Positions 1 through 64,000 of a stretch of 64,000 nucleotides of DNA are shown piece after piece; within the stretch, counting starts at the first letter, position 1; each line of letters starts with the position of its first letter. The stretch lies in UHGV virus genome UHGV-0076294. One strand, given 5' to 3'. The translations under genes and the position numbers were made by a program. The notes below the pieces were generated by a model. That model saw only the letters and a list, made by a program, of their open reading frames with translations. It ran no database searches and had not been told where the DNA came from. The stretch is from a virus.

Positions 1-303
1 AAAATCTTTCATGAATCTGAACACGTTGGATTTCGTATCTATTTAACGCACAAGAGGCCATTTACCGTGATTCATCTTGTTACCGTACCCGAAGGCTCGG
101 CAGTCGTACGTGAACTTCCTGACGCACGTGACCGTAGTCCTAATGAGCCACTTTACTTAATGTCAGGAACAAAATCAGAATCTTTGATGTCCCGTTACAG
201 CATGGTTGATGTTGTTGATACTGCTATGAAATTAGGTTGGAAAGAAGTACAACAGCACGGCAAACAATTGCTGTTTATCGCAGATGTAAATCTCAATAAC
301 TAA
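1..303 (+). CDS. hypothetical protein, probably 5'-truncated at window edge
   Basis: Frame is open from position 1 to the stop at 301-303; first in-frame start (GTG) at 67. Likely the 3' end of a gene beginning upstream. Confidence 0.4.
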   Translation, partial: KIFHESEHVGFRIYLTHKRPFTVIHLVTVPEGSAVVRELPDARDRSPNEPLYLMSGTKSESLMSRYSMVDVVDTAMKLGWKEVQQHGKQLLFIADVNLNN

Positions 304-315
304 AGAGGTGGTACC

Positions 316-894
316 GTGTACCGATTAATAGAAATGAGAAAAGACGTTTGGTTGGAAAACCTCGTCGACGGGGAGCTTGAGGGAATAGAGCTTTCCTTAC
401 CAGAGAGAGCGGACACGGTATTGGCCTTTCTGGTAAAACAGGCAGACCGTGAGCCGGTAGGAATCTTCAGCGTGGACTATAAAGACCCGCGAGGGATTCA
501 TTTACGGAACATTTGCAGTGGTTTGGAAAACTTACCGGCTAATCCGTTCTTAAACTACGCAAAACGTAAACTCCGACCGGGACAACACCTCTGGGTAACG
601 TTAGCGCCTGACATTAGAATCATGCGTGACGATTACTCGGCGTTTGTACAGGCAACGAAAGTCAGTCTGTATAACCCGAACGCAGAGCGTACCGATATGC
701 CGTTTATAATTACCTTAGAAGACGATGGAACGCAAGAAGGTATTGAGGCAATTACGGAATTAGTAAACTCTTATCCGGTTGCCACTATCGAGTTAGAAAA
801 CCCAAGTCGTTTACAACTGGGTGACCTGCTCGAATGGATTGAACTGAATACAGAATTCTTAATCAATTCTCGTCAGTATCGATTCGACGTTTAA
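316..894 (+). CDS. hypothetical protein
   Basis: 192-aa ORF, GTG start 5 nt after GAGGTGG RBS; followed by intrinsic terminator. Confidence 0.6.
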   Translation: MYRLIEMRKDVWLENLVDGELEGIELSLPERADTVLAFLVKQADREPVGIFSVDYKDPRGIHLRNICSGLENLPANPFLNYAKRKLRPGQHLWVTLAPDIRIMRDDYSAFVQATKVSLYNPNAERTDMPFIITLEDDGTQEGIEAITELVNSYPVATIELENPSRLQLGDLLEWIELNTEFLINSRQYRFDV

Positions 895-898
895 CAAC

Positions 899-929
899 GG
901 TGGGGTGTAAACCCCACCTTTTATTTTTT
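899..929 (+). terminator. intrinsic terminator
   Basis: Hairpin GGTGGGG-tgtaaa-CCCCACC followed by TTTTATTTTTT. Confidence 0.65.
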
Positions 930-951
930 GTTCTCTAACATTAAAAATAAT

Positions 952-976
952 CTCAGATATATATTACTTAGGTGAG
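952..976 (+). promoter_or_regulatory. phage promoter-like motif CTCAGATATATATTACTTAGGTGAG
   Basis: Intergenic, 48 nt upstream of ATG 1024; near-identical copy at 58177-58201 and related copies at 18684, 27784, 9216. Confidence 0.45.
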
Positions 977-1023
977 AGTTAAGATTAACTCTTTTACTTG
1001 TTAACCCCACGAGGAGAAAAACA

Positions 1024-1485
1024 ATGAAAATCTTCACTTCCTTTTTAATCGGCCTTCTCGCAATCGGATTCAATACTGCACACGCTGCAATCAATAGTTG
1101 GGAACAACTACAGAACCCAGGTCAAGCTGTTTACGAAATCGAAGACACCACCGGAAACGGACTGTCTATCAACTGTGACACTGAAACCGCGAATCGCAAA
1201 TTTTACGGTCGCATGGTTTGGTATTACGGGGAACCTGTAGGTGCAACTAACGCTGAAGACAACACGCTGGATATTGTCGTAAATGGCAAAACTTACAACA
1301 TCCCTACCGTGGATGGTAGTGACAAAGCAGAACTCGCTTGGGTGGCTTTCGTTAATGCTATCGGCAATGCCAAAACTTTCAGTGTGAATATCAACGGAAA
1401 CGAAGCCGCTAACTTTACCGTAGAAGGCGAACGTCTGTCTGAAACTTTCTTCCAGAACTGTGGACACACCCGTCCTAACAAATAA
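1024..1485 (+). CDS. small secreted protein (signal peptide), unknown function
   Basis: N-terminal MKIFTSFLIGLLAIGFNTAHA signal-peptide-like; GAGGAG RBS; 2 Cys in mature part. Confidence 0.7.
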   Translation: MKIFTSFLIGLLAIGFNTAHAAINSWEQLQNPGQAVYEIEDTTGNGLSINCDTETANRKFYGRMVWYYGEPVGATNAEDNTLDIVVNGKTYNIPTVDGSDKAELAWVAFVNAIGNAKTFSVNINGNEAANFTVEGERLSETFFQNCGHTRPNK

Positions 1486-1506
1486 GTATTAATCTTTTTA
1501 GAGTGC

Positions 1507-1899
1507 GTGAAAATGAATATCAGAACTATACTTTATACCATCATTATTTTCTGTGCAGTCGGTATTACTGCCACTTATGCTTTCGGTGATTCGGATGTCC
1601 GCTATTACGAACCGGCTCCTGACTCACCGATTATCAACCCGGATGAGTCGCCTACGTTAATGCGCAGTTTCGGTAAACTGCAAGTTTATCGTTTAGTGCG
1701 TGGTGAATCGTGTACCGGATTACTCATTGCTGACACCCGTGCACAAGTCTACCAACGTCTGACGGATATCGCCTGCGAACAACCAAAAGTCATGTCGGTC
1801 AGTATTCATCCGTTAGAGGTCGGTAACTATACTGCTGTGGACTTCTTCCATAATGCAGAACTGATTGGTCGTATTACTTTAAATCGTAGCGCTGAATAA
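1507..1899 (+). CDS. small secreted or membrane-anchored protein
   Basis: Hydrophobic N-terminus ILYTIIIFCAVGITATYAFG; 130 aa; tightly spaced after previous gene. Confidence 0.65.
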   Translation: MKMNIRTILYTIIIFCAVGITATYAFGDSDVRYYEPAPDSPIINPDESPTLMRSFGKLQVYRLVRGESCTGLLIADTRAQVYQRLTDIACEQPKVMSVSIHPLEVGNYTAVDFFHNAELIGRITLNRSAE

Positions 1900-1917
1900 T
1901 TTAATGGAGAAATTACA

Positions 1918-2400
1918 ATGAAACGTTTACACACCCTGATGCTCTTCGTGGCTATTCTGTTCACGGGCTTTAACTTTAACGCAGAAGCGGCTAGTGTAAA
2001 ACAAGCACTTAGTTGTAACCCGGAAGCCTGGGCTGAACAACCCGGTGCGTGTCCTGATATCAATACGCTCTATACCGACGACGCTACTTATAAAGCCGCG
2101 ATCGATAAAGCGTTGAAACCGGTCGGACTGGACGGATTATTCGGTAAAGATGGTGTAATGAATGGTCCTGGCGGCGATGTTATTCCCGTGCAAATCAACG
2201 GCAAAATCTGGCTTGAAGCTACTGGTTGTAAAAGCAATGCTTGTGGTTGGGAATACATCACGACGCTTTATAACCCGCAGACCCATGTCGTGGTAGGTTA
2301 CTATTACAACGTCGACCCAGGTTACCTGGTTTGGTTTGGCGATATCGGCGTTAATGAATTCGCCTATCTGGTTAAGAAATACGTAGCTACGGTTAATTAA
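1918..2400 (+). CDS. small secreted cysteine-containing protein
   Basis: Signal peptide MKRLHTLMLFVAILFTGFNFNAEA; 4 Cys in mature region; RBS GGAGAAA. Confidence 0.7.
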   Translation: MKRLHTLMLFVAILFTGFNFNAEAASVKQALSCNPEAWAEQPGACPDINTLYTDDATYKAAIDKALKPVGLDGLFGKDGVMNGPGGDVIPVQINGKIWLEATGCKSNACGWEYITTLYNPQTHVVVGYYYNVDPGYLVWFGDIGVNEFAYLVKKYVATVN

Positions 2401-2415
2401 TTTAAGGAGTCTGTC

Positions 2416-2826
2416 ATGAAAACGTTTATCAAAACTTTACTCGTTGCTGTAACTGTTCTGTTCTCTCTTAACGTAGCAGCAAAAACAGTAAAACTACCGG
2501 CGGGTATCAAATACGTCAACAGTACCGATGAATTCTACTGCACAGAAATCGACGGTCTGTATTGCCAGACAAAGAATTTGTTTGAATACAAAGGTAACAG
2601 ATATGTTTTCGTTGTTGAGCAAGGTGGTGCCTGGTGCTACGACAGCCCTATGTCGGTACTCAACCTGGAAACTTGGAAAGCACAGAAAATTGAATACAAA
2701 GACAACCAATTGTGTTCAGGCGAAAACAAACCGTTCTTCAAAATCAAAAATGGTGTCCCGACTGTAGGTATTATCGACACCTCTGGAGCACCAATCGTTG
2801 TAGCTCAGGACAAACTTAAAATCTAA
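2416..2826 (+). CDS. small secreted cysteine-containing protein (paralogue of 2837-3226)
   Basis: Signal peptide; shared pattern C-x6-CQ...GNRYVFVVEQGGAWC with the next gene; RBS AAGGAG. Confidence 0.7.
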   Translation: MKTFIKTLLVAVTVLFSLNVAAKTVKLPAGIKYVNSTDEFYCTEIDGLYCQTKNLFEYKGNRYVFVVEQGGAWCYDSPMSVLNLETWKAQKIEYKDNQLCSGENKPFFKIKNGVPTVGIIDTSGAPIVVAQDKLKI

Positions 2827-2836
2827 GGAGTAAACC

Positions 2837-3226
2837 ATGCGTCTTATCTGCGCTTTGTTGGCGTTTTTCTCAATCGGAGTTATGGCTTCTACACACATCG
2901 ACGATTTATTACTTACCCCGGCAACGAACACAGACTATCACTACAACCCACCGGGTTTTGAAGTCTGCGAAGGCGATGCAGGCGAATGCCAAGAAGTTGG
3001 CGCAGATGGACGCTATATACTCGTAAAAGCAGACGGAGGAACAACCTGCCCTGCGGGTTATTATTTCGTACTTGACTCTGTAGCAAAAGAGGTACTTCCT
3101 GTAACGACCAAAACGTGTGACCCCACAGTTGTACTAACGCTTGCGAAAAGCAAATCACGTGACCGTCACTTTATTGTCATCGAAGAACGCGGTGAGATGT
3201 TAGGTGCTATCGAATTAGATTACTGA
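2837..3226 (+). CDS. small secreted cysteine-containing protein (paralogue of 2416-2826)
   Basis: Signal peptide MRLICALLAFFSIGVMAS; CEGDAGECQ...DGRYILVKADGGTTC matches previous gene; RBS AAGGAG. Confidence 0.7.
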   Translation: MRLICALLAFFSIGVMASTHIDDLLLTPATNTDYHYNPPGFEVCEGDAGECQEVGADGRYILVKADGGTTCPAGYYFVLDSVAKEVLPVTTKTCDPTVVLTLAKSKSRDRHFIVIEERGEMLGAIELDY

Positions 3227-3237
3227 TGTGTAGTCTT

Positions 3238-3277
3238 GACCCCGGCACGTGCCGATTCGTCCGGGGTCCTTTTTACG
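3238..3277 (+). terminator. intrinsic terminator
   Basis: GACCCCGG / CCGGGGTC stem with 15-nt loop, then CTTTTTACG. Confidence 0.55.
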
Positions 3278-3305
3278 ACCTGTTTTACCTAAAGGAGAAT
3301 TAAAA

Positions 3306-3782
3306 ATGCGTTTATCTAATGTTTATCAAGCGGCCCAATTCCATCACGAGCTGACGGCTAAGCCTGAATATATTCGCCACAACTTAACGGTGGCTTGGAA
3401 ACTGCTATTGATTGCTGATGCTGCACGACACAACGACCAGGAAACTATTATCAAAACCGTGCGTACTTTACGCCCTATTGACCTGGAAACAATTTGGTCG
3501 TTTGACTTAACTCGAATTTATCATCGTCGCTTTAATGCGGCGGTGGATGCGATACGTCCTTATTTCCACTATTTGCAAGCAACATCAGACTGTGGTCCAT
3601 CCTTAGAGTGGGTCTTGGTACAAAGCGTATGGAGCGATTACATTTATCTCCTATCTTTAGAGACGGGTGAATGCATTATCGCTAACGAGGTATTCTCAAC
3701 CAACGCCGAAATGTATCGTTCCCACGCTACTATCCAGGGTGTCTCACAGCCTATCTTATCACTCACGCACTTAGGGCTGTGA
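3306..3782 (+). CDS. hypothetical protein
   Basis: ORF track starts at 3249 but ATG 3306 follows AAAGGAGAA RBS and lies downstream of the terminator; 158 aa. Confidence 0.6.
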   Translation: MRLSNVYQAAQFHHELTAKPEYIRHNLTVAWKLLLIADAARHNDQETIIKTVRTLRPIDLETIWSFDLTRIYHRRFNAAVDAIRPYFHYLQATSDCGPSLEWVLVQSVWSDYIYLLSLETGECIIANEVFSTNAEMYRSHATIQGVSQPILSLTHLGL

Positions 3783-3787
3783 TTAGC

Positions 3788-3820
3788 CCGGCCCCGCTGT
3801 GTACGGGGCTTCTTTTTTGC
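3788..3820 (+). terminator. intrinsic terminator
   Basis: GCCCCG-ctgtgta-CGGGGC hairpin followed by TTCTTTTTTG. Confidence 0.6.
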
Positions 3821-3836
3821 CAAAGGAAACTGAAAC

Positions 3837-4445
3837 ATGAACGAAATTACTTTGGTTCGTTTTATCGAAGCGATGCGACTAAACGAAGCTAATCCTCACT
3901 CTCCGTTATTTATCGATTTAATGGAGGAAGAAGTCGAAGGGTTCTTAGCGTACCCGCGTTTGAAAGCGTATTTCGAACGTAAAACACCAACCGCTTACGA
4001 AAAGCTGATGTACGCGTTAGATAACCGTACTACGCTAAATAATACGCCGTTTAAAGCGCTGGAAGCAATAGACCCTACCGGGGGTGCAGGTATCCCACAA
4101 CGTGTTGTGTTCTACTACATCGACAACGGTCGTATTAAGGCCGACGTTGTAAATTGGATCTCTGAAGGGGAAATTCCAGAAACGCGTACTTTTAACCTCT
4201 GCCCGGTAGAAGAAGGTTGGGTCGCAGGAACACATTATTCCTATCCGTATCAAAGCATCAAATCACCTTATCTGTACCCGGTGTATTTGGATGACGTTAC
4301 GCCAGGCAAATGTGTTCCCGTTACCAATCTGATTTGTTTACTGACGATGGAAGTTGTTGCGTCTGACGCAGGCCAGGCTTGGGTTGAGCAATCGAAAAAT
4401 ATCCAAAACTGGCAGGGGATGGGTTACAAACTCTACCAGCCGTAA
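3837..4445 (+). CDS. hypothetical protein
   Basis: 202-aa ORF with AAAGGAAA RBS, bounded by terminators on both sides. Confidence 0.6.
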   Translation: MNEITLVRFIEAMRLNEANPHSPLFIDLMEEEVEGFLAYPRLKAYFERKTPTAYEKLMYALDNRTTLNNTPFKALEAIDPTGGAGIPQRVVFYYIDNGRIKADVVNWISEGEIPETRTFNLCPVEEGWVAGTHYSYPYQSIKSPYLYPVYLDDVTPGKCVPVTNLICLLTMEVVASDAGQAWVEQSKNIQNWQGMGYKLYQP

Positions 4446-4451
4446 TACCAC

Positions 4452-4495
4452 GAGAGAACCTTCGGGTTCTCTCCCTTCTCTTTTATTTTTTTCTT
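4452..4495 (+). terminator. intrinsic terminator
   Basis: GAGAGAACC-ttcg-GGTTCTCTC hairpin followed by long T-rich run. Confidence 0.7.
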
Positions 4496-4528
4496 TTTAC
4501 ACCACGCTCCGTGAATATGGAGGTGGAC

Positions 4529-7033
4529 ATGTTAAAAGTTGAACGTATTGTACTTAAAGGGTTTACCGGAATGGGATTACACGAAATCGAAACCTTCGAT
4601 TTTACTATCCATTCCCCAACCACCATTATCCTCGGTGGTAACGGCTGCGGTAAGACCAGCTTACTGTCCGTGTTTCTACCTATCGCACCTTCGAAATCCG
4701 AATTCCGTGACGGGGGTTCTTACACCAACATCTGTTTGGTTAACGACCATCGTTACAAATTTAAGGTTGCACGTAAAGGCAACTCACTGGTTTGCGATAT
4801 CGAGAACCTGACGACGGGCACCAAAATCGTCGAACAAGGTAATGCGAAAGTGTATAACTCTCGTGTAGAAGAAATCACGGGCATTACAAAAGAGATTAAA
4901 GAGTTACTGAACGGAGAAGTGCTTTTAACGGATGCAGGAACGGAACTGCGTCGTAAGTGGTTCTACCGTTTAAGTACGTCAGACTTAACTTACGCGTTAG
5001 GTTTTTATCAACGTTTACGAAAAAACCTGACGATGTTAAACGGCGGTATTGAAATCACCAGCCGCAAGATTGCAGAGTTGCGTACCCGCGTGATTGATAA
5101 CGAGGAAGAACGTCAGCAGTTAGCAACACGGTTAAAAGCATTAGAAGTGGATTTACGTGAAGTCAACAAACAGATTGAACAACTGCCTGGTCTGAATCGC
5201 GACGTTACGGTGGCAACGATTCAATCGCTATTGCTTAAAATCGAAGCACCGATTAATGCTATCTTGGAACACCGTGGCGGATTACCTACGGAAGAACGGG
5301 TAGAGGAAGCACGACGCGTTGAAGCCACTGCCCGTGAAGCGGTGGTCTCTGCTGAAACAGAACTGTCCATGCTAAACAAAGATTTGTCTTTGTTGATGGA
5401 CGAGTCTACCCGCCAAGATTACCTGATGCGGAATCACGAAGGGTTAAAGAACACGGTTGCAAAACTGCGTGAGTTATTAAAGCAGTGGGACACCGAACAT
5501 CTTTTCCCTGAACTGTTTGCGGAGACCGTTAACATCGACCAGCTTAAAGCAGCGACGGATGCGCGTGTCTGGGGACAACGTTTAGGAACAACGCTGGACG
5601 CCATTAAATCGACAGAACGGTTGAACGTACTGGAAGAGAAACTGTTGACCTTAGACCAAAACTCATCTGGGTTGCGTGACCGACTACAACGCGTTGAAAA
5701 CGTATTGCAGAACCTCAACCACGAACGGAATCACTATTTGGAAACCGCCGAGGTTGATTGTCCGCAGTGTCAATTTAAATTCCGTCCGGGCGTGCGTCGT
5801 TCTTTGCCTGAATTGGAAGAAGCCATTCGTGGACAAATGGAGCAACGTAATACGTTACAGACTCAGCTTGATTCCGTATTGCGAGACCGTACGGAATTAG
5901 AGTCGGACGTTAATTACATGCGTCAAGTACGAGAAATCGTTTTAACATACTCGAAAGACCCGGTATTGAGTTTGTTCTTTAAACGTCTCCAGGAGCGGAA
6001 TGTCTTTACGGATAACCGCAGTCAATTCGGCAGTTTGTGTGCAGAGTTCGATCGTGAACTTTATTCCGCAATTGAATACCACGAAACGAAACACCGTTTT
6101 GCTAAAGCGGAAAAAGAGTGGGCAAACGCAGTTGCAGCGGTAGGTAACGTTGACGGTGCACTACAGCAGAAAATTGCCTTCCAGCAGGAGCGTTTGGGTA
6201 AGGCGACAGAAACGCTCTCAGAGCGCCGTAGAGAGCACGCAGTTGCTAATGATACCTTTTGTTATCTAAACGAACTTAAAGCCACTGTAGACAATTTTAA
6301 TGCGGTTTTTGAGCGTTTAGAGAACGATGTTAAGGTAACATTAACCAATACGGTGGTCGAAACGTTATTAAACGCCCGAGAAAACAAGTTGGATGCGTTC
6401 ACCACAGCACGGGAACGGTACCGTCAGATGGAAAACGAGCTCAACCAACTTACTGCGTTAGAAAAGGAGTTATCGGATTTACAGGCACAGCAATTCAATA
6501 ACAAACTGATGATTCAAGCGTTCTCGCCCGAGAAAGGGGTATTACGCAAATACTTCTACAACGCTATCGTGAGAATCACAGAATTAATGACGCGCTATAT
6601 CGAACAAGTCTGGACCTACCCTATGCGGGTCATGCCGTGTGACTTAACCGATGGTGACTTAGACTACACGTTCCCAGTGCAGTTAAAAACCCATCCTGAA
6701 CCGGTACCTGACGTGCGGAAAGGGTCGAAAGCACAGCGAGCCATCTTTAATTTGATGTTTCGTTTAACCGCTTACAAAGCCCTGAAACTTCATCAGTATC
6801 CGCTACTGTTGGATGAACCGTCAGAAGGGATGGATGAGGAACACCGAAATAACCTCGTCGGGTTTATTAAAACCCTGGCGAATTCCGGTGAGTTCTCTCA
6901 GTTACTGGTGGTATCTCACGAAGCAGAAATTCATTCAAAACTTAACGAAGCCGCATACTGTGTTATTGAACCTGAAGGCGTAACACTGCCTGCGGTATAC
7001 AACGAGGGAGTAAAAATTGTCTACGCAAACTGA
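4529..7033 (+). CDS. Rad50/SbcC-like recombination ATPase (T4 gp46-like)
   Basis: Walker A GGNGCGKTS, long coiled-coil middle with CPQC zinc-hook-like motif, Walker B LLLDEPSEGMD and VVSHE H-loop near C-terminus. Start moved to ATG 4529 after GGAGGTGG RBS (ORF track 4511). Confidence 0.7.
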   Translation: MLKVERIVLKGFTGMGLHEIETFDFTIHSPTTIILGGNGCGKTSLLSVFLPIAPSKSEFRDGGSYTNICLVNDHRYKFKVARKGNSLVCDIENLTTGTKIVEQGNAKVYNSRVEEITGITKEIKELLNGEVLLTDAGTELRRKWFYRLSTSDLTYALGFYQRLRKNLTMLNGGIEITSRKIAELRTRVIDNEEERQQLATRLKALEVDLREVNKQIEQLPGLNRDVTVATIQSLLLKIEAPINAILEHRGGLPTEERVEEARRVEATAREAVVSAETELSMLNKDLSLLMDESTRQDYLMRNHEGLKNTVAKLRELLKQWDTEHLFPELFAETVNIDQLKAATDARVWGQRLGTTLDAIKSTERLNVLEEKLLTLDQNSSGLRDRLQRVENVLQNLNHERNHYLETAEVDCPQCQFKFRPGVRRSLPELEEAIRGQMEQRNTLQTQLDSVLRDRTELESDVNYMRQVREIVLTYSKDPVLSLFFKRLQERNVFTDNRSQFGSLCAEFDRELYSAIEYHETKHRFAKAEKEWANAVAAVGNVDGALQQKIAFQQERLGKATETLSERRREHAVANDTFCYLNELKATVDNFNAVFERLENDVKVTLTNTVVETLLNARENKLDAFTTARERYRQMENELNQLTALEKELSDLQAQQFNNKLMIQAFSPEKGVLRKYFYNAIVRITELMTRYIEQVWTYPMRVMPCDLTDGDLDYTFPVQLKTHPEPVPDVRKGSKAQRAIFNLMFRLTAYKALKLHQYPLLLDEPSEGMDEEHRNNLVGFIKTLANSGEFSQLLVVSHEAEIHSKLNEAAYCVIEPEGVTLPAVYNEGVKIVYAN

Positions 7034-7217
7034 TTGGTGGCGTCAGTTACTAAGCGTTTTAGGGTTTAGCGTCATGGTGCTGGTTGCCATTCTGTACGTG
7101 CTATTTTGTATAACGGCGATTTTATGGGTGGTCTTAGCGTACGCGATTAGGCTCACCTGGGGTTCAATTTGGCACCAACGCGAATGTGAGTGGCGGTGTG
7201 TTGGAGGGAAGTCATGA
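7017..7217 (+). CDS. small membrane protein (2 predicted TM helices)
   Basis: 66-aa ORF, TTG start 7 nt after GAGGGAG RBS; hydrophobic LLSVLGFSVMVLVAILYVLFCITAILWVVLAYAI. Confidence 0.4.
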   Translation: MSTQTDWWRQLLSVLGFSVMVLVAILYVLFCITAILWVVLAYAIRLTWGSIWHQRECEWRCVGGKS

Positions 7218-7324
7218 TTGAGGGTATTCTGTTAACACTTGGGTCGTTGTGGATTATTGGGAAATCCCTCAACTGGCTGATTAATAAGTACGGATGGGCT
7301 TTCAAAGGCTCTACGCACAGTTAA
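7214..7324 (+). CDS. micro membrane peptide (36 aa)
   Basis: Not in ORF track (<60 aa). ATG after GGAGGGAAG RBS; translation MIEGILLTLGSLWIIGKSLNWLINKYGWAFKGSTHS, one TM helix. Confidence 0.35.
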   Translation: MIEGILLTLGSLWIIGKSLNWLINKYGWAFKGSTHS

Positions 7325-7374
7325 GTTAGGACCCCCTCCTGGGTAACTGGGAGGGTGTTTTACGAGGGAAAACC

Positions 7375-7503
7375 ATGACTGTTGTCAATACTACCAATGC
7401 TGCAATTGGCGCTTTATACAACGCGGAACTAACATGGGGTGCGGGTTTTATTACCGTACTACTTCTTGCCGCAGCCGCTTTTATCATTGGACGTTGGTTT
7501 TAA
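7375..7503 (+). CDS. micro membrane peptide (42 aa)
   Basis: Not in ORF track. ATG after GAGGGAAAA RBS; translation MTVVNTTNAAIGALYNAELTWGAGFITVLLLAAAAFIIGRWF, one TM helix. Confidence 0.35.
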   Translation: MTVVNTTNAAIGALYNAELTWGAGFITVLLLAAAAFIIGRWF

Positions 7504-7535
7504 TTTCATCTTTTTGCGTCTGTAAGGTCTGATAA

Positions 7536-7979
7536 ATGGAAATTTATTTGTTGAACGCACTTTCTAAAATCGGTGAAGAACAAGCGAAAGATTTACTCGC
7601 ACTTCATTACCGTTACTTAGATCATCAAGCAACGATGCTGAAAATCAAAACCGCTGTACCGAAATTAAACGTGCGTCAACTGATCGAAGGCAACTGTGTT
7701 GTTCTGATTTATATCGACGATGTTGCGGCGGGTTATTGCAGTTACCGTAATCGCAACGGGGTACTCAAAATTCGTTCGCTATACGTGCTGCCCGATTACC
7801 GTCAGCGTGGGGTAATGAAAGAAATCTTCAAAGCGATAGCCGCTGATGAAGCATTCGGTGAAATTGCAATTGGGATGTACACGAAGTGCAAAGAAGCGAA
7901 AGAGTATTTCATTCGTCGTGGCTACAAAGCAACCTATTCTCACGATAAAGAATGGGTGGATTTCAGTAAAACTTTCTAA
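7536..7979 (+). CDS. GNAT-family N-acetyltransferase
   Basis: Core VLIYIDDVAAGYCSY...LKIRSLYVLPDYRQRGVMKEIF matches the GNAT acetyl-CoA binding motif (Q/R-x-x-G-x-G/A); 147 aa. Confidence 0.65.
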   Translation: MEIYLLNALSKIGEEQAKDLLALHYRYLDHQATMLKIKTAVPKLNVRQLIEGNCVVLIYIDDVAAGYCSYRNRNGVLKIRSLYVLPDYRQRGVMKEIFKAIAADEAFGEIAIGMYTKCKEAKEYFIRRGYKATYSHDKEWVDFSKTF

Positions 7980-8045
7980 AACAATAAAGGCTCTCTTGAC
8001 GTTCCTCACTATGAGTGTGAGAATTTTACGTCGGGAGAGCTACTT

Positions 8046-8282
8046 ATGTTAAACAGTTTCGGTGTAGGTGGAATGGATACAAGCATTTGCTGGAAAGAAT
8101 ACGAACGCGCAAAGGCATTTCTCCAGCATCCCAACGTGGGTAAGATCGGTCAGGTGTGCTTTGGTAAACCTGCACTGACAGCCTGTATTCAAGGTGCGTT
8201 AGGGACGCTGCCACCTGAATCACCTTTCGAGCCTAAGGAGAATCCAGATGTTACCAGGAACCCAAACCCCGTATCTATTTAG
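8046..8282 (+). CDS. hypothetical protein
   Basis: 78-aa ORF with GGGAGAG RBS; overlaps next gene by 35 nt. Confidence 0.35.
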   Translation: MLNSFGVGGMDTSICWKEYERAKAFLQHPNVGKIGQVCFGKPALTACIQGALGTLPPESPFEPKENPDVTRNPNPVSI

Positions 8283-8622
8283 TGAACCACTGGATAACAG
8301 CGACATCTTACAAATCTGCTATCAGTGTCACGAAATCGGTGGTAGTGAACTTACGCGGGTTAATAAACTGCTGTGGCTGATTCCAGAAATCGAATTACCG
8401 TTTGTTAAGCCTAGCTTGTGGCGTCGTGGTGCGTGTCGCGAAGCGTATATGCTGTCAAAATTTAACATTAATCTGGAGAAGGTCTGGGAGAAGATGAACG
8501 ACACCCAAACCCGAGAACAGATTACTCACACGCTGGAATTGCACCTTGCCATGAAACGCCTCGGTCTCGAACACGAAGGACTGGAGTCCGTTATCAGTCA
8601 ATGGGTGAAAAGGAATCGTTAA
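8248..8622 (+). CDS. hypothetical protein
   Basis: 124-aa ORF; ATG preceded by AAGGAGAA RBS. Confidence 0.5.
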   Translation: MLPGTQTPYLFSEPLDNSDILQICYQCHEIGGSELTRVNKLLWLIPEIELPFVKPSLWRRGACREAYMLSKFNINLEKVWEKMNDTQTREQITHTLELHLAMKRLGLEHEGLESVISQWVKRNR

Positions 8623-8695
8623 TGTCTAAAACGTATATAGCGATTTTGGTTGAGTTGGCGATTGGTGGTACGCGGTTTATCCCTGTGCATCAATT

Positions 8696-9220
8696 ATGCT
8701 TACCTCACTCGGTAAGACCGTTATGCTAACGATACTTCCAGAATCGGATATTGACAACGACCTGTTTAACGCCCCTGAGCGCTTCAAGGTCGTTACGATA
8801 AATTGTGTAGGGGCAATGGGTCGGGGTATCGCTTTAGCGTGCAGAGAACGCTATCCTGGTCTTTATCAGGACTACCGAGAACGTTGCTTCGCTAACGAGA
8901 TACGAATAGGGAATGTGTACGTTTATCCCGAGGAAAACTGCATTCTCTTACCAACTAAAACACATTGGAAACTGAAATCCCAGGTTTCTTATGTTATCGC
9001 GGGTATCACCGCGTTGGCAGATGCCGCAGAAAACTTAGAGGGTGGGGTGGCTTTACCGCCGTTAGGGATGGCCACCGGTTGGTTGACAAAAGCTGAACGT
9101 CAACAAATCTTTTTGTTTATCGAAAAGAAACTCGTACCAAGGAGACAACATTACCGTTTCTATTTACCCGAACCGCTTTACCAAGAAGCAAAACCTTTAA
9201 TTCCAAACCTTTTTAAATAG
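8696..9220 (+). CDS. macro-domain-like protein (putative ADP-ribose binding/hydrolase)
   Basis: FKVVTINCVGAMGRGIALA ... ILLPTK ... VALPPLGMATGWL resembles the macro-domain motif order (N-x-x-G-x-x-G-x-G then PxxGxGxxG). Start uncertain (8696 or 8723); possible 35-aa ORF 8622-8729 in another frame. Confidence 0.45.
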   Translation: MLTSLGKTVMLTILPESDIDNDLFNAPERFKVVTINCVGAMGRGIALACRERYPGLYQDYRERCFANEIRIGNVYVYPEENCILLPTKTHWKLKSQVSYVIAGITALADAAENLEGGVALPPLGMATGWLTKAERQQIFLFIEKKLVPRRQHYRFYLPEPLYQEAKPLIPNLFK

Positions 9221-9238
9221 ATATTATCATTAGGGCAC
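9216..9238 (+). promoter_or_regulatory. promoter-like motif (weaker copy) AAATAGATATTATCATTAGGGCAC
   Basis: Intergenic upstream of SLT gene; shares AGATATTAT...TAGG core with copies at 952, 18684, 27784, 58177. Confidence 0.3.
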
Positions 9239-9320
9239 ACAACAAAGGAGTACCAGCTGTCCGCGCCGTGATTTCGTTCTACGGAATACGGAAATGTATA
9301 AATCCAACTGGAGAACTAGT

Positions 9321-10007
9321 ATGTTTCGTATCTTCTTTCTTTTACTGGTAACACTTTTCGCGTTTAACGCATACGCATCCAAATCCGCACCCAGTGCCAA
9401 ACACCATCGTGAATTCGAAATGATTCAAGACCGTTTCGAACGGGTAAAACCGTTGATTGTGGAAATCTCTCGAAAGCAGGGTGTTGATCCTAATTTAATG
9501 ACCACGCTAATCTATCGAGAGTCACGGTTTAATCCGAAGGCGTATAATCGAACGTCTAAAGCGCACAGTCTGGTTCAGATGCTACCGAGCACAAAGCGCA
9601 ATTTGCTAAAACTCTACGGTGCCGAAATCGGACTTAGTCGCAATGCGGATTTGTACAATCCTCGTAATGCGGTGCTATTGGCTTCCGTCTACGTTAAACA
9701 TTTAGAAAAGGGGTTAACTAAACGACTCAAACGCAAGCCCACTATTGCAGAAATAGCATTGGCTTATCACTGGGGTGAAAGCGGTGCACACGCCAGGATT
9801 AAAAGCAAGTCTCGGGCAGCACAACGAGAAATGGCGAGCTTTATGAAAGATGCAACGTTCTACAGTGCGAAAATCAACAAGCCTGTAGCATCTCGTCAGC
9901 TTGCGTTTGCGAAGAAACCAGAACGCCAGATTCAGTTAGCAGAAGTTAACCGAATTTGGGATACGATAAACACCAGTTTTCCATTTAAACAAGGAGTCAC
10001 CCTTTGA
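9321..10007 (+). CDS. secreted lytic transglycosylase (SLT domain), endolysin or periplasmic candidate
   Basis: Signal peptide MFRIFFLLLVTLFAFNAYA; SLT motif LIYRESRFNPKAY...SLVQMLPST (catalytic Glu-Ser context). Start at ATG 9321 after GGAG RBS (ORF track 9294). Confidence 0.75.
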   Translation: MFRIFFLLLVTLFAFNAYASKSAPSAKHHREFEMIQDRFERVKPLIVEISRKQGVDPNLMTTLIYRESRFNPKAYNRTSKAHSLVQMLPSTKRNLLKLYGAEIGLSRNADLYNPRNAVLLASVYVKHLEKGLTKRLKRKPTIAEIALAYHWGESGAHARIKSKSRAAQREMASFMKDATFYSAKINKPVASRQLAFAKKPERQIQLAEVNRIWDTINTSFPFKQGVTL

Positions 10008-10513
10008 GCATCGTTGTAACCGATTGGTATAAAGGTATCACTAAGGCTACCCAAATTACTGCCCAGGACGTGTACAGTATCGTTCGTAGCAGTAACGAAG
10101 ACCAGATAAAGTCCGACGAAGACTTTGCAACGCGTCATGAGTTTTACGATGCCCTTAAAACGGCTTTCGGTGACGACGAAGAAGAAGGTTTAGAGTTTGA
10201 CTGGAACGTCAACCTTGCCTTATTGTGGATTTGCGGATTGCGTCCGAGTGTGAGAGACACGGAGCAAGGAAAAGTTCTGTTGTGGCATCACACCGGTAAA
10301 TACAATCCGAACCAGGTCTTTAAAGAAGCGTATATGGAAGCCACTGTAGAGTTACAGAATCTGCTGTTGGGTGAGAACACCTACTGTCAACGCAGCTTCC
10401 TGACGATTCTGGAGAAACTGGCGTCTACACACAAAATCTGGCGTCAGGCAGATGCCCCTGAGCACATCTTCGTTCTGGAATTTGCTGTGATTCCAAACCA
10501 GCCGTTCTTTTAA
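10004..10513 (+). CDS. hypothetical protein
   Basis: 169-aa ORF, TTG start overlapping the previous stop (TTGA), AAGGAG RBS 8 nt upstream. Confidence 0.5.
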   Translation: MSIVVTDWYKGITKATQITAQDVYSIVRSSNEDQIKSDEDFATRHEFYDALKTAFGDDEEEGLEFDWNVNLALLWICGLRPSVRDTEQGKVLLWHHTGKYNPNQVFKEAYMEATVELQNLLLGENTYCQRSFLTILEKLASTHKIWRQADAPEHIFVLEFAVIPNQPFF

Positions 10514-10519
10514 TACTTG

Positions 10520-10557
10520 CCCCTAATCCAATCGGATTAGGGGTACTTTTATTTATT
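10520..10557 (+). terminator. intrinsic terminator
   Basis: CCCCTAATCC-aatc-GGATTAGGGG followed by TACTTTTATTTATT. Confidence 0.7.
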
Positions 10558-10576
10558 CCCCTAAAGGAGCAAAGGT

Positions 10577-11056
10577 ATGTTGAAGTTTATCTGGCGTTAC
10601 CCAACCCGCTTTTGGTTCGTGGTATTAGAGGTAATCACCGTTTTACTGTTAGTGACGTTCGTAAACGCCTCTACGAAACAAATGGTGATTTTCTGTGTAT
10701 TCGACGCTATACCGTTGTGGGTATTTGCAAAGATTATTAAGTTTTACATGATAAGCTGGGCGAACTACACCTGTCCATTTAAACCCAGAGAAATCATGAA
10801 CTGGTTGATGTATATCGAAGACCGTTTACCCGCTCAGTCTAAAACGTTAGGCTGGCAATCGATGTTGGATATTGCGCTAGAAACAAACGCAAAATTCCCT
10901 GGGTCAAAGAATCCTTATTTGCTGCTGGCTGTTATTGTTGCCCAGCAGAAACGTGCAGGCGAACGTTGGTTACCGAAAGAAGCGAAAGAGTATATTCGTA
11001 AACATCCGAAGGCTTTCTATTCCGTAGGTCAATGGCGTAACCTCCCACTCTTTTAA
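10577..11056 (+). CDS. membrane protein (2 TM helices), holin-like topology
   Basis: Hydrophobic segments FWFVVLEVITVLLLVTFV and MVIFCVFDAIPLWVFAKII; RBS AAAGGAG; follows the SLT gene. Confidence 0.55.
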   Translation: MLKFIWRYPTRFWFVVLEVITVLLLVTFVNASTKQMVIFCVFDAIPLWVFAKIIKFYMISWANYTCPFKPREIMNWLMYIEDRLPAQSKTLGWQSMLDIALETNAKFPGSKNPYLLLAVIVAQQKRAGERWLPKEAKEYIRKHPKAFYSVGQWRNLPLF

Positions 11057-11109
11057 CTTTTTTACAAAACCCTTAGTTGATTTGAATAAACCTAAAGAGG
11101 ACTATTAAA

Positions 11110-12045
11110 ATGACTTTTCCATCTGAAGTAATTTACGAACTGGCTAACACACTACGTCGTCACTATAGCGCCAAGATGATGCAAACCCATGTGGGTGCGA
11201 CCGCTGACTTTTTGCGCGGCCATTTCCTGGGCAATAACCCGCCATCTATTACACAGGAAACGGTTTTCTCTATCGATCGTGCCTCCTTAATTCTTCCAAT
11301 CGACCACGCCATTGCGGTTCAAGAAGGGAATACGTTCAACTTCTCTATGGGAATGCGACGTTCGTCTATCGCCGTTAACTCAAACATGGGAAATAACCCG
11401 TCTTTCGTACAGAACACGCACTCTGCAGAACACGGTAACTGGTTCGTTGTTGTAGAACAAGGCGTGAATCAGTATGACGTTGTTGCAGCTCGCGATGAAT
11501 CTTTCTTTGAGCTGGGACAGATTTCTCGCCGTCGTGAAATTGCGCTTGACCTACGTCAAGGTAATATCGGATTAAGTGGGACCAGTGTCTATTTCATCCT
11601 GAGCAGTTGGGCACATGTAAGTTATGTGCTGAAAAATGCCAGTCCGACGTTCCACGCAACGACGGTAGAATTTCGTGGCCTTGAGATAGAATATCGTGAC
11701 GAAGAAGAAACGGTACCTGGCACAGAGGTCGCCATTTGTGAAAACTACGATGATCTGAAATCTGTGCTTGTTAAGCGTGATGTTTTCGAATCGTTAAACT
11801 TGGATTTCCCCGGCGATGAAAATGAAATATCCGTAGCTGACCTGGTAGAAACATTGTGTCAGAAAGACCAAGCTAACGAAATTAGCGACGAAGAAGCAGA
11901 ACTCTTCCAAGTTCAACAACTCATCAGCAAGGTTATCGGCGGTCAGGAAATTGTTGACACCCTTATGGCTTTACCACCGAAGAAACGTACTCAAAAGTAC
12001 ATTCGTGAACTGGTTCTTGAAAACCTGGGTCAAGCCAAAAAGTAA
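11110..12045 (+). CDS. hypothetical protein (paralogue of 12107-12655)
   Basis: N-terminus MTFPSEVIYELANTLRR and internal SGTSVYFILSSW resemble MFPSSEYLTHLAYGIRR and NGDTVYFIFRTW of the next gene. Confidence 0.6.
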   Translation: MTFPSEVIYELANTLRRHYSAKMMQTHVGATADFLRGHFLGNNPPSITQETVFSIDRASLILPIDHAIAVQEGNTFNFSMGMRRSSIAVNSNMGNNPSFVQNTHSAEHGNWFVVVEQGVNQYDVVAARDESFFELGQISRRREIALDLRQGNIGLSGTSVYFILSSWAHVSYVLKNASPTFHATTVEFRGLEIEYRDEEETVPGTEVAICENYDDLKSVLVKRDVFESLNLDFPGDENEISVADLVETLCQKDQANEISDEEAELFQVQQLISKVIGGQEIVDTLMALPPKKRTQKYIRELVLENLGQAKK

Positions 12046-12053
12046 TTTAAATC

Positions 12054-12088
12054 CCCTACTCCCGGAGGAGTAGGGTTAATTCTTTTTC
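12054..12088 (+). terminator. intrinsic terminator (CCCTACTCC family)
   Basis: CCCTACTCC-cgga-GGAGTAGGG followed by TTAATTCTTTTT. Confidence 0.7.
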
Positions 12089-12106
12089 CATCTTAGGAGT
12101 ATTAAA

Positions 12107-12655
12107 ATGTTTCCATCATCTGAATATTTAACCCACCTGGCTTACGGTATTCGTCGAGGTTCTGTTTTCCGTACACGTTTAAAGGACGTAAATTTCCTGG
12201 CTAATTTCTTATTTAACCATTTGGGAGATGGAACTAACGTTTACAAAAAGATCACCACAACACAACTTTATTCCCTTATAGCGGCGTCTGAAATTGTACC
12301 TACAGATATTTGGCGATTCAAGCGTTATAACGGAGATATTACGATCAGTTTTCTTGATCATTCTCCTATTACCGTTGAAATCGTCGAACGCGTTGATATT
12401 AATAGTGAAGTGTCTGGTTGGAAGATTCTGTTTGATTGTGGCAATCGTTATGCGGTACTTGGCTCCTCTGATGAACGTGACTTCCCATTCGACAAACCCT
12501 ACTACTACCTCAGCGAAGATGATTTCCCGGATAAAGAATCCAATATCTTTTTAAACGGGGATACCGTTTACTTCATTTTTCGTACTTGGAACGATGTTGC
12601 TGCTATGATTGCTCAAGGTGTCATCGATTACCGTAAACTAGAAGTCGACATTTAA
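12107..12655 (+). CDS. hypothetical protein (paralogue of 11110-12045)
   Basis: 182-aa ORF; RBS TAGGAG; shared motifs with upstream gene. Confidence 0.6.
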   Translation: MFPSSEYLTHLAYGIRRGSVFRTRLKDVNFLANFLFNHLGDGTNVYKKITTTQLYSLIAASEIVPTDIWRFKRYNGDITISFLDHSPITVEIVERVDINSEVSGWKILFDCGNRYAVLGSSDERDFPFDKPYYYLSEDDFPDKESNIFLNGDTVYFIFRTWNDVAAMIAQGVIDYRKLEVDI

Positions 12656-12666
12656 AATAAAAGCTA

Positions 12667-12702
12667 CCCTACTCCTTTTCGGGAGTAGGGTAATTTCTTT
12701 TA
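12667..12702. terminator. bidirectional intrinsic terminator (CCCTACTCC family)
   Basis: CCCTACTCC-ttttcg-GGAGTAGGG flanked by T-run on plus strand and A-run (T-run for minus strand) between convergent genes. Confidence 0.7.
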
Positions 12703-13323
12703 GTTAACTAACCCGTTAGCTTTAAGAATCTCTAACATCTGGTTGTTTAACTCTTTTAATTTTTTGTTTTCGTTTGTCAACGAAGTAACTTGTTCTGACA
12801 ACGGAATAGCCTCTCGAATTTTCCTTTTCCGAGCCGCTTCCATTTGCAGGTGTTGCTCCTCCGTCACTTTCCCTTCATACTCCATGGTCGTGATTTCGAC
12901 TTTCGGGTCGATACCCAACGTACGGGTAAGAATATCCGAAACGTCTTTAGTCATCACCGACACATCTACATAATCCGGTACAAACGATAAGTCCACCACC
13001 ATCACATTACGCTGGTACGCGATTCCCGATAAACCGGGGCACGATTCTACGTAAGTGTCGGGGATATAAACGACTTGACCATCGCGTGATTTAAACGTAA
13101 GTATTGACGCGTTAACAGTGGCATCAGCAAGATATTCTTCTCGCTCCAACCCAACGGGCTTGTAATACTCGTTGTAAACATCAATATTCTGACGTACTAA
13201 ATCTGGGAAGGTACGTGATGCCTCCACCGTGAAGATAACCGTTTCGGCTAACGTAAACGGTGTTTTTACCTTAAATAAACCCGTTGTGTTAACGGGAACC
13301 AAAAGAGGTAAACGCGTAGCCAT
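12700..13323 (-). CDS. hypothetical protein
   Basis: 207-aa ORF on minus strand, 3 nt downstream of the preceding minus-strand gene. Confidence 0.55.
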   Translation of the reverse strand: MATRLPLLVPVNTTGLFKVKTPFTLAETVIFTVEASRTFPDLVRQNIDVYNEYYKPVGLEREEYLADATVNASILTFKSRDGQVVYIPDTYVESCPGLSGIAYQRNVMVVDLSFVPDYVDVSVMTKDVSDILTRTLGIDPKVEITTMEYEGKVTEEQHLQMEAARKRKIREAIPLSEQVTSLTNENKKLKELNNQMLEILKANGLVN

Positions 13324-13326
13324 TCA

Positions 13327-14697
13327 TTACTCCTCGTCGATTTCAGTGTACCATTTCGCTTTACGAGACAGTATGCGATATTCGACGTTATCGTATTCAA
13401 ACACCCAGAAGTAGTTATCGGGATCAGCTTCATCAACGAGTTTCACGACATCCAGACTGGTCTGGTACGGATGGTATTCTTCCGCTGCTATTAGTGCCTG
13501 GAAGAACAATGCTAACCACTCGGTGGTGGATTTTGACATTCGTGCAATGTCTGGGTTCGTTGTTGCAATCAGTGCGTAGTCTGGTAACGTCTCGTGTAAG
13601 GTATTCTTACGAGTGTCGTTCTCAGGGCCACTGATAACCACCATGTTCAGCGATTTATACACGGTAGGTAAATCGGTAACATCCGTTGTCGGTTTGCTTA
13701 CCGTATTACTATTTCTTTCTGCAACAGACTGATCAGACCATTCCCCAAACTTTGTAATGGCTTTGACCCAGAAATCATATGGAAGGATGGGGGAATAGAG
13801 AGCCGCCACGTCTTCCTCATTCGGTATACCACGGATTTTCCACCCCGGAACCATTGTGAATTTCGTAGTGGTAAAGATCTCAGGGAATACCTTCACCCCA
13901 ATCGGAACCGTAAAGCTGGAGTTTGCAAGAATATGTTCACGCAACGCTTGCTTTATTTTCGTTGGGTTTTTTCCTGCACGTCCGTAAATGATAACCGACA
14001 TTGGAACAACCAGTGTTGACTCGTAGTTTTCTTGGTCATGCCAGGTGTAGTAGTTAGTTTGGATGGCAGTATACGGGAACCCTGCCATTAACTCGTTGAT
14101 TTTCTTATGGTGTTCGGTAAGGTTAAACCCTTCCATCGCTTTTTCAACGACTGACTTTGTGGCCAAGAATGTGTCGATTGGCTCAATCGGCATCTGTACT
14201 TCGATTTCAAAACCCGTGTAGTCCTGGTCGAAGTCTTCATCCGAGAACCAAACTATGATTTGGTTATCTACATCAGTGTCATCTTGTACTTGATCTGCTG
14301 TTGCTTCATATTTCCAGCTCACCCAACGTGGGAACCAGTTACTGTTCGTCTGGATCATCGCACCGGACTGAACACCGGAAATGGTTGTTTGGAATTGACC
14401 TAATAATAGGCGCTGGAATTCAAGTTCGTCATTTCTCAGATTCCCCAAGATGGCTTGCTGGTAAATCCATTGAGAAACGGTTAGAATATGATCAGAAAAC
14501 TCGGCTGGAACAACAACCGTCTGTTTTTCTCGTTTAGACGTAAATGTCACCAACTGCACTTGCAGATTGGATTTAGTAAACGTCTGTTTACTCTTCGCGT
14601 ACGAGAGGGTCAGATCAGACAGCTCACCTACCGGAGCGGTGACGCCGTCCTGATTGTCAAACAGAGCCGGTATCTGAATAAAACCTTGTAAGTCTAA
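13327..14697 (-). CDS. hypothetical protein
   Basis: ORF track gives 13327-14760; ATG at 14697 (MLDLQG...) has a GGAG RBS whereas 14760 has none. Confidence 0.55.
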   Translation of the reverse strand, partial: LDLQGFIQIPALFDNQDGVTAPVGELSDLTLSYAKSKQTFTKSNLQVQLVTFTSKREKQTVVVPAEFSDHILTVSQWIYQQAILGNLRNDELEFQRLLLGQFQTTISGVQSGAMIQTNSNWFPRWVSWKYEATADQVQDDTDVDNQIIVWFSDEDFDQDYTGFEIEVQMPIEPIDTFLATKSVVEKAMEGFNLTEHHKKINELMAGFPYTAIQTNYYTWHDQENYESTLVVPMSVIIYGRAGKNPTKIKQALREHILANSSFTVPIGVKVFPEIFTTTKFTMVPGWKIRGIPNEEDVAALYSPILPYDFWVKAITKFGEWSDQSVAERNSNTVSKPTTDVTDLPTVYKSLNMVVISGPENDTRKNTLHETLPDYALIATTNPDIARMSKSTTEWLALFFQALIAAEEYHPYQTSLDVVKLVDEADPDNYFWVFEYDNVEYRILSRKAKWYTEIDEE

Positions 14698-14725
14698 CAT
14701 AATTAAAAATACTCCGAGGTGAGCA

Positions 14726-15229
14726 ATGGGTTCATTTCTTAAAGTGCTTCCGTTCTTCATTCAGATGTTGATGGAAGCATTTAAACCAGGAGAAGGAGAG
14801 AACGTATCAAGAGCAAACAAGATAATGACTTTAATCATCACGGTCTTGTTATCCTACTCGGCTTTCGTCTCCTATGCGTACGTAGTGCAGTTTCACAAGC
14901 TCGTTACAGTACAATCGCATGATCAATACATGTCGCAATCTTACCAAGAGATGAAGCAAGATCGTGACAAACTGAAAGATGATAATGGTAGATTATACGA
15001 CAAGCTCTTTATTTGCCTCGGCCAGAAACCGCCATATGAAAGCGGGTACAGCTCGGTAAAAGAAGACGTCTCTGCCAAAGATTTAACACCTAAGAAACCA
15101 GAAACTCCTGTTAGCCCAGCTTCAACACCAGAACAACGCAAAGAAGCTTCGGCACGACCTGTTGGTAGTCAAGACGCTAACAGTTTCCGTCAGGAGATCA
15201 TAAAGACGTTATCGTCACCTAAGGAGTAA
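14726..15229 (+). CDS. membrane protein with TM helix, charged helical region and Pro-rich tail
   Basis: TM segment IMTLIITVLLSYSAFVSYAYVV; RBS GAGGTGAG; 167 aa. Confidence 0.55.
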   Translation: MGSFLKVLPFFIQMLMEAFKPGEGENVSRANKIMTLIITVLLSYSAFVSYAYVVQFHKLVTVQSHDQYMSQSYQEMKQDRDKLKDDNGRLYDKLFICLGQKPPYESGYSSVKEDVSAKDLTPKKPETPVSPASTPEQRKEASARPVGSQDANSFRQEIIKTLSSPKE

Positions 15230-15232
15230 CTG

Positions 15233-15688
15233 ATGAAATCGCTGTTATTCATCATGATTTTGTGCGTGGGTTTGGTGAGTAATAGCTATGGAGAACCCGG
15301 TAAACGGTCATCCTATACTGCGTTACAGCCTCCGCCAGCGCCACCTATCATGTTAAATTGGAAAATTGATAAAGACGCGATGCGGGAATATGTTGCGGAT
15401 GTGAATACATACGCTTATTACGTTTATCTCTACACACGAAACTTAAATCAGCAAGCAGTCAAACGCGGGTGGAATCCACCGATGTTAGCACCTATCTGCG
15501 AACGGTTTGAAATTCCTAAATTACATTCCGTTCCAGAAAAGATGCTATTAGACGAGAAAGCGTTAACGCCACAAGAAATCAGTCGGGATTTATCACGTAA
15601 ACTGAATTCGTTGTTGTGGAATTATCGCTCTGACCGGCAAGCTTTATTAGACGCCTACGATCAGTATCTGACAACGTGTTTGAACTGA
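15233..15688 (+). CDS. secreted protein (signal peptide)
   Basis: N-terminal MKSLLFIMILCVGLVSNSYG signal-like; starts 3 nt after previous stop. Confidence 0.55.
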   Translation: MKSLLFIMILCVGLVSNSYGEPGKRSSYTALQPPPAPPIMLNWKIDKDAMREYVADVNTYAYYVYLYTRNLNQQAVKRGWNPPMLAPICERFEIPKLHSVPEKMLLDEKALTPQEISRDLSRKLNSLLWNYRSDRQALLDAYDQYLTTCLN

Positions 15689-15693
15689 CAACG

Positions 15694-15735
15694 CCTCCTG
15701 TATCCTTCGGGGTACAGGAGGTATTTTCTTTTTAA
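15694..15735 (+). terminator. intrinsic terminator
   Basis: CCTCCTGTATCC-ttcg-GGGTACAGGAGG hairpin followed by TATTTTCTTTTT. Confidence 0.6.
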
Positions 15736-15775
15736 CGTTTAACCCCCTTCTAATGTATAGAGAAAGGAGCTTAAC

Positions 15776-16510
15776 ATGACATACCCGAAAACGATTCAAC
15801 CCACCTTACCGACGCTGGTAATTGGTGCTGACGCAGAAACCAAATCACTGCGTCCTGATGCGTATTTGTTAACCACAGGCTTAGTTGCCTTTGACGTACC
15901 GACTTTAAAAATGGTAGGGTCGTCGTATATGCGTATTGATCCTAACGACCCTAAAGCAAAAGCTGTGTTCCACGAAGACCCGCAAACCGTGGGGTGGTGG
16001 GAAGGTAAAGGAGAACCTGAATACGCGCCGTCTCGTGAAGCCTACACGGAAGCATGGGGTGGTACAACTCCTATGCCGGAAGCGCTGTGGGCAATGCGGA
16101 AGTGGTTAGACGAAATCACCGGCAAACACAATTTCGTTATTACCATGCGTGGGCCAGATTTCGATTCTCCGATTTTCATGAACGCGTTCGCACAATGTGA
16201 CGTCCCTCCAGGTAAGTTCCGTAAGTTTAGTGCGTTAGACAGCGACCGCACCGCAGAGCGTTTAGCGCTGGCGTTTGGTTTTGAGCCTGACTTGACCGTT
16301 GAGCAAGTTTACTGGACGCGGGGTAAACCGGCATTTGAACACCATGCTTTGTGGGATGCCGCGAAAGAAGCGTACACCACCGCACGTATTTATCACCTTG
16401 CACTGATTACCCGCGAGTATGGGTACGAACGTGCTAAAACCTGTCACGAAGAACTGAAAACCGGTGAGTATATTCCACCACAGATTCGTGATCAGTTAAC
16501 CAGGGATTAA
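15776..16510 (+). CDS. DEDDh-type 3'-5' exonuclease (DnaQ-like fold)
   Basis: Exo I-like LVIGADAET and Exo III-like HHALWDA (H-x4-D) motifs; RBS AAAGGAG. Confidence 0.55.
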   Translation: MTYPKTIQPTLPTLVIGADAETKSLRPDAYLLTTGLVAFDVPTLKMVGSSYMRIDPNDPKAKAVFHEDPQTVGWWEGKGEPEYAPSREAYTEAWGGTTPMPEALWAMRKWLDEITGKHNFVITMRGPDFDSPIFMNAFAQCDVPPGKFRKFSALDSDRTAERLALAFGFEPDLTVEQVYWTRGKPAFEHHALWDAAKEAYTTARIYHLALITREYGYERAKTCHEELKTGEYIPPQIRDQLTRD

Positions 16511-16512
16511 GA

Positions 16513-18024
16513 ATGAAGAACGTTGATGTTGCTGTACTTTATACCGACGGTAGCCATTTAACCTCACCGATGGGAACAGGCGGTGGGATTCACGGCTACC
16601 TGTTTAACAAGGAAGAGATTGTTGACGGTGGCGTTTATCGCCACCCTACCATTCCCGAAGGGATTACGACCTCTGGTTATCGTCAGATTAACAAAGAGGA
16701 AAAACTTCCTGCGTTACCAGACTCTGTTGAGTTCGTAGACTGTGTTATTCCGGTACCGAAACACCACCACTCTGATGTTGCAGAGATTGTTGCTTTTTTA
16801 ACCGTTTTCGAAAAAGCACCGTTCGTTGCAAAAAACTACGTTATCTATATCGACGCGTCTTACGTTGTGAATACGTTTAACGATTGGATTGACGGTTGGG
16901 CTAAGCGGGACTGGCGACGGGCTGATGGAACCCCTATCGCGAACCTTGAACTGGTTCAACGGATGTGGGAAATTAAGAAACGTCTGAAGAGAGAAGGGAA
17001 AGGGATTCGTGTTCTTAAAATCAAAGGACACTCTGGTCACTACGGTAACGAACGGGCTGACGGGCTGGCACGAAAGGGATCATCCATCTCTGCGCACGGA
17101 GAAGGTTTAGATTATCAGGCGTACTGGTCAGCAGACGAAATCCCGGAAGAACAGCAGGAAGAAATCGTCAGTGAAGGCGTTAACGTTGCCGCGTTTCCTG
17201 ATATTTGCGTAACTAAGTTCTGTTACCCGATGGTAAATGAGCAACACCCTACGGTTAAAGTAAACGGTGAAAATCTCTATTACATGTTCGGGGGTAACCA
17301 CGCAAAACAGAAGGACGATATTGTCTTCGTCGGAAAATACATCCCTGATGCGCAGTTTTGTGTGATGTTTACACGTGAACCGTGGACGAACGTTTACGAT
17401 TTGGTTAACGCCCACGCTGCTAAAGCCTGGGAGGGCGTACCACGTTTGCGTCAGTTTGACCCTATCGCTGTTGTGTTCAACCTGTTCGTAAAACGTAAGA
17501 AGTTTGCGGAAGCAGCGGCTAACGGTATCCCGGTTGACAAAATGCACTTTAGCGAAGACAAAAACCTGTGGATGTACGAAGACTTGTCTATCAGTCGTAT
17601 TCTGCGTCCCGCGTTATTGTCATACCGCTGCGTAACCATTCGTGATGAACTGGCAGAGTGGCTGCGTGACTGTTTGGAAGGCAAATCGAACGTTGTCTTA
17701 AATGACATTACCGATTTGCTTTATGACGAAAAAGGTAAACCCACCAAAGACTTTTACCGAAACGTGGATAAAGGGTTTGACGTTTCCATTAAAATTCCTA
17801 ACGGGAAGGTTGACGTTAAAACTATTCTGACGCGTGCTATCGACATACCGACACGTACGGAAATCAACCGTATCAAAGAACCAAACGGGAGATTCTACAT
17901 TGCCGTACGACGTCCAGAACGTCAGTATATTGAATATGCGTTAGTGTATATCGGTGAGAAGTATCATGGTCTGTGGTGTGGTTATTATTCAAACAAACGA
18001 ATATTGACCGATAAGGAACTTTGA
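16513..18024 (+). CDS. RNase H-like nuclease with ~300-aa C-terminal extension
   Basis: N-terminal VLYTDGS..., mid YIDASY, and KIKGHSGHYGNERADGLA match RNase HI catalytic motifs; 503 aa total. Confidence 0.7.
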   Translation: MKNVDVAVLYTDGSHLTSPMGTGGGIHGYLFNKEEIVDGGVYRHPTIPEGITTSGYRQINKEEKLPALPDSVEFVDCVIPVPKHHHSDVAEIVAFLTVFEKAPFVAKNYVIYIDASYVVNTFNDWIDGWAKRDWRRADGTPIANLELVQRMWEIKKRLKREGKGIRVLKIKGHSGHYGNERADGLARKGSSISAHGEGLDYQAYWSADEIPEEQQEEIVSEGVNVAAFPDICVTKFCYPMVNEQHPTVKVNGENLYYMFGGNHAKQKDDIVFVGKYIPDAQFCVMFTREPWTNVYDLVNAHAAKAWEGVPRLRQFDPIAVVFNLFVKRKKFAEAAANGIPVDKMHFSEDKNLWMYEDLSISRILRPALLSYRCVTIRDELAEWLRDCLEGKSNVVLNDITDLLYDEKGKPTKDFYRNVDKGFDVSIKIPNGKVDVKTILTRAIDIPTRTEINRIKEPNGRFYIAVRRPERQYIEYALVYIGEKYHGLWCGYYSNKRILTDKEL

Positions 18025-18692
18025 TGCTGATTGTTTTTAGTCAAGCGTTATCGATGGCACCGAGTTATATCCAGATACGCTTTTCAGCAATTGCGCGTCA
18101 GCAGTGGGGCTTTAAAGCCCCCTATTCTGACGACCACTATACACTCGGTGAAGTAGCACTTGAACTTGCTTTACGTTCATTGTGGGAAATCATTGCATTG
18201 TACAATGCAGGTTGTGATATACCGAAAGATTGTTTCCCACAGCGGGTGATTGCACAAGGCACTACGAACACTTACGGTAATCCGGCATTGGTGGAAGAGT
18301 GCTTAGGCTACGCTAACCAGTCTGGGGAACTGCAACATAACTTTAATCTGGTGATTAACAAAGTCTGGAGTGAGCTGGAAAGCTACCCTGAAAAGATTAT
18401 CTGGTTTGATCGTAACCAATTCGTTAAGGAGGTGGCCAGTAAACGACCCGTACGTTTAGTTGCCTTAAAGCCCACCGACCTTGATTTGAAACAAACCTAT
18501 CCCTTCCCAGAGGAAATTCGACTTTCTCCAGAAACCGTAGGTCACACTATTTTCAAACAAGGTGACGCCTGGATACTTCCTCACGATCTAGACCGTTTCC
18601 TGCTCAACTCCGATCAGATTCACTCCGGCTATGATTCTCTCGTAAAAGAGTTTCACATCGATCCCTATTTCGCTAAAAACTTTCTTAGATAG
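18024..18692 (+). CDS. hypothetical protein
   Basis: ATG overlaps RNase H stop (TGATG); AAGGAA RBS 5 nt upstream. ORF track start 18021 is TTG. Confidence 0.5.
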   Translation: MLIVFSQALSMAPSYIQIRFSAIARQQWGFKAPYSDDHYTLGEVALELALRSLWEIIALYNAGCDIPKDCFPQRVIAQGTTNTYGNPALVEECLGYANQSGELQHNFNLVINKVWSELESYPEKIIWFDRNQFVKEVASKRPVRLVALKPTDLDLKQTYPFPEEIRLSPETVGHTIFKQGDAWILPHDLDRFLLNSDQIHSGYDSLVKEFHIDPYFAKNFLR

Positions 18693-18706
18693 ATATTATT
18701 CAGGTG
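18684..18706 (+). promoter_or_regulatory. promoter-like motif CTTAGATAGATATTATTCAGGTG
   Basis: Overlaps stop of previous gene, 24 nt upstream of ATG 18730; matches copies at 952 and 58177 at most positions. Confidence 0.35.
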
Positions 18707-18729
18707 TAGAACCCTCGGAGTTAATCACC

Positions 18730-19467
18730 ATGTTGAAAGTTTATGTCCCTCAATTACAACGTATTAATCCCTCGTTGTTCGAGGGATTCTTTTATAAAAT
18801 TTGGCCACAATACTTCAATGAACACCTGAAAGACTCAAAATGGTCATCTGTCCAAGGAGAATTCTTTTACACCGCACAATCAGCCTGTACAAATGTCTTT
18901 ACCCACCTCATCTCTGAGGTTATTGACGCTGTCAACACCAACCGAAACTTTGACCTTCGTGACGTCATAATAGATCTCTCAGCGATCTTCGATAACTACG
19001 ATTGCGATGACGCAGTATTCGAACATTTCTCCTCTGAAGATGTGTGGGAGGCCGTTTATCAATGGCTAGAATACTACGTGAATTTTCTACTTTCCTCGAA
19101 CATGTTAGAAAATTACAATAAAGCACTCTTTCCCATTTATAACGACTTAATGAACGTTAAACTGACAAAGAATCTCGTTGGTTTTTGGTATTCGACCTAC
19201 GACGCTGAAAGCAGGTTGTGGGAAAAAGAAATGATCGCTTACGGCATCGAGCGCGGCGATTATGATGAATTATATCGATGTTATTGGCCATTCAATCATT
19301 ACGAAAAAGGGTGTCAAGGCGATCCGTATTTGTGGTCTTTTTATTTCTGTAATCAGACTGGTGTTATTTATCTTGAAGACACCGGTGTACGAATCCCTAA
19401 CGGTACTGATGTAACATACTGCCAATTACGTAAAGACCGGGCTGACGCCATTTATCAGGATTATTAA
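18730..19467 (+). CDS. hypothetical protein
   Basis: 245-aa ORF; RBS CTCGGAG region upstream. Confidence 0.55.
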   Translation: MLKVYVPQLQRINPSLFEGFFYKIWPQYFNEHLKDSKWSSVQGEFFYTAQSACTNVFTHLISEVIDAVNTNRNFDLRDVIIDLSAIFDNYDCDDAVFEHFSSEDVWEAVYQWLEYYVNFLLSSNMLENYNKALFPIYNDLMNVKLTKNLVGFWYSTYDAESRLWEKEMIAYGIERGDYDELYRCYWPFNHYEKGCQGDPYLWSFYFCNQTGVIYLEDTGVRIPNGTDVTYCQLRKDRADAIYQDY

Positions 19468-19468
19468 C

Positions 19469-20011
19469 ATGAAATTACTTATCGATTTTTCTCTGAGTTC
19501 GTCACGCGACAGGCTAAATAAAATACTTACTGAAATGCGAAGTAAAGTGACGTTAGAATTGCACGATGCGATAGCGGTATACGAGAGAAAGCTAACGAAA
19601 GAGAACAACGGGGAGACCGTGGTGATCTTAGACGCTAAAGCGATGGTGGATTTTCTGGTAGACGTTTTAGAAAGACGGATACACGCAGTGATAGAACGAC
19701 CCTACCTGGTTCGTGTGACCGACCCAGACACTACGGTAGATTCGATACTGGAAAAAGCATTCGTTGACGCAGCACACTATTTACAAAATCATTCCCCAGA
19801 CGATTTCGAAACGATTTACGTTGGTGTTATACAGCAACAGAATGCTGAAACCAACATAGTCGATACTGTGTGCTGGAGCGATATTCTTACTAATGAAACC
19901 ATGTCTCGCATTCGAGATATCTTTATTGAAAATTTGGCATTAGTAAAAAGGGTGTGTAGTTCCGAGATTATTTATTTATCATCGAAATACGAAAAACCTA
20001 AAGGGGTATAA
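19469..20011 (+). CDS. hypothetical protein
   Basis: 180-aa ORF starting 1 nt after previous stop. Confidence 0.55.
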   Translation: MKLLIDFSLSSSRDRLNKILTEMRSKVTLELHDAIAVYERKLTKENNGETVVILDAKAMVDFLVDVLERRIHAVIERPYLVRVTDPDTTVDSILEKAFVDAAHYLQNHSPDDFETIYVGVIQQQNAETNIVDTVCWSDILTNETMSRIRDIFIENLALVKRVCSSEIIYLSSKYEKPKGV

Positions 20012-20013
20012 CC

Positions 20014-20538
20014 ATGGATATTTTAATTCAGCTTCGTAAGAAAACAACCATTGCCACGCCGATAGCGTTAGAGGAGAAAATCTCTGGCGCGGTTGCACGC
20101 AAGCTCTGTGGTGCTCACGGCTTTAGCAGTCATCAGGAACAGGTCGTTACTGCCGCCACATTACACAACTTACGGCACACAGTACATTACTGTTTAGCTG
20201 ACAACGTCACCATCACTCTTGATGATGGCGCAGCAGCCGACCAACTGCGTCGTGAAATTGACCACAAGATCGGCGTTTATAAAAGACGTTTTGATCGTGC
20301 CTGTGCACGTTTAACCGATGACAAGGAATTATGGAAACGTTTGAAACTTGAAATTGAGTATGCGGCGCAGCGTTACGGGATTGGCGGTACCGAACCGTTG
20401 CTGTCCGAACAAGAAATCATGTTAGCAATCGAAGTTTACATCACCGTTTGTATCGCCATCCTGAAAGAAACCGACTACGAAATTACAAAAGCGTTGTTAA
20501 ACACCGCAGACAGACTCACCCCAATTTTAGGACAGTAA
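20014..20538 (+). CDS. hypothetical protein
   Basis: 174-aa ORF; AAAGGGG RBS. Confidence 0.55.
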   Translation: MDILIQLRKKTTIATPIALEEKISGAVARKLCGAHGFSSHQEQVVTAATLHNLRHTVHYCLADNVTITLDDGAAADQLRREIDHKIGVYKRRFDRACARLTDDKELWKRLKLEIEYAAQRYGIGGTEPLLSEQEIMLAIEVYITVCIAILKETDYEITKALLNTADRLTPILGQ

Positions 20539-20539
20539 A

Positions 20540-21025
20540 ATGAACTTAAATGCAATTATCAATCTCTCTAATAGCGACATTGTCCACGAGTTTCTGAACC
20601 ACTGCGATCGCACAGAACAGTCTATCCGTAACATGTTAGCTCCGAAAACAGTGGATGCCATTTGGATAGCTTCACAGGCAGCGGGCGTTATCGTTGCAAG
20701 ATATCGCGCGACATTACTAATGAGTCTGGACATTTTCTTCGATCGACCAGGGCCTATTACATGGACTTCTATCGGACGTCGGCTTTATGACATACGTATC
20801 GAAACCCTACGCTCGATAATTAATGGCTGGCACAACGGGTATATGCCTGACGTAATAGTACCCTACACTGTTCCCGAATGGCGACGCTTTTATAGTCAGA
20901 TTTGGAGTAATGAAAGCGTTTATCATGAAATAGTGGCTCTTATCAGTGCTGACCAAAGCCAACTTGCATACCAGCTATGGGAGTGGCTAAAAGCTAATTA
21001 TCCTGATTACGTCAAAATCGACTAA
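20540..21025 (+). CDS. hypothetical protein
   Basis: 161-aa ORF starting 1 nt after previous stop; terminator follows. Confidence 0.55.
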   Translation: MNLNAIINLSNSDIVHEFLNHCDRTEQSIRNMLAPKTVDAIWIASQAAGVIVARYRATLLMSLDIFFDRPGPITWTSIGRRLYDIRIETLRSIINGWHNGYMPDVIVPYTVPEWRRFYSQIWSNESVYHEIVALISADQSQLAYQLWEWLKANYPDYVKID

Positions 21026-21030
21026 TAGAC

Positions 21031-21065
21031 ACCCTAGCTTCGGCTAGGGTTACTTTATTTTTAAC
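21031..21065 (+). terminator. intrinsic terminator
   Basis: ACCCTAGC-ttcg-GCTAGGGT followed by TACTTTATTTTT. Confidence 0.65.
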
Positions 21066-21084
21066 CATTTTAGGAGAATATACC

Positions 21085-22017
21085 ATGTATTTGTACAAAA
21101 GTAAAAAAGTAAAAGGTATTAAAGACTGCCTTAGACAAATGGGGAGTCAGCATCTAGAAAATGTCATGGAAGAAAATCAAACAAAAGAAAATCCTGTCTC
21201 GAAATGGATAAAAAAGAATCGTAATCATCTAACCAATAGCTTTATACCGTATAATGAAGATTTAGGTCTCAAAGATCCACGTTCCCTTCACGCTCAAACA
21301 TTGGCAATTGGATGGCTATACGGCGGGGCTTCCTTAATATCCGATCGAGCACTTAGAGAACTTGTTTTTGAGACTGAGATGCCCAGTAAATTCCCTGAAG
21401 AATGGTTGGACTTTATACCTACTTGGACTGTGGCAATCGATGTAGGTAAAGAGGATGAGACTTTCTTTCTCGGTTATCGAAAAAATGGGAAGAGAAGGTT
21501 TATTATAATTGCTACAAATACTGATTACGGGTTAACAGAAGGCGTTACCACGATTGCCACTTGTTCGTTAGAGCTTCGTAGTGCAGGAAACGGACTTGTG
21601 GAAATCGACTATGCCGACGGTGTGGAGAACGAACAAGAAAAGATGCTATGGTTATCTCTGGCCAAAGCCGCCACATCGATGATATTTCTGTGTACGCTAA
21701 TCCCACCTAATCTCAAAACGTCTTACAATGACGTTAAGTTCAAAGAAATCAAAAAGAACGGCAGTATTAGCTACGAAGTCAAACCTCGTGAACGTGATGT
21801 TAAAGTGGATATCACACCAGGACAAGTAAAATATCTAAAAGGATTTAACACCGACTTGAAAGCCATGCAGGGTATCAAACACGCTAAAGCTGCGCACATT
21901 CGTCGTGCCCACTGGCGTAGATACTGGGTTGGTCCAAGAAACGGTGAAAGAAAAAGAAAACTTTGCTGGATTCCACCGACATTTGTTCGCGGCTACGTAC
22001 CCCACACGCAAGACTAG
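21085..22017 (+). CDS. hypothetical protein (paralogue of 22028-22912)
   Basis: C-terminus AAHIRRAHWRRYWVGP...WIPPTFVRG nearly repeats in next gene; RBS TAGGAG. Confidence 0.6.
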   Translation: MYLYKSKKVKGIKDCLRQMGSQHLENVMEENQTKENPVSKWIKKNRNHLTNSFIPYNEDLGLKDPRSLHAQTLAIGWLYGGASLISDRALRELVFETEMPSKFPEEWLDFIPTWTVAIDVGKEDETFFLGYRKNGKRRFIIIATNTDYGLTEGVTTIATCSLELRSAGNGLVEIDYADGVENEQEKMLWLSLAKAATSMIFLCTLIPPNLKTSYNDVKFKEIKKNGSISYEVKPRERDVKVDITPGQVKYLKGFNTDLKAMQGIKHAKAAHIRRAHWRRYWVGPRNGERKRKLCWIPPTFVRGYVPHTQD

Positions 22018-22027
22018 GAGAATTATA

Positions 22028-22912
22028 ATGTTAAGACGCAGAATTTATGGAGACACGCTTCGACGTATTAGTGAAGCTATAGAGACTGCACACAAAGACT
22101 TGTTTGGTCTGAAGGAAGATCGTTTTCTAACGTTTGTCAGGGAACACAAGAGGCAACTTCCTGTAACCTTTCTGCCCGTTAACGACCCAACGTACCGTGT
22201 GTTCGGCACCACCAAACAGGTGCCGTATTCTATTCGCCAATCGTTAGGTTTGGGCTGGCAATACGCAGGTATTGAAATTATCTCTGATAAAGAGTTGATG
22301 GGACTACTTGCAGACACAGAACGTTTAACGGATATTCCGTACGCGTGGATTGAAGCAATTCCTTCATTCACCTTTTCCGTGACTGTAAAGATTAACGAAC
22401 TACCCGCTACGCTCTTTATCGGTCGTCGTAAATTCGAAGGTGAGGAAGTATTGTTCGTTTTACGATGGGTGGAGATAAATCAGCGGCACTGTTGGTCAAC
22501 CAAGATTTATCGGTTCAACAGAAAGGCAGATGACTTTGTTAGTTTAGAGCCTTACTTTGCTAACGAGTCAAAGGACGAGGAACTTCTGGATGAGGTACAT
22601 ATCGGTTTATATCTTTCCTCGCGGGTGAAGAAATCGGAACGCGAGAGACGGGAATACCGTGGTAGAACGACACGTTACGTACCTGATACAGAAATCCTCC
22701 CACGCAGAGAACCTGTCGTCGTTGACGTAAGTCCAGTACAACGCGAAGACTTAGAAAAACAACGCAGGGAAGGCAGGAGAATCTGTTTAACGCCTCATCG
22801 CGCAGCACACATACGCAGGGCTCATTGGAAACGGGTCTGGTGTGGGCCAATGACAGGACCACGCTGGCAGGAGTGGCGATGGATTGCACCCACCTTTATA
22901 TCTGGTTTTTAA
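22028..22912 (+). CDS. hypothetical protein (paralogue of 21085-22017)
   Basis: Start set at ATG 22028 after AGGAGAA RBS (ORF track 21905 overlaps upstream gene); C-terminus AAHIRRAHWKRVWCGP...WIAPTFISG. Confidence 0.6.
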   Translation: MLRRRIYGDTLRRISEAIETAHKDLFGLKEDRFLTFVREHKRQLPVTFLPVNDPTYRVFGTTKQVPYSIRQSLGLGWQYAGIEIISDKELMGLLADTERLTDIPYAWIEAIPSFTFSVTVKINELPATLFIGRRKFEGEEVLFVLRWVEINQRHCWSTKIYRFNRKADDFVSLEPYFANESKDEELLDEVHIGLYLSSRVKKSERERREYRGRTTRYVPDTEILPRREPVVVDVSPVQREDLEKQRREGRRICLTPHRAAHIRRAHWKRVWCGPMTGPRWQEWRWIAPTFISGF

Positions 22913-22927
22913 TGTGAAAATAAAGAT

Positions 22928-22975
22928 TACCCCTAGACCACAAGGTCTAGGGGTAGCTTTTACTTTTTATTTTTT
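22928..22975. terminator. bidirectional intrinsic terminator
   Basis: TACCCCTAGACC-acaa-GGTCTAGGGGTA flanked by T-rich runs for both strands, between convergent genes. Confidence 0.65.
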
Positions 22976-23722
22976 GTTTGCCTTCAGCGCTTTCAGGCGT
23001 TCAGCCGTCACGTTCAGACATTCAATCAATTCGTTCACCTGTTTCATGAACAAACCAAACAGTTCAACCCAATCGGATGCAAAGTCTAACATCGCTGTCA
23101 GTTCTTTTGCCACGTTAGGATGAATGTTTTGTTCAGACAGAATCGTTGCAGAGGCTTTAATAGACTCGATGGATTTGTCGATGTTCGTACGAAGTTTCTT
23201 CGTGATTTCAACGTTCAGTGCTTTTGCACGGTTAAACGCAATATCGATCTCCGTAGCACTGTGGTACGTTTTCTCAATCGGACGCTGGTCAATAACGTTG
23301 TTGATGTAAGACTTAGCCAACTGGTTAACCAGGTCTTTCGGATTCACGTTACGTAACGGAATGTTAACGTTTTTATAACGGAAACCGATAGGTAATGACA
23401 GTACGCCCACATCATGTGTAAGGGCGGAAAGTTGCAACTCAACAGGTAAAAGGACACCGTCGTAGATCTTCTGTAATGAACTCCATACCGATTCTAAGCG
23501 GTTAATGTGATCCATTACGTAGGTATTGAAGCCTGGCGGTACAATAACCAACATGCCTGCAAAGTGTAAGAATTTTTCCTGTTGCATCCACTTGGAAACG
23601 TCTGACATGTCGTCGTAAGTGGTTAATGCAATCTCTTGTTGAGGGCCACTGAACCCTTTGGGTAAGATTGCAGACGCTTTAGCGGCAAAGCTAGTTAACG
23701 CTGCAAGTGGATTTACGTTCAT
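22967..23722 (-). CDS. hypothetical protein
   Basis: Lone minus-strand 251-aa ORF inside a plus-strand block; own terminator and divergent upstream region. Confidence 0.55.
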   Translation of the reverse strand: MNVNPLAALTSFAAKASAILPKGFSGPQQEIALTTYDDMSDVSKWMQQEKFLHFAGMLVIVPPGFNTYVMDHINRLESVWSSLQKIYDGVLLPVELQLSALTHDVGVLSLPIGFRYKNVNIPLRNVNPKDLVNQLAKSYINNVIDQRPIEKTYHSATEIDIAFNRAKALNVEITKKLRTNIDKSIESIKASATILSEQNIHPNVAKELTAMLDFASDWVELFGLFMKQVNELIECLNVTAERLKALKANKK

Positions 23723-23819
23723 TTAAAACCTCGGATTATAAGTCAGGGTTACATAGTAAAGTCTTTTTACAGTTCATCCTGAACTTATGACCGAGATTAT
23801 CTCATAAAGGTAAAGCTCG

Positions 23820-24119
23820 ATGAAAATCAAATTACTGACTCGAAACACCACGCCTCGTCTGGAACCGGAAATCTATCTTACCCCGGTGAAAAAAGACAAA
23901 GAAGGTAAGCCTATTCAAGTAGGTAAGATTCTTAGCGTGACCTCTTTACCTAACGGTAAGCGCGTGATGGAATTAGAAATCGACGAGCGCAACAAACGTC
24001 GTTTCGAGTCTATTGAGAACCCCTATCCTGAAAAATCGGAAGAAGTCACCGAGTGGGTAGAGACCTACTTTGAATTCTGGCACAAACGCCGTCTTCTTCT
24101 TCCGACCAAGAATCGTTAA
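23820..24119 (+). CDS. hypothetical protein
   Basis: 99-aa basic ORF immediately upstream of the recombinase-like gene. Confidence 0.5.
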   Translation: MKIKLLTRNTTPRLEPEIYLTPVKKDKEGKPIQVGKILSVTSLPNGKRVMELEIDERNKRRFESIENPYPEKSEEVTEWVETYFEFWHKRRLLLPTKNR

Positions 24120-24134
24120 TTATTGGAGCGCTAA

Positions 24135-25631
24135 ATGGCAGGCCCAACTAAGCAAGTTATCGGTGAAGTAATTCGTCCTCGTTTTAACGTTTATACCATC
24201 ATGGACCACGCCTTAGGCAACTACGAAAGAGGCGAAGATGGTTTATACTACCTTAACGGTGGTTTTGCCCACATCATGGGTTTCGCGGGTCGTGGTAACA
24301 CCTTCAAATCCACACTGTTGGATTTCTGTATCTTCCAAATCCTACAACGCTATAAAGCAGAGTGGGGTTCGAAATACGATACCGAAGTGTCTGCTGCCCT
24401 CGATCGCTTAGAGACCGGTTATATTTCTGCCATGCACGCCAACGGTATTGACGATGGAACTTCGGTACTGGAACTTATTCACGAAGGTCGTTATAACCTC
24501 GTTGGTTCTGACGTGATGCCAGGGGAACAATATTACAGTGACTATATTCGTGATGAAGTGGAAAAACGCTTCAAGCAGTATATGTCTGGTAAAACGCGTG
24601 TAACGCCGTTCCTCGACCCGGTTCGTCGTAAGCAAAAAGAAATCCTTGACCCGTGGCTGTATTCTATCGACTCCCTGTCGGAGTGGCACTCGTCTTCTCT
24701 GGAAGACAAGCACGCTAAAACGGATATCGGTGATTCCGATCAGAACATCCTCAACGCCCACGACGCCTTACAGAAATCGAACATGATGAGCCGTTGGCCG
24801 TCTGCGTTTGCCCGTGGTGGTTTCTACATGGGCTTTGTTGCACAGATGGCCGATGACTCCGGTAAGGCGATGGCAGGCGGTCGTCAAGGACAGAAAGCAA
24901 ATGCGAAACTGCTGGACGATGCGAACGACGATCTCAAATTCGCAGGGATTCCTCGTCGTCAGTTAAGCTTCCTGACTAACTCGTTTATTGTTGCGACAAA
25001 ATCAGGCGAGCTGAAAAAAGACCAGAGTTATAACGCCCAGACCGGTGTTAACGAAGAACTTTACCCAACCGCACGTTCAAAAGCCATGAACGCGTCGGTT
25101 AACGACCTGAAAGTTATCACCTTTACGCAGTACCGTGCTAAAGGCGGTCACACAGGCGTGAAGTTCCAGATGATCTTCTCGCAAGAGATGGGTCTACTGT
25201 ATCACCTGAGCCTGTGGCACTACCTGAGTGATACCCTGAAAAAATCCGAATTTGGATTTACATCCAGCGGTAGCGGTGGTTCCATTAAAGAACTCCAGAT
25301 TCTGCCTGGTGTTAAATTCCAGCGTACGACGATTCGCGACATGATCGACGATAACCCGAAACTGCGTCGGGCATTAGAAATCACGGCCGCGATTGCGTAC
25401 ATGCAGAACAACTACCATCGTTTAGAGGTTAAATACCACCTCACGATGGAAGAAATCTACAAACTCATTGATGAAAAATGGGATTGGAATGAGATTCTGG
25501 AGAACACCGTAGAATACTGGATGTTTAAAGACCAAGAAACGAAAGGTGGTAAACGTACGTTAACTGCCCGTACGATTCTGGGTATGGCCGTGGACGGCCT
25601 GGAACCGAAGTTCCTCACCAAAAAGAAATAA
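24135..25631 (+). CDS. UvsX/RecA-like recombinase (divergent)
   Basis: GFAGRGNTFKST resembles the atypical Walker A of T4 UvsX (AGPSKSFKS, recalled from memory); ILDPWLYSIDSLSEW resembles the RecA-family Walker B (..IDSL..). 498 aa with extra regions. Confidence 0.5.
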   Translation: MAGPTKQVIGEVIRPRFNVYTIMDHALGNYERGEDGLYYLNGGFAHIMGFAGRGNTFKSTLLDFCIFQILQRYKAEWGSKYDTEVSAALDRLETGYISAMHANGIDDGTSVLELIHEGRYNLVGSDVMPGEQYYSDYIRDEVEKRFKQYMSGKTRVTPFLDPVRRKQKEILDPWLYSIDSLSEWHSSSLEDKHAKTDIGDSDQNILNAHDALQKSNMMSRWPSAFARGGFYMGFVAQMADDSGKAMAGGRQGQKANAKLLDDANDDLKFAGIPRRQLSFLTNSFIVATKSGELKKDQSYNAQTGVNEELYPTARSKAMNASVNDLKVITFTQYRAKGGHTGVKFQMIFSQEMGLLYHLSLWHYLSDTLKKSEFGFTSSGSGGSIKELQILPGVKFQRTTIRDMIDDNPKLRRALEITAAIAYMQNNYHRLEVKYHLTMEEIYKLIDEKWDWNEILENTVEYWMFKDQETKGGKRTLTARTILGMAVDGLEPKFLTKKK

Positions 25632-25676
25632 AGTCGTTAGGGTAGGGTAATCCCCTACCCTAGCTAAGGAGTCGTT

Positions 25677-25976
25677 ATGCGTTATCAAACGGAGATTGTG
25701 GAGCGCTTAAGCGAAGGTTTAGCCAGCGTCAGTCTGGAAACAGCAGCGGCATTTCGTGAGACTTTCGCTACTTTCTTTCCCGATCGTGAATCTTTTTGTT
25801 TAAAGGTCGGTGAATATTATTCCAAGTTACTCGAACACTACGGTTACCCGCCGGTGAAATTCGACGTACCTGAAAACACCGACGACATCAGTTATTGGAT
25901 TGAAACCCTCGAAGCAGGGACACTTTCCAACTTGCGTAAGGCGGTAGAAAATGAGACTCGATCCAGCGCGGCGTAA
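25677..25976 (+). CDS. hypothetical protein
   Basis: 99-aa ORF; AAGGAG RBS. Confidence 0.45.
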   Translation: MRYQTEIVERLSEGLASVSLETAAAFRETFATFFPDRESFCLKVGEYYSKLLEHYGYPPVKFDVPENTDDISYWIETLEAGTLSNLRKAVENETRSSAA

Positions 25977-26619
25977 AAAAGCAGAAGCTTACGCCTTACA
26001 AATCTTAAACCTGGTTGACCCCTCTGGGATTAATGCAGAGGCAGCAAAGAAAGCTTTTGCTCGAATGACAGACGAACAGTTTAATCGTCTTCGTGAAGGG
26101 CTACCGATTTACAACCCGGTTGGCAGCAAAGTTAAAATAGACCACATGCGAAACGTTGAGCTATGTCGTGTTTTAGGTTTGAACCTGGAACAGCGGTTGT
26201 GGTTAACTGAGCCGAAAACGGGTGTTTTCCATCGTACCCGCTACCCACATCTGGTATTGCGCTTGCCTGCGCGTCGTCAAACGCAGATGCAAGAAAAGAA
26301 AATGGCAGTAGCGAAGAACGACAAAGTTCGTGATAAACTCTCCGGTCAAGTTGTTGGTCCTTCTAAAGCATCTGGTGTATCTTTCCCAGAAGCGTACATC
26401 ATGTACTCCGATGGTCACGACTGGACACTGAAAGAGTTTCTGTGGGCGCGTGGGGGTAACGAAGCTTTACAACGTGCGTTCTATCAATCGTTACGTCAAA
26501 CCGGTAAGGGACGTATTGACCTGCCGGGAGCAGAACGTACCAGTTCGAAAGCAACACGTACCTGGTCTGCGTATCTGAAAGCGATGCACATTGGTAACAA
26601 CATAGGCCATCCGTCATGA
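25951..26619 (+). CDS. hypothetical protein
   Basis: 222-aa ORF; start uncertain (overlaps previous gene by 26 nt). Confidence 0.45.
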   Translation: MRLDPARRKKAEAYALQILNLVDPSGINAEAAKKAFARMTDEQFNRLREGLPIYNPVGSKVKIDHMRNVELCRVLGLNLEQRLWLTEPKTGVFHRTRYPHLVLRLPARRQTQMQEKKMAVAKNDKVRDKLSGQVVGPSKASGVSFPEAYIMYSDGHDWTLKEFLWARGGNEALQRAFYQSLRQTGKGRIDLPGAERTSSKATRTWSAYLKAMHIGNNIGHPS

Positions 26620-27338
26620 GATTTTCTCGACGTTTTTTGATTGATATCGATGCGTTGTTTGACACCCGAATCGGTTGGGTCAAAGCCATCAAACCTGAAA
26701 GATTGGAAATTATGGATTACGACGTTTATCGTCGTCGTTTTACGGAGGAATGGGCGACTGTCTTGGGGTTTGAGAATTGGAAAGAGGAATATCAGAAACG
26801 TGATAAACGCGCGTTAATGAATGCGGAACCCACCGAACTGTTGTTGACGATGAAGAACGAGTTCGAATGTATGTTACTCGAAATCGAGATGCATTCGCCT
26901 ATCGAAAAACCGACGCTGACAATTAACACCTGGCCGTATACTGATCTTACTGACCAAGAAATGCAAACGTTCTTGCAGATGTTCCGTATCTATTACGATA
27001 TGGTGCAGGTTGAGTTAGTGTCGTGGCCGCATTCGGAACTTACGCCGGGTCGTTTAGCGACAGCTTGGGATTGTTGGATAATGTACGATTGGTTCGCTTG
27101 GATTGAACTCAATGCGAAACATCTGAAAAAGCCTATCCCTAGCTTTACCATTACGCACCCTGCCCTGCTAACGCCGGAACTTACAAAAGAGACGGTAGAG
27201 CAGCTTAAACGCGATGGTGTGAATCCGTTCAAGGAACACATCCGGTTTATGGCAGAGTGGGTCGGTGTCGACCCACGTGATTCTGCGCTATTTAGTCTGG
27301 CTCGTCCGAAGAAGGACGCGCAAACGCCGCAGTCATAA
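26616..27338 (+). CDS. hypothetical protein
   Basis: 240-aa ORF, start overlaps previous stop (ATGA). Confidence 0.5.
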   Translation: MRFSRRFLIDIDALFDTRIGWVKAIKPERLEIMDYDVYRRRFTEEWATVLGFENWKEEYQKRDKRALMNAEPTELLLTMKNEFECMLLEIEMHSPIEKPTLTINTWPYTDLTDQEMQTFLQMFRIYYDMVQVELVSWPHSELTPGRLATAWDCWIMYDWFAWIELNAKHLKKPIPSFTITHPALLTPELTKETVEQLKRDGVNPFKEHIRFMAEWVGVDPRDSALFSLARPKKDAQTPQS

Positions 27339-27756
27339 TGGACTTCACGTCAATTTGTTCGCCAACCGGAGCCAACTCCCCTTCCGAGATTTCTACGTTA
27401 GGAATGTCTGGAAGGGTGGGTTGGTAACCATTATTTTCATCAAGTTCTTCATCGTGACGTTTTATTTTCACGTTACCGCGTTGCATCAGAATTGTATTCA
27501 GTGCGTTAGCCAAGTCTTGGTTCGCTTCACTGTTTTTCTGGGCAGCGGCAACACGACGTTTAGAAATGATCTGCTTATCTAGGTCGTTTAATAACGTCCC
27601 GATACGATCCACAGTCTTTAAGTCTTTGTGAGCATTAGGATCGTCTAAGATTAGATTGACGATTCTGACACGGGCTTGTTGCGTTTGGCGGAGAAGCGAT
27701 TCTTCGTCGTCTACTTCACCATCTAACGCCTGGTATTTCACTTCTTCTTCAGCCAT
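27292..27756 (-). CDS. hypothetical acidic protein
   Basis: Lone minus-strand 154-aa ORF; N-terminus MAEEEVKYQALDGEVDDEE; overlaps the 3' end of the convergent plus gene by 47 nt. Confidence 0.45.
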   Translation of the reverse strand: MAEEEVKYQALDGEVDDEESLLRQTQQARVRIVNLILDDPNAHKDLKTVDRIGTLLNDLDKQIISKRRVAAAQKNSEANQDLANALNTILMQRGNVKIKRHDEELDENNGYQPTLPDIPNVEISEGELAPVGEQIDVKSIMTAAFARPSSDEPD

Positions 27757-27783
27757 TTAAAACCACCTCATTTTCAAAAAGAA

Positions 27784-27808
27784 GTCAGACAGATATTATT
27801 TACGTGAG
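27784..27808 (+). promoter_or_regulatory. promoter-like motif GTCAGACAGATATTATTTACGTGAG
   Basis: In divergent intergenic region 21 nt upstream of ATG 27829; shares AGATATTA..T.A.GTGAG with the other copies. Confidence 0.3.
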
Positions 27809-27828
27809 ACATTCTTTCGGAGTGAATT

Positions 27829-28377
27829 ATGTTTACAGGATTAATAACACGTTTTAAGAAACGTCTACAGCAAAAGCGTTTACAGGCTCTCAGAGAGTCT
27901 CTAAGGCAGGAGTTTCATAAGAACATCCATAACCCCTGCGCGAGAACGTTTAGCGGCTTACGGTTGCTTACGTTGCCTATAAACGTAGATACCGAACCCT
28001 ACCACCCCAGCTTACGTGGTAATCTCGAGTTACGTATCGCTAATCTCGATATTCTTTACCAACGTCTTGCTTTTTATATCAACGAATACCAACGCACGAT
28101 TAATGGAACCTCTATCGAGTGGTTATCATTGCCAGAGTCGTTAAGTAAACAAAAAGACTCATCGGAAAACCGCTGGTTAGACACTTATTTTGGGACGTCC
28201 AATCCGGCGGTTGCCTATTATAAGCTAACGCAGTTACTCGAGCTTATCGAACCTTACGAAGATATTTTCTTAAAGCCCAAGACCGATGAAGATCGGGCAT
28301 TGGTAAATCACTGTGCACATTTGTTTCGTGAAATGGAGGTACTCATCGAACACTACCTTTTAAACCGACCTGTTTAA
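27829..28377 (+). CDS. hypothetical protein
   Basis: 182-aa ORF; RBS CGGAG. Confidence 0.5.
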   Translation: MFTGLITRFKKRLQQKRLQALRESLRQEFHKNIHNPCARTFSGLRLLTLPINVDTEPYHPSLRGNLELRIANLDILYQRLAFYINEYQRTINGTSIEWLSLPESLSKQKDSSENRWLDTYFGTSNPAVAYYKLTQLLELIEPYEDIFLKPKTDEDRALVNHCAHLFREMEVLIEHYLLNRPV

Positions 28378-28410
28378 TAATCAGTTAACCCCTTGTAACA
28401 AGGTGAAGTG

Positions 28411-29223
28411 ATGGATAACGAAGCAAAAGCAAAACTGCAACGAGACGAAGAAGAACGTGCGGGTAAACCGTTGCAAAAACTTTACTGGGAATATAAAACT
28501 CAGATTGGGTGGGAACCTAAAGATTATAAGCTTGCAGTTGCAAGACACATCCTGTCCCCTGATTTCCGCACACGTTCGAAGGCCGTTCTCGAAGATCGAG
28601 TACAACGCATCTCAACGAAACTTACCTCAGGTAACAACCGTGACTTACCAGTTGACCTCACGTGGCGAGGTTTCACGGAAGGGTTAGTGATTACCGGGGT
28701 GGAATCGTTGAGAATCTGTATAACGACTTACCGTGGACGTTTCCAGACAAAAACCATTTCTGAAGTCACCACACGAGTGCGTGACGATCTTATCCGCTAC
28801 GATTTTGAAGACTGTAACGAGAAACCGACGGCCAGTGCTAGTACGGAACTGAATCGTTTCTTCCGAGATTGTGCGGGGACAGCAAAGACGATGGAGCACC
28901 CCCTTTCGAGACTCCTGTGGACAATCTTTGCGAATATCAAAATGACTTCGGATTGGTGGCATCGACTTTCAACGAACTATGTTAATAATCCAGAGAACTG
29001 TCTTCCTATCGCTTCTAAACGCAATGACATGCGGCACAATATGCAGCACAACATGCGACTGAAAAAGAAGCTGTCTTGGAAATGGTTTATGAGGATACTC
29101 AAGGCGATTGATGTGAAGAAATTCGATATTCTGTTGACGTTAAAACGCAAAAACGACAACAAGATTTACGAAGTCGTTCACACGGTTGACCTCGAGGCTT
29201 ATCAATTTCGGAGTACAGAATGA
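28411..29223 (+). CDS. hypothetical protein
   Basis: ATG 28411 follows AAGGTGAAG RBS (ORF track begins at GTG 28408); 270 aa. Confidence 0.5.
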   Translation: MDNEAKAKLQRDEEERAGKPLQKLYWEYKTQIGWEPKDYKLAVARHILSPDFRTRSKAVLEDRVQRISTKLTSGNNRDLPVDLTWRGFTEGLVITGVESLRICITTYRGRFQTKTISEVTTRVRDDLIRYDFEDCNEKPTASASTELNRFFRDCAGTAKTMEHPLSRLLWTIFANIKMTSDWWHRLSTNYVNNPENCLPIASKRNDMRHNMQHNMRLKKKLSWKWFMRILKAIDVKKFDILLTLKRKNDNKIYEVVHTVDLEAYQFRSTE

Positions 29224-30494
29224 AACTCGATCAGATAACCGGCCAGATTAACAAAGGTCAATCGGCTATCGACAACTCGGTTAATACCGCGAAGAATGCG
29301 GTTAACCGAGTACAGTCTACGGTAGAGAACGCCGAACGTGGCATTCAGAATACCGTAGATAAAGTCAGCCAGCTTTCCGATCGTGCCGGTGAAACCTTTA
29401 ACAAACTCATCAGCGGTGGAAGTGAACTGACCTCAAAAATCGGTAACCTATTCGGCGGTAGTGACATTGCCAGCGTGGGGGGTACCAAAACAGCAGGCAG
29501 CTCCACCTCCGGTGTTTCCCCAGGACAAAAAGTTCCTGGGTTTGCTTCTAACACTAAAGAGACACTACCTGTTCTCGATCCGCAGAAGCGTGATGTTTCA
29601 GAACCTTTCAAAAAGGTTAATGAGGAAGGGCTTAAAGCACTAGGGTATCTGTCACCCGGTGACTCAGGAAGTTTACTGGGCAAAGGTTGGGACAGCATTT
29701 CGTCGCTGAGTGATTCTCTTCTATCAGGAATTGGTACTGACTTCTCCTCCGTGAAGAAGCGTCTCGAAGGAACGCTGAATATCGCAGGTCAACTGGCTAA
29801 GCTTCCTTCAGAAATCAGTCATGAAGTCAACAACTTTATGTCTGAAGTCAACAGTATGCGTTACCAGATAACCTCGGTTATTGATGACGTACAACACACG
29901 TTTGACAGCTATAAAGACCTTGACGATTTCTTAGCCATCGACAACTTGATTAACAGTTTCAAAGGCAGCGACAGTTTTTCAGCGTTAGACATTAACACGT
30001 CGTCTGCTTTGATCTACGGTCTGTCTACGAAACTTAACAGTTACGGATTGCCTGCAAAAATCGACCCGATGATTCAGGCTATCAGTGACGATCAAGCAAA
30101 AGAGGCGCTTTACGGGGAGCTGATGATTCAAGCTGCTGCTACCGGTAACTTGGACTCAACAGAATATTACCTGAACAAACTTCAGGAAGGTCAGGGCAAA
30201 CAGATTGCGGAAACCGTGATTCAAAACATCATGGCTAACTTGCGTGTGGAAACCGGTACGAGTTTTAGTACGTACGGTACACGAATGTTAGCATTATTTA
30301 AAGCACTTGATGCCAAATGGGATAAAACGAAAAACGTTACTCCTGAAACTACCGAACTGAAACTTTATACTTACGCAGGCGCTAACGCGATACAAGCGCT
30401 GATGACCACCGAAAAACGTAACTACGTTTTAGCGGCAGGTAGTGTAAGTTATCAGTCTACCGATGAAATCGTGGAAGACTACTTTGCAATCTAA
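29220..30494 (+). CDS. hypothetical Ser/Gly/Thr-rich protein
   Basis: 424-aa ORF with low-complexity S/G/T-rich N-terminal half; start overlaps previous stop (ATGA). Confidence 0.55.
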   Translation: MKLDQITGQINKGQSAIDNSVNTAKNAVNRVQSTVENAERGIQNTVDKVSQLSDRAGETFNKLISGGSELTSKIGNLFGGSDIASVGGTKTAGSSTSGVSPGQKVPGFASNTKETLPVLDPQKRDVSEPFKKVNEEGLKALGYLSPGDSGSLLGKGWDSISSLSDSLLSGIGTDFSSVKKRLEGTLNIAGQLAKLPSEISHEVNNFMSEVNSMRYQITSVIDDVQHTFDSYKDLDDFLAIDNLINSFKGSDSFSALDINTSSALIYGLSTKLNSYGLPAKIDPMIQAISDDQAKEALYGELMIQAAATGNLDSTEYYLNKLQEGQGKQIAETVIQNIMANLRVETGTSFSTYGTRMLALFKALDAKWDKTKNVTPETTELKLYTYAGANAIQALMTTEKRNYVLAAGSVSYQSTDEIVEDYFAI

Positions 30495-30504
30495 GAGGCC
30501 GGAT

Positions 30505-31326
30505 ATGTCCGAACCACAATTACTGCGCTCCGTATTAAAGAAAATCAAAAGTCAAAGTGAAGACATTCAATCACTGGCTTTAACGCTCGGTTATGCGCCG
30601 GGTGACTTACGTTCTAAATCCTACGTGAACGCGTCAAGCATTGTACTCACGCCTGATGAGCTCCTTGCTTATGTCCTATACCTGAGACGGTTAGGCTATG
30701 TTTGTGCTTTACCTGAACAACTCCCGTTTACCGATGGGGTGAACCACATCAACTTTTACTCCAACGGTCGTACTACCGTGGGTAAGATGATCAGTAACTT
30801 CTACGCGAAACCTGACGGGTCAAAATTCGACACGATACACGGTCAGTTCCTGACGTTAGAAGGTTACTATCACTACTTGCGTATCGTTGACTACATGTTA
30901 CACATGGGTTACTCGATTAAAACGATGGGACGTCTGGAGACTGAATTTCCTGATATTCTTCGTTTACGTACGTTAACGGGTGCTGAGTGTATTCAGTTAG
31001 GTCGTCGATTAAAAGCGGCAATTTACGGGAAAACGGATTACCGTCCCGGTGAGTTTAGTAGCTACGCGACTGGCGCATTTAAGAATGCGCTGCTGCGTAA
31101 GTTGCACCTGTTGCAATACGACGGGTCTTGTTTAGGTAATACCCTGTCTTACTGCCATTCGATGAATCTTCCGTTCTTGCATTATTACGTCATGAACGGT
31201 CGGGTGATTACACCACCACATTCTGAATGGCTTCCTAATCTGGTGGTTTCTATTGTTGAAAACATCGACTATAACGACTCGACGTTCGATATTACGGACG
31301 TCAGTGAACGTATGGGATTAATCTAA
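30505..31326 (+). CDS. hypothetical protein
   Basis: Start set at ATG 30505 after AAGAGG RBS (ORF track 30463 lies inside previous gene). Confidence 0.5.
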   Translation: MSEPQLLRSVLKKIKSQSEDIQSLALTLGYAPGDLRSKSYVNASSIVLTPDELLAYVLYLRRLGYVCALPEQLPFTDGVNHINFYSNGRTTVGKMISNFYAKPDGSKFDTIHGQFLTLEGYYHYLRIVDYMLHMGYSIKTMGRLETEFPDILRLRTLTGAECIQLGRRLKAAIYGKTDYRPGEFSSYATGAFKNALLRKLHLLQYDGSCLGNTLSYCHSMNLPFLHYYVMNGRVITPPHSEWLPNLVVSIVENIDYNDSTFDITDVSERMGLI

Positions 31327-31985
31327 TGGGATTGTTCGATACCCTAGCGCGGCTGGATAAAGCGCAGGAAGAAGAAATCATTCGTGTTGCTGGTGAGTCC
31401 ATTAAACACGAAGTCGAAAAGGAATACTGCGTTTGGGTAAAACCTACGCAAGCGGGATGGGATTGGCTCCACGCACAAGAAGCCAAGATGTTCATGGACA
31501 TTCTCATGCCGATAGAAGGTGGGCGTCGTCGTATCCGTATTAAAGAAGACGGTACGGCACAGCTAACGCTTAAGCGTAAGTTCCAGGACGGAAAGGTTGA
31601 AGAGAATTCGGATATCGGTATTAGTTCCGCACTCTCTTTTTACAAAGACGGTTATTTGGCACACCTGGTGAAACGTATTCACTTAGAGCCGGGTGAATTA
31701 GCCGAGAAAGGGGCTAAGCATTGGGATATTGATATTTTCACTATCACCACCGGACACCCTGCCATTGAAGTTTCAGCTGACTTTAACGATCTCATCACCG
31801 AGATGCGTAGTAGCACCAGCGTTGGTGACTGGGTGAAAGTTGAACTGGAAGTCGAACGTTACGAGATTGCAGATGTGCTGTCTGTAATTCCGTTTGAGTT
31901 TGACGGCCATATTCCGGCTACGCCGAAAGATCCTGAAGACCAAGAATATCTTCGTGATTACTGGGATTCAGTTACCCGTATGTAA
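31326..31985 (+). CDS. CYTH-like (triphosphate tunnel metalloenzyme-like) protein, tentative
   Basis: Pattern HEVEKEY, then RRRIRIKEDGTAQLTLKRK, then KVELEVERYE resembles CYTH hallmarks (ExExK; RxR...LTxK; ExE). Spacing of first motif imperfect. Confidence 0.4.
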   Translation: MGLFDTLARLDKAQEEEIIRVAGESIKHEVEKEYCVWVKPTQAGWDWLHAQEAKMFMDILMPIEGGRRRIRIKEDGTAQLTLKRKFQDGKVEENSDIGISSALSFYKDGYLAHLVKRIHLEPGELAEKGAKHWDIDIFTITTGHPAIEVSADFNDLITEMRSSTSVGDWVKVELEVERYEIADVLSVIPFEFDGHIPATPKDPEDQEYLRDYWDSVTRM

Positions 31986-31991
31986 CACCTA

Positions 31992-32028
31992 CCCTACTCC
32001 CAGACAGGAGTAGGGTATTTTCATTTTT
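31992..32028 (+). terminator. intrinsic terminator (CCCTACTCC family)
   Basis: CCCTACTCC-cagaca-GGAGTAGGG followed by TATTTTCATTTTT. Confidence 0.7.
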
Positions 32029-32048
32029 ACCCTAAAGGAGAATTTACC

Positions 32049-32417
32049 ATGCAAGCTCAGTTTTTTAATACCCCCAACGGGTTCGGTTTTAGATTCCCTG
32101 AATTTGTTTTACCAAAACAAGTTATTGAAGTACCCTTCCCCCGTTATGTGCTATTAGGACTGCGCACTGTACTTGCCAACTTTTCGGGAAAGACTGTGGA
32201 AATTCGTGTGTGGTCAGGTTCGGGAAGTCCTGGTGGTGTTTTGTTTGTCGATTACAATTGGATTAAAAGAACAGGTTTTCCGCTTGTACGAAAAGTTGAA
32301 GCTGTACACGGATTATCCTTCCACACTCTACTAGGGGATTTATCGTTTCCTGAAACCGGCGATTATTCTTCTCCTGCGGATGACGAATACCAAATTCATC
32401 TTGTTTTGTTGAAATGA
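32049..32417 (+). CDS. hypothetical protein
   Basis: 122-aa ORF; RBS AAAGGAGAA. Confidence 0.45.
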   Translation: MQAQFFNTPNGFGFRFPEFVLPKQVIEVPFPRYVLLGLRTVLANFSGKTVEIRVWSGSGSPGGVLFVDYNWIKRTGFPLVRKVEAVHGLSFHTLLGDLSFPETGDYSSPADDEYQIHLVLLK

Positions 32418-32477
32418 TTTTTACAGTTGGGAACAAACTTATGTCTCCCAAGACTGCGTTTAAGCGGAGAAACAATT

Positions 32478-32942
32478 ATGCGTGGATATATTCTCGATCT
32501 TGCAATTTCTGTAGAAGAACTTGTGGAAAAACTCGGCGGTACCGGTCATGGGCTTCATGGGAAGACCAAAAGCATAGCTCATATTCTCGAACCAAAATAC
32601 GAACGGAAACTCCACATGATTGCTTCCGTTCGCAACAAAGCCGCTCACAGGAGAATTCTTCCTGATCGCATAGACGACTATGAACAGGCTGTGGAAGAAA
32701 CGAGGCTCTATTTAGAAGAGCTGATTGGGGAAGAAGAACGGAAACGTCGTTGTGAAGAGGAAATAAATCCCAGCTGTCTGGAACGCGAAGCGATGTGGAG
32801 AGAACGGGCAGACGAGGCCAAACGACGTAACGAAGAGAAAAGATGGGACGATATGAGTGTAATAGAAAAGATAGGTTGGGGTGCCGGTATTGCAATCATG
32901 GGAGCTGCGGTTGCGTACCTTAAAATAAAGTCTCGTGACTAA
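32478..32942 (+). CDS. HEPN-like protein with C-terminal transmembrane helix, tentative
   Basis: Start set at ATG 32478 after GGAG RBS (ORF track 32427). IASVRNKAAHRR fits the HEPN R-x4-H motif; charged coiled region; C-terminal IGWGAGIAIMGAAVAYL hydrophobic anchor. Confidence 0.35.
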   Translation: MRGYILDLAISVEELVEKLGGTGHGLHGKTKSIAHILEPKYERKLHMIASVRNKAAHRRILPDRIDDYEQAVEETRLYLEELIGEEERKRRCEEEINPSCLEREAMWRERADEAKRRNEEKRWDDMSVIEKIGWGAGIAIMGAAVAYLKIKSRD

Positions 32943-32956
32943 ATCGGGTATCGGAA

Positions 32957-33502
32957 ATGAAACAAATACAGTTAACTGATCACGTTAATGCGTTTAAACA
33001 CTTTCTGGATAACGCGGGTATAAAACCTGGCGAACAGACAGACGCATGGACTGCACGTGTTTACGGAAGTATTGGCAAAGTCTGTGAGTCCACGACAACA
33101 CAGGACGGGTTGTTTGTTGCTAAAGCAGTAGGTATTGCCTTGTGGGATATTGCTGCTTTGGTTTACGTGATGAATAACGGGGATTTACGTCCCCTTGAAA
33201 AATCTTTACACCGACTACTGGCCATTAAGAAATGGAAAAATGAACATCCTGAGTCAATCGCGATTACGTTGATGCCAGAAGCGGTACTTGCTATCAAAGC
33301 GGTACGCAGTTGTACCGCCCGTGCACAAATGGAGCGTCGGTTACATCTCACGACGCTCTTTTATCAATTGGCCAGAATTGTAAAGATGAACGGCCTAATC
33401 TTCGACCGGGTTCTACAGAACGGACGTATAAGTTGGACAGAAGAACTAAGTAGTTCTCCGTTCTATACAAAACTGAAGCTTAAAGATATTTTGAAGGATT
33501 AA
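32957..33502 (+). CDS. hypothetical protein
   Basis: 181-aa ORF; RBS region ATCGGAAATG. Confidence 0.5.
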   Translation: MKQIQLTDHVNAFKHFLDNAGIKPGEQTDAWTARVYGSIGKVCESTTTQDGLFVAKAVGIALWDIAALVYVMNNGDLRPLEKSLHRLLAIKKWKNEHPESIAITLMPEAVLAIKAVRSCTARAQMERRLHLTTLFYQLARIVKMNGLIFDRVLQNGRISWTEELSSSPFYTKLKLKDILKD

Positions 33503-33503
33503 C

Positions 33504-33812
33504 ATGGAAAACTATTCGGGTTGGGCGATTTCGCAGTGCATTGGCTATTCTTTACGTTCTTTAGTGCGTACACTTTATAACAAAAACTCGGGTGAAGCTA
33601 TTACACCGCAGTTATTGGGCAAACTGGAAGTCGAAGTTAACTATAAACTAAAACAGTTACTCGACAACCACGTAAGAACAATGCGTTGGGAGTTCTTGCT
33701 ACGTGGTAAGAAGCCTTCAATTACCGTTGTAGCAGAAGGTAGTGAAATCGTACTGCAATCCAACGCAGACCTGTTTGAAATTTTAACTGAACTAGAAAAG
33801 GACAAAATCTAA
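33504..33812 (+). CDS. hypothetical protein
   Basis: 102-aa ORF; stop overlaps thyA start (TAATG). Confidence 0.5.
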
Positions 33813-34852
33813 TGAAACAGTATTTAGCGTTAATGCAAGACATTCTGGATAACGGCGTTGTCAAAAAAGACCGTACGGGCGTAGGGACACTTTCTGTATT
33901 TGGTCGCCAACTACGTTTTGACCTGAAAGAAGGTTTCCCATTAGTTACTACGAAAAAGGTTCACCTGAAAAGTATCATTCATGAACTGTTATGGTTCTTG
34001 AACGGTGACACTAACGTGAAGTACCTGCAAGAGAATGGGGTAAGAATCTGGAACGAGTGGGCGAATGAAGAAGGGGAATTAGGCCCTGTCTACGGACACC
34101 AGTGGCGAGAATGGATGGATACCAAACTGGTTTATCTTTGGGACGAGCGTAGCAAGGACGTATTGAGAAAACGAGGATATCGCTACGTTGGGACTATCGC
34201 AAAGGACGATCCTGAAGAAAGTATCGTTATTTATCGCAAATCTCACGACCAGATCAGCAAAGTTATCCAGCAACTTCGTGAAGACCCTGACTCCCGCCGT
34301 ATTATCGTTAGTGCCTGGAACGTAGCCGACCTAGACGATATGGCACTTAACCCATGTCACAACTATTTCCAATTCTACACAACGGAAATGACGTTGCCTG
34401 AACGACTGGATTGGTACGAAGTAAACGAACCGGAAAAATTTGCGAACGCACCACTTATTAATCACGAAGATATCGATAGCGAAGAACGACTTCACGAAAT
34501 TTTAGATCGTGAAGGTATCCCACGTCGTAAACTTTCGTGTTTTTACATGATGCGGAGCAACGATTACCTACTCGGCGCGCCGTTTAACGTCGCTTCTTAC
34601 GCGTTGTTAACCCACATGATTGCTCAACAACTCAATATGGTTCCAGACGAGTTAGTTTACAGTGGCGTGGACGTTCATCTGTACTCTAACCATCTGGAGC
34701 AGGCAAAACTTCAACTTACTCGCGAACCTTACCCGCTACCTAAACTGGTTATCAAACGTAAACCTGATTCTATCTTCGATTACAAATACGAAGACTTCGA
34801 ATTGGTTGGATATCAATCGCACGACACAATTAAAGCTCCCATAGCTGTCTAA
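33812..34852 (+). CDS. thyA: thymidylate synthase (ThyA family) with two internal insertions
   Basis: Near-identity to E. coli ThyA over conserved blocks (MKQYL..., DRTGTGT-like, [17 protein letters not shown], catalytic [29 protein letters not shown]); 346 aa versus ~264. Confidence 0.9.
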
Positions 34853-34859
34853 GGGGTAC

Positions 34860-35156
34860 ATGATGATTAATGAGAAATCGTACGCGGAGTTAACTTCTTT
34901 CGGTATTAGTCGATTAGCTGAACTAAAAACTATCACCGAGCGTGCCGGAATAGCATTGCAGGCCAAAGGTAAGTTTGATCAAGGCGATATCGAAATCTTA
35001 GAAAAGATTTCGGCAACGTTAAAAGACTTACGTGTATTGAATATTCTTGTTGGTAAATTGGGTGGCCTAAGTAACAAGAAATTGGCCGAAATACACGGAG
35101 TGACGCCAAGCCGAATATCTCAAATCATCAGCAAGGCCAAACGAGATTTTCAATAA
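34860..35156 (+). CDS. small DNA-binding protein with sigma-70 region-4-like HTH
   Basis: C-terminal LAEIHGVTPSRISQIISKAKRDF resembles sigma-70 region 4.2 helix-turn-helix; 98 aa. Confidence 0.5.
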   Translation: MMINEKSYAELTSFGISRLAELKTITERAGIALQAKGKFDQGDIEILEKISATLKDLRVLNILVGKLGGLSNKKLAEIHGVTPSRISQIISKAKRDFQ

Positions 35157-35190
35157 GGTTATTTCGCTTGTAGTTAAAAGGAACATTGAA

Positions 35191-35637
35191 ATGTCTAAAA
35201 CTCATGTTAACTATAACATCGTAGTAGAAGAATTATCAAAAGGTTTAACCGACCTGGATTCTAAAGATAACCCATTTACCGATCGTTATGGAGCCAAAGC
35301 TTTATCTGAGTTCCGTACTATCCGCTACGGTACAGGTAGACAGACAGGGCTTACAGACTTTGCTGTCGAGTTAGCTAAGAACCATAAAGGGAAGGTATTA
35401 TTCGTTAATCCAAAAGGGTTCTTAGAGGACGATGTGCTATTCCGTTTGGGTCTCGAAGACTTACCGGAGAATATCACCCAAATCATTGGTTACCAAATGG
35501 GTACAGAAAAAGAAAAATACAGCCTTGTTATTGTAGACAACGCTGGGGTTTTCTTTAGCATTTTCCGTTACATGAAGTTCTTTCGCTTACTGGCAAACTC
35601 AGTAACTAAAGACGTCGTAATACATTTAATGGGTTAA
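35191..35637 (+). CDS. hypothetical protein
   Basis: 148-aa ORF; RBS AAAGGAAC. Confidence 0.5.
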   Translation: MSKTHVNYNIVVEELSKGLTDLDSKDNPFTDRYGAKALSEFRTIRYGTGRQTGLTDFAVELAKNHKGKVLFVNPKGFLEDDVLFRLGLEDLPENITQIIGYQMGTEKEKYSLVIVDNAGVFFSIFRYMKFFRLLANSVTKDVVIHLMG

Positions 35638-35655
35638 TCAGTGGGGGTTAGTTCT

Positions 35656-35826
35656 ATGGAAGAATTAGAGGCGGTTCCCTGTTACATTCCTAGAAGAGGT
35701 GTTATAAAAGAATGTTTCATCGATCGTATTTTGATCTCTCGTATCAAGAAAGGTCCAAGAAAACATCAAACCAAGAAGGTATTTATTTATAAATACTTCG
35801 AAAAGATTCTATTCCAACCTTACTGA
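35656..35826 (+). CDS. small basic protein with KGPxK motif (repeat 1 of 3)
   Basis: 56 aa from ATG 35656 (ORF track begins at GTG 35641); IKKGPRKHQTKKVFIYKY. Confidence 0.3.
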   Translation: MEELEAVPCYIPRRGVIKECFIDRILISRIKKGPRKHQTKKVFIYKYFEKILFQPY

Positions 35827-35854
35827 CTAAATTAACTCAGGGAGTAAATTTGCT

Positions 35855-36052
35855 ATGTTAGACGATGTTCTTAATTTCACGATAATGTATTTCGAACCGA
35901 AGAAGTTCCGTACTATCGCCACACGTTACTGTAAAGGGCCGAACAAAGGACGTAAACGTTTCCAAGTAATTCAACTTGATTATTCCAAGTTCCTTGTAGC
36001 TAATCCATTCGAGCGGAAACCTAATGAAGAAACTGGATTTGGTCAAAATTGA
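35855..36052 (+). CDS. small basic protein with KGPxK motif (repeat 2 of 3)
   Basis: 65 aa; CKGPNKGRKRFQVIQLD; different frame from neighbours. Confidence 0.3.
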   Translation: MLDDVLNFTIMYFEPKKFRTIATRYCKGPNKGRKRFQVIQLDYSKFLVANPFERKPNEETGFGQN

Positions 36053-36239
36053 TTATCTCGTTGGAGGGGTAATTTTTATCGGTTACGCGCATAAACGCAA
36101 AGGTCCTGGTAAATCCAGGACTCGCGGGTTCCGTATAGTGAAAAGAAACCATAATATTAATCCTCTAATAATGGTCTTAGGAAAGCTAACCTTTTTAATT
36201 TCAAAACGTGTGCCATCTTTGGTAAAATTTGGAGAGTAA
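36024..36239 (+). CDS. small basic protein with KGPxK motif (repeat 3 of 3)
   Basis: 71 aa; KRKGPGKSRTRGFRIVKRN; overlaps previous ORF by 29 nt in a third frame. Confidence 0.3.
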   Translation: MKKLDLVKIDYLVGGVIFIGYAHKRKGPGKSRTRGFRIVKRNHNINPLIMVLGKLTFLISKRVPSLVKFGE

Positions 36240-36241
36240 AA

Positions 36242-36385
36242 ATGACTGAAGAAGTTAAAGTAGAAACCGTTAAAGAAACTGACGAATTTGCAATCCCTGG
36301 CTTAGACCCGGAAGCTACTGTAGAGAAGGGTGCTGACCCAACCACGGAAGACGATAACTGCTCAGGCGGGGCTTGCAAAATTTAA
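36242..36385 (+). CDS. small acidic protein (47 aa)
   Basis: Not in ORF track. ATG after GGAGAG RBS; MTEEVKVETVKETDEFAIPGLDPEATVEKGADPTTEDDNCSGGACKI; followed by its own terminator. Confidence 0.35.
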   Translation: MTEEVKVETVKETDEFAIPGLDPEATVEKGADPTTEDDNCSGGACKI

Positions 36386-36393
36386 CAGTTCAC

Positions 36394-36432
36394 GGGGTGC
36401 TTATGTAGCACCCCTAATCCTTATTCTTTTTT
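36394..36432 (+). terminator. intrinsic terminator
   Basis: GGGGTGC-ttatgta-GCACCCC followed by TAATCCTTATTCTTTTTT. Confidence 0.65.
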
Positions 36433-36453
36433 GTTAATCTAATGGAGTTTAAA

Positions 36454-37284
36454 ATGGGCGAACGTTTTGACATCAACGCTATCTACAACATCGTAGTTAA
36501 TCCTGGTCAACACCTGGAAGAAGTTAATGCACAACTGCGTGCTCTGAACGAGAAAGCGATTCAGTTTGATGCTATCTACACCATCGGCGTAAATCCTGGT
36601 ACTAACCGTGTTCGTGTAGAAGGTAAACGCCACACCGGTAATCAGGAACTGGACATTGAAACGATCGAAGCCCCGATTAAACTTACCGATGCCGAATATA
36701 ACGGTACAGTAATGCACACCGTATCGGTTCCGGTCTACTCTATCGAGAACTGTGTAGAACGTGTTAAAGGTTGGTCTAAAGAACGTGGTATTCTCGACAA
36801 CGGTAAACTGGAAACACAAATCACGAAGTTCTTTGAAGAGTTTGGTGAAATCGCAACAGGTATCAGCAAAAACAAACCTGAACTGATCATGGACGGTATC
36901 GGCGATGCGTTAGTGGTTCTGGTGAACATTCTGGAACTGGGTAAAGAATACCATGACGAATACTTAACAACGGCCGATATTATTAGTAGCGGTTTAACTA
37001 TGCAACTTCGTGATGTTGCAAATGTTGAAGCTTGTGCAAACGATCATAAATTCCCACATCGAAAATACCTGGAAGCAACTAATTCTTTTTCCACGTCTTT
37101 CTTAAATACTAACAAAGACGATAACCTGTTCGATCATGGTTTGTATTGCCTTGCTTGTCTCGCGCTGTATTACAAACTGGACATTCGCCATTGCTTCTCT
37201 TTAGCCTGGCACGAAATCAAAGACCGTAAAGGTTACCTGAACGCCGACGGCATCTTTGTAAAAGATGCAGACTTGGCGAAATAA
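36454..37284 (+). CDS. MazG-like nucleotide pyrophosphohydrolase domain protein, tentative
   Basis: Start set at ATG 36454, 6 nt after GGAG (ORF track 36442). C-terminal region ...FFEEFGEIATGI...MDGIGDALVVLVNILEL resembles the MazG EExGE / D-x-x-GD helices. Confidence 0.45.
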   Translation: MGERFDINAIYNIVVNPGQHLEEVNAQLRALNEKAIQFDAIYTIGVNPGTNRVRVEGKRHTGNQELDIETIEAPIKLTDAEYNGTVMHTVSVPVYSIENCVERVKGWSKERGILDNGKLETQITKFFEEFGEIATGISKNKPELIMDGIGDALVVLVNILELGKEYHDEYLTTADIISSGLTMQLRDVANVEACANDHKFPHRKYLEATNSFSTSFLNTNKDDNLFDHGLYCLACLALYYKLDIRHCFSLAWHEIKDRKGYLNADGIFVKDADLAK

Positions 37285-37292
37285 ATAAAAGT

Positions 37293-37338
37293 ACCTACCT
37301 CCTTTCGGAGGTAGGTTAACTTTCTTATTTTTTCTTTT
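37293..37338. terminator. bidirectional intrinsic terminator (ACCTACCTCC family)
   Basis: ACCTACCTCC-tttc-GGAGGTAGGT flanked by A-run upstream and long T-run downstream, between convergent genes. Confidence 0.7.
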
Positions 37339-37902
37339 TTAAGCGCCAGGAACAATTCCAGAAGAGATATACGTCAAACCGTCAAGTTCGGTGACTTTAA
37401 TCAACTTCGAAATGTCCTTACCGTCAGACGGCAGCTCTGTTAAGTACACCTCCAGCCGACCTGTCCACGCCAAAGATCTCCCATTCATGATAATGATGGT
37501 TTTATCTTTGCTGTCTGGTGCAGCTGTTGGGTTCTCAACTTCGTCGTCGGTAATCTGTAAATTGTACTTATTGCGGAAAAGTTGTAGTACCTCAGATACC
37601 GTAGTCGCATTAACACCCGCAACAGAAACTACAAAGTCACCTAAGAGGTGCTCTAAATCCAATCGACGATAAATAACGTCGATTTTACCAAATGTTTTCT
37701 GCTCGATGATACCCTGGACGCTAAGTTGAGTATTTAATCGTGTAAATTGAGTTTCTGGTGTTTCTACCGCAGGAATATGTGACGGCGTGCCAAAATCCAA
37801 CTTATCGATTGTAATACCTTTATCTACCAAACCTGGATTCTTTTTTACTAATAACTCATAAACCAGTTGTTTTCCTGATTTACCTAATAGCGTATTAGCC
37901 AT
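37339..37902 (-). CDS. hypothetical protein
   Basis: 187-aa ORF, last gene of the minus-strand block containing the giant SLT protein. Confidence 0.55.
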   Translation of the reverse strand: MANTLLGKSGKQLVYELLVKKNPGLVDKGITIDKLDFGTPSHIPAVETPETQFTRLNTQLSVQGIIEQKTFGKIDVIYRRLDLEHLLGDFVVSVAGVNATTVSEVLQLFRNKYNLQITDDEVENPTAAPDSKDKTIIIMNGRSLAWTGRLEVYLTELPSDGKDISKLIKVTELDGLTYISSGIVPGA

Positions 37903-37927
37903 TGCCTTCCCTCAGACTTTAATAACG

Positions 37928-40129
37928 TTATCGCGCTTGCGGTAGGAAGATGTTCGCGATTTGTCGTGCCGGGATAACATCCAACGCAGCGTTGATGAAA
38001 CTCCCCTGCGACCACGCAGATGCCCAGTTCTGCGCCCAGATAGAAGCGTTAATCTTAGCGCGGGCGATACCGTTAGTACGTTCGTACAACGTAGCACCAC
38101 CTAAACACGCCATAAACTCACTGAACTTGTTATCGTCATCCCAGACCTTAGTGTCGGTCACAATCGGCATGTACATGACGCGAGTCAAATCACGAATAGT
38201 AACAGAAATATCGCAGGACAGTGGAACACTATCACCAGGACGCCAACCTAGACCACCTACACCGAACTGTAAGGACATCGACGTTACCATTGCATTACGG
38301 AACGAGAAACGTCCTTGAGAGTAACACTCTAAGTAAAACGGATGGGTAAAGGTTTGTTTACCGGTTGCGATCGGACACACTGCTGCAATCCAAAACGAGA
38401 GCGGGACTAACAAATCCTGGAAAATGTCCAGGTCGTTACCCGACCAACAACGTAAAGGAATGGTTAAAGTAATGTCATCTCCTGATGCGTCAGAACTATC
38501 CCAGACTTCTGGGAAGTCTATCACTGAGGAGTTGTACAACGACATTATCCCCGTCAAATGTAGGGTGTCTGCAACGCCTCGCATCGCTGACTTAATACCG
38601 GAAACTAAAGCATCGACCGCACTAAAACCGGTTTGACCGCCAGACAGGTTAACTTCCAGCGAACGTGCTTTTGCTGTTGCGGAGTTTACCATCCCGGAAA
38701 TTTCAGGTTCTTTCGTGGAGTTAGAGAACGAACGCGAAACGGTGTCTTTACCGTCAATACGCCAAGTAACCCACTGTGAACCGTTCTTAATCTCCGACAA
38801 GACGTTATCGCCAACGTCTGCAACCATATCGGTAAACTCTTTAAAGAACGTTCCTACTTTGGATTCATCTTTACCTTTGTTCATCCAATCTTGAACTTCA
38901 GCAATATCTCCTTCGGTAAGATCTTCTGGATTCTTTTCATCCAACGTAGAGTTCAGCTGCTTAGCTGCCGCTGCACGTTTCTCCATAGCCTGACGGGTTT
39001 TCTCCTGCTCTGACTGAATCTCTGCTGCTCGCTGCTGTAATTCAGTAGCAGTCCCCCCGACCACCAAGCTATTACTCATCTGGCCAATCAATTGGTCTTC
39101 CTGAGTATCAATGTCCTGTATAGAGGAGGCATACCCACCCTTTTCACTTCTGGCAACTTTCTCCAAGTCGTATAACGAAACTTCAAATCCTTCTGCTTTC
39201 TGTCGTACACGATCGCTATAAGTAGCATTATAGTAAAACGCGCGCAAACGACTGGCAAACAACTCTTCATCGTCGCCGGATTCTACACGAATCATATCGA
39301 TGGTTTTAGCCTGATAGTTCGCCAAGGTCTGGTAACGGTTAATCATTCGGTAAATGTCAAACTCACCATTCGCTTTCCAGACTTCTGGTAAGGATTTATA
39401 CCACTCTTCACGATCTTTATGGTAGCTATTTTCTTTGCTTTCGGTATCGTAACCCAACGCAAAAGTCCCTAACACACCCGTTGGCACTAAACGACGATAA
39501 ATTAGCTGGGTGTTCAGGATGTTTTGCACAGCGCGTAAATACAGATGCATTGCGGGCTTAACGTAATAGTATCTTGACGTTTCTTTATTCAGTGCTGCCG
39601 AAAGAATCCTCGGTGTAATCAGAATCACCGCGAATGCTACAGTACCAACCGTCGCCCAAATAGCGGCCGCACCGATATACGAAGCTGCTGTTCGAATAAT
39701 TCCTGGATAGTCACCTGTACGTGCGAGGTATGCCAGGTTAGAATCGTACATGTTCGCAAAGAACGAAGCCATACCCAGATACTTCGGCTTACCGAAACGA
39801 CAATGAACGTAAAATGAGTTTTGGCTAATGCTTTCGTAGTAATACGTCCCTAAACGATAAGACCCTGCGGCTGAGGAGTTATAAAAGGATTCACTACCGC
39901 TCTTAGTCGCATCGGGTTGTGCAAACGCGCCTGTTGAGGAAGGGTCTGCAAAAAGTGTAAACTGGGGCGGACTATTAATCGCTTTACTGCCACCGACTGT
40001 GGTGTCTTCAAACGACAACATACCACCGGAATAGCGGCGCAAGGCCAGGAAACGTTCATCTCGACCATCGACTGCGCCATTAAATAGGTTTTTGACCCAG
40101 CTTGAGTCGTTAACTGTTCTAGCGTCCAC
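37928..40129 (-). CDS. hypothetical large protein with internal TM segment, putative virion protein
   Basis: 733-aa ORF immediately downstream of the giant gene; hydrophobic IGAAAIWATVGTVAFAVILI segment. Confidence 0.55.
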   Translation of the reverse strand: MDARTVNDSSWVKNLFNGAVDGRDERFLALRRYSGGMLSFEDTTVGGSKAINSPPQFTLFADPSSTGAFAQPDATKSGSESFYNSSAAGSYRLGTYYYESISQNSFYVHCRFGKPKYLGMASFFANMYDSNLAYLARTGDYPGIIRTAASYIGAAAIWATVGTVAFAVILITPRILSAALNKETSRYYYVKPAMHLYLRAVQNILNTQLIYRRLVPTGVLGTFALGYDTESKENSYHKDREEWYKSLPEVWKANGEFDIYRMINRYQTLANYQAKTIDMIRVESGDDEELFASRLRAFYYNATYSDRVRQKAEGFEVSLYDLEKVARSEKGGYASSIQDIDTQEDQLIGQMSNSLVVGGTATELQQRAAEIQSEQEKTRQAMEKRAAAAKQLNSTLDEKNPEDLTEGDIAEVQDWMNKGKDESKVGTFFKEFTDMVADVGDNVLSEIKNGSQWVTWRIDGKDTVSRSFSNSTKEPEISGMVNSATAKARSLEVNLSGGQTGFSAVDALVSGIKSAMRGVADTLHLTGIMSLYNSSVIDFPEVWDSSDASGDDITLTIPLRCWSGNDLDIFQDLLVPLSFWIAAVCPIATGKQTFTHPFYLECYSQGRFSFRNAMVTSMSLQFGVGGLGWRPGDSVPLSCDISVTIRDLTRVMYMPIVTDTKVWDDDNKFSEFMACLGGATLYERTNGIARAKINASIWAQNWASAWSQGSFINAALDVIPARQIANIFLPQAR

Positions 40130-40174
40130 TTTCTACCTCTTTAAGATGGGGGTGGTTTCCCACCCCCGTGTTTA

Positions 40175-43100
40175 TTAACCCGCACGTCTAACGTTAAGCT
40201 GTCGTGCTGGCTGTTCAACGGACATTTGTCGTGATGCTGAGCCTGCTGGTGCCATAGGTTGGGTCGATACGGTGTTTTGTACCGGCTGCGGACGTTGTTT
40301 AAGAATCGTGACAATCTCTCTGAGATACCCCGCCGATTCTTTCGCAACAGCCAACTGCTGGACACTAATCGGATCACCGCTACTGAGTGTAGGCCCGTTT
40401 TGTGCATCAGAAGTAACCGCAGGTGCCGGTTTACTCGTTGCTGCTACGCGCTGCACAGCGCCTTCTTTCACCTTCTCGACATCTTCTTCAGGCAACCCTT
40501 CGTTTCTAGCTCCAGCCGCAACGGTCTCCGCAATCGTAGAGGCGTCGCCGCCAGCACTACTACCGCCAGGTGACGGTACTGCCGGACCACCACTGGTTGC
40601 AGCTTTGACATTGTCTGCACCCATCGCACCTTTCTCTGCTAACGCATCGTCACGACGCGCAGCATTCGATGCGGGCAAGTTATCCGTCGCTCCAGAAATT
40701 GATGGATCGTTAGCTGCTCCTGCTGCTACCGCTGGAGAGGAGGCAACCGCAGGCGTTAGCCCTTTCACCATGTCTTTCGTTGAAGCTGGGTTAGCCGCAA
40801 TTTCGTTTGTCGCCACAGCACCCATACGGCGGTTCAGTTCATTAATAACTTCGCCAACAGTACGAATACGAACAATCTGTTCGCCTCGCATTTCGTAGAA
40901 GACTCCCTTATTACCTCTAAGGATTTGAGGAGTAATACCTTCTGCTTTGTCGGCTGGCATGTTCGGATTCTGCCGCCATGCATTAAGGAACTTCTTACCA
41001 CCGCCTGGACCCAAGAAGTGATACAGATACGCAACAGCCGGGGGCGGTTCTACACCACCCAGGTCTTTCTGCGCCTGCATGATATTATCACGAATAAACT
41101 GTACCCCGAGGATGGTATTTGCCCACGGGTCATACTGGTTTACTTGCGGAATACCGTACCGACGAGAATACCCCTTCATCATTCCAGACCACGTACTGTC
41201 GATGAACTGGAACAACCCTGCTGCTGACGCACCTGGGTTCTTGACGCCGTATCTGAAACCAGATTCAGCTTTCGCCATCGCAATCGCAATCGCAGGCGGA
41301 ACACCTAAGGTATTTGCGACATCTGCAATCATTGCTTTAACGCCTTCTACGTTAGGTGTCTTACCACTACCCAGTTTACTGATTGGATATTTCTCAGCCA
41401 AGGTTTTGTAATCACCTTCTTTGACGTCCCCGAGTTTAATCCCGGATTGGCCCGTAGAGAACTTCGCGTAATTGCTGATCCCCATCTCACCCACAACTTG
41501 AGATAAGTCACCCGGTGTACCGTAAGACGACCCACCGTTTGGCAAGTACCCATCGTTAGACGCTGTACCCCAATCAACGACACCTTTAAAGCGTTCTTTG
41601 CCATCTTCGTCGGTTTGGTACATTCTCGTCGCACGATCGGCTTTCTGCCACTTCGCACGTTTACCTGCTGCGGGAGTAGAGCGCAGGGTGTTACGAACAG
41701 CCAGGTCAGGTTCTTTTGACAGTTCTTTCAGGTTGGCAAGTTCAGTAGCAACAGAACCTGCATCAGTGTTTGCTTCCTCGCCTAGCGGGTTGAATGGAAT
41801 CTCCCACACGGACTGTCGAATACCGCCCTTCATGTTGTAAGCGCCACGAATCATCAACGCCAATTCGTACATGAACCCACCGGATACTTTCAATTCGGTA
41901 GGGTCTGCTTGCGGAATGTAACGTTTCAGACCAACGACGTAGGTCATATACGCCGGTAAGAAACGGTTGTAGAACCAGTTCTTACAACGCTCCTCTTTAG
42001 GACCACCTATCAAGTCAGGCGAGATAACCGCAATGGCTTCTTTCCAGTTGCCTTTATAGGTACAGTTCTTCACATCAATGTCTTTCAACACGTTCTTCTC
42101 TAACAACGTGAAAAGATTACGCGTTGTTTGGTTGATAGTAACCGCACCGTAGGTTTTCCACCTGACCGATTCCAGGTCTTCCAAATCGCTTTTCTTCGGT
42201 AATGAATGCCAGTCAACTTGGATTTGAACCTGCTCAGTCCCGTCTTCCCATCCTTCAACCTTCGCAACTTTCTCGTTACGTTCAGCATCCGCATTCGCCA
42301 ATACCTGACTGGTTTCAGCAACGGACGCAATTTTGTGGCCTTCGACAGCGTCACGCATACCTGAACGTTGTTTCCGTTTGTCGTCAGTACGCATGTTGAT
42401 TGACCGCCACACACGTTCCTGTGCTTCGACAACCTCTTCCCCTGACAAGAACTCTGCCGGAGTAAAGGTAACGAAATCCCACGCTTTAGAGAACCAACCC
42501 TGGTTAACTTTACGCGGGTCAGTCAACGAACGGAATTCCGCAGAATCTTTACCCATCTTCATTTTGTTGTAGAGGGTAATCATATCCGCTTTCGACACTT
42601 TCTTCGGATCACCAACATCTGCCAAAGCGATATCGTTATCCATAGACTTCAGTGCTGAAATCCAACGGAGGTAAATCGGTGCGAAACGTTGTAGCATAAA
42701 CGCAGTAAATGCTAACATCTCACCACGTTCTTCCAAGTTTACACCAAACCCTTCTGCGAGTTTCTTCACGTCTTCGGAAGACAAGCCACGTAATTGTGCT
42801 TCACCCCCTTCGGTATACGAGACGTAAGGTTTCAAAGCGTCTTCTAAATAACGGGCTTTCATACCGTCTTCAGAAGACCACTGGTCGTAGTCACGGAAAC
42901 CGTATTGTGCCAGACGCATATAGTCGAGGTACTGCGCTTTCACACGGGTAGCGCATTTATACGCCCAATAACCCAGACCAGCGGCAGTCGCACCGATCAC
43001 AATTGCAGGCCAACCCACCGCAGCTACCACCGTAGATGCAGCTGAGGCTACCGCAGTCACCGCCGGAACCGCTAAACGCTGTACGGCAAACTTACCAACA

Positions 43101-46100
43101 TTCCACGCTGCTTTACCGATGAACCCGGTAGGTTTAAAAATACCCCACTTCGCAACTTTACCCAGTATGGAACCCACCGTACCTAAGATACTCACGATTG
43201 GTCCTACTAACGGTAGCCCTTTGAGGAAGTCCATCACCCCGCCTTTACGTCCTTTCTGTTCGGCGGATTTCTTGGCTTTCTCTTCTTCCTTAGAACGTCT
43301 ACGACGACGGAAGAATTGGAAGTAGTCGCGTTTTTCATCATTGGCTGCCGGTTTGTTACGTTGTCCGAACTTACTGAACATCGTACGAATCAAGCCATCA
43401 GGCGCACCAGCACGTTCCGCAGAGTCACGCATGGTGTTAAACCAGGACATTTCCTGGAGGTTAACCATCCGGTTCAAACGTTCCAGTAATGCTGAACCAA
43501 CACTCTTCGCTTTCTGCTTACCTTTGTTGATAACGCGCCCTGCGCTATCCGTTGCGGTTTCGAAATCCTCCTTCGCTGCGTTAATCACGCGTGTTGGAGA
43601 AACCTTACCACGGGCGTATAAGTGTTGGCGGTAAAACTCAGCAACGTCATCGTCACGACCTGCTAAACGAGACTCCGCCCGATAACGTGTACCGATATCG
43701 TAGCGTGGATCACGGAAGCTATCCACCGTTTCGCCAAAGCGTCCACGGAAACGGTCAAACCACCCTTTACCCGCAGCACCCCAACGAGACAGTCTATCGC
43801 CAACACCCTGACGGAAACGTGAGAATCGGTCACGTTGTCTGCCTCGCCAATCCCGGAAACTCTGGAAATAGTCTTTAAACCCATCGCGGAAATCCTTAAC
43901 GCGGTTAAGCATCCCTTTGATAGATTTCGACCCAACGTTTTTCTCCAGTTGCTCCGTCCAGGATTCATCTTCAGGCTCACCATCTAAACGACGGTTAAGG
44001 AGTTTATAGATACGAATCAGGATATGGTTGGTCTTACGGCCATTCGACCAGGAGAACATGCTGAAACCGCCACCAGAACCCCCGTCCTTACGATTCTGCC
44101 ACCACCGGGTAAGCGGGTTGTCGGTCGCTAACTCTTTGAATTTCTCAAAGCCACGTTTTGCATTGTTCCACAAACGAGCAGGCATTCCGGTTACACGGGA
44201 AATCATGCTTTGTAAACGTGTTTTCTCACTGCCTTCAGGAATCTCGTTAAGCCACTCACGTGCTTTCTCAAAGATAGACGCTGCTCTTGGTGAAATTAGA
44301 CCAATAAGTTTCTTCGGTAAGTTAACAGCTTTGTTTACCGCTGTACCTGCTTTACCGGAGATATACTGGAACAGGGCCTGGAGTTTACCGCCTTTATAGA
44401 AGCGCAGTTTACCCGCAGCCGCTAAGTCCGCCGCTGCGAGAATCAAGTTCCCGGCTTCGTCAACAATATCACGACCCAGCTTAATGTCGTCTAACGAGCG
44501 GAGTTGTACCAGTTTGTTGGTTTTAGGGTCAGCCTGATAATACTCACCTGCCTCTAAACGGTTTCCTTGTAAAACAACATTGCCTTTCTCGTCGTAGATG
44601 TCTCGAACACCAAGAACGCCTTTCCCGAACGCTACTGCTGAATTCCAGCCTGTGGACAGCGTACCAGTAACTAAACCTTTCAGTCGTTCAAAAACACCTG
44701 GACCGTCAGAAGACCCACCGGAGAACTTCCCACGGATAAAACTGCCCAGTGACTGTAAACGCCCTTTTCCTCTCAGGAACATGTTCTTCGCAAAACGACC
44801 AGCGCCCGTACCGGTGTCCCAAAGTACGCCCGCCCAACGACGGAACAGCCCGCTTTCACCAAGCACAATGCGCTTACGTTTGCGTTTGTTGCCGGTACTA
44901 CCCGCGTCTTCGGATGCGACACCCTCACCGTCACGACCACCACCTAAGCTTGCCAACAGAATACCTTCTTCATCCATGTTCTTGACATGTTTCAGAATTT
45001 CCTGCACGGTGTTGGATTCGGATTTGTTACGGATAGCATCAACGATTCTATCAAACTGTTGCTCTAAACCCGCATTAGTGTCAGGCCGTTCGCTTAACAG
45101 TTCAACAAAGTTGGTGGATTTTTCACCGTAGAGGACAGCAGCGAGTTGTCGTGCTGACAGCCCACGGCCACCACGTCCACCTTTACCTCTAACGGTGTCG
45201 ATAGTCGACTCATCACCGGTTACGGAAGCGTCTACACCTAAACGACGCAAATAGTCACCTAACGCAGAACCGTTTTTCAGTTTGCGCTGGATTTCTTGTT
45301 CACGCGTTAACGAACGACCAGAGCGAGTTTTCCCCATGGCCAGGTCGTTGTATAGCGTATACGGATCGTTAATGTCTTTATCTACATCAAACCGATCGTT
45401 CTTCGCATCGTACTTAAAGATACCTGCGTCACGTAACGCATTCTCACCGTAGATAATTGAAGCTTCGTCTACCGTGTTTTGACGTGCACGAATTGTTGAC
45501 TGAATAGCTGAAATCTTACCAGCAATCTCATTGCTAAGTTCATGATGCCCACCAACCAGTTCCGCAGAACGGGCTTCTAAGACCGCCTGAATCGCTTCTA
45601 CCGCGTTTGCATTCATGTAACGATACATGTGCATCGGGTCTTTCAGCAGACTGCCTACGTCGAATGCCTTACCTTCAGACGCACGGGATTCGATATAGTC
45701 CGCCAGCGCCTGGCGAGTTTTCGAATCCAGAGTTTTGTCTTTGTCGATAAAGTCAACGGTTTCGTTAATGTACTGCTGTAAACGTTTACGCTGTTCGTCA
45801 TTAGCAACTGCCTTACGTACGCGATTGCCAATAACTTTACGATCCACCATACCTCGCGTGGTCAGGTCATAAACCTGATCGTGGTGTTCGCCATATCCAC
45901 GACGAATAGATTTGTTAATCTCCGTCAGCAAGGTCGGGATGACTTCCGTGATGCTAAGATATGCTTTACGGTCGAACTTCGCTGCTGCTGATAACGCCTC
46001 TGCTGAACGTTCTTCTAAAGCTAATCCCTCACGACGCAGCGGTGTCACTAACCCCATCTCGTGCATTAAACGGAAGACAGTGGCCAATGGACCATCTATC

Positions 46101-47308
46101 TCACCAGCTATCGCTGAGTTAGAGATAGAAGATAAGTTACCGAACCCGTAGCGTGCCAACTGAAGCCGTTTCATGACTTCTGGGTTCTTTTCTAACTCAC
46201 TGCGTGTCCAGTTCTGTAAACGTTCTACTTGCGGTTGTAAGAATCGTTTTGCTAACCAACCACCGGCAAACCCTGCGACTTTACCTCGGCTATTCGTACG
46301 ACGACGTTCTGGCGACAGTGTAGAACTGTCTTCCATGTCGAAGTCGTCTTCCTGACCCATTGACAGAACTTGTTCTAATAACCCACGTCCGTCACTGAAG
46401 ATATTCGAAATCTTTTTCTTCGCGTTCTCACGGATTTGTTCAATGAACGAATCTGCGTAACGTAAGGGGTTCATCCATTCAGCGGCTTTACGTTTTACGT
46501 TAGCCCAACGAATTTCAGAGAATTCCTCTTTTGCATAATCCGGCAACGCGGTGTTTTTAACAATCGCTTCAAGTGCCGGAGTGTTACGGCTAAACTCGTC
46601 CTGTTTAAGTTTAGCAATATCTTGCAATGCGAATAACGTACGGTATTGCAGCTCTAGCTGTTTACGCTGAACGTTAAGCATCACCCCGCGACTTAAACTG
46701 GTCGTCAGGTTAACGTCTTTCGCAATACCGATAACCGTCTGGAACAGCGCATCGGACTTCATGTCCTTGATGGTGTCACGAAGACGGTCTTCTACCATTC
46801 CTTCCTGAACTTCACGTTGTTGTTCAGGTGTTTGTGGGGTACCTGCAAAAACAGTGTCTAACTCACGATCCATTAACGCTTGTTTAGGATCGTAATTCCC
46901 GTAATCGTACTGGTCGCTTTTCGCCCATTTATCGATCTTACGGGTTACGCTGTCAGGCAAATACCGTTTTAGGGTTGGGCCTAATTGACGAGCTTGTGCC
47001 TTCACCACGCGGGAGGTCTTTTCAATCTCGTCTTTCGTATGGGCCAGAATGTCTTGACCTGCGGCTTTGACGTTCTTATAACCTTCATAAGCGTCAGACG
47101 CCGGTTTTGGCATTCCTTTTAAAATGACCTGATCACGTTTATTTTCGGGCCAGATAGTCGACAATGCCGACTTACGGGCAGCACGAAATGTGTCCATGAC
47201 CGGGTTACGCGATTGGTCTTGTTGACGAGGGGGCTCATCAAAATCGTCCCAGTCGTCCATGTTATCAAGATCGATTTCATCGAAATCGTCTTTACCTTTT
47301 TTAGCCAT
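40175..47308 (-). CDS. giant protein (2377 aa) with lytic transglycosylase (SLT) domain and central TM helices; ejection or tape-measure-like candidate
   Basis: SLT motif AIAMAKAESGFRYGVKNPGASAAGLFQFIDSTW in C-terminal third; highly acidic N-terminus (DDFDEIDLDNMDDWDDFDE); central hydrophobic helices; Ala/Pro/Gly-rich C-terminus. Confidence 0.8.
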   Translation of the reverse strand: MAKKGKDDFDEIDLDNMDDWDDFDEPPRQQDQSRNPVMDTFRAARKSALSTIWPENKRDQVILKGMPKPASDAYEGYKNVKAAGQDILAHTKDEIEKTSRVVKAQARQLGPTLKRYLPDSVTRKIDKWAKSDQYDYGNYDPKQALMDRELDTVFAGTPQTPEQQREVQEGMVEDRLRDTIKDMKSDALFQTVIGIAKDVNLTTSLSRGVMLNVQRKQLELQYRTLFALQDIAKLKQDEFSRNTPALEAIVKNTALPDYAKEEFSEIRWANVKRKAAEWMNPLRYADSFIEQIRENAKKKISNIFSDGRGLLEQVLSMGQEDDFDMEDSSTLSPERRRTNSRGKVAGFAGGWLAKRFLQPQVERLQNWTRSELEKNPEVMKRLQLARYGFGNLSSISNSAIAGEIDGPLATVFRLMHEMGLVTPLRREGLALEERSAEALSAAAKFDRKAYLSITEVIPTLLTEINKSIRRGYGEHHDQVYDLTTRGMVDRKVIGNRVRKAVANDEQRKRLQQYINETVDFIDKDKTLDSKTRQALADYIESRASEGKAFDVGSLLKDPMHMYRYMNANAVEAIQAVLEARSAELVGGHHELSNEIAGKISAIQSTIRARQNTVDEASIIYGENALRDAGIFKYDAKNDRFDVDKDINDPYTLYNDLAMGKTRSGRSLTREQEIQRKLKNGSALGDYLRRLGVDASVTGDESTIDTVRGKGGRGGRGLSARQLAAVLYGEKSTNFVELLSERPDTNAGLEQQFDRIVDAIRNKSESNTVQEILKHVKNMDEEGILLASLGGGRDGEGVASEDAGSTGNKRKRKRIVLGESGLFRRWAGVLWDTGTGAGRFAKNMFLRGKGRLQSLGSFIRGKFSGGSSDGPGVFERLKGLVTGTLSTGWNSAVAFGKGVLGVRDIYDEKGNVVLQGNRLEAGEYYQADPKTNKLVQLRSLDDIKLGRDIVDEAGNLILAAADLAAAGKLRFYKGGKLQALFQYISGKAGTAVNKAVNLPKKLIGLISPRAASIFEKAREWLNEIPEGSEKTRLQSMISRVTGMPARLWNNAKRGFEKFKELATDNPLTRWWQNRKDGGSGGGFSMFSWSNGRKTNHILIRIYKLLNRRLDGEPEDESWTEQLEKNVGSKSIKGMLNRVKDFRDGFKDYFQSFRDWRGRQRDRFSRFRQGVGDRLSRWGAAGKGWFDRFRGRFGETVDSFRDPRYDIGTRYRAESRLAGRDDDVAEFYRQHLYARGKVSPTRVINAAKEDFETATDSAGRVINKGKQKAKSVGSALLERLNRMVNLQEMSWFNTMRDSAERAGAPDGLIRTMFSKFGQRNKPAANDEKRDYFQFFRRRRRSKEEEKAKKSAEQKGRKGGVMDFLKGLPLVGPIVSILGTVGSILGKVAKWGIFKPTGFIGKAAWNVGKFAVQRLAVPAVTAVASAASTVVAAVGWPAIVIGATAAGLGYWAYKCATRVKAQYLDYMRLAQYGFRDYDQWSSEDGMKARYLEDALKPYVSYTEGGEAQLRGLSSEDVKKLAEGFGVNLEERGEMLAFTAFMLQRFAPIYLRWISALKSMDNDIALADVGDPKKVSKADMITLYNKMKMGKDSAEFRSLTDPRKVNQGWFSKAWDFVTFTPAEFLSGEEVVEAQERVWRSINMRTDDKRKQRSGMRDAVEGHKIASVAETSQVLANADAERNEKVAKVEGWEDGTEQVQIQVDWHSLPKKSDLEDLESVRWKTYGAVTINQTTRNLFTLLEKNVLKDIDVKNCTYKGNWKEAIAVISPDLIGGPKEERCKNWFYNRFLPAYMTYVVGLKRYIPQADPTELKVSGGFMYELALMIRGAYNMKGGIRQSVWEIPFNPLGEEANTDAGSVATELANLKELSKEPDLAVRNTLRSTPAAGKRAKWQKADRATRMYQTDEDGKERFKGVVDWGTASNDGYLPNGGSSYGTPGDLSQVVGEMGISNYAKFSTGQSGIKLGDVKEGDYKTLAEKYPISKLGSGKTPNVEGVKAMIADVANTLGVPPAIAIAMAKAESGFRYGVKNPGASAAGLFQFIDSTWSGMMKGYSRRYGIPQVNQYDPWANTILGVQFIRDNIMQAQKDLGGVEPPPAVAYLYHFLGPGGGKKFLNAWRQNPNMPADKAEGITPQILRGNKGVFYEMRGEQIVRIRTVGEVINELNRRMGAVATNEIAANPASTKDMVKGLTPAVASSPAVAAGAANDPSISGATDNLPASNAARRDDALAEKGAMGADNVKAATSGGPAVPSPGGSSAGGDASTIAETVAAGARNEGLPEEDVEKVKEGAVQRVAATSKPAPAVTSDAQNGPTLSSGDPISVQQLAVAKESAGYLREIVTILKQRPQPVQNTVSTQPMAPAGSASRQMSVEQPARQLNVRRAG

Positions 47309-47337
47309 AACGTTTAATCCGTATCAGGAGATTTAGC

Positions 47338-48963
47338 GTGAATAAACTTAATTGGGTTGACTTTTATCTGCTCAATGTAAACAAGTCTCTTGTGTCGCGA
47401 TTACGACCCGTCACGACCACAGATACTTTTCAAGGGTTGACAAAAAACTTTCACCCTGAAGGGTTGTACTCCACGGAGATTTTCGGTCTTACGGGAAGTG
47501 AAGCCCGAGACTCAACGTTTTCTTACATTGATATTAAATTAGATATCATTTCGCCGACGGTGTGTTTGGCGTTATTCCAACTAAAACAACTCTACGAAGA
47601 AATTTGTTCTGGAAAACGCTACGCAACCTGGAACGAAAAAGAAAAAGATTTTGAACCGGCTTTGCCTGGCGACGCTGGCGCAGATACCGGTTTTAACTTT
47701 TTCCTTAGTCACTACAACGACTTAAAACCCGGACGTAACGAATCGTTACAACGTGACGAAACGGTGGATTTCTTCGAGAAGTTCCGTCCCGTGAGTCTTA
47801 GCCGCTATGTTCTCGTATTACCCGCGGGTTTACGTGATTTGGTGGTTAGACAAGACGGTAGGGAACAGGAAGAGGAAATCGGTGGGTTATATCGTCGTTT
47901 GATTTCTTTGGCCAGGGCGATTCCTGACCGTGCTACACGGGTTGAATTAACGAACCCTGTGCGATGGAAACTCCAACAAACCTTTAACGAAATCTGGATG
48001 TACTTCTTTAACATCCAGGACGGTAAAGGAGGTTTCCAACGTCGTAAAGTGACGTCGCGTAAACTGATGAACGGGACACGTAACGTATTGTCCTCATTCT
48101 CCACAGGCTCTAAATGCATGGGGCGTGAGGATGCGATTCGACCGACCGACACCAAAATTGGTTTGTATCAGGGTCTGAAAGCGTTGCTACCTGTTGCGCA
48201 ATACCAGATACGTGAACGTTACCTCGGTAACATTCGTGCTGGCGATGGCAACCTTTATGGCGTAAACACCAAAACGCTTAAACGCGAGTTCTTGGAGGTT
48301 GGGGGTCGTGTTTACGACACCTTTACCACAGACGACGGTATCGAAACATTAATTAACCGGATGGAAGCTCGCGAGCTTCGTCATCAACCGTTAATGATTA
48401 ACGATACCCATTACGTCGCACTGGTCTACCAAGACAACAAACATTTTAAGGTGTTCTACGATATCGATGAACTGCCTAAAACGTTTGACCGTAAAAACGT
48501 CCACGGAATGACCCTGGTAGAATTACTCTACTTATCGGGTTACGAACTGTGGAACAACTATTTCGGTTTCGTTACGCGTTATCCCGTCACCGGTCGAGGC
48601 TCGACGTACTCATCGACCATAAGATTGGAGACCACCACGTCATCTTTATACCTAAAAGAACTGGAAGATGACTGGGAGACTGAAAAGCCACACGGAGCTA
48701 TCAGTTATCCTGACAGGTCGGTTCCAACCTTTGTTGAGTCGATGGCACCGCACCCGTCACGATTGGGTGGCTTAGGGGGTGACTACGATGGTGACACCGG
48801 TTCACTTAACGCGCCTATGTCGCAAGAAGCACTCGAGGAAAACCGTAACTGGATACACTCGAAGAACTACTGGTTCGATTCTGACGGGAATTTCAAAATC
48901 AATCCTGTCAACAACGTGATTAAACGTGCGACGCAAGCGTTATTAAAGAATCCAAAAGGCTAA
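47338..48963 (+). CDS. RNA polymerase beta-prime-like subunit, N-terminal fragment type, tentative
   Basis: GTG start after AGGAGA RBS. C-terminal ...TRYPVTGRG...APHPSRLGGLGGDYDGDTGSLNAPMSQEALEE parallels beta-prime NRAPTLH...LHP...[23 protein letters not shown]; motif position (~485 of 541) matches E. coli beta-prime (~460). Confidence 0.5.
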   Translation: MNKLNWVDFYLLNVNKSLVSRLRPVTTTDTFQGLTKNFHPEGLYSTEIFGLTGSEARDSTFSYIDIKLDIISPTVCLALFQLKQLYEEICSGKRYATWNEKEKDFEPALPGDAGADTGFNFFLSHYNDLKPGRNESLQRDETVDFFEKFRPVSLSRYVLVLPAGLRDLVVRQDGREQEEEIGGLYRRLISLARAIPDRATRVELTNPVRWKLQQTFNEIWMYFFNIQDGKGGFQRRKVTSRKLMNGTRNVLSSFSTGSKCMGREDAIRPTDTKIGLYQGLKALLPVAQYQIRERYLGNIRAGDGNLYGVNTKTLKREFLEVGGRVYDTFTTDDGIETLINRMEARELRHQPLMINDTHYVALVYQDNKHFKVFYDIDELPKTFDRKNVHGMTLVELLYLSGYELWNNYFGFVTRYPVTGRGSTYSSTIRLETTTSSLYLKELEDDWETEKPHGAISYPDRSVPTFVESMAPHPSRLGGLGGDYDGDTGSLNAPMSQEALEENRNWIHSKNYWFDSDGNFKINPVNNVIKRATQALLKNPKG

Positions 48964-48966
48964 TCA

Positions 48967-51900
48967 ATGCTGCTCATTAAACAGTTTAACCAACGCTTCT
49001 CTGTGCGTAAAACAGACGAGTTTGGTAATCCGAGGATTATCCCGCTCGAGAAGCTCCAGATACCACGAGGCTCTATACTGCACGTCGTGGATCTCGATCA
49101 GGTGGTCTTAGCGCCACCTGCTACGCTGGAAATCATCCAGCCGTTGGAAAAACCTGCACAAATTCGCCACCACTTTAAACTTCCCGAAGAAGGGATCAGT
49201 GGGCATCCACGTAACAAACCTGTGCAGGGGCAAGAACGTGCTATCTTTGCGTACCATCGCGCTAACCGTCCAATTCGTCGCCTGACTTCAGACGACCTGA
49301 TTCGTAAAGACTTAAAAGTTCTCCTTATCGAGAACTACACACCGATGTTATCGCATTACTACTATCCAGACACTCAGTTAGCCTGGTACGATAGACTGCG
49401 TAACATCCAGCTGTTAATGACTAACCAGTTCAAATACGACACGCAAGAATACATGCGTCAAAACTACTTCGTGATTGAGCTGGGGTCAACGTTACCGTCT
49501 TTCCAGAAGTTCCAAACGACGTATAACGATCGTGTTAAAAGCAAGATTGAAAAGTTCCAGGACTTTAACCTGTTGTGGTTATTGGAACTGTTCGCTTGGG
49601 CATACGGTAAACAGTCCGATTCTCTGTTTGCAGGAATGGACTTAACGCAACTGTCTCGAATGAACTTCATCTTCACCCACAACAGCGGCTTTACGTCGAT
49701 GAACATGGGTGTCGTGGAGAAGATGCGTAAATCGTCCGGTGGTCGTTTAAGTGACGATCAAATGGCCAGGATGTTCTATCGTACGTTAGTGCGTGTAATG
49801 ACACAAGCACCGTCTAATGCGTACGAAGCTGAATTCCTGACACCGGAAGGTGATGAACGTATCTTTGTTAAGGACATCGAAGAGGATACCGTTGACGTCG
49901 TTGACGATACAGACGTTGTTAACGACGCTGTGGTTGAATCGGATAACGCTTTCGATGAAAAAGAAGACCTCGTTATTGAGGAGCCGAAAGAAGACGTTAA
50001 GCCGACGACTATCGTTATCGAAAAAACGATTGCTCACGATGACATTATCAAACAGGAAGCGCAGAAACTGGCTGAGGCGGGCCGCTTAAGCTCCAAAGCG
50101 TATCAGTTCCTGTCTGATTCGACCAAACGTTTCGTTCAGTTACCAAACCCGTACAACCCGAAAGAGACTTACGGCGAAGCATTAACCATTCACGAAAAAG
50201 ACATTGCCGTGAAAGCGGAACCGAAGAAAGTCCAGCGACTGGTTACGGATGAAGGTTGGGCAGAAAACGTCACCGACCAAATGGTGAAACAATACAACCA
50301 GACCATGATGAGTAAAGACGTGCTGGCAGCAGTCGCCAGCTCGCAGCGTCTTGGTTTGGCTATTCACAACCACACGATCGAGAAAGAGATTTCCGTTACG
50401 GGAACTATCGAACACCACACCCTGCGAGTTCAACCGATTGGTGGTGAACCGACGACAGTGCGTTTCTCTATCCCTGGTTTAACCGAAGACGGTACCTGGG
50501 TAGCAAACGGTGTTGAATACACCATGCGTCGTCAGCGTGTAGACGTGCCGATTCGTAAGGTCGCCCCAGACACCGTAGCGTTAACTACCGCTTACGGTAA
50601 AAACTTCGTACGTCGTAGTGACAAAGTCGCAAACGACTACGGCCGTTGGTTAACGAACGCGATTATCACGCGTGCCGTAGACCCGACCAACACGGAGATC
50701 ACAGACGCACGACTCGCGAACGTTTTCGATCCTACTGAGAAACTTCCTCGTCAGTACACGGAGATTGCACGTCGTATCGCCAGCTTCAATGCAGGCGGGT
50801 ATATGTGGAACTTCGATTATAAAGAAGCGGTTAACTTCTTTAATGACGAACAACTTACTGACGCAAATAACGTTGAGATGTTGCCGGTTGCGAAACGTCC
50901 GCGCAGTGAAGTTATTGTGGTGATGGATACCAAGTCCATGCTCTATACCGTTAAAGGTAAAGAGTGTACACCACTGGGTACCATCTTGGAAGTGCTTGGT
51001 TTCAGTAGCCAGAAAGCGCCAAGAGAAATGACTGAGCTTTCACTGATGGGCAAATCGCTCTCACTGGGCTTCATCTTCTCGTTCTATTTAGGTCTGCAAG
51101 GGATGCTTAAACATTTCGGCATTCAGTACGAAATCGTCCCTGTTGGCCAACGTGTAGATAAGAGCACGTACGATTCTATTATTCGTCTCCAGGACAGTAA
51201 GTTCCTGGTAACGTGTGATAACGATCAGCAACGAATGATTCTACACGGTCTGGATAAGTACCTGAAACACCTGGTGGCTTATACCGAGTCCGAAGTCGAC
51301 CGCGAAGACATTTACCTGAACTTAATACGTGATGCAGATGGGCTAACCCCACGCTACATCAACGAGCTGAAACAAATGCGGGCCGCGTTTGTTGATGACA
51401 TGCACGCACGTATCCTCAGGAAAATGGGTGAACCGGAAACCTTTATCGGGCTATTGGAACGTTCTAACGAACTGTTACAAACCGACCACTCTTTACCGGA
51501 GATTAACGGTGATGAGATGATGTTCTTAGGGAACCAACGTATTTCCTACCACATCTACACTGCGATGGTCAGGGCGATGCGTAACTACAACAACGCACCG
51601 AACAGTAACCGTAAGTTCGAGCTTACTCAGGACATGATTTGGGGCGCAATTAACTCCGACCCGTCTGTTCTGTTAGCGCCGGGTGCTAACCCTATCCAGT
51701 CGATTAAAGAGAAAGACGTTATCACCATGGGGGGTACGGGCGGCCGTAACCGTAAAACAATGGTTTATCACACGCGTGAGTTCCAACCGAGTGACCTGGG
51801 TATTGTTTCCGGTAACACGGTGGATAACGGTGATGTAGGTATTACTGCTTTCGCCACTAACAACCCACGTTTCGATACCGTTGACGGCACAACCTATAAA

Positions 51901-53133
51901 CGGGATGAAAAGAAACTGAAACCGAGCGACACTCTGTCATTTATTGACGGTCTCGTGCCGGATACCCTGATGGATGACGCTAAACGTCAAAACTTCGTTG
52001 GGATTCAGTTAGGTTCTGCCACCAGTTGCAACGGCGCTACCACTACCCCTTATCGTACCGAACAGGAGAAATTTGTCGCTCACCGTACGTCGGTGAAACA
52101 CGCACGCGTTATTGATAAAGCAGGTAAAATCACCGGTCTGTCTAAAGACCATATCGAAATTACGTACGAAGATGGAAGTAAAGAAGCCTTTCCTCTAGGG
52201 CGCTGGTTCGGCCCCCACGAAGGTACCTTCTATCCGCACACCCTGGTGACTCGCTGGAAAGCCGGTGACAAACTCCCGGCCGGGGCAGTCATCACTTATA
52301 ACGAGCAACACTTTGAACCCGATATCTACGACCCTACTCAGGTTTCCTGGAAAAACGGGGTGCTGGCTACCGTCGCTTTAATCGAGGCTGAAGAAGTAAT
52401 CGAAGACTCCAATGCTATTTCTGAACGGTTCGCGAAGAAAATGGTTGGGCAGGTTACTAAGCTGAAAGAAGTGGTGATTAACAGCAACCAGATGCTCCTG
52501 GAAATCGTTAACGAAGGGGAACACGTTGACGTCGACACAATCCTATGCACATTTACTGACGACCTTACGGGGGATATGAGTACCTTTAGTAAGGAAGCAG
52601 CACAAACGTTGCAAAGTTTAAGTTCGTACGCACCTCGTGCTGGGGTTCGTGGTATCGTGGATAAAATCGAAGTCGTGTATCACGGTGAAACCGAAGACAT
52701 GACGCCTTCACTGGCAGAACTGGTACGCAAATACGATCGTATTCGTCGTAAAGCAGCGTTGGCTGTTAATCGTGGCGATCCGGTATCAGGGAGTGTTAAT
52801 GGGGATTACCGTGTAGAGGGTGTACCGTTAGCCTTTAACTCGCTTTGTGTTCGATTCTTTATTACGCACGAAGTTGAAATGGCCGCAGCGGATAAGATGG
52901 TTATTGCTAACCAGCTGAAAACCACTGTACAAGAAGTGATGTACGGGGAAAACAAAACAGAAGATGGCGACGACATTGACATTTTGTTCGGTCGTGATTC
53001 TGTCGACGCACGTATTGTAGGTTCTATCCAACGAATCGGTACCGCAAATGCTGTGGGTGAACAAGCAGGGATTCTTATCGGTCGTATTCTCGACGGCGAG
53101 TCCGTGCCTGAGTTACCAGCGACACTTAAATAA
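48967..53133 (+). CDS. large hypothetical protein (1388 aa), possibly another RNAP subunit or virion protein
   Basis: Starts 3 nt after the beta-prime-like gene; acidic low-complexity insert (DTVDVVDDTDVVNDAVVESDNAFDEKEDL); no canonical beta or beta-prime motif recognised by eye. Confidence 0.6.
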   Translation: MLLIKQFNQRFSVRKTDEFGNPRIIPLEKLQIPRGSILHVVDLDQVVLAPPATLEIIQPLEKPAQIRHHFKLPEEGISGHPRNKPVQGQERAIFAYHRANRPIRRLTSDDLIRKDLKVLLIENYTPMLSHYYYPDTQLAWYDRLRNIQLLMTNQFKYDTQEYMRQNYFVIELGSTLPSFQKFQTTYNDRVKSKIEKFQDFNLLWLLELFAWAYGKQSDSLFAGMDLTQLSRMNFIFTHNSGFTSMNMGVVEKMRKSSGGRLSDDQMARMFYRTLVRVMTQAPSNAYEAEFLTPEGDERIFVKDIEEDTVDVVDDTDVVNDAVVESDNAFDEKEDLVIEEPKEDVKPTTIVIEKTIAHDDIIKQEAQKLAEAGRLSSKAYQFLSDSTKRFVQLPNPYNPKETYGEALTIHEKDIAVKAEPKKVQRLVTDEGWAENVTDQMVKQYNQTMMSKDVLAAVASSQRLGLAIHNHTIEKEISVTGTIEHHTLRVQPIGGEPTTVRFSIPGLTEDGTWVANGVEYTMRRQRVDVPIRKVAPDTVALTTAYGKNFVRRSDKVANDYGRWLTNAIITRAVDPTNTEITDARLANVFDPTEKLPRQYTEIARRIASFNAGGYMWNFDYKEAVNFFNDEQLTDANNVEMLPVAKRPRSEVIVVMDTKSMLYTVKGKECTPLGTILEVLGFSSQKAPREMTELSLMGKSLSLGFIFSFYLGLQGMLKHFGIQYEIVPVGQRVDKSTYDSIIRLQDSKFLVTCDNDQQRMILHGLDKYLKHLVAYTESEVDREDIYLNLIRDADGLTPRYINELKQMRAAFVDDMHARILRKMGEPETFIGLLERSNELLQTDHSLPEINGDEMMFLGNQRISYHIYTAMVRAMRNYNNAPNSNRKFELTQDMIWGAINSDPSVLLAPGANPIQSIKEKDVITMGGTGGRNRKTMVYHTREFQPSDLGIVSGNTVDNGDVGITAFATNNPRFDTVDGTTYKRDEKKLKPSDTLSFIDGLVPDTLMDDAKRQNFVGIQLGSATSCNGATTTPYRTEQEKFVAHRTSVKHARVIDKAGKITGLSKDHIEITYEDGSKEAFPLGRWFGPHEGTFYPHTLVTRWKAGDKLPAGAVITYNEQHFEPDIYDPTQVSWKNGVLATVALIEAEEVIEDSNAISERFAKKMVGQVTKLKEVVINSNQMLLEIVNEGEHVDVDTILCTFTDDLTGDMSTFSKEAAQTLQSLSSYAPRAGVRGIVDKIEVVYHGETEDMTPSLAELVRKYDRIRRKAALAVNRGDPVSGSVNGDYRVEGVPLAFNSLCVRFFITHEVEMAAADKMVIANQLKTTVQEVMYGENKTEDGDDIDILFGRDSVDARIVGSIQRIGTANAVGEQAGILIGRILDGESVPELPATLK

Positions 53134-53180
53134 TCTCAAGGGGTGGGTCGCTCCCACCCTGATAAACTCCGGAGTAGAGA

Positions 53181-53474
53181 ATGTCTATTTTAGATAAAAT
53201 CAAACAGCGACACGGTATTCCGACTGGGAAAAATATTACCCAGCAAAGCGTGGAAGGCTATAGCCCTATCCAACGTACTAACTACGTGTCTTTGGGTAAC
53301 ACGGTTGAACTGACGACCGAAATCGTGCACGGATTGATTCGTGGCAATTCTGGAATGTCTGACCGTATCGGCGATCAGAAACTGCTGAAACGCGATATCG
53401 CTGACCTGGTGGGAGCTCGTTTGTACACGAAGCTTCAGGACGCCATCACCACCAACAAAGAGGCTAAACAATGA
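53181..53474 (+). CDS. hypothetical protein
   Basis: 97-aa ORF; RBS CGGAG. Confidence 0.5.
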   Translation: MSILDKIKQRHGIPTGKNITQQSVEGYSPIQRTNYVSLGNTVELTTEIVHGLIRGNSGMSDRIGDQKLLKRDIADLVGARLYTKLQDAITTNKEAKQ

Positions 53475-54931
53475 TCAGTTTATACTCGCTGAACGCGGTT
53501 ACCAACGCCATGAAGCTGTGCAAACAGCACAACATTCAACTCGGCACCGACGTTGACTCTCCGGTTGACCTGTTAAACCGTGCGGTAGACCCATCGCGTG
53601 TTTTCGATACCACCATTACTGACGAACAGTTCTTCCAAGAATTGCCAGCAATCACTCAGCTGAAACGTCCGACGGAGGCAACGTCAGAAGCATCCGTTAT
53701 CCGTGACGGTGCCATTGAGCCAGAAGCGCTGCGTGTTGACGATCATGAAACTACGCTGTTCGAACTGAAGAACATGGCAATTCAACGCTGCAACGGGATG
53801 CTTGATTTCGCCCGTAACGTGGTACAGCCGTTCGTTCAGTTGGTTATTCAGAACAACGTTATCGACGAAGTTAAACCGTTGGTAGAAGACTGGAACCTGA
53901 TTCCGGTGGGTATCGACAGCTGTGTTGATTCTCCAGTTGTCCAGGCGCTGGTTCAGGAAATCGCTAACCCGATGGGTAACGGGACGACTTACGACCCGAT
54001 TAATTTCGACGTTCCAACCAACATCGAAATCCCAGAAACCGGTGTTAAGGCGTACGACGAATTAGTACGTAGCCTGCTTAACGATTTGGATATTAGTATT
54101 TACGATGCGGCTAAACTGATCCTGGCCGGTAACAACACCGTACCAGTTGCAAGCAACGCACCGATGATTCTGAAAGAGCGTGTGCTGGTTCTGCTGCTGT
54201 CTTCCTACTACATCGAACGTCCTTGGCCTGACTCAGGCGTTGACGCTCTGAAGTGGAAAGCAGAGATGGGTCGTGCTTACTACACCTCTATCGGTTGGGT
54301 TTACGGTTTCGAAAAAGAAATCCTGAACCGTGTCGCGACAGGTAACATCATCTACAGCTACGACACCGATAAGAAAGACGTGTACATCTGTCAGGAAACG
54401 ATGGATGACTATCTGTCTAAAGGTGGTATCGTTGAAGGTCTGCTGGGTGCTATCTATCTGATGGACGAAGGCGACTATAACGTTTCTGCGCGCGTTCCTT
54501 CGCTGCTGGAAAACCAGAATACGTACGTCGACGCTTATAACCGTCGTGCGATTATTACGCAGAAGAAAAACGAGCAGGACTGGGTAACACGTAACCGTCA
54601 GTCACTGAAAACAGCATTCTCTCTGGCTATCGACCAGCTTGACCAGGGATACTTCGATAACGGAGAAGACCAGCGTACGCGTGAAGATGTGAAGCGTTGG
54701 GTCATGGCAAGTTGCGACACCTTCTTTAGCAATGCTGATGACGACATCACGCTCTTTATTATCCAAACCGCGTGTAACGACGTGTTCCGCGTATGGGAAA
54801 TTGGCCCACTGATGCGGACGATTCACCAGGCGATGGTGGATAATCAAGACCCGTCACAAGCAGCAACCAGTTGGATGATTGACTACGTTCTGGACTGGAT
54901 TTCAGGTTCTGTGTTTGTTGACAAACTCTAA
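53471..54931 (+). CDS. hypothetical protein
   Basis: 486-aa ORF; start overlaps previous stop (ATGA). Confidence 0.55.
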   Translation: MISLYSLNAVTNAMKLCKQHNIQLGTDVDSPVDLLNRAVDPSRVFDTTITDEQFFQELPAITQLKRPTEATSEASVIRDGAIEPEALRVDDHETTLFELKNMAIQRCNGMLDFARNVVQPFVQLVIQNNVIDEVKPLVEDWNLIPVGIDSCVDSPVVQALVQEIANPMGNGTTYDPINFDVPTNIEIPETGVKAYDELVRSLLNDLDISIYDAAKLILAGNNTVPVASNAPMILKERVLVLLLSSYYIERPWPDSGVDALKWKAEMGRAYYTSIGWVYGFEKEILNRVATGNIIYSYDTDKKDVYICQETMDDYLSKGGIVEGLLGAIYLMDEGDYNVSARVPSLLENQNTYVDAYNRRAIITQKKNEQDWVTRNRQSLKTAFSLAIDQLDQGYFDNGEDQRTREDVKRWVMASCDTFFSNADDDITLFIIQTACNDVFRVWEIGPLMRTIHQAMVDNQDPSQAATSWMIDYVLDWISGSVFVDKL

Positions 54932-54948
54932 TGCAATAGGAGGTGATC

Positions 54949-55677
54949 GTGAGTGCGATTGAAACAGCCCGTCGTGATCCCACTAAGATTCATGCGGACT
55001 TGGTAAATAACGGCACGGTCACCACTACCAAAGGGGGATGTTACATTTACATCCCCGTTGGGTTTGTGGCGAAAGAGTTGGCGGTTATTTCTTCTACGGT
55101 AACGATTGTAGGTATTTTTGCTATCTCAACGGACCGTAAAACTTACGGGGTTTCCAGTGTCACTACACTGATTGAGATTACCCCAACGGCGTTTGAAGAG
55201 ATTGACGTCTTTGGCGTCCCTTATTACGAATTTCGTTTTGACCCCGGCACAGTGGTTTTCCCCAACTGCAATTTACAGGTGTTATCCGCACCGATATACA
55301 ACATTGCGTCGTATATTTACGACTTTGGTAACCGTCCTTTCTGGTTTACCGCTTACGACGATGCTGAACTATTAGCACCGGATAAGGTAAAGCGATGGAA
55401 CGGTTTTACTGTATTTGCCGATCAGATTACCGCTGACGTTTATGCTGCACACACGCAGCGTAAAGTGGGTGATCCAAAAACGTTTTTCCGTTACACCTTG
55501 AAAAAAGACAGTGACTTAAACAACCCTGTCCAATTCATCCCACTACGTAGTGGGTCTCTTAACAAAACGTCGAGACTGGCGAAGCTTGCAGACGTAGAAC
55601 TGAAACGTGGTATTCGTTCTGCACTACAAGTTGACCCAGTACGTGCCGAACCGCTCGAAGATTTGTTTATGAGGTAA
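54949..55677 (+). CDS. hypothetical protein
   Basis: GTG 54949 lies 5 nt after AGGAGG RBS (ORF track begins 54943); 242 aa. Confidence 0.5.
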   Translation: MSAIETARRDPTKIHADLVNNGTVTTTKGGCYIYIPVGFVAKELAVISSTVTIVGIFAISTDRKTYGVSSVTTLIEITPTAFEEIDVFGVPYYEFRFDPGTVVFPNCNLQVLSAPIYNIASYIYDFGNRPFWFTAYDDAELLAPDKVKRWNGFTVFADQITADVYAAHTQRKVGDPKTFFRYTLKKDSDLNNPVQFIPLRSGSLNKTSRLAKLADVELKRGIRSALQVDPVRAEPLEDLFMR

Positions 55678-55708
55678 TTTACCTTTTTACTTTCACTCGG
55701 GGAAAACA

Positions 55709-56512
55709 ATGGACAACTTGACCCTACGTTACAATTGCGTAGCGTTAGCCGGTGTTAATGCTCCAGCCACTCTGGAGAAAGACGCGGATGGTTATTACCG
55801 CGTATTATTGGGTGCTCTGAATATTTTTAACTCGGAAGGGATTTTCTACGCCTATAACGAGTCTAAGCACGTATTCGAGCGCTCTAACATTTTCATGCGT
55901 AAAGTAAAAGCCGGTAACCTGTTCGGGGAAGAAGACCACCCTGCACCAGAACCGGGAATGACCGAAGCGCAGTGGATTGACCGTAACGAATGGATTGAGA
56001 CGAAAAACGTCTGTATGCACATTCGTGAAGTCGAAGTTATTCCAACCGATCAGACCTGTAACGGTTTGCCAGTAATGGAAATCTGGGGCTGGATTAAACC
56101 GAACCGTGAACGTGGTCCGTATCTGGCAGAAGCGTTAGAGAATCCACATCAAAACGTTTGCTTCTCTCTGCGTGCTATCGTACGTGAAGGGTATGTTGGT
56201 GGGGTGAAAACGCGTCGTCTGGATCGTCTGGTCACCTTCGACTGGGTTATCGAAGATGGGCTTCAGATTTGCAACAAATACTCCGCGATTCAGCGTGGTA
56301 GCAAAGTGGCTCAGGAATCTACCCGTGTCCTGCTGGACCGTCGTGTATCGCTTCAGGCGCTGGAAGACATCCTGCGTAATCCAAACACCACTTCAACTAT
56401 CGCAACGGAATCTCGTCGCGGTGAAGTCCGTGCTTTGGCTCAGGAGTATCTGGCAATTGCCAACAAACGCACTAACCTGCGTGTTATGGGCTTAGGGAAC
56501 GGGAAGTGGTAA
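55709..56512 (+). CDS. hypothetical protein
   Basis: 267-aa ORF; GGGGAAAA RBS. Confidence 0.55.
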   Translation: MDNLTLRYNCVALAGVNAPATLEKDADGYYRVLLGALNIFNSEGIFYAYNESKHVFERSNIFMRKVKAGNLFGEEDHPAPEPGMTEAQWIDRNEWIETKNVCMHIREVEVIPTDQTCNGLPVMEIWGWIKPNRERGPYLAEALENPHQNVCFSLRAIVREGYVGGVKTRRLDRLVTFDWVIEDGLQICNKYSAIQRGSKVAQESTRVLLDRRVSLQALEDILRNPNTTSTIATESRRGEVRALAQEYLAIANKRTNLRVMGLGNGKW

Positions 56513-57151
56513 ATGGCTGATAATGTCGAACCTTCGCTGGTAAAGTGGTTGGAGCAACAGTTGCCACGTACCGCGAAAAAAGTTTCGTTGAAAAAACTGG
56601 ATACTGCTCCACTCCATATCAGCGATAAAAAAATCCCGGTCTTTACGCCCAGGATTCCTCATAGCGTTTACAGCGACGAAGACAAAACGGTTCCCCGTAT
56701 TTGTTGTTCTGTCGATTTAGAAAAATGTTTGCGCGGCGTTCGACGTTACTTCGTACCGAGTCCTTATGAGGACCTGAGACACCGTTACTATCTTCATGCA
56801 TTTGATGAGCGCGACGTTGTTCAACCATCGGTAGAACTCTCAAGTGAACCTTTCCGTGCGAACGAGGTTTGGATTGTTCCACATCGTTTATCGAACTGGG
56901 AAATTAAACCCACCGTTATCGGTGAGTTGCGTTTAGTTCGATTAGCAGATAACGGATATAAACACACACTCGCTGTTGCATTACACGAAGACGTTCGTTT
57001 AAACAGTAACCAGCTGTTAAAGGCAGGTAAGTTTTACGAAATCACGGTGACTATCTCTGAACGGGAACCGTTGATTGTTGTTAGTGATGCGACAGAAATC
57101 TCGCGTGGTATTTTTGACGCTGCGTTAAACGAATACACTGTAACTCCATAA
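56513..57151 (+). CDS. hypothetical protein
   Basis: 212-aa ORF starting directly after previous stop. Confidence 0.55.
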   Translation: MADNVEPSLVKWLEQQLPRTAKKVSLKKLDTAPLHISDKKIPVFTPRIPHSVYSDEDKTVPRICCSVDLEKCLRGVRRYFVPSPYEDLRHRYYLHAFDERDVVQPSVELSSEPFRANEVWIVPHRLSNWEIKPTVIGELRLVRLADNGYKHTLAVALHEDVRLNSNQLLKAGKFYEITVTISEREPLIVVSDATEISRGIFDAALNEYTVTP

Positions 57152-57200
57152 TCGCCCAGTTCATGGTCTGCAACCCGAATTTGTCGATTGTGAGGGAAGC

Positions 57201-57500
57201 ATGAAAGTGGTTAACATTGCCATACCTCCGACTTTGCAAACTTTAACGCCTGAGGAATTGAAAGCACTAACAATCTTTGCCGTCCAAGGACGTGCAGGAA
57301 AGGAGGTGCTTTCCGAAATACTCGCTGAACGTTTCGACACCAAACGTAAAGTAAACAACATTGTCGCAGGTATTTCACAACAAGATATCGCAAAGTTTTA
57401 TTGCGACGTCCGTAAAGCTGGAACCGAAATCGACTTTACGCGTACGTATCTCTTGTTAACTGAACCTTGTCGGTTCATTCTTTCGATTAAGCAGTCTTAA
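57201..57500 (+). CDS. hypothetical protein
   Basis: 99-aa ORF; GAGGGAAG RBS. Confidence 0.5.
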   Translation: MKVVNIAIPPTLQTLTPEELKALTIFAVQGRAGKEVLSEILAERFDTKRKVNNIVAGISQQDIAKFYCDVRKAGTEIDFTRTYLLLTEPCRFILSIKQS

Positions 57501-57558
57501 TTTTTTACAATTTCTACCGTTTACTGTGTCGGAGGAAAATTACAAAGGATAACCAAAT

Positions 57559-58110
57559 ATGTTTAATTTAGACAGCGACGGCGTTTTCGCAAACTGGCGT
57601 GGTTACGTTTTGGAACACCACCTTAAAGGAATGAGTATAGAAGAATTTCACGGAATGCCAGAGTTGCATCGTCGTGCTTTGATGCGGGAAATCTATTTAA
57701 ACGACCCGGATCTTTTTTATAAACTAGACCCGATACCCGAGGCCGTTAAAATCCTCGAAACAGTAGAAAGTCTGGGAGAATGTTGGGCGATTTTAACGTC
57801 AGGTTCAGAAGATCATTTCGACCACGACCGTGTTGTAGAAAGCAAAAAATTATTCTTCGAAAAACACTTCGGTGTCCCTGGCCATAAAGTCATCGTGACA
57901 ACTTCCTCTGCGGAGAAAGCGACCTACGCGGAGAAGGGAAGATTGTTGGTTGACGATTATGGTCGTAATTGCCGTGAGTGGGTGTTAAAGGGCGGGACCG
58001 CAATTTATACGCGGACGAACGAACCTGAAGTCGATGCGATTTGCCGACAAATCAGGACGTTTGCAGAAAGTCCCTTAGAATACTCAGGTCAAATTTTGTG
58101 CGTGCAGTAA
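57559..58110 (+). CDS. HAD-superfamily hydrolase, 5'(3')-deoxyribonucleotidase-like
   Basis: N-terminal MFNLDSDGVF (HAD motif I D-x-D-G-V) and later LVDDYG (motif IV-like); 183 aa. Confidence 0.6.
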   Translation: MFNLDSDGVFANWRGYVLEHHLKGMSIEEFHGMPELHRRALMREIYLNDPDLFYKLDPIPEAVKILETVESLGECWAILTSGSEDHFDHDRVVESKKLFFEKHFGVPGHKVIVTTSSAEKATYAEKGRLLVDDYGRNCREWVLKGGTAIYTRTNEPEVDAICRQIRTFAESPLEYSGQILCVQ

Positions 58111-58118
58111 AACCTTTC

Positions 58119-58158
58119 GGGTAGTCTATCCAGTGGATAGACTACCCTACCTATTTTT
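58119..58158 (+). terminator. intrinsic terminator
   Basis: GGGTAGTCTATCCA / TGGATAGACTACCC inverted repeat followed by TACCTATTTTT. Confidence 0.6.
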
Positions 58159-58176
58159 AACCCTATTGAAAAATAT

Positions 58177-58201
58177 CTTAGATATATATTACTTAGGTGA
58201 G
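58177..58201 (+). promoter_or_regulatory. phage promoter-like motif CTTAGATATATATTACTTAGGTGAG
   Basis: 24 of 25 nt identical to 952-976; 51 nt upstream of ATG 58253; conserved ACTTGTTAACC box in the leader of both copies. Confidence 0.45.
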
Positions 58202-58252
58202 CGTTGTAGAATTACACGCTATTCGACTTGTTAACCTAAAGGAGTATTAAAG

Positions 58253-58642
58253 ATGAAAAACGAATTATTCAAAGACCCGTTTGTTGTATTACTGATTTCT
58301 ACTCGTGCTATCATGCGTCCAGATGACCTGGAACGATTAATTACAGACGAAGCTTATCTGTGCGAGCAGCGTGACAAACTACTGAACAAAGAATGTCCAG
58401 ATGAGTTAATCGAACCTTTTGTACGTATCATTCGCGATGAAGAATGGCGTAAAAAAAATCAACTGTCTGAAAACATCGCCGTATCAGTTGGATGTCTGTT
58501 TATGGTTTTTAAGTTCGACAAAGACATCTGGTACCTCTTTACTGACGAAGAACGCAAAGTCTTAATGGACGATCTTCAACTTGCCACAAAACGTGTTAAC
58601 AAATTCGTCGCTAACCGTACGCAGGTAAATCTGGAAAGATAA
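58253..58642 (+). CDS. hypothetical protein (paralogue of 58644-59033)
   Basis: 129 aa; N-terminal ELFKDPFVVLLIS resembles ELIEVCRDPFTLWLLCS of the next gene; AAAGGAG RBS. Confidence 0.55.
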   Translation: MKNELFKDPFVVLLISTRAIMRPDDLERLITDEAYLCEQRDKLLNKECPDELIEPFVRIIRDEEWRKKNQLSENIAVSVGCLFMVFKFDKDIWYLFTDEERKVLMDDLQLATKRVNKFVANRTQVNLER

Positions 58643-58643
58643 A

Positions 58644-59033
58644 ATGGAATGGTCAAAAGAACTTATCGAGGTCTGTCGTGACCCGTTCACACTGTGGTTA
58701 CTGTGCAGCTTACGACGTGACGACAGATTCTATACTTTCGTCAAAGACCCACAAGCGTTAGCCAATCACGTAAAACGTGAGGAGACGCGTTTAGAGACGC
58801 TTAAAGAGGAAAGTAATACCCTAGAACCAGCTGATGCGTTTTATGTCCGTATGATGTCTCCTACGTGGCGTAGAACGCATCGGTTAAAGGCACCGACGTT
58901 AGCAGATATGGTACAAGAACTTGCCCGAGCGGTGAGTTCTGACCATCTGCTCTATCGGAATATCATTCAACAACCTGACAGTTGGCACGACTTACGTCTG
59001 ATGTTAATCCGCTGTCAGTTCACTTTCTCCTAA
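58644..59033 (+). CDS. hypothetical protein (paralogue of 58253-58642)
   Basis: 129 aa; starts 1 nt after previous stop. Confidence 0.55.
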   Translation: MEWSKELIEVCRDPFTLWLLCSLRRDDRFYTFVKDPQALANHVKREETRLETLKEESNTLEPADAFYVRMMSPTWRRTHRLKAPTLADMVQELARAVSSDHLLYRNIIQQPDSWHDLRLMLIRCQFTFS

Positions 59034-59054
59034 TCGACATGTAAGGTTTTATAA

Positions 59055-59726
59055 ATGGAAGCTATCGAAATTAACAAATTCTGGGAACAAGTCATTGCTC
59101 AATTCCGCGATTTCTATCGCTACACAGACAGCGCCCACCGTATTGACCACATCCAGTCAGTGAAGTCTAATGCCATCCGCATTGCTTATCTGCTGGGTGA
59201 GTCTAAGCACCTTAAAAATATCCTGGTCGCTGTTGCGGCACATGACATATTCTCAACTAAAGCCGATCGTGCTTCCCATCACATCAAAGCCTTCAACTAC
59301 GTTCTGGATTCTGCGCCGATTCTAAAACGTCGCTTTAAGCTTACCTGTGATGACGTTACCGAGATAGCTTACGCGGTACTAGAACATCGCAGTTCACACA
59401 AAGGCGGGTACAACTCTATCGTATCCGAAATTGTCGCGGCTGCGGATCGTGGTATCCCTTCTATCGATGAAGTGAAAAATTACATGTACCGCTCTTACTT
59501 ATACGCACGTGACCATGGAAAATCCATTACCGATTCGAAGTTCCATGCGATTCGTCACGTACAAGAAAAGTTCGGTCGCAATGGCAAATCTCGCGTTCCA
59601 GAATGGTACGAGAAACTCTTCGCGAAAGAGATTCTGGAACGTCAAGAGTACGTAGAGATGCTCGGCCTCGAGCACTTTACTTTTGAAATCACCAACGACT
59701 TAGAAAGTCGTATCCAAAACCAGTAA
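59055..59726 (+). CDS. HD-domain metal-dependent phosphohydrolase
   Basis: SAHRIDH ... VAVAAHDIFS gives the H...HD signature; 223 aa. Confidence 0.6.
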   Translation: MEAIEINKFWEQVIAQFRDFYRYTDSAHRIDHIQSVKSNAIRIAYLLGESKHLKNILVAVAAHDIFSTKADRASHHIKAFNYVLDSAPILKRRFKLTCDDVTEIAYAVLEHRSSHKGGYNSIVSEIVAAADRGIPSIDEVKNYMYRSYLYARDHGKSITDSKFHAIRHVQEKFGRNGKSRVPEWYEKLFAKEILERQEYVEMLGLEHFTFEITNDLESRIQNQ

Positions 59727-59747
59727 TAACCTGAAGGAATAAAACTA

Positions 59748-60230
59748 ATGGCTAAAGTAACTTCTATCAAAGACCTGGCTGCAATGATCGATGCACTGGA
59801 AACTCCGGCAATGACCATGAACGACGACCTGGTGGTCAACGCTGACCCGATGGTAAAAATTTATGAAGAAACGCTGCCGGTTATCAAAGTTAACGATACT
59901 GACTATCGCTTAACGCTGAAAGACGCCGACGCGGTTCGTCAACACGATGCTAACTTCCTGGAAGTGTACGGGAAAGTCGCTTCTGGTCTGATTGTGGAAA
60001 AAGCGAAAGCCGATGCTGAGATGGCCGCGATGAACATCACCACCGAAATCGGCAACGCATCGTTCTCCACGGTGTTCTCTCGCCCGACCGGGGACACCAT
60101 CAGCCAGAAAGAATGGGCTGCATCCATCGGTTTCGGTTACGGTGTGCCGAAGTCTAAAGCACTGGAAGGCAAACTTCGTAAGCAATTCGCTGCGGACATG
60201 ATGGCTTCCGATGACGAAGACGACGAATAA
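59748..60230 (+). CDS. hypothetical protein with acidic C-terminal tail
   Basis: 160 aa; strong RBS GAAGGAATAAAA; ends MASDDEDDE. Confidence 0.55.
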   Translation: MAKVTSIKDLAAMIDALETPAMTMNDDLVVNADPMVKIYEETLPVIKVNDTDYRLTLKDADAVRQHDANFLEVYGKVASGLIVEKAKADAEMAAMNITTEIGNASFSTVFSRPTGDTISQKEWAASIGFGYGVPKSKALEGKLRKQFAADMMASDDEDDE

Positions 60231-60239
60231 GGTTGCGAT

Positions 60240-60386
60240 ACTCGGAGGGAAGGTAAAACATACCTATATCCCTCCTACACCGATTAACCCTACGGCCTGG
60301 CAGAATCCACTCTCCAGAACGCTAGGGTTACCTAAACCGATTGACGGTTTGGTGTATCTGTCGCATCGACGGAGAAAATAAAAGTT
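60240..60386 (+). ncRNA. structured non-coding region, candidate small RNA or structured 3' UTR
   Basis: No ORF; nested hairpins (GGAGGGAAGGTA...TACCT..TCCCTCC; TAACCCT...AGGGTTA; AAACCG-attga-CGGTTT) immediately upstream of a terminator. Confidence 0.25.
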
Positions 60387-60416
60387 AAGGCGGTTTTATG
60401 ACCGCCTTATTTTTTT
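60387..60416 (+). terminator. intrinsic terminator
   Basis: AAGGCGGT-tttatg-ACCGCCTT followed by ATTTTTTT. Confidence 0.7.
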
Positions 60417-60434
60417 GATCTCAGGAGATATAAA

Positions 60435-60995
60435 ATGTCAAACCCTAACCTTTTTGGTGGGCCTGTTACGCCAGGACATCAGATTGTCGACGATGTAAAA
60501 CCGTTACCTAACGTCATGACGCGTACTGAGGTTATTAATCGCCTAAACCAAATCGGTGAAGTTTTTACACTGTCAATGAAATCTGTGTTGGAAGATGCGT
60601 TCCCACACATTGCAGGCTGGCCTGCTGAAACCATCCCCCACACCATCAACGGGTACCAACGTTTCCTGACTGAAATCAGATCAACGGCTTCGGGTAACAT
60701 TATCGCCGGTTTTGTTATTCGTTTCAAACAGTTACTGTTAATCGAATTCGGTAAAGACGTTATCGATTCCCTTGAACGTGAACTGGTTTCGTTACACGAC
60801 AACGAAATCGTACGTAACGAAAAAGGTGAGGGTTCCAACGGATTAACACTGTGGAAACTCGCTTATCCTGACGATATCACCAACACCCCACCGACCACTT
60901 ACGATTTAATTTCAACCTTCCTGTTGTTGATGCAGATGAAAAACTTAATCATCCGTGCATCCGCATCGAAAGTCCTAGGAACGGAAGAAAAATAA
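60435..60995 (+). CDS. hypothetical protein
   Basis: 186-aa ORF; CAGGAGAT RBS. Confidence 0.55.
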   Translation: MSNPNLFGGPVTPGHQIVDDVKPLPNVMTRTEVINRLNQIGEVFTLSMKSVLEDAFPHIAGWPAETIPHTINGYQRFLTEIRSTASGNIIAGFVIRFKQLLLIEFGKDVIDSLERELVSLHDNEIVRNEKGEGSNGLTLWKLAYPDDITNTPPTTYDLISTFLLLMQMKNLIIRASASKVLGTEEK

Positions 60996-61000
60996 AAAAG

Positions 61001-61041
61001 TACCTACCTCCATTACGGAGGTAGGTAAACTTATTTTTTTC
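61001..61041. terminator. bidirectional intrinsic terminator (ACCTACCTCC family)
   Basis: TACCTACCTCC-attac-GGAGGTAGGTA flanked by A-run and T-run between convergent genes; same stem as 37293-37316. Confidence 0.7.
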
Positions 61042-61917
61042 TTAACGAAGCTGATTGGCCATCTGCTCGTCGGACACAGAACGATAACCGCCAGCCGTAG
61101 CATCGACGTCTGGGTTGATACCGTCGGTCTGTTGAGACGGAGTGAGCCACAGTTTGCGCTCGTAAGGACGCAGACCGTACAGTTTCATACGTTCCAGTTC
61201 CTTCTGCGCTGCCTGCATCGGACCCCAACCTGTCCATTGCTGGGAGGTAAAGGTGATGGACAGTTCGTTAGTTTGCGGACCGGTGTTCGGGTCACGTTCA
61301 CCGATATCCTGACCGTTAGACTCAGGAGCCATGTTGGTCAGCCACCATGCGTTCTGCGGTTTACGCTGATACGCATCCGGTTCGAAGTACAGCACAGTCA
61401 TGCTGTACATATCCGGCAGGTGGTCAGGAACGTTCGGGTTGATTGCCGCCAGACCAGGGTGGCCTGTGTGCGGGTCACAAACACCGTATACCAGCCACGC
61501 CCAGAGCATGTTCTGATACACTTTACCCAGTTTATCCGGGGTAGTGTGCGTAACAGAAGACAGAGCTTCCGTTACCAGACCAGCTTCATACTGGACGCGG
61601 TTGTTACGACCCTGTTGGGTCTGCACGTACTCAGCACTCAGGGATTTATCCAAACCGGTAATCGTGGTGTGAACCTCGATAAACGATTTGATTGCCTGAC
61701 GCCACAATTGTGGGTTCGGCATGTAATCAACCCAGCGAGGGAATTCCATCACACGGGCGATTACGTTACGACGCAGACGGTGGGCGTTGGTAACAAACTT
61801 ACCAACCTGTCCGACCGGACCGTTTTGACCCGAGCTGAACGGGTTGACCATGTCGTACTGACCACCGTCAACATGCAAGCCCTGGTCAGGTAAAATCATG
61901 CGTTCTTTGATGGACAT
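61042..61917 (-). CDS. hypothetical protein, putative virion structural protein (tail-tube-like size and position)
   Basis: 291-aa ORF 3 nt downstream of a 685-aa gene, with GGAGAG RBS; function inferred only from size, order and strand block. Confidence 0.5.
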   Translation of the reverse strand: MSIKERMILPDQGLHVDGGQYDMVNPFSSGQNGPVGQVGKFVTNAHRLRRNVIARVMEFPRWVDYMPNPQLWRQAIKSFIEVHTTITGLDKSLSAEYVQTQQGRNNRVQYEAGLVTEALSSVTHTTPDKLGKVYQNMLWAWLVYGVCDPHTGHPGLAAINPNVPDHLPDMYSMTVLYFEPDAYQRKPQNAWWLTNMAPESNGQDIGERDPNTGPQTNELSITFTSQQWTGWGPMQAAQKELERMKLYGLRPYERKLWLTPSQQTDGINPDVDATAGGYRSVSDEQMANQLR

Positions 61918-61920
61918 CTA

Positions 61921-63978
61921 TTAGCTCTCCGTACTGTCGCGACGATAAACTTTGATCGTCGTGTTGAACTGCGTCAACAGTACACCGCCTTCAGCTTTAA
62001 TGTCCAGCGTGATGGAATAGCCGTTAGCTTTGTCATCCGCTGTCATGTACGCACTCGGAGTAATGTTGGCAATACTATCCAGGCGACCTTCCAAACGCTC
62101 GGTGATTTTGTTCTCAATCATTTTCGCGCGTTCGTCGTCCGTCATACGGCTCTCACCGGACATATCTGCCCAAACTTGATCACTGACACGATAAACGTAG
62201 GTCATGATGAAGTTAAACAGTGCGTTATTCAGCACTGAACGTTCTTCGCTATAGATGGACTGAAGTGCTGGGATGAACAAACGATAGTAGTCGCGGGAAC
62301 GTGCAGTAACCAGTGACACATCCCAGTCGGATGCGTAAATCTCGTTACCTTTCCACGGCATACTCAGATCGTACAGATCTTCGATAATCGTCTCTTCACC
62401 ACGGCTGAAGCGATAAGCAGGTTTAGCGCGACCTTCACCGGAACCCAAATACTTCGAGAAGAAGTTCGCGATGCTGTAACACATCGGAACCGGTTTCTTG
62501 TAAGAGGAGTTACGGATGTAAGCGTCCTGACCACAAATCATCCCACGGCACGCTGGGGTACCGTAATAAGACGATTCAGGTACAGACGTGATCATTTCGA
62601 TCAGCGCTGTCTTCACGTTCTCTTCCGTTTGCAGATCGTTACGACCTTGATTGTAAACGTGGGTGCAAAGAGTCAGGAACGTGTTACGAGAACGACCGAT
62701 GAAGTTCGTCAGGGCTTTCTTGGTATCCATGCTGAAGCCGGAGTCCCAGAAGCAACCCAGAGAGTATTTCAGTTCGTTATCGTAGCGGACTTTACCGCCG
62801 TCCGGGAACAGAGACATTTCACGGCGAACCAGTTCGTCGTAAACATCGTTGTTCATGGTCCCGTTACTACCGCCTTGCAGGTAGTGGATATTCGAAGCAG
62901 AGAAAACAATTTTACCTACTTCTTCAGACGGGTTAACTTGTAAACCGTCGTAGAGCTGACCGGTTAAGTCAACGCCACCGAAAATATCGACCATATACGG
63001 ATCGGTAATTGCCGGTTTTGCGTTTTGAATCTTAGATTGGGCCAGTTTCAGCACCGTTTCCAGGTTTTCACGGTAGATGTAAAACTCTTCGAACGGGCCG
63101 TAATCCGGCAGACCACCGATATCCGGCATCGTCTGACGATACGCATCTGGAACGACGACTTCGAAGTCCAGCTGGGTGCTCATCGGCTGATAGTATGCAT
63201 CGGGCTTGAAGCTAACATTGATGCTGCTAAGACCTTTGAGGGTCTTCCAAATCACCGGTGATGTTACCCCTGCTAAGGTCTCGAACCATTGCAGTGCGTA
63301 CATACGTCCGCCTACATTCGTCTGATAAGCAGACGCAATAGACGGGCTGGATTTTTCGTTCAGCGGAACCAGTTTGAAACCAAATCCGTTGACATCAGAA
63401 CCCGCGTACGGACCTTTGATATCAAAAATCGGATAGAGTTTTGATTTCGCCTGAGTCTCGGTATCAGTCATCGTACCTTCGGTGACGGTGCCCGCTTTTA
63501 CGTTGCTGACATCATCGATGACGGACAGTCGGAAGACGATTTTCAGACCGTCTACCTGTTCTTTGACTTTCGGCTTACCGCTTACGTCGTACTGAATCGC
63601 GCCGTTCTCACGCTCATAAGCGGGAACTTTCGTTTCCAGTACGTCAGCAACCAGACGGATAGCTGCGGTTTTCGCATCATCCGGTACCAGGCGCTGATAC
63701 ATGCAATCGTTACCGTTAGCGTTGAACATCGCCTGGAAAGGTGTGTTAAACGTCGCGTAATCGCCACGCAGGTCGAACAAATCGCGACCAAGCAGAGACA
63801 ATGCATTATCCCCGGATAACGGGAACGCCTCGTCGTCTACCCCGCGTGAAGCAAAGGTGAAGATCAGCGGCTTATGAATCGGATCACCCGTGGGGGTCCG
63901 AACAAGCTCAGGGACAGAATTGTCCTGCCACCCCTGCTTGTTATTCAACGGCGCGCCGTTTCGTGGAATAAAACTCAT
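61921..63978 (-). CDS. hypothetical protein, putative virion structural protein (tail-sheath-like or capsid-like size)
   Basis: 685-aa ORF with GGAGA RBS; first gene visible in a minus-strand block running off the window end; no enzymatic motif recognised. Confidence 0.5.
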   Translation of the reverse strand: MSFIPRNGAPLNNKQGWQDNSVPELVRTPTGDPIHKPLIFTFASRGVDDEAFPLSGDNALSLLGRDLFDLRGDYATFNTPFQAMFNANGNDCMYQRLVPDDAKTAAIRLVADVLETKVPAYERENGAIQYDVSGKPKVKEQVDGLKIVFRLSVIDDVSNVKAGTVTEGTMTDTETQAKSKLYPIFDIKGPYAGSDVNGFGFKLVPLNEKSSPSIASAYQTNVGGRMYALQWFETLAGVTSPVIWKTLKGLSSINVSFKPDAYYQPMSTQLDFEVVVPDAYRQTMPDIGGLPDYGPFEEFYIYRENLETVLKLAQSKIQNAKPAITDPYMVDIFGGVDLTGQLYDGLQVNPSEEVGKIVFSASNIHYLQGGSNGTMNNDVYDELVRREMSLFPDGGKVRYDNELKYSLGCFWDSGFSMDTKKALTNFIGRSRNTFLTLCTHVYNQGRNDLQTEENVKTALIEMITSVPESSYYGTPACRGMICGQDAYIRNSSYKKPVPMCYSIANFFSKYLGSGEGRAKPAYRFSRGEETIIEDLYDLSMPWKGNEIYASDWDVSLVTARSRDYYRLFIPALQSIYSEERSVLNNALFNFIMTYVYRVSDQVWADMSGESRMTDDERAKMIENKITERLEGRLDSIANITPSAYMTADDKANGYSITLDIKAEGGVLLTQFNTTIKVYRRDSTES

Positions 63979-64000
63979 GGAACGTCTCCATATTCAGTCT

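Follow-up and report, generated by a model that had tools for sequence, protein, structure and literature searches.

The thyA gene at positions 33,812 to 34,852 of the viral sequence UHGV-0076294 encodes a thymidylate synthase (ThyA) of 346 aa, and it raises three questions: whether the gene was captured from an enterobacterial host, as the initial annotation had proposed, which reaction its product catalyzes, and what is added to the enzyme by two inserts that the 264-aa ThyA of E. coli lacks. The whole stretch of 64,000 nucleotides that was analysed is referred to here as the window. Judged from its sequence, the product is very probably a working folate-dependent thymidylate synthase of a phiKZ-related (SPN3US/Goslar-like) phage, belonging to a phage branch of ThyA, in which the inserts would be surface modules that leave the chemistry unchanged.

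The presence of a 346-aa ThyA with two inserts at this position was confirmed by the ORF list and by alignment to E. coli ThyA. The ORF matches PF00303 over its full length (residues 2-346, profile positions 1-266, E = 1.7e-110, 368.8 bits at a cut-off of 24.3) and passes the NCBIfam equivalog cut-offs of NF002499 (409.6 bits vs 405) and NF002497 (396.8 bits vs 327). Its start codon overlaps the preceding stop codon, which suggests translational coupling. The positions of the individual parts are summarized in Table 1.

Table 1. Parts of the thyA locus in the window. Ec, E. coli ThyA numbering.
Feature	Position	Strand	Contents or basis
thyA ORF	33812..34852	+	ATG start, 346 aa plus stop codon; ORF list
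RBS-like site AAGGA	33798-33802	+	sequence; nine bases 5' of ATG
thyA ATG	33812-33814	+	overlaps TAA stop of upstream ORF (TAATG)
Core block N, aa 1-101 = Ec 1-101	33812..34114	+	R21, E58, W80, W83, V93, Y94
Insert 1, aa 102-145	34115..34246	+	alignments, AlphaFold model, anchor conservation, two alleles
Core block M, aa 146-189 = Ec 110-153	34247..34378	+	R162, R163 (Ec R126, R127), L179 (Ec L143), C182, H183
Catalytic C182 codon	34355-34357	+	core block M
Insert 2, aa 190-240	34379..34531	+	alignments, AlphaFold model, anchor conservation
Core block C, aa 241-346 = Ec 159-264	34532..34849	+	R248, S249, D251, N259, H289, Y291, tail IKAPIAV
N259 codon	34586-34588	+	core block C

In a global alignment with E. 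coli ThyA, the window enzyme gains a net 36 aa in the interval from Ec W101 to D110 and a net 46 aa in that from Ec Y153 to L159; together these gains account for the whole length excess (346 - 264 = 82). The insert segments as delimited in Table 1 comprise 44 residues (insert 1) and 51 residues (insert 2), compared with these net gains of 36 and 46. The two inserts were given as "about 35 aa each" in the initial annotation, which does not fit these sizes, and the second starts directly after FQFY instead of after FQFYTTEM. A phmmer comparison with PDB chains returned the matching blocks 1-102 = Ec 1-102, 145-191 = Ec 109-155 and 239-346 = Ec 157-264. The identity of the core to E. coli ThyA is 64.8% when all 264 aligned positions are counted and 67.3% when the junctions are left out, so that the earlier description of the conserved blocks as near-identical (65-67% in fact) was overstated. 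Anchor residues are D103, K105, G122, Y123 and R142-K143 in insert 1 (with a family consensus of R/K at 143) and E197, R198, P237 and R239 in insert 2.

The window contains split multisubunit RNA polymerase beta genes (phrog_2986, phrog_3148) together with tail sheath, SbcC-like and UvsX-like genes, which identifies it as part of a phiKZ-related jumbo phage. The best named relatives of its ThyA are found in SPN3US, Goslar and Erwinia jumbo phages, and the protein aligns in a single piece over its full length, at 60-64% identity, with the enzymes of SPN3US-like phages, Goslar, Erskinevirus, Machinavirus and Wellingtonvirus. A megablast search of positions 33000-36000 against GenBank phages gave no match. 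Proteins 87-99% identical to the window enzyme are encoded on contigs of 220-226 kb in many assemblies labelled Salmonella, E. coli or Shigella, and two complete relatives have been deposited as circular "plasmids", namely NZ_CP173450.1 (221,873 bp, E. coli 98232) and NZ_CP134650.1 (222,441 bp, Enterobacter ludwigii). That Seoul-like and Goslar-like jumbo phages persist in assemblies of isolates is already on record (bioRxiv 10.1101/2024.12.31.630880; PMC12768965), and the relatives found here agree with these published persistent virulent jumbo phages.

Several features of the surroundings are recorded here in their own right. Upstream of thyA, the ORFs at 32957-33502 and 33504-33812 lie in different frames (TAACATG junction) and match positions 31-163 and 201-298, respectively, of the 299-position profile phrog_10269. 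The split is kept in both "plasmid" relatives, SPN3US has a single gene of 290 aa, and the pair could represent a stable gene split or a programmed frameshift. Directly downstream of thyA, a 98-aa ORF (34860-35156) with weak helix-turn-helix matches is absent from both "plasmid" relatives, which in its place have an additional ORF of 321 nt separating thyA from the upstream gene; the surroundings of thyA are a hot spot of gain and loss of small genes. Farther downstream, the minus-strand ORF at 40175-47308 encodes 2377 aa; the corresponding protein of the E. coli "plasmid" relative carries the annotation transglycosylase SLT domain-containing protein, and the product is probably a giant virion- or tail-associated lysin.

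Regarding the reaction, the catalytic and binding residues are all conserved (in E. coli numbering R21, E58, W80, W83, Y94, R126, R127, C146, H147, R166, S167, D169, N177, H207 and Y209), and C182, R21, R162, R163, R248 and S249 are invariant in an alignment of jumbo-phage and E. coli ThyA. The PCH cysteine (C182) and the specificity Asn in [13 protein letters not shown] (N259) were correctly recognized in the initial annotation; the latter, which corresponds to the uracil-specifying Ec N177, lies in the motif PFNVASY. The signature of the hydride-transfer (methylase) step, W80, W83, L143, V93, Y94 and D169 plus the C-terminal tail, which seals the site, is present in full; this signature and the role of the tail are taken from PMC6400193.

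The window enzyme and all of its 120 close relatives have PCHNY and MRSND where ThyA usually has PCHAF and YQRS[AC]D, so that the changes next to the active site relative to E. coli ThyA are A148N, F149Y, Q165M and C168N; the SPN3US-type enzymes keep YQRSAD, in contrast to the Met165/Asn168 variant of the window. Because these motifs resemble those of T4 gp42, the possibility was examined that the window enzyme is a dUMP hydroxymethylase, or an enzyme of relaxed pyrimidine specificity, that feeds DNA modification. T4 gp42, the dCMP hydroxymethylase (PDB 1B5E, 6A9A), belongs to the same superfamily and shares with the window enzyme the MRSND strand and an Asn that follows the catalytic Cys-His/Thr pair, as verified in the PDB sequence. 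A gene for an NT5C 5'-nucleotidase and the MazG-like genes on the flanks of thyA also speak for this reading. In ThyA, Gln165 helps to orient Asn177, and the window enzyme has Met at this position. Against these points stand the determinants of the T4 enzyme (PMC6400193), in which the C-terminal tail is missing and W83, L143, V93 and N177 of the E. coli enzyme are replaced by V85, D145, S94 and D179: the window enzyme retains W83, L143, V93 and N177 as well as the tail IKAPIAV. Furthermore, it passes the NCBIfam equivalog threshold, and about 25 of the 89 full-length clusters have Met or Leu at Ec 165 and, with one or two exceptions, keep W83, L143 and N177. The 222-kb relative NZ_CP173450.1 encodes a dihydrofolate reductase (DHFR), which supports the methylase because only the methylating reaction requires DHFR; neither a second ThyA nor a ThyX is annotated in this complete relative. 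A hydroxymethylase identity was rejected on these grounds, and the broader reading is very unlikely. The question of hydroxymethylase versus methylase activity, raised in the initial annotation together with a preference for a dUMP-methylating enzyme, is thereby answered at the sequence level in favor of that preference, every determinant from PMC6400193 being in the thymidylate synthase state. The window ThyA is concluded to be a dTMP-forming methylase (dUMP + methylene-THF -> dTMP + DHF), as predicted from these residues, and Q165M possibly entails some loosening of pyrimidine specificity.

Other genes of nucleotide metabolism were observed as well. A MazG-like nucleotide pyrophosphohydrolase of 280 aa (phrog_7855, E = 6e-73) is encoded near thyA at 36442-37284, and an NT5C-type 5'-nucleotidase is annotated in the relative, whose counterpart in the window is predicted to fall around 57559-58110. 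Together with ThyA and DHFR these genes suggest that the phage controls the dNTP pool.

Regarding the distribution of the inserts, both sites are filled in all six jumbo-phage enzymes that were aligned with E. coli ThyA, and homologous inserts are present at both sites in SPN3US, Goslar, Asesino, phiEaH2, Parshik, pEa_SNUABM_11 and phiKZ. SPN3US gp229, Goslar gp141, Asesino gp251, phiKZ gp235 and the thymidylate synthase of 201phi2-1 resemble the window enzyme in both sites and in the anchor motifs, whereas the insert surfaces differ largely in sequence; between named phages the inserts are 10-53% identical, the cores 69-89%. The alignment of phiKZ gp235 (488 aa) covers 97% of the segment that bears the inserts. 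The phiKZ protein is longer than the window enzyme, as is (by its length of 457 aa) that of 201phi2-1, and in phiKZ a further large insert, the third, occupies Ec 83-90. With residues 96-245 as the query, a representative library of 1.84 billion proteins yielded 477 matches at E <= 1e-10. Relative to E. coli ThyA, dozens of clusters at 50% identity are longer by 28-41 residues at site 1 and by 35-70 at site 2, and many are also extended at the N-terminus or carry a third insert at Ec 83-90. Every pattern of occupancy of the three insert sites was seen among 89 full-length cluster representatives, 20 of which have sites 1 and 2 occupied as in the window.

The inserts of this clade follow a common frame. 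Insert 1 reads W-x-D-[TV]-[KR]-[IVL]-V ... G-[YFW] ... [KR]-x-[IH]-DQ (in the window WMDTKLV...RGY...RKSHDQ), with anchor frequencies of 55-94% in 89 sequences. Insert 2 reads FQFY-T-x-E-[LM]-[ST]-x-x-ER ... [VI]-P-x-R-x-LSC (in the window [13 protein letters not shown]...IPRRKLSC), with E197 conserved at 87%, R198 at 82%, P237 at 94% and R239 at 85% in 95 sequences. Across both inserts, G122, E197, R198, P237 and R239 are conserved at 82-94% (approximately 90 sequences), whereas the positions in between are close to random. A few clusters (P0153, P0154, P0158, P0179 and P0180) carry 160-270 residues at the insert-1 site, with common motifs such as ...YGG.G..V...W.CF.NF..., and these stretches may be an in-frame nuclease-like or DNA-binding domain.

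A back-translated signature of insert 2 was found in 82 viral contigs of IMG/VR, many of them 215-435 kb long. In the GTDB genomes of 185,579 bacterial and archaeal species (one genome per species) the same signature occurred in four stretches, all of them MAG contigs, in a scan for this single motif (plus PCH codons) that could miss divergent inserts or enzymes with insert 1 only. Three of the four contigs measure 2.5-8.4 kb, and the neighbours on the one long contig match phage-only PHROGs. The scan indicates that ordinary bacterial thyA genes lack insert 2; the check for such inserts in ordinary bacterial ThyA, which had been proposed at the outset, thus came out on the side of a phage feature. 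The suggestion that the inserts are phage-specific accordingly holds as far as their absence from the ordinary bacterial genomes scanned is concerned, but they are no special feature of this phage, being the hallmark of a large clade of phage ThyA. The window enzyme is a member of this clade, which has already been sequenced and annotated, and the sequences available so far suggest that insert-bearing ThyA is a large branch seen almost only in phages. No description of the inserts was found in the literature searched (gp235; phiKZ and insert; Chimalliviridae core genome).

A recent capture of thyA from an enterobacterial host, followed by the gain of phage-specific inserts, has to be measured against this distribution. 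With NF002499 as its best model, the core corresponds to the short ThyA type of E. coli (264 aa), the best PDB match is the E. coli enzyme, and the cores of the enterobacterial jumbo phages are strikingly similar to E. coli ThyA (67-80% identity, close to their mutual similarity). The core of the window enzyme is nevertheless nearer to those of SPN3US and Goslar (74%) than to that of E. coli (67%). The phiKZ core is 53-59% identical to the cores of the window, SPN3US, Goslar and E. coli. At the nucleotide level, the chromosomal thyA of E. coli shows 68-71% identity over only 41-45% of the gene, and the GC content of thyA (44.4%) equals the phage background (45.8% in the window). Homologous inserts occur in phages that infect Pseudomonas, Erwinia, Salmonella and Escherichia; because they are common to phages of Pseudomonas and Erwinia, the gene is old within phages in this form. 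The acquisition from an enterobacterial host that the initial annotation had considered probable is therefore unsupported as a recent event, and shared inserts, core identities, GC content and nucleotide identity largely refute such an event, so that it must be regarded as very improbable. An old proteobacterial origin appears likely from the sequences.

An AlphaFold2 model of the monomer (alignment of 32 sequences) has a mean pLDDT of 93.1 and a pTM of 0.91, with values mostly above 90 in the inserts. The predicted fold is canonical. Insert 1 is predicted to form a strand (101-108), a helix (112-120) and two further strands (124-129 and 138-145), which would make it a unit of about 44 residues, strand-helix-strand-strand, that lengthens the hairpin at Ec 101-110. 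Insert 2 is predicted to consist of three helices (195-205, 207-212 and 224-233) and would be a unit of about 50 residues at Ec 153-159, where the beta-hairpin that begins with the catalytic Cys has its tip. Its confidence is lower only around 211-220, a region in which relatives show a 5-aa indel (218-222).

When the model was compared with the PDB by Foldseek, the best matches were chains of E. coli thymidylate synthase, with a TM-score of 0.97 normalised to the target and 0.74 normalised to the query; the enzyme of E. faecalis reached 0.73, and no solved thymidylate synthase among the PDB matches spanned the inserts. The E. coli enzyme (PDB 2TSC, 1AOB) accordingly has the same fold, catalytic residues and C-terminal tail as that of the window but lacks both modules. 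Among the predicted viral structures of BFVD, the best match was the thymidylate synthase of 201phi2-1 (query-normalised TM-score 0.92, rmsd 2.3 Å, inserts included), which indicates that the inserts are structurally conserved in a classical phiKZ-like phage.

From the ThyA topology, rather than from coordinates, we infer that the strand leading to site 2 begins at the catalytic Cys, that the returning strand has Arg166 at its end, and that the helix after site 1 heads back towards Arg126 and Arg127. Both insert sites should accordingly be found where the central sheet ends, on the side opposite the two active sites; by the same reasoning, the distal ends of the two subunits should be on the same side of the dimer. 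Such a position would leave the chemistry unchanged while adding a new outer surface. Comparable surface insertions that enlarge the fold without a change of chemistry occur in ThyA of the L. casei/Enterococcus type and in eukaryotic thymidylate synthases; that of L. casei, a small-domain insert of about 50 aa, is located at Ec 83-90, a site different from both inserts of the window.

The inserts are in-frame protein under purifying selection in close relatives. Their dN/dS values (Nei-Gojobori, against loci L030 and L097) lie at 0.07-0.08 in insert 1 and at 0.07-0.15 in insert 2; the core has 0.08-0.12. Within the family of 87-99% identical proteins, 75% of the columns are variable in insert 1 and 59% in insert 2, as opposed to 24-35% in the core. 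Insert 1 exists in two discrete alleles that are about 40% identical to each other, the second of which resembles the Goslar insert. In a sliding comparison with the copy on the E. coli "plasmid", DNA identity falls to 40-58% only at nucleotides ~34080-34230 against a background of 91-100%, whereas in the comparison with the Enterobacter copy the divergent block comprises insert 2 and the C-terminal part instead (34365-34720). These sharp identity boundaries show thyA to be a recombination mosaic within one phage population, in which the inserts move as cassettes, and the swapping may be driven by selection or may equally be plain recombination via the conserved flanks.

thyA is a classic home of introns, which raises the question of whether the extra segments are mini-inteins or unspliced introns that are absent from the mature enzyme. 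The homologue of Joad/RisingSun appears to be interrupted beside a GIY-YIG endonuclease gene, and the 160-270 residues at site 1 in the few clusters mentioned above could be read in the same sense. An intein, however, would comprise at least about 130 aa with splice-junction nucleophiles, and an intron would be a structured RNA interrupting the frame; neither an intein nor a group I intron is recognizable by these features in either insert. The segments of 44 and 51 residues are far below intein size and contain no stop codons, no Rfam family, group I introns included, matched in the thyA region at E <= 1, and purifying selection acts on segments that fold confidently on the core in the model. 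An intron or intein origin was rejected, above all on account of the purifying selection and the Rfam result, and retains next to no probability. In Joad itself (L008, 388-2130) the thyA frame ends after LSCQLYQR and is followed by the GIY-YIG homing endonuclease gene; like T4 td, thyA of Joad/RisingSun probably contains an intron or is split.

The best-supported reading, given the model, is that the inserts would be structured surface modules that do not alter catalysis. In the phage branch, extra folded modules would occupy as many as three permissive sites on the surface of the canonical 264-aa fold; according to the alignments, near-invariant anchors hold the inserts around fast-changing positions. 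Most likely the new surface would serve as an additional contact within the dimer or as a docking site for other nucleotide-synthesis proteins of the phage, and a docking or dimer-contact role can reasonably be inferred. A serious rival, albeit one to which we give well under even odds, is that the inserts are tolerated decorations without a specific role, i.e., folded extensions at permissive loops that are kept since their disruption destabilises the enzyme. This would fit the low identity of the inserts between phages whose cores are well conserved, the location of in-frame indels in insert loops, and the occurrence of every combination of the three sites among the full-length clusters, although this last observation is compatible with decoration and specific function alike. 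phiKZ gp235 is moreover listed as non-core, and the effect of its knock-down is weak (PMC12571901). On the other hand, both inserts have been kept from phiKZ and 201phi2-1 to the enterobacterial phages with anchors conserved at 80-94%, their dN/dS is as low as that of the core, and a burden of about 250 nt is retained across a very diverse clade. Human thymidylate synthase presumably has a short insert at the loop of insert 1, which would suit tolerated decoration and specific function equally.

Surface modules that leave catalysis unchanged could also have a more specific task. Both inserts might form a phage-only platform on the dimer face opposite the active sites, which either docks to phage nucleotide-synthesis proteins or cellular structures or enforces self-only dimerisation versus the host ThyA; this we consider unlikely. 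If it were true, selection on that interaction, e.g., escape from a host factor able to recognise the phage enzyme, would account for the fast-changing insert surfaces and for the exchange of cassettes between co-circulating phages. A fusion of thymidylate synthase with GFP was excluded from the nucleus of PhiPA3.

As an annotation, thyA of the window is a routine thymidylate synthase and gives no case of a fresh host-to-phage transfer. The modest interest lies at the level of the clade, a large and apparently phage-restricted branch of ThyA, itself among the best-studied enzymes, with two or three conserved extra modules that fall outside all solved structures. In metagenomes, the anchor motifs can be used as a simple sequence marker of this phage lineage. 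Should the modules bind partners or restrict dimerisation to the phage enzyme itself, they would offer a handle on how the supply of dNTPs is organised in the cytoplasm of nucleus-forming phages.

Follow-up and report, generated by a model that had tools for sequence, protein, structure and literature searches.

A predicted sigma region 4-like helix-turn-helix protein encoded directly after thyA in a phiKZ-like jumbo phage

The viral genome stretch analyzed here (64,000 nucleotides of UHGV-0076294, hereafter the window) contains, directly after thyA, a gene for a 98-aa protein. We conclude from profile matches and predicted topology that residues ~46–95 form a putative diverged helix-turn-helix (HTH) of the sigma-4/LuxR superfamily, closest to region 4 of sigma-28 (FliA/WhiG) and of ECF sigma factors. 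The protein is not itself a sigma factor and cannot act as one alone, because it has no region 2: the chain is 98 aa in total, there is no Sigma70_r2 match, and the matches to sigma models begin at positions 74–110 of 165. The reading that we favor, and hold with moderate confidence, is that of a small helical protein that would bind DNA through its recognition helix, use its helical hairpin for oligomerization or for a partner, and regulate a limited set of promoters.

The coding sequence occupies positions 34860–35156 of the plus strand, from an ATG start through the stop codon, with a further in-frame ATG at 34863. Both the position of this open reading frame and the peptide quoted in a preliminary description of the locus (LAEIHGVTPSRISQIISKAKRDF; residues 75–97, nucleotides 35082–35150) were confirmed in the sequence. 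The frame begins after a gap of 7 nt from the thyA stop codon (TAA, 34850–34852), and a Shine-Dalgarno-like AAGGGG (34851–34856, plus strand) overlaps that stop; the homologous thyA-linked loci have an equivalent element (TAAGGAG/TAAGGGG or TAGGAGG) over their thyA stop codons. Comparison with four homologous contigs yielded Nei-Gojobori dN/dS values of 0.07–0.13, with dS up to ~1.9, the C-terminal 30 residues (the HTH segment) being the most tightly constrained (omega 0–0.06) and the N-terminal helix the least (omega 0.1–0.3). Because dN/dS is low and the Shine-Dalgarno element at the thyA stop is kept in the homologous loci, we regard the frame as a genuine gene under purifying selection and not a chance ORF. 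No Rfam RNA family was found over it.

The protein was modeled with AlphaFold2 in two runs that used different alignments (mean pLDDT 88.0 and 88.4, with all five models of the second run at 82–88), and both gave the same helices at residues 5–36, 41–67, 72–79, and 83–97. The predicted fold is a long antiparallel helical hairpin (residues 5–67), the second helix of which leads into a C-terminal HTH. Helix A, the first and least constrained arm of the hairpin, corresponds to nucleotides 34872–34967 of the plus strand and helix B, the second arm, to 34980–35060 (plus strand); helix B lies within the alignments to WhiG and other sigma factors, and its C-terminal half (LRVLNILVGKL) aligns to the region 4.1-type scaffold helix of sigma. 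The HTH itself, made up of helix 72–79, a turn, and the recognition helix 83–97 (35073–35150, plus strand), has a pLDDT of ~96 in the two runs. The recognition helix is the final element of the predicted chain, which stops at residue 98. The whole protein is basic (pI 9.7), as is the HTH segment (pI 10.5). The C-terminal HTH put forward in the preliminary description is thus borne out, both by the two AlphaFold2 models, which place it at residues 72–79 and 83–97, and by HTH profile matches beyond chance.

To which class this HTH belongs was assessed with several profile libraries. When the 98-aa protein was searched alone against Pfam, the signal exceeded the chance level, with library-corrected E-values of 0.0019 for HTH_3 (18.6 bits), 0.0033 for HTH_24 (17.4 bits), and 0.0046 for Sigma70_r4 (16.9 bits, residues 69–93), all of them sub-threshold. 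The preliminary description had proposed a search with the two sigma region 4 models, and this did return a Sigma70_r4 match, albeit at scores (16.9 bits for PF04545 and 14.7 bits for Sigma70_r4_2, PF08281) below the gathering thresholds of 24.1 and 25.7 bits. The assignment as sigma-70 region 4 type made there stands as the best-fitting HTH class over a match of ~50 residues that takes in 4.1 plus 4.2; it does not extend to passing any curated threshold, and XRE models score about equally on the bare motif.

The sigma-4 type is preferred over other HTH classes because of the number of family members matched, the length of the matches, and the position of the recognition helix at the end of the chain. 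Sigma70_r4 is the Pfam model that matches the most family members (8 of 13, each below threshold), and one 108-aa paralog reaches 23.9 bits on Sigma70_r4_2 (cutoff 25.7). Among the NCBIfam models, sigma70-ECF and FliA_WhiG each match seven of nine members, and distant members reach best values of E = 5.7e-6 and 1.4e-6 on the sigma models, the latter in a paralog. Residues 46–95 of the 98-aa protein (34995–35144, plus strand) align to model positions 110–159 of 165 in sigma70-ECF (TIGR02937, E = 2.9e-4), and the family alignments to the NCBIfam sigma models are in register and cover nearly the full protein length in several members, one example being residues 7–97 of a member aligned to FliA_WhiG positions 124–215 of 224. 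The XRE and lambda-repressor-like domains have two more helices after the recognition helix, LuxR/GerE domains have one more, and winged HTH domains have a wing. The AlphaFold2 order of helices (41–67, 72–79, and 83–97, with the recognition helix last) is that of Sigma70_r4.

The 98-aa protein formally belongs to no curated family, since every match falls below the curated cutoff. On the whole-protein sigma models it scored 20.5 bits against a cutoff of 42.9 (TIGR02937) and 17.6 bits against 189.6 (TIGR02479), with 28 bits as the best score in the family. For HTH_3 the 18.6 bits compare with a threshold of 23, and the helices that complete the five-helix bundle beyond the recognition helix are missing; for LuxR/GerE a single paralog matches GerE, at 20.3 bits against 23.5, and the C-terminal helix of that class is absent. 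A profile search of PDB sequences ranked several sigma factors, WhiG and FliA among them, near the top, together with one XRE protein and LuxR/FixJ domains, and these matches were marginal (E ≥ 0.06) even with an enlarged family alignment. Foldseek gave local matches alone (E ~1) to sigma-A region 4, LuxR-type, and AsnC-type HTH domains. In a viral structure library, the matches beyond family members included phage sigma factors, DUF1492, and several short proteins (78–86 aa) whose annotation reads sigma-70 region 4 or ECF sigma.

The family, which is small and has no annotation, has so far turned up only in Chimalliviridae and related metagenomic contigs. A collection of 5.8 billion proteins contained 13 clusters at 80–98% identity, which stem exclusively from metagenomes or isolate assemblies and lack any Pfam domain, and an exhaustive HMMER scan of 1.84 billion representatives recovered 11 proteins at E ≤ 1e-3, about six of which are true small homologs (96–131 aa). 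Among 50,697 phage genomes, tblastn matches were confined to jumbo phages of Klebsiella and Serratia; megablast of the locus against the same records gave no match, and distant blastn and tblastn were required. In Siatvirus, a chimallivirus, the module forms the N-terminus of a 224-aa protein, and Eowynvirus also has a copy; all of these are annotated "hypothetical protein." A search of IMG/VR with a closer alignment found two loci only, no PHROG family contains the 98-aa protein, and PADLOC returned only weak, sub-significant matches for it (E ≥ 0.009).

The window holds a single copy of the family, and another contig (L011) has a tandem pair of homologs after thyA. In a Siatvirus-like contig (L008, positions 2931–6040), at least four sigma-4-like paralogs of 96, 108, 200, and 100 aa lie within ~3.5 kb and adjoin a Macro-domain gene. 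This cluster is a lineage-specific expansion of the family, and its 200-aa member is a paralog of the 224-aa Siatvirus protein. A "Rosetta stone" connection with a ~200-aa gene, the one overlapping the homolog's start in Eowyn-like loci, was rejected, as its protein is unrelated to the Siatvirus extension.

Within the family, Gly-69, just upstream of the HTH, and Ala-76 are invariant. In the recognition helix, Arg-85, Ser-87, and Gln-88 show little or no variation among homologs of 24–98% identity. The recognition-helix pattern given in the preliminary description (VT-x-x-RI-x-QI-x-x-KA) needs trimming at its end: the x-x-KA tail is not conserved in distant homologs.

The window derives from a phiKZ-like jumbo phage. 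It encodes split RNA polymerase (RNAP) subunits of beta/beta' type at 47338–48963 and 48967–53133, and the larger subunit shares 82% identity with its counterpart in Erwinia phage Asesino and 77% with the one in Salmonella phage SPN3US; Erskinevirus, the genus of Asesino, is classified in Chimalliviridae. The premise of the preliminary description that the phage may use an RNAP of its own was therefore correct in that genes for a multisubunit RNAP are present in the window.

The upstream neighbor, thyA (33812–34852, plus strand), encodes a thymidylate synthase of 346 aa (Pfam PF00303, E = 1.7e-110). With the Pfam model at 266 positions, the phage ThyA has ~80 extra residues, and the ThyA proteins of relatives are of similar size (339–345 aa). 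In the SPN3US-like lineage, every contig with the gene has its homolog (34–98% identity) directly after thyA, the contigs with this linkage being the window, L005/L006, L011, and L014–L019. Two terminator-like hairpins, one at 31990–32017 (plus strand) and a bidirectional one after mazG at 37293–37316, are the likely upstream and downstream limits of the transcription unit, and would probably bracket a thyA–mazG operon. Because no terminator-like site was predicted between thyA and the 98-aa ORF and the ribosome-binding site overlaps the thyA stop, we infer that the protein is expressed from a thyA-to-mazG mRNA. The gene would then be co-transcribed with thyA, possibly with translational coupling, and probably co-expressed with the genes of nucleotide metabolism. 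Neither operator-like inverted or direct repeats nor sigma-70-type promoters were found above background near the gene.

The segment between the 98-aa gene and mazG (35157–36441) is hypervariable among genomes that are otherwise 80–98% identical (loci L014–L018 and L020). In the window it holds a 148-aa gene and small ORFs of 61, 65, and 71 aa, and in relatives the same slot holds ORFs of 65 and 73 aa, one of 58 aa, a 121-aa fusion, or a 176-aa gene. The 148-aa neighbor (35191–35637, plus strand) falls in phrog_2586, has no Pfam match, and contains Walker A/B-like motifs (RYGTGRQTGLT and LVIVDNAG) that are conserved in Asesino gp254 and in the SPFM4 and Caitlin homologs; it may be a very small NTPase-like protein. 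That the 98- and 148-aa ORFs are parts of one split or fused gene was rejected on two grounds: the C-terminal extension of the 224-aa Siatvirus homolog bears no relation to the 148-aa protein, and several close relatives have the 98-aa gene but no 148-aa gene. A 47-aa ORF at 36242–36385 (plus strand) ends in a conserved peptide with two cysteines (...DDNCSGGACKI). Identity over its last ~30 residues is 68–73% in Asesino, SPFM4, Caitlin, L005, and L011, and the L017 counterpart is joined in frame with the small ORF upstream of it.

Two adjacent ORFs at 32957–33502 and 33504–33812 (plus strand) encode 181 and 102 aa, the first matching the N-terminal and the second the C-terminal part of phrog_10269. 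The pair corresponds to what is one gene in Asesino (gp250, 303 aa) and in SPFM4 (289 aa), so the gene is split in the window, and likewise in L014 and L016. The thyA gene is a mobile-element hotspot in this phage group. In L019, an IMG/VR contig of 237 kb, thyA (1094–2991) is broken by a group I intron (Rfam RF00028, 58.5 bits, 2314–2644) and carries an in-frame insertion of ~200 aa with an HTH-like stretch. The idea that the 98-aa protein is the DNA-binding remnant of a homing endonuclease was discarded, as the whole protein is under purifying selection across 24–98% identity and has no nuclease-associated Pfam match.

By its distribution among relatives, the 98-aa gene is an accessory and apparently dispensable cassette, because it is absent from Asesino, from the SPN3US-like phage SPFM4, from Caitlin, and from a ~90%-identical 222-kb element deposited as a plasmid of E. 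coli strain 98232 (p98232). In the three phages the syntenic slot is taken by unrelated genes (gp252/gp253-type) with no homology to the 98-aa gene, and in p98232 the 98-aa ORF is cleanly missing, so that thyA lies directly against the next gene. The ThyA proteins of some gene-bearing contigs are 49 and 37% identical to that of the window, as against 61% for Asesino. Since contigs with a distant ThyA keep the gene and the closer Asesino is without it, the gene looks ancestral in its position after thyA and repeatedly lost. The protein does not belong to the core transcription machinery of the phage, because its gene is a presence/absence cassette in near-identical genomes and forms paralog clusters in other chimalliviruses.

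Some relatives of the phage are deposited as circular "plasmids" of ~222 kb (NZ_CP173450.1, which is L020, and NZ_CP134650.1), from a complete E. coli urine-isolate genome and from Enterobacter ludwigii. Relatives of this type have ~90% nucleotide identity over the aligned two-thirds of a 3.5-kb query, and near-identical proteins occur in isolate assemblies of Shigella flexneri and Salmonella enterica. The plasmid-type deposits suggest stable carriage, as a carrier state or pseudolysogeny, of chimallivirus-like jumbo phages.

In the regulator that we favor, the protein would be translated from the thyA-to-mazG mRNA, its recognition helix would bind double-stranded DNA through the exposed Arg-85, Ser-87, and Gln-88, and the hairpin would probably serve as a handle for oligomerization or for binding a partner. 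It would thus be an accessory, non-essential regulator of transcription from a limited set of phage or host promoters. Of jumbo phages, 92% are reported to encode HTH transcription factors of their own, most of them a few each (PMC7824862), and for the phage activator RinA the DNA-recognition determinant was taken to lie in a C-terminal half that resembles sigma region 4 (PMC3152322). Several points count against this reading. The search around the gene turned up neither a DNA target nor operator-like repeats nor a promoter of its own, all family matches are sub-cutoff, and a DNA-binding protein that regulates phage genes would, in a phage that forms a nucleus, need to be imported into it. Conservation of Arg-85, Ser-87, and Gln-88 could also stem from a protein partner rather than from DNA. 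It is plausible that the protein is an ordinary small HTH regulator that the phage can dispense with.

The main alternative, which we consider unlikely, is a sigma-4 mimic with RNAP, rather than DNA, as its primary target; it would dock on a beta-flap-type surface or else titrate a protein that binds sigma-4, such as an anti-sigma factor. The surface might be the flap of the host RNAP, where it would compete with host sigma in host shut-off, or the protein might modulate a multisubunit RNAP of the phage. An anti-sigma or appropriator-type role, as put forward in the preliminary description, may likewise apply. The homology does include the helix of 4.1 type, through which sigma binds the flap, and one local Foldseek match is to a chimera of sigma-A region 4 and the beta-flap tip (8cwt_B). 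Accessory, variable genes are typical of host takeover, and a phage with RNAP subunits of its own can afford host shut-off, and phiKZ infection is reported not to depend on the transcription apparatus of the host (PMC7618050). However, the tightest constraint and the invariant exposed residues are on the recognition helix, which contacts DNA in sigma-4, and not on the hairpin, and the N-terminal helix may itself fill the groove meant for the flap helix.

To our knowledge, no promoter-recognition subunit has been identified for the virion RNAP. It seems distinctly unlikely that the protein is a dissociable sigma-4 module of a nucleus-forming jumbo phage in either of two further senses, namely as an optional promoter or upstream-element adaptor for a phage RNAP such as the virion enzyme, or as a decoy on the host beta-flap or an anti-sigma factor, by which host transcription would be shut down or rewired.

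We judge it quite improbable that the protein is evolutionarily unconnected to sigma factors, as a repressor of generic XRE/Cro type or an antitoxin-like HTH protein would be. HTH_3 is the best single Pfam match of the 98-aa protein, an XRE-type protein (2a6c) tops one of the PDB profile searches, and the HigA model matches four of nine members. Yet these matches span ~25 residues, whereas those to sigma models span 50–90 residues in more members and with better E-values, and the chain ends at the recognition helix where XRE/lambda-repressor-like domains need two further helices.

We find it very improbable that the protein is a dissociable "minimal sigma," or part of a split sigma, that would give -35-like recognition to one of the phage multisubunit RNAPs. 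The notion draws on the occurrence of a region 4-like module in a phage group reported to be without sigma factors, on the single-HTH minimal sigmas described in other jumbo phages (PMC7824862), and on gp68, the fifth subunit of the non-virion RNAP (nvRNAP), which shows that sigma-like partners fit such enzymes (PMC7618050). The nvRNAP, however, already has a permanently bound sigma-like subunit and uses promoters without a conserved upstream element (PMC7618050), and several paralogs of the 98-aa protein occur elsewhere. A promoter-specificity subunit had also been suggested in the preliminary description, and in its core form this is unlikely, as the gene is missing from Asesino, SPFM4, Caitlin, and the ~90%-identical genome of the same RNAP-gene lineage. 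The small-terminase-like binder suggested alongside it, or another non-transcriptional DNA binder of the packaging, partition, or nucleoid type, can be dismissed as extremely improbable, since its sole support is that the protein is small, basic, probably oligomeric, and has an HTH, and this HTH is C-terminal, the gene is dispensable and lies inside the putative thyA–mazG nucleotide-metabolism operon, no terminase or partition family matches the protein in Pfam, PHROGs, or NCBIfam, and none of the neighboring genes scanned matched a terminase family.

Little is known of transcription regulation in chimalliviruses apart from the RNAP subunits, and a survey of jumbo phages found no sigma factor in group 1 (phiKZ-like), with minimal sigmas and gp33 in group 2 (Iyer et al. 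2021; PMC7824862). The gene described here defines a small unannotated family with detectable similarity to bacterial sigma region 4 and with paralog clusters in Siatvirus-like phages. If its product binds DNA, it offers a handle on accessory regulation in chimalliviruses, which may include the carrier state of the ~222-kb "plasmid" relatives; if it binds RNAP instead, it would represent a new kind of sigma mimic.

Compared with region 4 of sigma-28 (FliA/WhiG) and ECF factors, the family shares the hydrophobic scaffold helix ending in G-L-S/T and the HTH with a last-helix recognition motif S-R-I/V-S-Q-I/L, in matches that stay in register over at least 50 residues. Unlike sigma factors, the 98-aa protein has no region 2 or 3, has an extra N-terminal helix that forms the hairpin, scores below cutoff, and is encoded by a phage with its own non-canonical RNAPs. 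The minimal single-HTH sigmas of group 2 jumbo phages and T4 gp33 are likewise stand-alone sigma-like HTH modules, but the group 2 proteins occur in phages without their own RNAP and recruit the host enzyme, whereas the 98-aa protein occurs in group 1 (PMC7824862). The nvRNAP fifth subunit (phiKZ gp68, AR9 gp226) is sigma-related, and the C-terminal domain of gp68 resembles region 4 structurally; gp68, however, is a permanently bound part of the core RNAP of ~520 aa with no detectable sigma sequence similarity (PMC7618050), whereas the 98-aa protein keeps such similarity and is dispensable. With 98 aa, and with its absence from close relatives, it is also no fifth subunit of the gp68 type, which is a two-domain protein of ~500 aa in all phiKZ-like phages.

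The stand-alone HTH proteins of the LuxR/GerE class have a related tetra-helical HTH, and GerE, FixJ, DosR, and TraR are among the weak sequence or fold matches. In that class the helix following the recognition helix serves dimerization; this helix is absent in the 98-aa protein, and no match reaches the class cutoffs. RinA-type regulators belong to temperate phages of staphylococci and other Gram-positive bacteria, in which the host RNAP is taken to carry out late transcription. The RinA/ArpU/DUF1492-type activators are, like the 98-aa protein, small phage proteins whose C-terminal half has limited similarity to sigma region 4 (PMC3152322), and DUF1492 is among its structural neighbors. Unlike RinA and ArpU, its gene lies between thyA and mazG and not upstream of a packaging/morphogenesis module, and neither NCBIfam, searched to E ≤ 0.1, nor Pfam, to E ≤ 1, gave it a sequence match to any of these activator families. 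The N-terminal hairpin, the restriction to chimalliviruses, and the linkage to thyA form a combination not described in the literature searched, in a protein that belongs to none of these named families and fits the general kind of a stand-alone, sigma-4-like phage HTH protein.

What the first reader, a model, noticed from the sequence alone, without database searches (positions are those of the whole stretch)
35641..36385. AT-rich islet with three small basic ORFs sharing a KGPxK motif in three frames, plus a 47-aa acidic protein
ORFs 35656-35826, 35855-36052 and 36024-36239 each contain K-G-P-x-K followed by a basic stretch and F-x-[IV] (IKKGPRKHQTKKVFIYKY; CKGPNKGRKRFQVIQLD; KRKGPGKSRTRGFRIVKRN), but lie in three different frames with overlap. 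This is either three tiny paralogous nucleic-acid-binding proteins or one repeat-containing gene broken by frameshifts (pseudogene or programmed frameshifting). It is followed by a strongly acidic 47-aa ORF ending CSGGACKI with its own RBS and terminator, of the type seen for DNA-mimic or regulator micro-proteins.
Basis: seen in the sequence. Interest (0 to 1): 0.5.

Follow-up and report, generated by a model that had tools for sequence, protein, structure and literature searches.

The report
Free-standing RNR tail mimic, small genes
A giant phage with no ribonucleotide reductase of its own carries a 47-residue protein that copies the cysteine-bearing tail of its host's reductase, next to a variable set of tiny basic genes found only in this phage lineage; this suggests, untested, that the phage acts on the host's supply of DNA building blocks.

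Summary
Three small basic ORFs (35656-35826, 35855-36052, 36024-36239) each carry KGPxK. These are the motif's only three occurrences in all six frames of the 64-kb window. The islet is AT-rich (GC 0.369 vs 0.458).

They are three separate coding genes, not one broken gene. Relatives keep them as separate ORFs under purifying selection (dN/dS 0.25-0.5; off-frame controls 0.7-2.0) and in varying number (1-4 genes in the slot). The family is confined to this phage lineage among 1.84 billion representative proteins. Paralogy rests on the motif alone.

The main result concerns the 47-aa acidic ORF. Its end (EDDNCSGGACKI-stop) matches the C-terminal redox tail of class Ia ribonucleotide reductase NrdA (E. 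coli DDGCESGACKI-stop, Cys754/Cys759). In bacterial genomes this ending occurs essentially only on NrdA or on similar micro-ORFs. The phage lineage and SPN3US encode no NrdA/NrdB homologue and none of any class is annotated. The micro-gene is strongly constrained (dN/dS 0.07). It is conserved across Enterobacterales jumbo phages. In 8 of 21 ORF3 protein clusters it is fused in frame to ORF3.

Most likely it acts on host RNR or its redoxins by tail mimicry. Whether it stimulates or inhibits is untested.

The parts
35191..35637 (+). 148-aa gene (PHROG 2586, function unknown). In SPN3US and Asesino its clear homologue lies directly upstream of the tail micro-gene; in CR5 the upstream gene is of doubtful homology.
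   Evidence: PHROG hit 3.9e-29. Synteny in SPN3US, Asesino and CR5; the CR5 protein aligns poorly, 30% identity. dN/dS 0.06. No Pfam, NCBIfam or PDB hit.
35638..36241 (+). AT-rich variable cassette slot. It is absent from SPN3US and Asesino and holds 1-4 small genes in close relatives.
   Evidence: GC 0.369 against 0.458. Slot length 238-1022 bp in 24 loci. The gene pair is contiguous in SPN3US and Asesino. PGAP leaves the slot unannotated in NZ_CP173450.1.
35656..35826 (+). ORF1: 56-aa basic protein (KKGPRKH), present in only 7 of 24 loci.
   Evidence: Clean cassette indel. dN/dS about 0.5 from only 3 distinct sequences.
35855..36052 (+). ORF2: 65-aa basic protein ([RC]KGPxKGRKRF), present in 23 of 24 loci, with two subtypes.
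   Evidence: 35 protein clusters, all from this lineage. dN/dS 0.30-0.34 in frame against 1.05 and 1.35 off frame.
36024..36239 (+). ORF3: 71-aa basic protein (RKGPGKS). The first ~40 residues are the conserved core and the C-terminus is variable. In other genomes it is often fused in frame to the tail micro-gene.
   Evidence: 21 clusters, 8 of them ~120-aa fusions. dN/dS 0.25 in frame against 0.73 and 1.96 off frame. Low-confidence model shows a beta-hairpin with KGP in the turn.
35749..35763 (+). KGPRK motif codons of ORF1.
35933..35947 (+). KGPNK motif codons of ORF2.
36099..36113 (+). KGPGK motif codons of ORF3.
36242..36385 (+). 47-aa acidic micro-protein: a free-standing NrdA C-terminal tail mimic (PHROG 14561/38753/24014).
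   Evidence: PHROG E 1.6e-15. It is the only similarity to NrdA in the whole phage genome. dN/dS 0.07. 64 protein clusters.
36350..36385 (+). Tail motif D37-D-N-C40-S-G-G-A-C45-K-I47-stop. It matches E. coli NrdA D751-D-G-C754-E-S-G-A-C759-K-I761-stop.
   Evidence: 68 of 80 genomic occurrences of C.GGACKI-stop are NrdA C-termini.
36394..36432 (+). Hairpin (36394-36414) followed by a T-rich run: a probable terminator after the micro-gene.
   Evidence: dG -16.8 kcal/mol, z = -4.4. Not called by the strict consensus scan.
36442..37284 (+). MazG-like nucleotide pyrophosphohydrolase, the conserved downstream neighbour.
   Evidence: PHROG 7855, E 6.4e-73. Synteny.
33812..34852 (+). Thymidylate synthase, the start of the nucleotide-metabolism gene block.
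   Evidence: (PF00303).

Best explanation
The region is a conserved gene pair interrupted in this lineage by an AT-rich slot. The pair is the 148-aa PHROG-2586 protein followed by an acidic micro-protein. The slot collects tiny lineage-specific genes.

Shown:
- ORF1, ORF2 and ORF3 are three independent protein-coding genes for small basic proteins of 56-71 aa.
- The best-conserved element of each is a [RK]KGPxK turn between two hydrophobic strands.
- They are gained and lost as cassettes.
- They occur nowhere outside this phage lineage.
- The 47-aa acidic protein ends in a copy of the disordered C-terminal redox tail of the host's class Ia ribonucleotide reductase alpha subunit (NrdA). The two cysteines have the same CX4C spacing, the same acidic lead-in and the same ...ACKI-stop ending.
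- The phage has no NrdA/NrdB homologue and no annotated reductase or redoxin, although it has ThyA, DHFR, a 5'-nucleotidase and MazG.

Inferred:
- In NrdA this tail carries electrons from thioredoxin or glutaredoxin to the active-site disulfide. The free tail would therefore engage the same partners, either the NrdA active site or the redoxins, and so let the phage act on host dNTP synthesis.
- I favour a trans-acting extra reductant shuttle that raises host RNR turnover, because the phage must make about 222 kb of DNA per progeny from host-made dNDPs.
- A competitive, Sml1-like block of tail re-reduction is the main alternative within the same mechanism.
- ORF3 is probably a partner or N-terminal module of the tail protein, because the two are fused in frame in many natural genomes. 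ORF1 and ORF2 would then be diverged duplicates of that module.
For: Separate real genes:
- ORFs are kept separate in 24 loci with 1-4 genes in the slot.
- In-frame dN/dS is 0.25-0.34 against 0.7-2.0 off frame.
- ORF1 is a clean cassette indel.
- Relatives have strong SD sites or ATGA start/stop overlaps.

Motif is not chance:
- 3 of 3 window-wide occurrences are in the islet.
- It is invariant within each ortholog group.
- Profile comparisons align it in all three pairs.

Lineage restriction.

Tail identity:
- E. coli NrdA ends DDGCESGACKI* and the phage proteins end DDNCSGGACKI*, DDNCTGGACKI* or DDGCAGGACKI*.
- It is the top and only NrdA similarity in two complete phage genomes.
- Of 80 genomic hits to C.GGACKI-stop, 68 are C-termini of ~755-790-aa NrdA. 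The other 12 are 10 free-standing micro-ORFs, one NrdA fragment and one stub without a start codon.
- An NrdA fragment (P0077) is retrieved by the micro-protein profile.
[quoted passage not shown] Class I RNRs use this double-cysteine tail to reduce the active site (PMC9669993).

No phage RNR or redoxin: PGAP annotation of the complete 221,873-bp relative, plus tblastn on that genome and on SPN3US.

Constraint and spread: dN/dS 0.07; 64 clusters in Salmonella, Escherichia, Erwinia, Cronobacter and Proteus jumbo phages.

Link to ORF3: 8 of 21 ORF3 clusters are in-frame fusions of about 120 aa, with several different junction sequences, including one in a Salmonella isolate assembly.
Against: - No experiment or structural model supports binding to NrdA, thioredoxin or glutaredoxin. 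The similarity covers only about 12-15 residues (tblastn E = 0.001 for the tail alone against the phage DNA).
- No full-length NrdA reaches significance against the family profile in the 5.8-billion-protein search.
- The family also has conserved elements that NrdA lacks (IPGLDP, VEGGVD).
- The direction of the effect (boost or block) is undetermined.
- The ORF3-tail fusions arise at an A-run and could be tolerated accidents of adjacency. SPN3US, Asesino and CR5 have the tail protein but no KGP genes, so KGP proteins are not required for tail function.
- ORF3 is missing in one locus and ORF2 in another.
- The AF2 model of the fusion has low confidence, pLDDT 48.
- Bacterial homologues in Neisseria and Rheinheimera show no conserved neighbour that ties them to RNR.
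Confidence: 0.55

Rival explanations
1. The three KGP genes are independent accessory cargo with no functional link to the tail protein. They would be small basic nucleic-acid-binding or host-takeover/anti-defence proteins sitting in a recombination-prone slot. The fusions to the tail gene would be incidental products of an A-run at the junction.
For: The slot is AT-rich and varies from 238 to 1022 bp, with cassette gain and loss. Selection is relaxed compared with the neighbours: 0.25-0.5 against 0.06-0.07. Other tail-bearing phages lack KGP genes altogether. An unrelated 129-aa gene also lands in the slot. The proteins are very basic, pI 9.7-11.7.
Against: Fusion to the tail protein is common (8 of 21 clusters) with several distinct junction sequences, so it is at least tolerated by a gene under strong constraint. 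ORF3 is present in 23 of 24 loci and always lies immediately upstream of the tail gene, often with an ATGA overlap.
Confidence: 0.4
2. The three ORFs are the wreck of one repeat-containing gene (a pseudogene), or are joined by programmed frameshifting.
For: There are three frames, a 29-nt overlap between ORF2 and ORF3, and a repeated motif.
Against: No relative has an intact long ORF. Each ORF is conserved with its own start in 24 loci. In-frame dN/dS is well below the off-frame values. ORF1 and ORF2 can each be absent without disturbing the others. No slippery site lies between them.
Confidence: 0.03
3. The acidic 47-aa protein is a generic acidic DNA mimic or regulator, and its resemblance to NrdA is coincidental.
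For: pI 4.05 with 13 acidic residues out of 47. It is small and is a phage gene of unknown function.
Against: The invariant columns are the Cys-containing C-terminus and IPGLDP, not a pattern of charges. The N-terminal acidic part varies in length and sequence. In 80 sampled genomic hits the ending C.GGACKI-stop is found only on NrdA, similar micro-ORFs or one uninterpretable stub.
Confidence: 0.07
4. The micro-protein is a redox-active or post-translationally modified peptide (for example a RiPP precursor), or a thiol substrate of another phage enzyme such as the adjacent 148-aa protein. It would be unrelated to RNR.
For: It has an acidic leader-like N-terminus and a Cys-bearing C-terminal core. 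Both the window lineage and SPN3US encode two radical SAM proteins. A conserved gene of unknown function always lies upstream.
Against: The radical SAM genes lie about 160 kb away in the relative's 222-kb record and about 59 kb away in SPN3US. Bacterial homologues have no maturation enzymes nearby. The exact match to the NrdA terminus, including the last two residues and the stop position, would be left unexplained.
Confidence: 0.1
5. The micro-gene is a decaying remnant of the 3' end of a captured nrdA gene.
For: Sequence identity is confined to the extreme 3' end of nrdA.
Against: dN/dS is 0.07. It has its own strong RBS and a hairpin. It is conserved as an intact ORF across several phage genera and in bacteria. 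It has family-specific motifs absent from NrdA. No other nrdA-derived sequence is nearby.
Confidence: 0.03

Closest known systems
C-terminal redox tail of class Ia ribonucleotide reductase alpha (E. coli NrdA residues ~738-761, Cys754/Cys759)
   Same: Same layout at the extreme C-terminus: an acidic run, then C-x-[SG]-G-A-C-K-I-stop. The cysteine spacing (CX4C) and the distance to the stop are the same. Identity to E. coli is 9 of 15 residues. SPN3US gp032 matches 10 of the last 12 residues of the NrdA fragment P0077. The tail is predicted or known to be disordered (PMC4728125).
   Different: It is not attached to a catalytic barrel: it is a 47-aa stand-alone protein in a genome without any detected RNR. 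It carries extra conserved motifs (IPGLDP, VE[GK]G[AV]D) that NrdA lacks.
Small intrinsically disordered RNR regulators such as yeast Sml1 (also Spd1 and Hug1, from my own knowledge)
   Same: A small protein proposed to act at the large subunit's regeneration step. According to Zhang et al. 2007, as cited in PMC6382339, Sml1 inhibits R1 by competing at the site used by the R1 C-terminal cysteine pair.
   Different: There is no sequence relationship. Sml1 is not a copy of the tail. The phage protein may stimulate rather than inhibit. Nothing has been tested here.
PHROG families 14561, 38753 and 24014 (unknown function), e.g. SPN3US gp032, Asesino gp255, CR5_113
   Same: Direct sequence membership, E 1.6e-15 to 2.4e-13 over the C-terminal 32-35 residues. 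Same synteny between the PHROG-2586 gene and MazG in SPN3US and Asesino.
   Different: Those families carry no functional annotation, and I found no mention of the NrdA-tail resemblance. The window lineage has the shortest N-terminus and, uniquely, the KGP genes upstream.
Genes-in-pieces RNR in phage (Aeromonas phage Aeh1 nrdA split by a homing endonuclease; recalled from memory, not checked here)
   Same: Part of NrdA encoded as a separate polypeptide in a phage.
   Different: In that case both pieces are present and assemble into an active enzyme. Here the rest of NrdA is absent from the phage genome.
Hyperplastic regions of large phage genomes (T4-type clusters of small non-essential ORFs; from my own knowledge)
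   Same: For the KGP islet: an AT-rich, variable-content array of tiny same-strand genes with coupled starts, lying between conserved genes.
   Different: The genes here share a specific motif, and one of them is recurrently fused to the conserved downstream gene.

Membership tests
NrdA (class Ia RNR alpha subunit) | Catalytic ten-stranded alpha/beta barrel with active-site cysteines | tested here: not met
   The protein is 47 aa. tblastn with E. coli NrdA against the window, the complete 221,873-bp relative and SPN3US finds only the last 15 residues.
NrdA (class Ia RNR alpha subunit) | Disordered C-terminal tail with a redox cysteine pair at the extreme C-terminus (CX4C-K-I in Gammaproteobacteria) | tested here: met
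   C40 and C45 of 47 are followed by K-I-stop. They align with C754 and C759 of 761. 68 of 80 genomic C.GGACKI-stop sites are NrdA ends.
NrdA (class Ia RNR alpha subunit) | Tail cysteines reduced by thioredoxin or glutaredoxin, and able to reduce the active-site disulfide | not testable with these tools
   Needs enzymology. Known only for NrdA itself (PMC4728125, PMC9669993, PMC4078304).
PHROG 14561/38753/24014 micro-protein family | Significant profile match | tested here: met
   E 1.6e-15, 9.8e-15 and 2.4e-13. tblastn to 56 phage records. 64 clusters.
Acidic DNA-mimic proteins | Conserved array of surface carboxylates on a folded scaffold that imitates the DNA backbone | tested here: inconclusive
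   It is acidic (pI 4.05), but the invariant columns are IPGLDP and the Cys tail, and the acidic N-terminus is variable. There is no confident fold.
RiPP precursor peptide | Encoded next to its maturation enzyme(s) | tested here: not met
   No such enzyme lies within the gene block. The radical SAM genes are about 160 kb away in the relative's record. Bacterial contexts lack them.
Single gene disrupted by frameshifts, or programmed frameshift gene (for ORF1-3) | An intact single ORF in relatives, or a slippery site with conservation of both frames across the junction | tested here: not met
   24 loci, none with a joined ORF. ORF1 and ORF2 are individually dispensable.
Tandem paralogous small-gene family (for ORF1-3) | Statistically significant sequence similarity between members | tested here: inconclusive
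   BLASTP finds no hit. Shuffle z-scores are 1.4-3.5 and below 2 with the motif masked. hhalign P values are 1.6e-4, 0.0043 and 0.025 over 14-21 columns.
Tandem paralogous small-gene family (for ORF1-3) | Adjacent, same strand, similar size, shared motif at an equivalent position | tested here: met
   The motif sits at residues 26-33 of proteins of 56-71 aa. All window-wide occurrences of the motif are here.
NrdB C-terminal tail mimic (second mimicry considered for the micro-protein) | Contains the NrdA-binding terminal motif of NrdB (...D[LF]x[DN]F[DEQ]L) | tested here: not met
   Phage versions: best ungapped match p = 0.16-0.96. Bacterial micro-ORFs do carry [DEN]F[DEQ]L (11 of 14 against 0.44 expected), but they form only about two independent groups.

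The most novel reading that the evidence does not exclude
Jumbo phages that lack RNR encode a trans-acting copy of the host NrdA redox tail. It plugs into host RNR and/or thioredoxin and glutaredoxin to reprogramme dNTP synthesis. In this lineage the upstream KGP protein ORF3 is its adaptor module, and indels in an A-run at the junction switch the pair between separate and fused forms. Related stand-alone tails on Neisseria and Rheinheimera chromosomes, some of which also carry an NrdB-tail-like motif, would then be an unrecognised class of bacterial RNR regulators.
Probability: 0.3. Interest if true: 0.85.

Novelty: new variant of a known kind. Interest (0 to 1): 0.62.

Why it matters
How the NrdA C-terminal tail works is still one of the less understood steps of class I RNR turnover. 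The tail is disordered in structures of E. coli RNR such as those in PMC4728125, and PMC9669993 notes that much remains unknown about RNR C-termini. A natural, strongly conserved, stand-alone version of that tail would be a ready-made probe of tail docking and of the redoxin hand-off.

It would also be a new way for viruses to act on host nucleotide supply without carrying the enzyme. It would explain how RNR-less jumbo phages such as SPN3US, which is genetically tractable, obtain dNTPs.

The bacterial homologues hint at an unannotated family of small RNR-linked proteins in Neisseria, a genus that includes pathogens.

The KGP genes matter less on their own. They show how tiny lineage-specific genes arise, duplicate and fuse next to a conserved micro-gene, and they are missed by standard annotation: PGAP calls nothing in the slot.

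Tried and rejected
- **One broken gene or programmed frameshift for ORF1-3:** rejected.
- **Known domain for ORF1-3:** no hits in Pfam or NCBIfam, and only one sub-threshold PHROG hit for ORF1 (E 0.034). tblastn against about 50,000 phage genomes gave only chance hits with E >= 2. Word-indexed searches of 5.8 billion proteins and an exhaustive profile search of 1.84 billion representatives found only this lineage.
- **Structure route:**
  - AF2 of the ORF3-tail fusion with a 31-sequence alignment gave pLDDT 48.
  - AF2 of the 148-aa neighbour without an alignment gave pLDDT 34.
  - I did not run fold searches, because matches to such models are meaningless.
- **DNA or RNA element instead of coding motif:** third-codon positions of the motif vary between paralogues. 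Rfam finds nothing; the best hit has E 0.69. The direct and inverted repeats in the region are short and look like chance, apart from weak similarity between the 3' ends of the 148-aa gene and ORF1. That similarity did not turn out to be an indel boundary.
- **Thioredoxin-like WCGPC reading of ORF2's RWCKGP:** the Cys is not conserved (RCRKGP, RWRKGP), so I dropped it.
- **DUF3079 neighbour in Neisseria as a KGP analogue:** it is an unrelated Cys-rich protein.
- **Conserved gene neighbourhood for the bacterial micro-ORFs:** none found.
- **NrdB-tail mimicry in the phage protein:** not significant.
- **148-aa partner:** no Pfam, NCBIfam or PDB match.
- **Literature:**
  - I found no description of stand-alone NrdA tails.
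  - The library misses most subscription journals, and the SPN3US genome paper was not held.
Full report
**What is there**

The window comes from a phiKZ/SPN3US-like jumbo phage. A Pfam phiKZ gp29PR domain is found at 61921-63978, and only distant DNA similarity to SPN3US and the Erwinia jumbo phages is detectable. The region of the finding lies in a + strand block of nucleotide-metabolism genes:

- thymidylate synthase (33812-34852)
- a 98-aa HTH-like gene
- a 148-aa gene of PHROG 2586 (35191-35637)
- the islet (35638-36241)
- a 47-aa acidic ORF (36242-36385)
- MazG (36442-37284)

The islet has GC 0.369 against 0.458 for the window, which puts it in the lowest 0.4% of 604-bp windows. KGP.K occurs three times in the six-frame translation of all 64 kb, and all three are in the islet. 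Shuffled sequence gives 0.47 on average.

**Relatives**

The exact 47-aa protein is indexed in 1552 blocks of public assemblies, mostly on contigs of about 220-227 kb. A complete genome of the lineage is deposited as a 221,873-bp 'plasmid' of E. coli strain 98232 (NZ_CP173450.1). It is 96.4% identical to the window over 61 kb. A second record comes from Enterobacter ludwigii.

I compared 24 loci, counting the window. The space between the 148-aa gene and the 47-aa gene ranges from 238 to 1022 bp and holds the following:

| Slot content | Loci |
|---|---|
| ORF2 + ORF3 | 16 |
| ORF1 + ORF2 + ORF3 | 3 |
| ORF1 + an unrelated 129-aa gene + ORF2 + ORF3 | 3 |
| ORF1 + the 129-aa gene + ORF2, without ORF3 | 1 |
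| ORF3 alone | 1 |

In SPN3US and Asesino the slot does not exist, and the 148-aa homologue runs straight into the micro-gene. More distant relatives simply lack the islet.

**Three genes, not one broken gene**

No relative has a joined ORF. ORF1 is a clean cassette of about 198 nt between the stop of the 148-aa gene and the RBS of ORF2. ORF2 can be absent (L027). In many genomes ORF2 and ORF3, and ORF3 and the micro-gene, overlap by ATGA, and ORF3 has a strong SD site.

Selection measured by pooled Nei-Gojobori dN/dS:

| Gene or control | dN/dS |
|---|---|
| ORF3, in frame | 0.25 |
| ORF3, off-frame controls | 0.73 and 1.96 |
| ORF2 (main subtype), in frame | 0.30-0.34 |
| ORF2, off-frame controls | 1.05 and 1.35 |
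| ORF1 (3 distinct sequences) | about 0.5 |
| 148-aa gene | 0.06 |
| 47-aa micro-gene | 0.07 |

The three ORFs are therefore real coding genes under purifying selection, about four- to five-fold more relaxed than their neighbours.

**Are they paralogues?**

The evidence is mixed:

- BLASTP finds nothing between them.
- Local alignment z-scores against shuffles are 1.4-3.5. With the pentapeptide masked they fall below 2.
- Profile-profile comparison of the ortholog groups aligns exactly the motif in all three pairs, with P = 1.6e-4, 0.0043 and 0.025, but over only 14-21 columns.
- Within each group [RK]KGP is invariant and is the most conserved element.
- MAFFT aligns the three collinearly: M..LD/E, I.Y, a hydrophobic strand, KGP, a basic stretch, F.[IV], then [NQ]P[FLY].

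I conclude that the motif is shared and functionally important. Common origin by tandem duplication is plausible but not demonstrable.

A low-confidence AF2 model (pLDDT 48) places the motif in the turn of a beta-hairpin.

The family is confined to this lineage:

- 21 ORF3 clusters and 35 ORF2 clusters among 5.8 billion proteins.
- 7 hits among 1.84 billion representatives, all of these three types.
- No hits in SPN3US.
- No hits in Pfam or NCBIfam and no significant PHROG hit.
- No Rfam element in the islet.

**The acidic micro-protein**

It matches PHROGs 14561, 38753 and 24014, all of unknown function, at E about 1e-15. Homologues occur in 56 phage records from Salmonella, Escherichia, Erwinia, Cronobacter and Proteus jumbo phages.

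C-terminal sequences compared:

| Protein | C-terminus |
|---|---|
| Window 47-aa ORF | ...ADPTTEDDNCSGGACKI-stop |
| SPN3US gp032 | ...KDDDNCTGGACKI-stop |
| Asesino gp255 | ...TEDDGCAGGACKI-stop |
| E. coli NrdA | ...LVPSIQDDGCESGACKI-stop |

In E. coli NrdA the two cysteines are Cys754 and Cys759. They are the redox-active pair in the disordered last ~24 residues (PMC4728125). Class I RNRs use this pair to re-reduce the active site (PMC9669993; PMC4078304).

tblastn with full-length NrdA and NrdB against the complete relative and against SPN3US finds nothing except this 15-residue stretch.

I then scanned one genome per bacterial species for back-translated C-x-G-G-A-C-K-I-stop.

- 68 are the C-terminus of ~755-790-aa proteins ending ...LYY[HQ]NTRDGA.D...DD.C.GGACKI. 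This is NrdA in Gammaproteobacteria and Neisseriaceae.
- 10 are free-standing micro-ORFs of 42-70 aa, in Neisseria, Rheinheimera, Alishewanella and two uncultured Gammaproteobacteria.
- 1 is a truncated ORF carrying the LYYHNTRDG signature of NrdA.
- 1 is a stub without a start codon.

The ending is thus essentially a signature of NrdA. The micro-protein is a free-standing copy of it.

The family also has its own conserved elements that NrdA lacks (IPGLDP[DE], VE[GK]G[AV]D). That, together with dN/dS of 0.07, argues against a decaying nrdA fragment.

**No phage RNR**

PGAP annotates no ribonucleotide reductase, thioredoxin or glutaredoxin in the 221,873-bp genome. It does annotate thyA, dihydrofolate reductase and a 5'-nucleotidase; MazG is identified separately. 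The SPN3US record likewise lists none. The phages that carry the tail therefore depend on host RNR for de novo dNDPs. This last step is an inference.

**Link between ORF3 and the tail**

In L007, L021 and L027, and in 8 of the 21 ORF3 protein clusters, ORF3 is fused in frame to the micro-protein, giving products of 120-121 aa. One of these clusters includes a Salmonella isolate assembly. Several different junctions occur...NLGTKMSEE...NLETKMTEE...NLEAKMSEE and ...NLETKKMTEE.

The junction is an A-run:

- A6 gives separate genes with an ATGA overlap.
- A9 (L025) also gives separate genes.
- A4 gives the fusion when upstream ORF3 is intact, and is also found in loci where ORF3 stops earlier and the genes stay separate.

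In the window itself ORF3 ends TAA two bases before the ATG, with no slippery run.

Fusion of a relaxed gene onto a strongly constrained one, repeatedly, suggests that the two products work together or at least are compatible. Against this, other phages have the tail without any KGP gene.

**Mechanism**

What is shown is sequence mimicry of the NrdA tail, the absence of a phage RNR, a nucleotide-metabolism gene context, and strong constraint.

What is inferred is that the free tail engages the partners of the native tail, namely the NrdA active-site disulfide and Trx/Grx. I favour an added trans shuttle that raises host RNR turnover. The alternative is competitive blocking, analogous to yeast Sml1, which competes at the site used by the R1 C-terminal cysteine pair (Zhang et al. 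2007 as cited in PMC6382339). A third option is recruitment of a redoxin to another phage component. None of these could be tested here.

**Dead ends and side tests**

- Bacterial micro-ORFs contain the NrdB-terminal motif [DEN]F[DEQ]L in 11 of 14 cases, against 0.44 expected. That hints at a double mimic. However, these form only about two independent groups, and the phage proteins show no significant NrdB-tail similarity, p = 0.16-0.96.
- Gene neighbourhoods of the bacterial homologues are not conserved.
- The 148-aa partner has no detectable homologue of known function or structure.
- I found no paper describing stand-alone NrdA tails. The library is incomplete.

**Verdict**

The reading as three small genes is right, and the broken-gene alternative is wrong. 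The KGP family is a lineage-specific novelty of unknown function.

The more interesting object is the neighbouring micro-protein. It is best described as a free-standing mimic of the host RNR redox tail carried by RNR-less jumbo phages. I rate it a new variant of a known kind, with interest 0.62.

Noticed in passing
L007, L021, L027 (junction of ORF3 and the tail gene); window equivalent 36225-36244: An A-run at the ORF3/tail junction varies in length: A4, A5, A6 or A9. A6 (ACT AAA AAA TGA) gives separate genes with an ATGA overlap. A4 gives an in-frame 120-aa fusion when ORF3 is intact. A6 directly before a stop codon could also allow -1 ribosomal or transcriptional slippage that produces some fusion protein. 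The window has no such run.
   Followed up: partly
L009 2008-4132, L016 1996-4114, L015 2013-3821: In some close relatives the thymidylate synthase gene is split. In L009 and L016 a 269-aa GIY-YIG/NUMOD3/I-TevI-like homing endonuclease gene lies between the two thyA pieces, like an intron. In L015 a gap without that gene separates the pieces. The window's thyA (33812-34852) is intact.
   Followed up: no
L011-L013 4195-4584, also L019: An extra 129-aa acidic gene sits between ORF1 and ORF2 in four relatives. Its best Pfam hit is FAD_SOX (FAD-dependent sulfhydryl oxidase), which is sub-threshold at E 0.0064 and 17 bits against a cut-off of 26.5. This is intriguing next to a dithiol peptide but is not reliable.
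   Followed up: partly
window 34860-35156: The 98-aa HTH/sigma-region-4-like gene between thyA and the 148-aa gene is itself present or absent among close relatives. It is present in L008, L012, L013 and L015, for example, and absent in L010, L011, L014 and L017 (gene tables). This is a second variable slot in the same block.
   Followed up: no
NZ_CP173450.1 (L029-L033), NZ_CP134650.1: Complete genomes of this jumbo-phage lineage are deposited as circular 'plasmids' of an E. coli urine isolate and of an Enterobacter ludwigii isolate. PGAP calls no gene in the 391-bp KGP slot (191383-191773).
   Followed up: partly
L056, L080, L034 (Neisseria); L049, L081, L085, L100 (Rheinheimera); L065, L069 (Alishewanella); L047, L074 (uncultured Gammaproteobacteria): Bacterial chromosomes encode stand-alone micro-ORFs of 42-70 aa ending in the NrdA tail. 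Their N-terminal parts carry the last four residues of the NrdB tail of the same taxon (Neisseria NrdB ...GDFEL against micro-ORF EFEL/DFDL; Rheinheimera NrdB ...GDFDL against micro-ORF DFDL). They may be unrecognised RNR regulators. They are not annotated in Pfam or NCBIfam.
   Followed up: partly
window 36103-36121: A perfect 7-bp hairpin (GTCCTGG TAAAT CCAGGAC) lies exactly over the KGPGKSRT codons of the window-type ORF3. It is absent from the other ORF3 subtype, so it is probably incidental.
   Followed up: no
NZ_CP173450.1 28603-30724; SPN3US 140024-142139: Two adjacent radical SAM genes are conserved in both the window lineage and SPN3US, next to a DUF4376 gene. Their function is unknown.
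   Followed up: no
P0043, P0045, P0050, P0051, P0055, P0070 (CR5/Derbicus/Phobos-type tail proteins): In other jumbo phages the tail micro-protein carries a different conserved N-terminal module (...GRATSLTGDPVD...). The family is therefore modular: a variable N-terminal part, then IPGLDP, then VEGGVD, then the Cys tail.
   Followed up: no

Follow-up and report, generated by a model that had tools for sequence, protein, structure and literature searches.

Jumbo phages related to phiKZ characteristically carry a split virion RNA polymerase, and the question raised by the locus described here is whether two adjacent genes of virus genome UHGV-0076294 encode parts of such an enzyme. The stretch of this genome that was analyzed, referred to as the window, is 64,000 nucleotides long. 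A sequence-only reading of it had proposed that a 541-aa open reading frame (ORF) with a DYDGD motif is a phiKZ-like fragment of the RNA polymerase (RNAP) beta-prime subunit, coupled to a 1388-aa ORF in which no motif could be placed. Almost certainly, both are late structural genes of a phiKZ-related jumbo phage, and their products are two of the five chains that make up its virion RNA polymerase (vRNAP). This reading draws on the homology, fold, conserved catalytic residues, orthology and synteny observed for the gene pair itself.

Both ORFs lie on the (+) strand, the longer one at 48967–53133. Since the stop codon of the 541-aa ORF ends at 48963, the genes are separated by a spacer of 3 nt (48964–48966), as the sequence-only reading had it. 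The 541-aa ORF begins with GTG, 7 nt downstream of an AGGAG Shine-Dalgarno sequence, and the 1388-aa ORF begins with ATG. On the other side of the pair, across a gap of 29 nt, is the divergent gene for a giant SLT virion protein, a neighbor that had also been identified correctly (Table 1).

The window is DNA of a SPN3US/phiEaH2-like jumbo phage. Its gene order follows SPN3US gp239–gp256, and the region is syntenic with SPN3US, phiEaH2 and Stratton at ~76% nucleotide identity. For example, SPN3US and the window have in common the order SLT giant, beta-prime N, beta N, gp242, gp243, gp244 and protease, and the surroundings of the pair are of phiKZ type, with an S80 prohead protease (E 1.1e-82) and a phiKZ-type sheath protein in addition to the giant SLT protein. 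At this level of identity, SPN3US and the window phage are nevertheless separate species, and they differ in genome size (240 kb vs. ~222 kb here) and in the distance between the two genes (18 nt between those for gp240 and gp241 vs. 3 nt here). A scan of positions 47000–58000 for sigma-70 promoters and intrinsic terminators gave counts at or below those of shuffled sequences and is therefore uninformative on operon structure. A search of both ORFs for introns and homing endonucleases found no insertion, and both are collinear with their SPN3US counterparts.

Table 1. Features of the window that bear on the predicted virion RNA polymerase.
Feature	Position	Strand	Basis
vRNAP beta C-terminal fragment gene (predicted), 222 aa	25951..26619	(+)	Orthologue of SPN3US gp218, 86% identity
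Giant SLT virion protein, 2377 aa	40175..47308	(-)	Pfam SLT domain at residues 1997-2082, E 2.3e-8
vRNAP beta-prime N-terminal fragment gene (predicted), 541 aa	47338..48963	(+)	Orthologue of SPN3US gp240, phiKZ gp180
DYDGD codons, residues 482-486, predicted Mg-binding aspartate triad	48781..48795	(+)	Invariance and HMMER alignment
N-terminal extension of the 1388-aa protein, ~residues 1-380, with an acidic linker at ~residues 300-345	48967..50106	(+)	No detectable similarity to cellular beta
vRNAP large beta fragment (predicted), beta-like body, residues 381-1388	50107..53133	(+)	Orthologue of SPN3US gp241, phiKZ gp178
E1146-D1147-S1148 codons, likely counterpart of the beta 'ED' acidic pair	52402..52410	(+)	Invariant in the 22-sequence family alignment
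D1309-K1310 through K1318 codons, AADKMVIANQLKT, putative counterpart of the beta motif GDKxxxRHGNKG	52891..52920	(+)	HMMER
Candidate fifth vRNAP subunit gene, 244 aa	54943..55677	(+)	Orthologue of SPN3US gp244 (86% identity), phiKZ gp176

A Pfam scan of both proteins returned no RNAP model at E <= 1, and searches of the PDB with the single sequences gave a marginal match for the 541-aa protein (E 0.06) and irrelevant laccase matches for the 1388-aa protein. It is thus from profiles, predicted folds and orthology that the assignment is made. Profile searches recovered beta-prime for the 541-aa family and beta for the 1388-aa family. The 541-aa protein matches phrog_2986 (RNA polymerase subunit) from end to end (E 1.9e-235) and shares 86% identity with SPN3US gp240 across 99% of its length. 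A profile of its family (A1) aligns with the beta-prime subunit of the AR9 nvRNAP over residues 35–255 (E 6e-14), and with cellular beta-prime subunits over residues 154–295, including the GKxGxxR...GTRNV block (E from 3e-10 to 5e-6). The conserved blocks are collinear, with VLPxxLR, LYRR and GKxGxxR...GxRxV in residues 35–255 and the active site in residues 468–513.

The peptide quoted in the sequence-only reading can be found in the protein, with DYDGD at residues 482–486. HMMER aligns this stretch with the (N)ADFDGD of plastid and bacterial beta-prime at chain positions ~455–512, so the motif does lie at about the same distance from the N-terminus as in beta-prime. In an alignment of 41 homologues with identities down to 37%, residues D482, D484, G485 and D486 are invariant. 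Cyanobacterial and plastid beta-prime subunits are likewise split a little past the active site. At the position of the zinc finger in the beta-prime N-terminus, no cysteine cluster can be read in the 541-aa sequence.

The AF2 model of the 541-aa protein (pLDDT 81.9) has six strands between residues 409 and 491. When this model was compared with the PDB using Foldseek, 574 matches were obtained at E <= 1e-3, and those listed are all beta-prime, gamma or RpoC1 chains with a probability of 1.00; the comparison applies to the whole model rather than to the barrel domain alone, and the pLDDT of the triad loop is low. That DYDGD is a product of chance, or belongs to an unrelated double-psi-barrel enzyme (e.g., a YonO-like or crAss-like single-chain RNAP or an RNA-dependent RNAP), is exceedingly improbable. 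Short DxDGD motifs do recur in several barrel polymerases, and the single-sequence E-values against the PDB are weak, but the collinear profile match to beta-prime takes in several regions beyond the motif, the listed structural matches are beta-prime chains throughout, and the gene that starts 3 nt further on encodes a partner beta homologue. Judging from sequence and model, the 541-aa protein corresponds to the N-terminal third of a beta-prime homologue, with clamp-core motifs and a predicted DYDGD barrel. The predicted fold is beta-prime-like, the motif aligns to no unrelated family, and the PHROG match, SPN3US orthology, profile A1 and the model agree on the phiKZ-like fragmented beta-prime piece that had been proposed.

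The 1388-aa ORF is indeed coupled to this gene, and although no motif had been placed in it, the protein is beta-like and has collinear matches to regions of beta. It matches phrog_3148 (RNA polymerase subunit) from end to end (E 0) and is 77% identical to SPN3US gp241 over its full length. A family profile (A5) matches Thermus beta (E 2.8e-14) in four collinear segments at beta residues 118–136, 396–464, 530–656 and 822–871, and the conserved beta blocks PLMTxxGxFxxNG, NPL...GPGG, HDDANR-type and GDKxxxxxxxKG are present in that order. This wider profile of 37 sequences was needed to align the GDK...K block; a narrower one (A2) gave E 7.7e-4. A homologue search seeded with the A2 alignment returned the same 33 proteins and added none, and a sub-profile restricted to the C-terminal 284 residues of the family gave no beta match. 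In the HMMER alignment, the D1309–K1318 segment is opposite Thermus beta 822–871, 'VGDKLANRHGNKGV', and both K1310 and K1318 are invariant in the family. By position and by the 'ED' motif of beta, E1146 and D1147 are the likely equivalents of E. coli beta E813 and D814.

The fold prediction agrees with the profiles. Residues 381–1388 were modeled by AF2 with a pLDDT of 71.7 and a pTM of 0.70, and every top match listed in the fold search is a bacterial RNAP beta subunit (chain C; best E 5.9e-15, ~1000–1100 alignment columns). For the two proteins together, beta-prime and beta chains are thus the only kinds among the listed structural matches; global TM-scores of both models against RNAP subunits are low (0.3–0.37), and the catalytic loops are modeled with low confidence. 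Sequence and model together mark the 1388-aa protein as a beta homologue in which a phage-specific extension of ~380 aa precedes the conserved beta regions, from the protrusion through the GDK...K motif.

These features also bear on whether the proteins would still be enzymes. They might instead be catalytically dead RNAP relics that have been kept as structural or ejection proteins of the head, a reading that is in keeping with their strong divergence from cellular RNAP (below Pfam thresholds), with a beta motif in which AADK and QLK stand in place of GDK and HGNKG, and with the low confidence of the modeled catalytic loops. It is nonetheless very unlikely. Homologues down to 28–37% identity retain the aspartate triad and both beta lysines without exception, and such invariance points to selection for catalysis. 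Furthermore, SPN3US gp241, gp218 and gp244 are essential, and phiKZ-type infection is insensitive to rifampicin and independent of host RNAP, with the vRNAP being injected along with the DNA and transcribing the early genes (PMC13282480).

If the pair encodes active subunits of a phage RNAP, the polymerase to which they belong must still be settled. The best solved-structure match of the 541-aa protein, the AR9 nvRNAP beta-prime subunit (E 4e-15 by fold), could be taken to mean that both genes encode subunits of the nvRNAP, i.e., the second phage polymerase, which acts after infection on middle and late genes and is not packaged. However, the PDB matches obtained here include no vRNAP chain, which means that the closest phage match would be to an nvRNAP whichever polymerase the protein belonged to. 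The SPN3US proteins gp240 and gp241, to which the two are 77–86% identical, have been detected in purified heads, and neither window protein has significant similarity to the SPN3US nvRNAP proteins gp34 and gp35. The genes are also placed among structural genes (SLT protein, prohead protease and sheath protein). Membership in the nvRNAP is accordingly very unlikely, and the vRNAP remains the preferred assignment.

The vRNAP subunits of SPN3US were identified by proteomics and amber-mutant genetics, and those subunits have been studied experimentally, whereas the window phage is known here from its sequence. In SPN3US, gp240, gp241, gp218, gp42 and gp244 are head proteins, and knockout of any one of gp241, gp218 or gp244, all of them products of essential genes, results in virions that lack all five vRNAP subunits (PMC5105663; PMC5694885). 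For instance, gp241 amber mutants produce particles without any vRNAP subunit (PMC5105663), and gp218 is both essential and virion-borne (PMC5694885). The window proteins are within 4–13 residues of their SPN3US counterparts in length and have identical catalytic residues.

By analogy with SPN3US, the five pieces would assemble into an RNAP lacking sigma, alpha and omega subunits ahead of incorporation into the prohead; no alpha, omega or sigma partner is known (PMC13282480). The assembled enzyme would be packaged with the DNA and then ejected into the host, where it would carry out early phage transcription without the host RNAP. Packaging, pre-assembly, ejection and early transcription are attributed to the window phage by extension from work on SPN3US and phiKZ.

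The sequence-only reading had suggested looking elsewhere in the genome for the remaining beta and beta-prime fragments. A gene for the C-terminal beta fragment is present in the window, and its 222-aa product matches phrog_3233 ('RNA polymerase beta subunit') with E 3.1e-93. A profile of this family (A7) matches E. coli beta residues 1159–1309 weakly (E 0.014) and is collinear with the end of the 1388-aa protein; the diverse homologues behind it were drawn from phage records, since searches from the locus by sequence or alignment gave close relatives only. The 244-aa protein is the candidate for the C-terminal fragment of beta-prime. It matches phrog_2926 ('virion structural protein'), and neither a 13-sequence family profile nor the single sequence retrieved a beta-prime chain from the PDB. 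Assignment of the gp244 family to the beta-prime C-terminus was proposed along with a weak HHpred match of E 0.05 (PMC5105663). The middle piece of beta-prime falls outside the window, in which no gp42-like gene was found. A gp42 orthologue with 72% amino-acid identity is present in NZ_CP134650.1, a closed genome that is 98.8% identical, such that four of the five pieces are in the window, the candidate included, and the remaining one is in this closed relative.

Comparison with other systems places the pair within a wider range of split polymerases. The vRNAP of phiKZ (gp180, gp178, gp149, gp80 and gp176) and that of the window phage have protein families and split architecture in common, with phikzvirus homologues showing ~33% identity to the 541-aa protein and ~36% to the 222-aa protein. 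phiKZ is a distant relative with another host and a gene neighborhood that is only partly conserved. The nvRNAPs of AR9 (PDB 7S00/7S01) and phiKZ are likewise multisubunit enzymes with split beta and beta-prime subunits and without alpha, omega or sigma. They differ from the vRNAP in being a paralogous set that is made after infection and not packaged, with other split points and a dedicated promoter-recognition subunit, and the AR9 beta-prime is just 13–14% identical to the 541-aa protein. With bacterial, cyanobacterial and plastid RpoC, RpoC1/gamma and RpoB, the window proteins share matching folds and a collinear set of motifs, namely the aspartate triad, the GKxGRxR...GRS block, the HDDANR-type block of beta and the GDK...K motif. 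Identity to the cellular subunits is 11–14%, and the phage subunits are cut into more pieces and include the ~380-aa beta extension.

This extension is the most distinctive part of the 1388-aa protein relative to cellular beta. Pfam and PDB sequence searches gave no match in this region, and the similarity to beta detected in profile searches starts near residue 500. In a search with residues 401–1388 as the query (2059 matches at E <= 1e-3), the beta-like part begins at residue 330–590 in nearly all full-length representatives of the family that were listed. A role in targeting the protein to the head has been hypothesized, and a 275-aa propeptide is removed from the 201phi2-1 homologue, but SPN3US gp241 remains unprocessed (PMC5105663; PMC5694885). 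The extension is conserved and has no detectable relative outside of these phages. A more speculative view, of low probability, is that this part of the protein is a novel type of module whose function goes beyond targeting the complex to the prohead; for example, it might replace the absent alpha-dimer assembly platform or enable the polymerase to unfold, pass through the tail and refold.

The gene pair has already been characterized in detail in close relatives and carries little weight as a discovery. As vRNAP chains are missing from the PDB matches, the vRNAP family is still a worthwhile structural target, to which the window adds nothing special. The practical value lies in annotation, in that both genes can be named as vRNAP beta-prime N and beta N. 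Public records of this phage, among them closed "plasmids" of E. coli and Enterobacter as well as hundreds of Salmonella assemblies, list the two as 'hypothetical protein'.

The adjacent 541-aa and 1388-aa proteins are supported as the beta-prime N-terminal fragment (beta-prime N) and the beta-like subunit (beta N), respectively, of a jumbo-phage virion RNA polymerase (vRNAP), a head-packaged enzyme of five polypeptides. The sequence-only reading that singled out this gene pair was accurate in its ORF coordinates, three-nucleotide spacing, quoted peptide, and divergent SLT neighbor, as judged from the ORF table, the sequence itself, and Pfam. An AGGAG ribosome-binding site lies 7 nt upstream of the 541-aa ORF, whose stop codon is separated from the start of the 1388-aa ORF by three bases. 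The start codons of the SLT and beta-prime N genes diverge from a 29-nt gap (47309-47337) in which no sigma-70-like promoter was found; the promoters serving this late gene pair must either be very compact or sit within coding regions.

Polymerase genes and neighboring features of the window
Feature	Coordinates	Strand or position	Remarks
Beta C, 222-aa ORF	25951-26619		86% identity to SPN3US gp218; match to PHROG 3233 "RNA polymerase beta subunit"
SLT giant, 2377-aa ORF	40175-47308	opposite strand, upstream	Pfam SLT domain, E 2.3e-8
Beta-prime N, 541-aa ORF	47338-48963	+	GTG start (ORF table)
Beta-like subunit, 1388-aa ORF	48967-53133	+	ATG start (ORF table)
Extension, first ~380 residues of 1388-aa protein	48967-50106		conserved, many invariant residues
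486-aa ORF	53471-54931	between beta-like and 244-aa subunit genes	phrog_3841 match; position of SPN3US gp243
Candidate beta-prime C, 244-aa ORF	54943-55677		86% identity to SPN3US gp244; phiKZ gp176 orthologue

A Pfam scan of the 541-aa protein returned nothing, even at E <= 1. The protein matches PHROG family 2986 ("RNA polymerase beta subunit") end to end (E 1.9e-235) and shares 86% identity with SPN3US gp240. Across 41 aligned homologues, the most divergent at 37% identity, no substitution occurs at D482, D484, G485, and D486 of the DYDGD motif (residues 482-486) or at T413, R414, P416, and G419 of the "TRYPVTG" block. A profile of these homologues finds beta-prime from the AR9 non-virion RNA polymerase (nvRNAP; E 6e-14) and from plastids, cyanobacteria, and bacteria (E 3e-10 to 5e-6), with collinear alignments through the VLPxxLR, LYRR, and GKxGxxR...GxRxV blocks and the ADFDGD segment. 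Such collinearity over several blocks, together with the adjoining beta gene, excludes a chance DYDGD motif or an unrelated barrel polymerase. The AlphaFold model (mean pLDDT 81.9) has six strands within residues 409-491, with low confidence in the triad-bearing loop; of the 574 PDB chains that it hits at E <= 1e-3, those listed are all beta-prime, gamma, or RpoC1. Modeling a multi-domain subunit by itself is expected to give low TM-scores, and those against RNAP chains are 0.3-0.37. Both profile and model match beta-prime, as had been proposed from the motif, and not some other fold or family.

The 1388-aa protein is a beta-like subunit with an N-terminal extension of ~380 residues, since PHROG, profile, invariant residues, and modeled fold all agree. 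No Pfam model reaches E <= 1, while PHROG 3148 matches at E 0 and SPN3US gp241 is 77% identical. A 22-sequence profile of the family detects Thermus beta weakly (E 7.7e-4). An exhaustive search with residues 401-1388 gave 2059 cluster representatives at E <= 1e-3, and a 37-sequence profile built from these reaches Thermus beta at E 2.8e-14 over four blocks in the correct order: PLMTEDGSFIING, NPL...GPGG, HDDANR/QAVP, and VGDKLANRHGNKG. The last of these aligns to AADKMVIANQLKT (residues 1307-1319), in which K1310 and K1318 are invariant across the family. E1146-D1147-S1148, likewise invariant, is the inferred equivalent of beta's acidic "ED" pair. An AlphaFold model of residues 381-1388 (pLDDT 71.7, pTM 0.70) has only bacterial RNAP beta chains among its listed top matches (E down to 5.9e-15). 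The sequence-only reading could place no motif in this ORF; the profile recovers the beta blocks. Proteins of 961-1398 aa from Salmonella phages SPFM12, SPFM1, and SPFM6 give E-values of 1e-127 to 1e-142 with the 1388-aa protein, yet their best BLAST alignments span just 2-5% of it; these records may contain frameshifted or low-quality stretches.

Neither Pfam nor the PDB yields a match to the extension, and no relatives of it were detected outside these phages. In nearly all full-length representatives among the matches listed, the matched part begins at residue 330-590, and an acidic linker (~residues 300-345) follows the conserved part of the extension. In gp241 this region is a proposed head-targeting element; in 201phi2-1 its homologue is lost as a 275-aa propeptide, while gp241 of SPN3US is unprocessed (PMC5694885).

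The search for remaining subunit fragments, recommended by the sequence-only reading, succeeded in part: beta C and a candidate beta-prime C lie in the window, but a gp42-like gene (beta-prime M) was not found there. A gp42-like gene of 72% amino-acid identity is present in the 98.8%-identical closed genome NZ_CP134650.1. A 15-sequence profile of the 222-aa family aligns weakly (E 0.014) to residues 1159-1309 of E. coli beta, a position that coincides exactly with the end of the 1388-aa protein. A 13-sequence profile of the 244-aa family gave no beta-prime match in the PDB, so the proposed homology to beta-prime rests on published genetics and a weak HHpred score (PMC5105663); the literature describes gp244/phiKZ gp176 as the C-terminal piece of beta-prime. 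What places it in the polymerase is co-dependence seen by virion proteomics, not homology.

In SPN3US, gp240, gp241, gp218, gp42, and gp244 are head proteins; particles from a gp241, gp218, or gp244 knockout lack all five and look intact yet are non-infectious, and the complex is thought to assemble prior to prohead entry (PMC5105663, PMC5694885). In phiKZ-type phages, early transcription is carried out by the injected vRNAP, which lacks alpha, omega, and sigma homologues and does not need host RNAP (PMC8287921, PMC13282480). By analogy, the present five-piece polymerase would be assembled before the prohead, packaged, and injected, and would then transcribe early genes. That the two proteins are relics of a dead polymerase is unlikely given their invariant catalytic residues, which are consistent with an active enzyme, and the essentiality of gp241, gp218, and gp244. 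Their identity as nvRNAP paralogues is excluded by orthology to the SPN3US virion subunits and by the lack of significant similarity between window proteins and the SPN3US nvRNAP genes.

The window derives from a jumbo phage that is related to phiKZ and belongs to the SPN3US/phiEaH2 group. The 5.8-kb region shares ~76% nucleotide identity with genomes of Erwinia phages Stratton, phiEaH2, and Asesino and of the Salmonella phage SPN3US type; the phage itself was not found in the phage collection at >80% nucleotide identity (best ~76%). From the SLT giant through the tail sheath, the genes follow the order of SPN3US gp239-gp256, and an S80 prohead protease (E 1.1e-82) and a sheath protein of the phiKZ gp29 type are encoded nearby. 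The family, split architecture, virion location, and essentiality are all published, with the closest characterized orthologues at 77-86% identity.

Hundreds of assemblies of enterobacterial isolates carry the proteins of this phage in identical or near-identical form. The clusters that contain the exact 541-aa and 1388-aa sequences have 207 and 717 members, respectively, on contigs of 220-227 kb from Salmonella enterica (many serovars), Shigella flexneri, E. coli, and Enterobacter ludwigii. Two closed ~222-kb records are filed as circular plasmids: NZ_CP173450.1 (E. coli, urine, Egypt; 221,873 bp; 97.9% identity) and NZ_CP134650.1 (E. ludwigii, gull cloaca; 222,441 bp; 98.8% identity). This presence in isolate assemblies and closed plasmid records suggests that the phage persists in a carrier state or by pseudolysogeny, or that contamination recurs. 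In all of these the phage proteins are labeled hypothetical; in the closed E. coli record, NCBI's PGAP calls both vRNAP genes (those of 47338-53133 in the window) "hypothetical protein". The annotation gap extends to the whole family, with >2000 cluster representatives at 50% identity.
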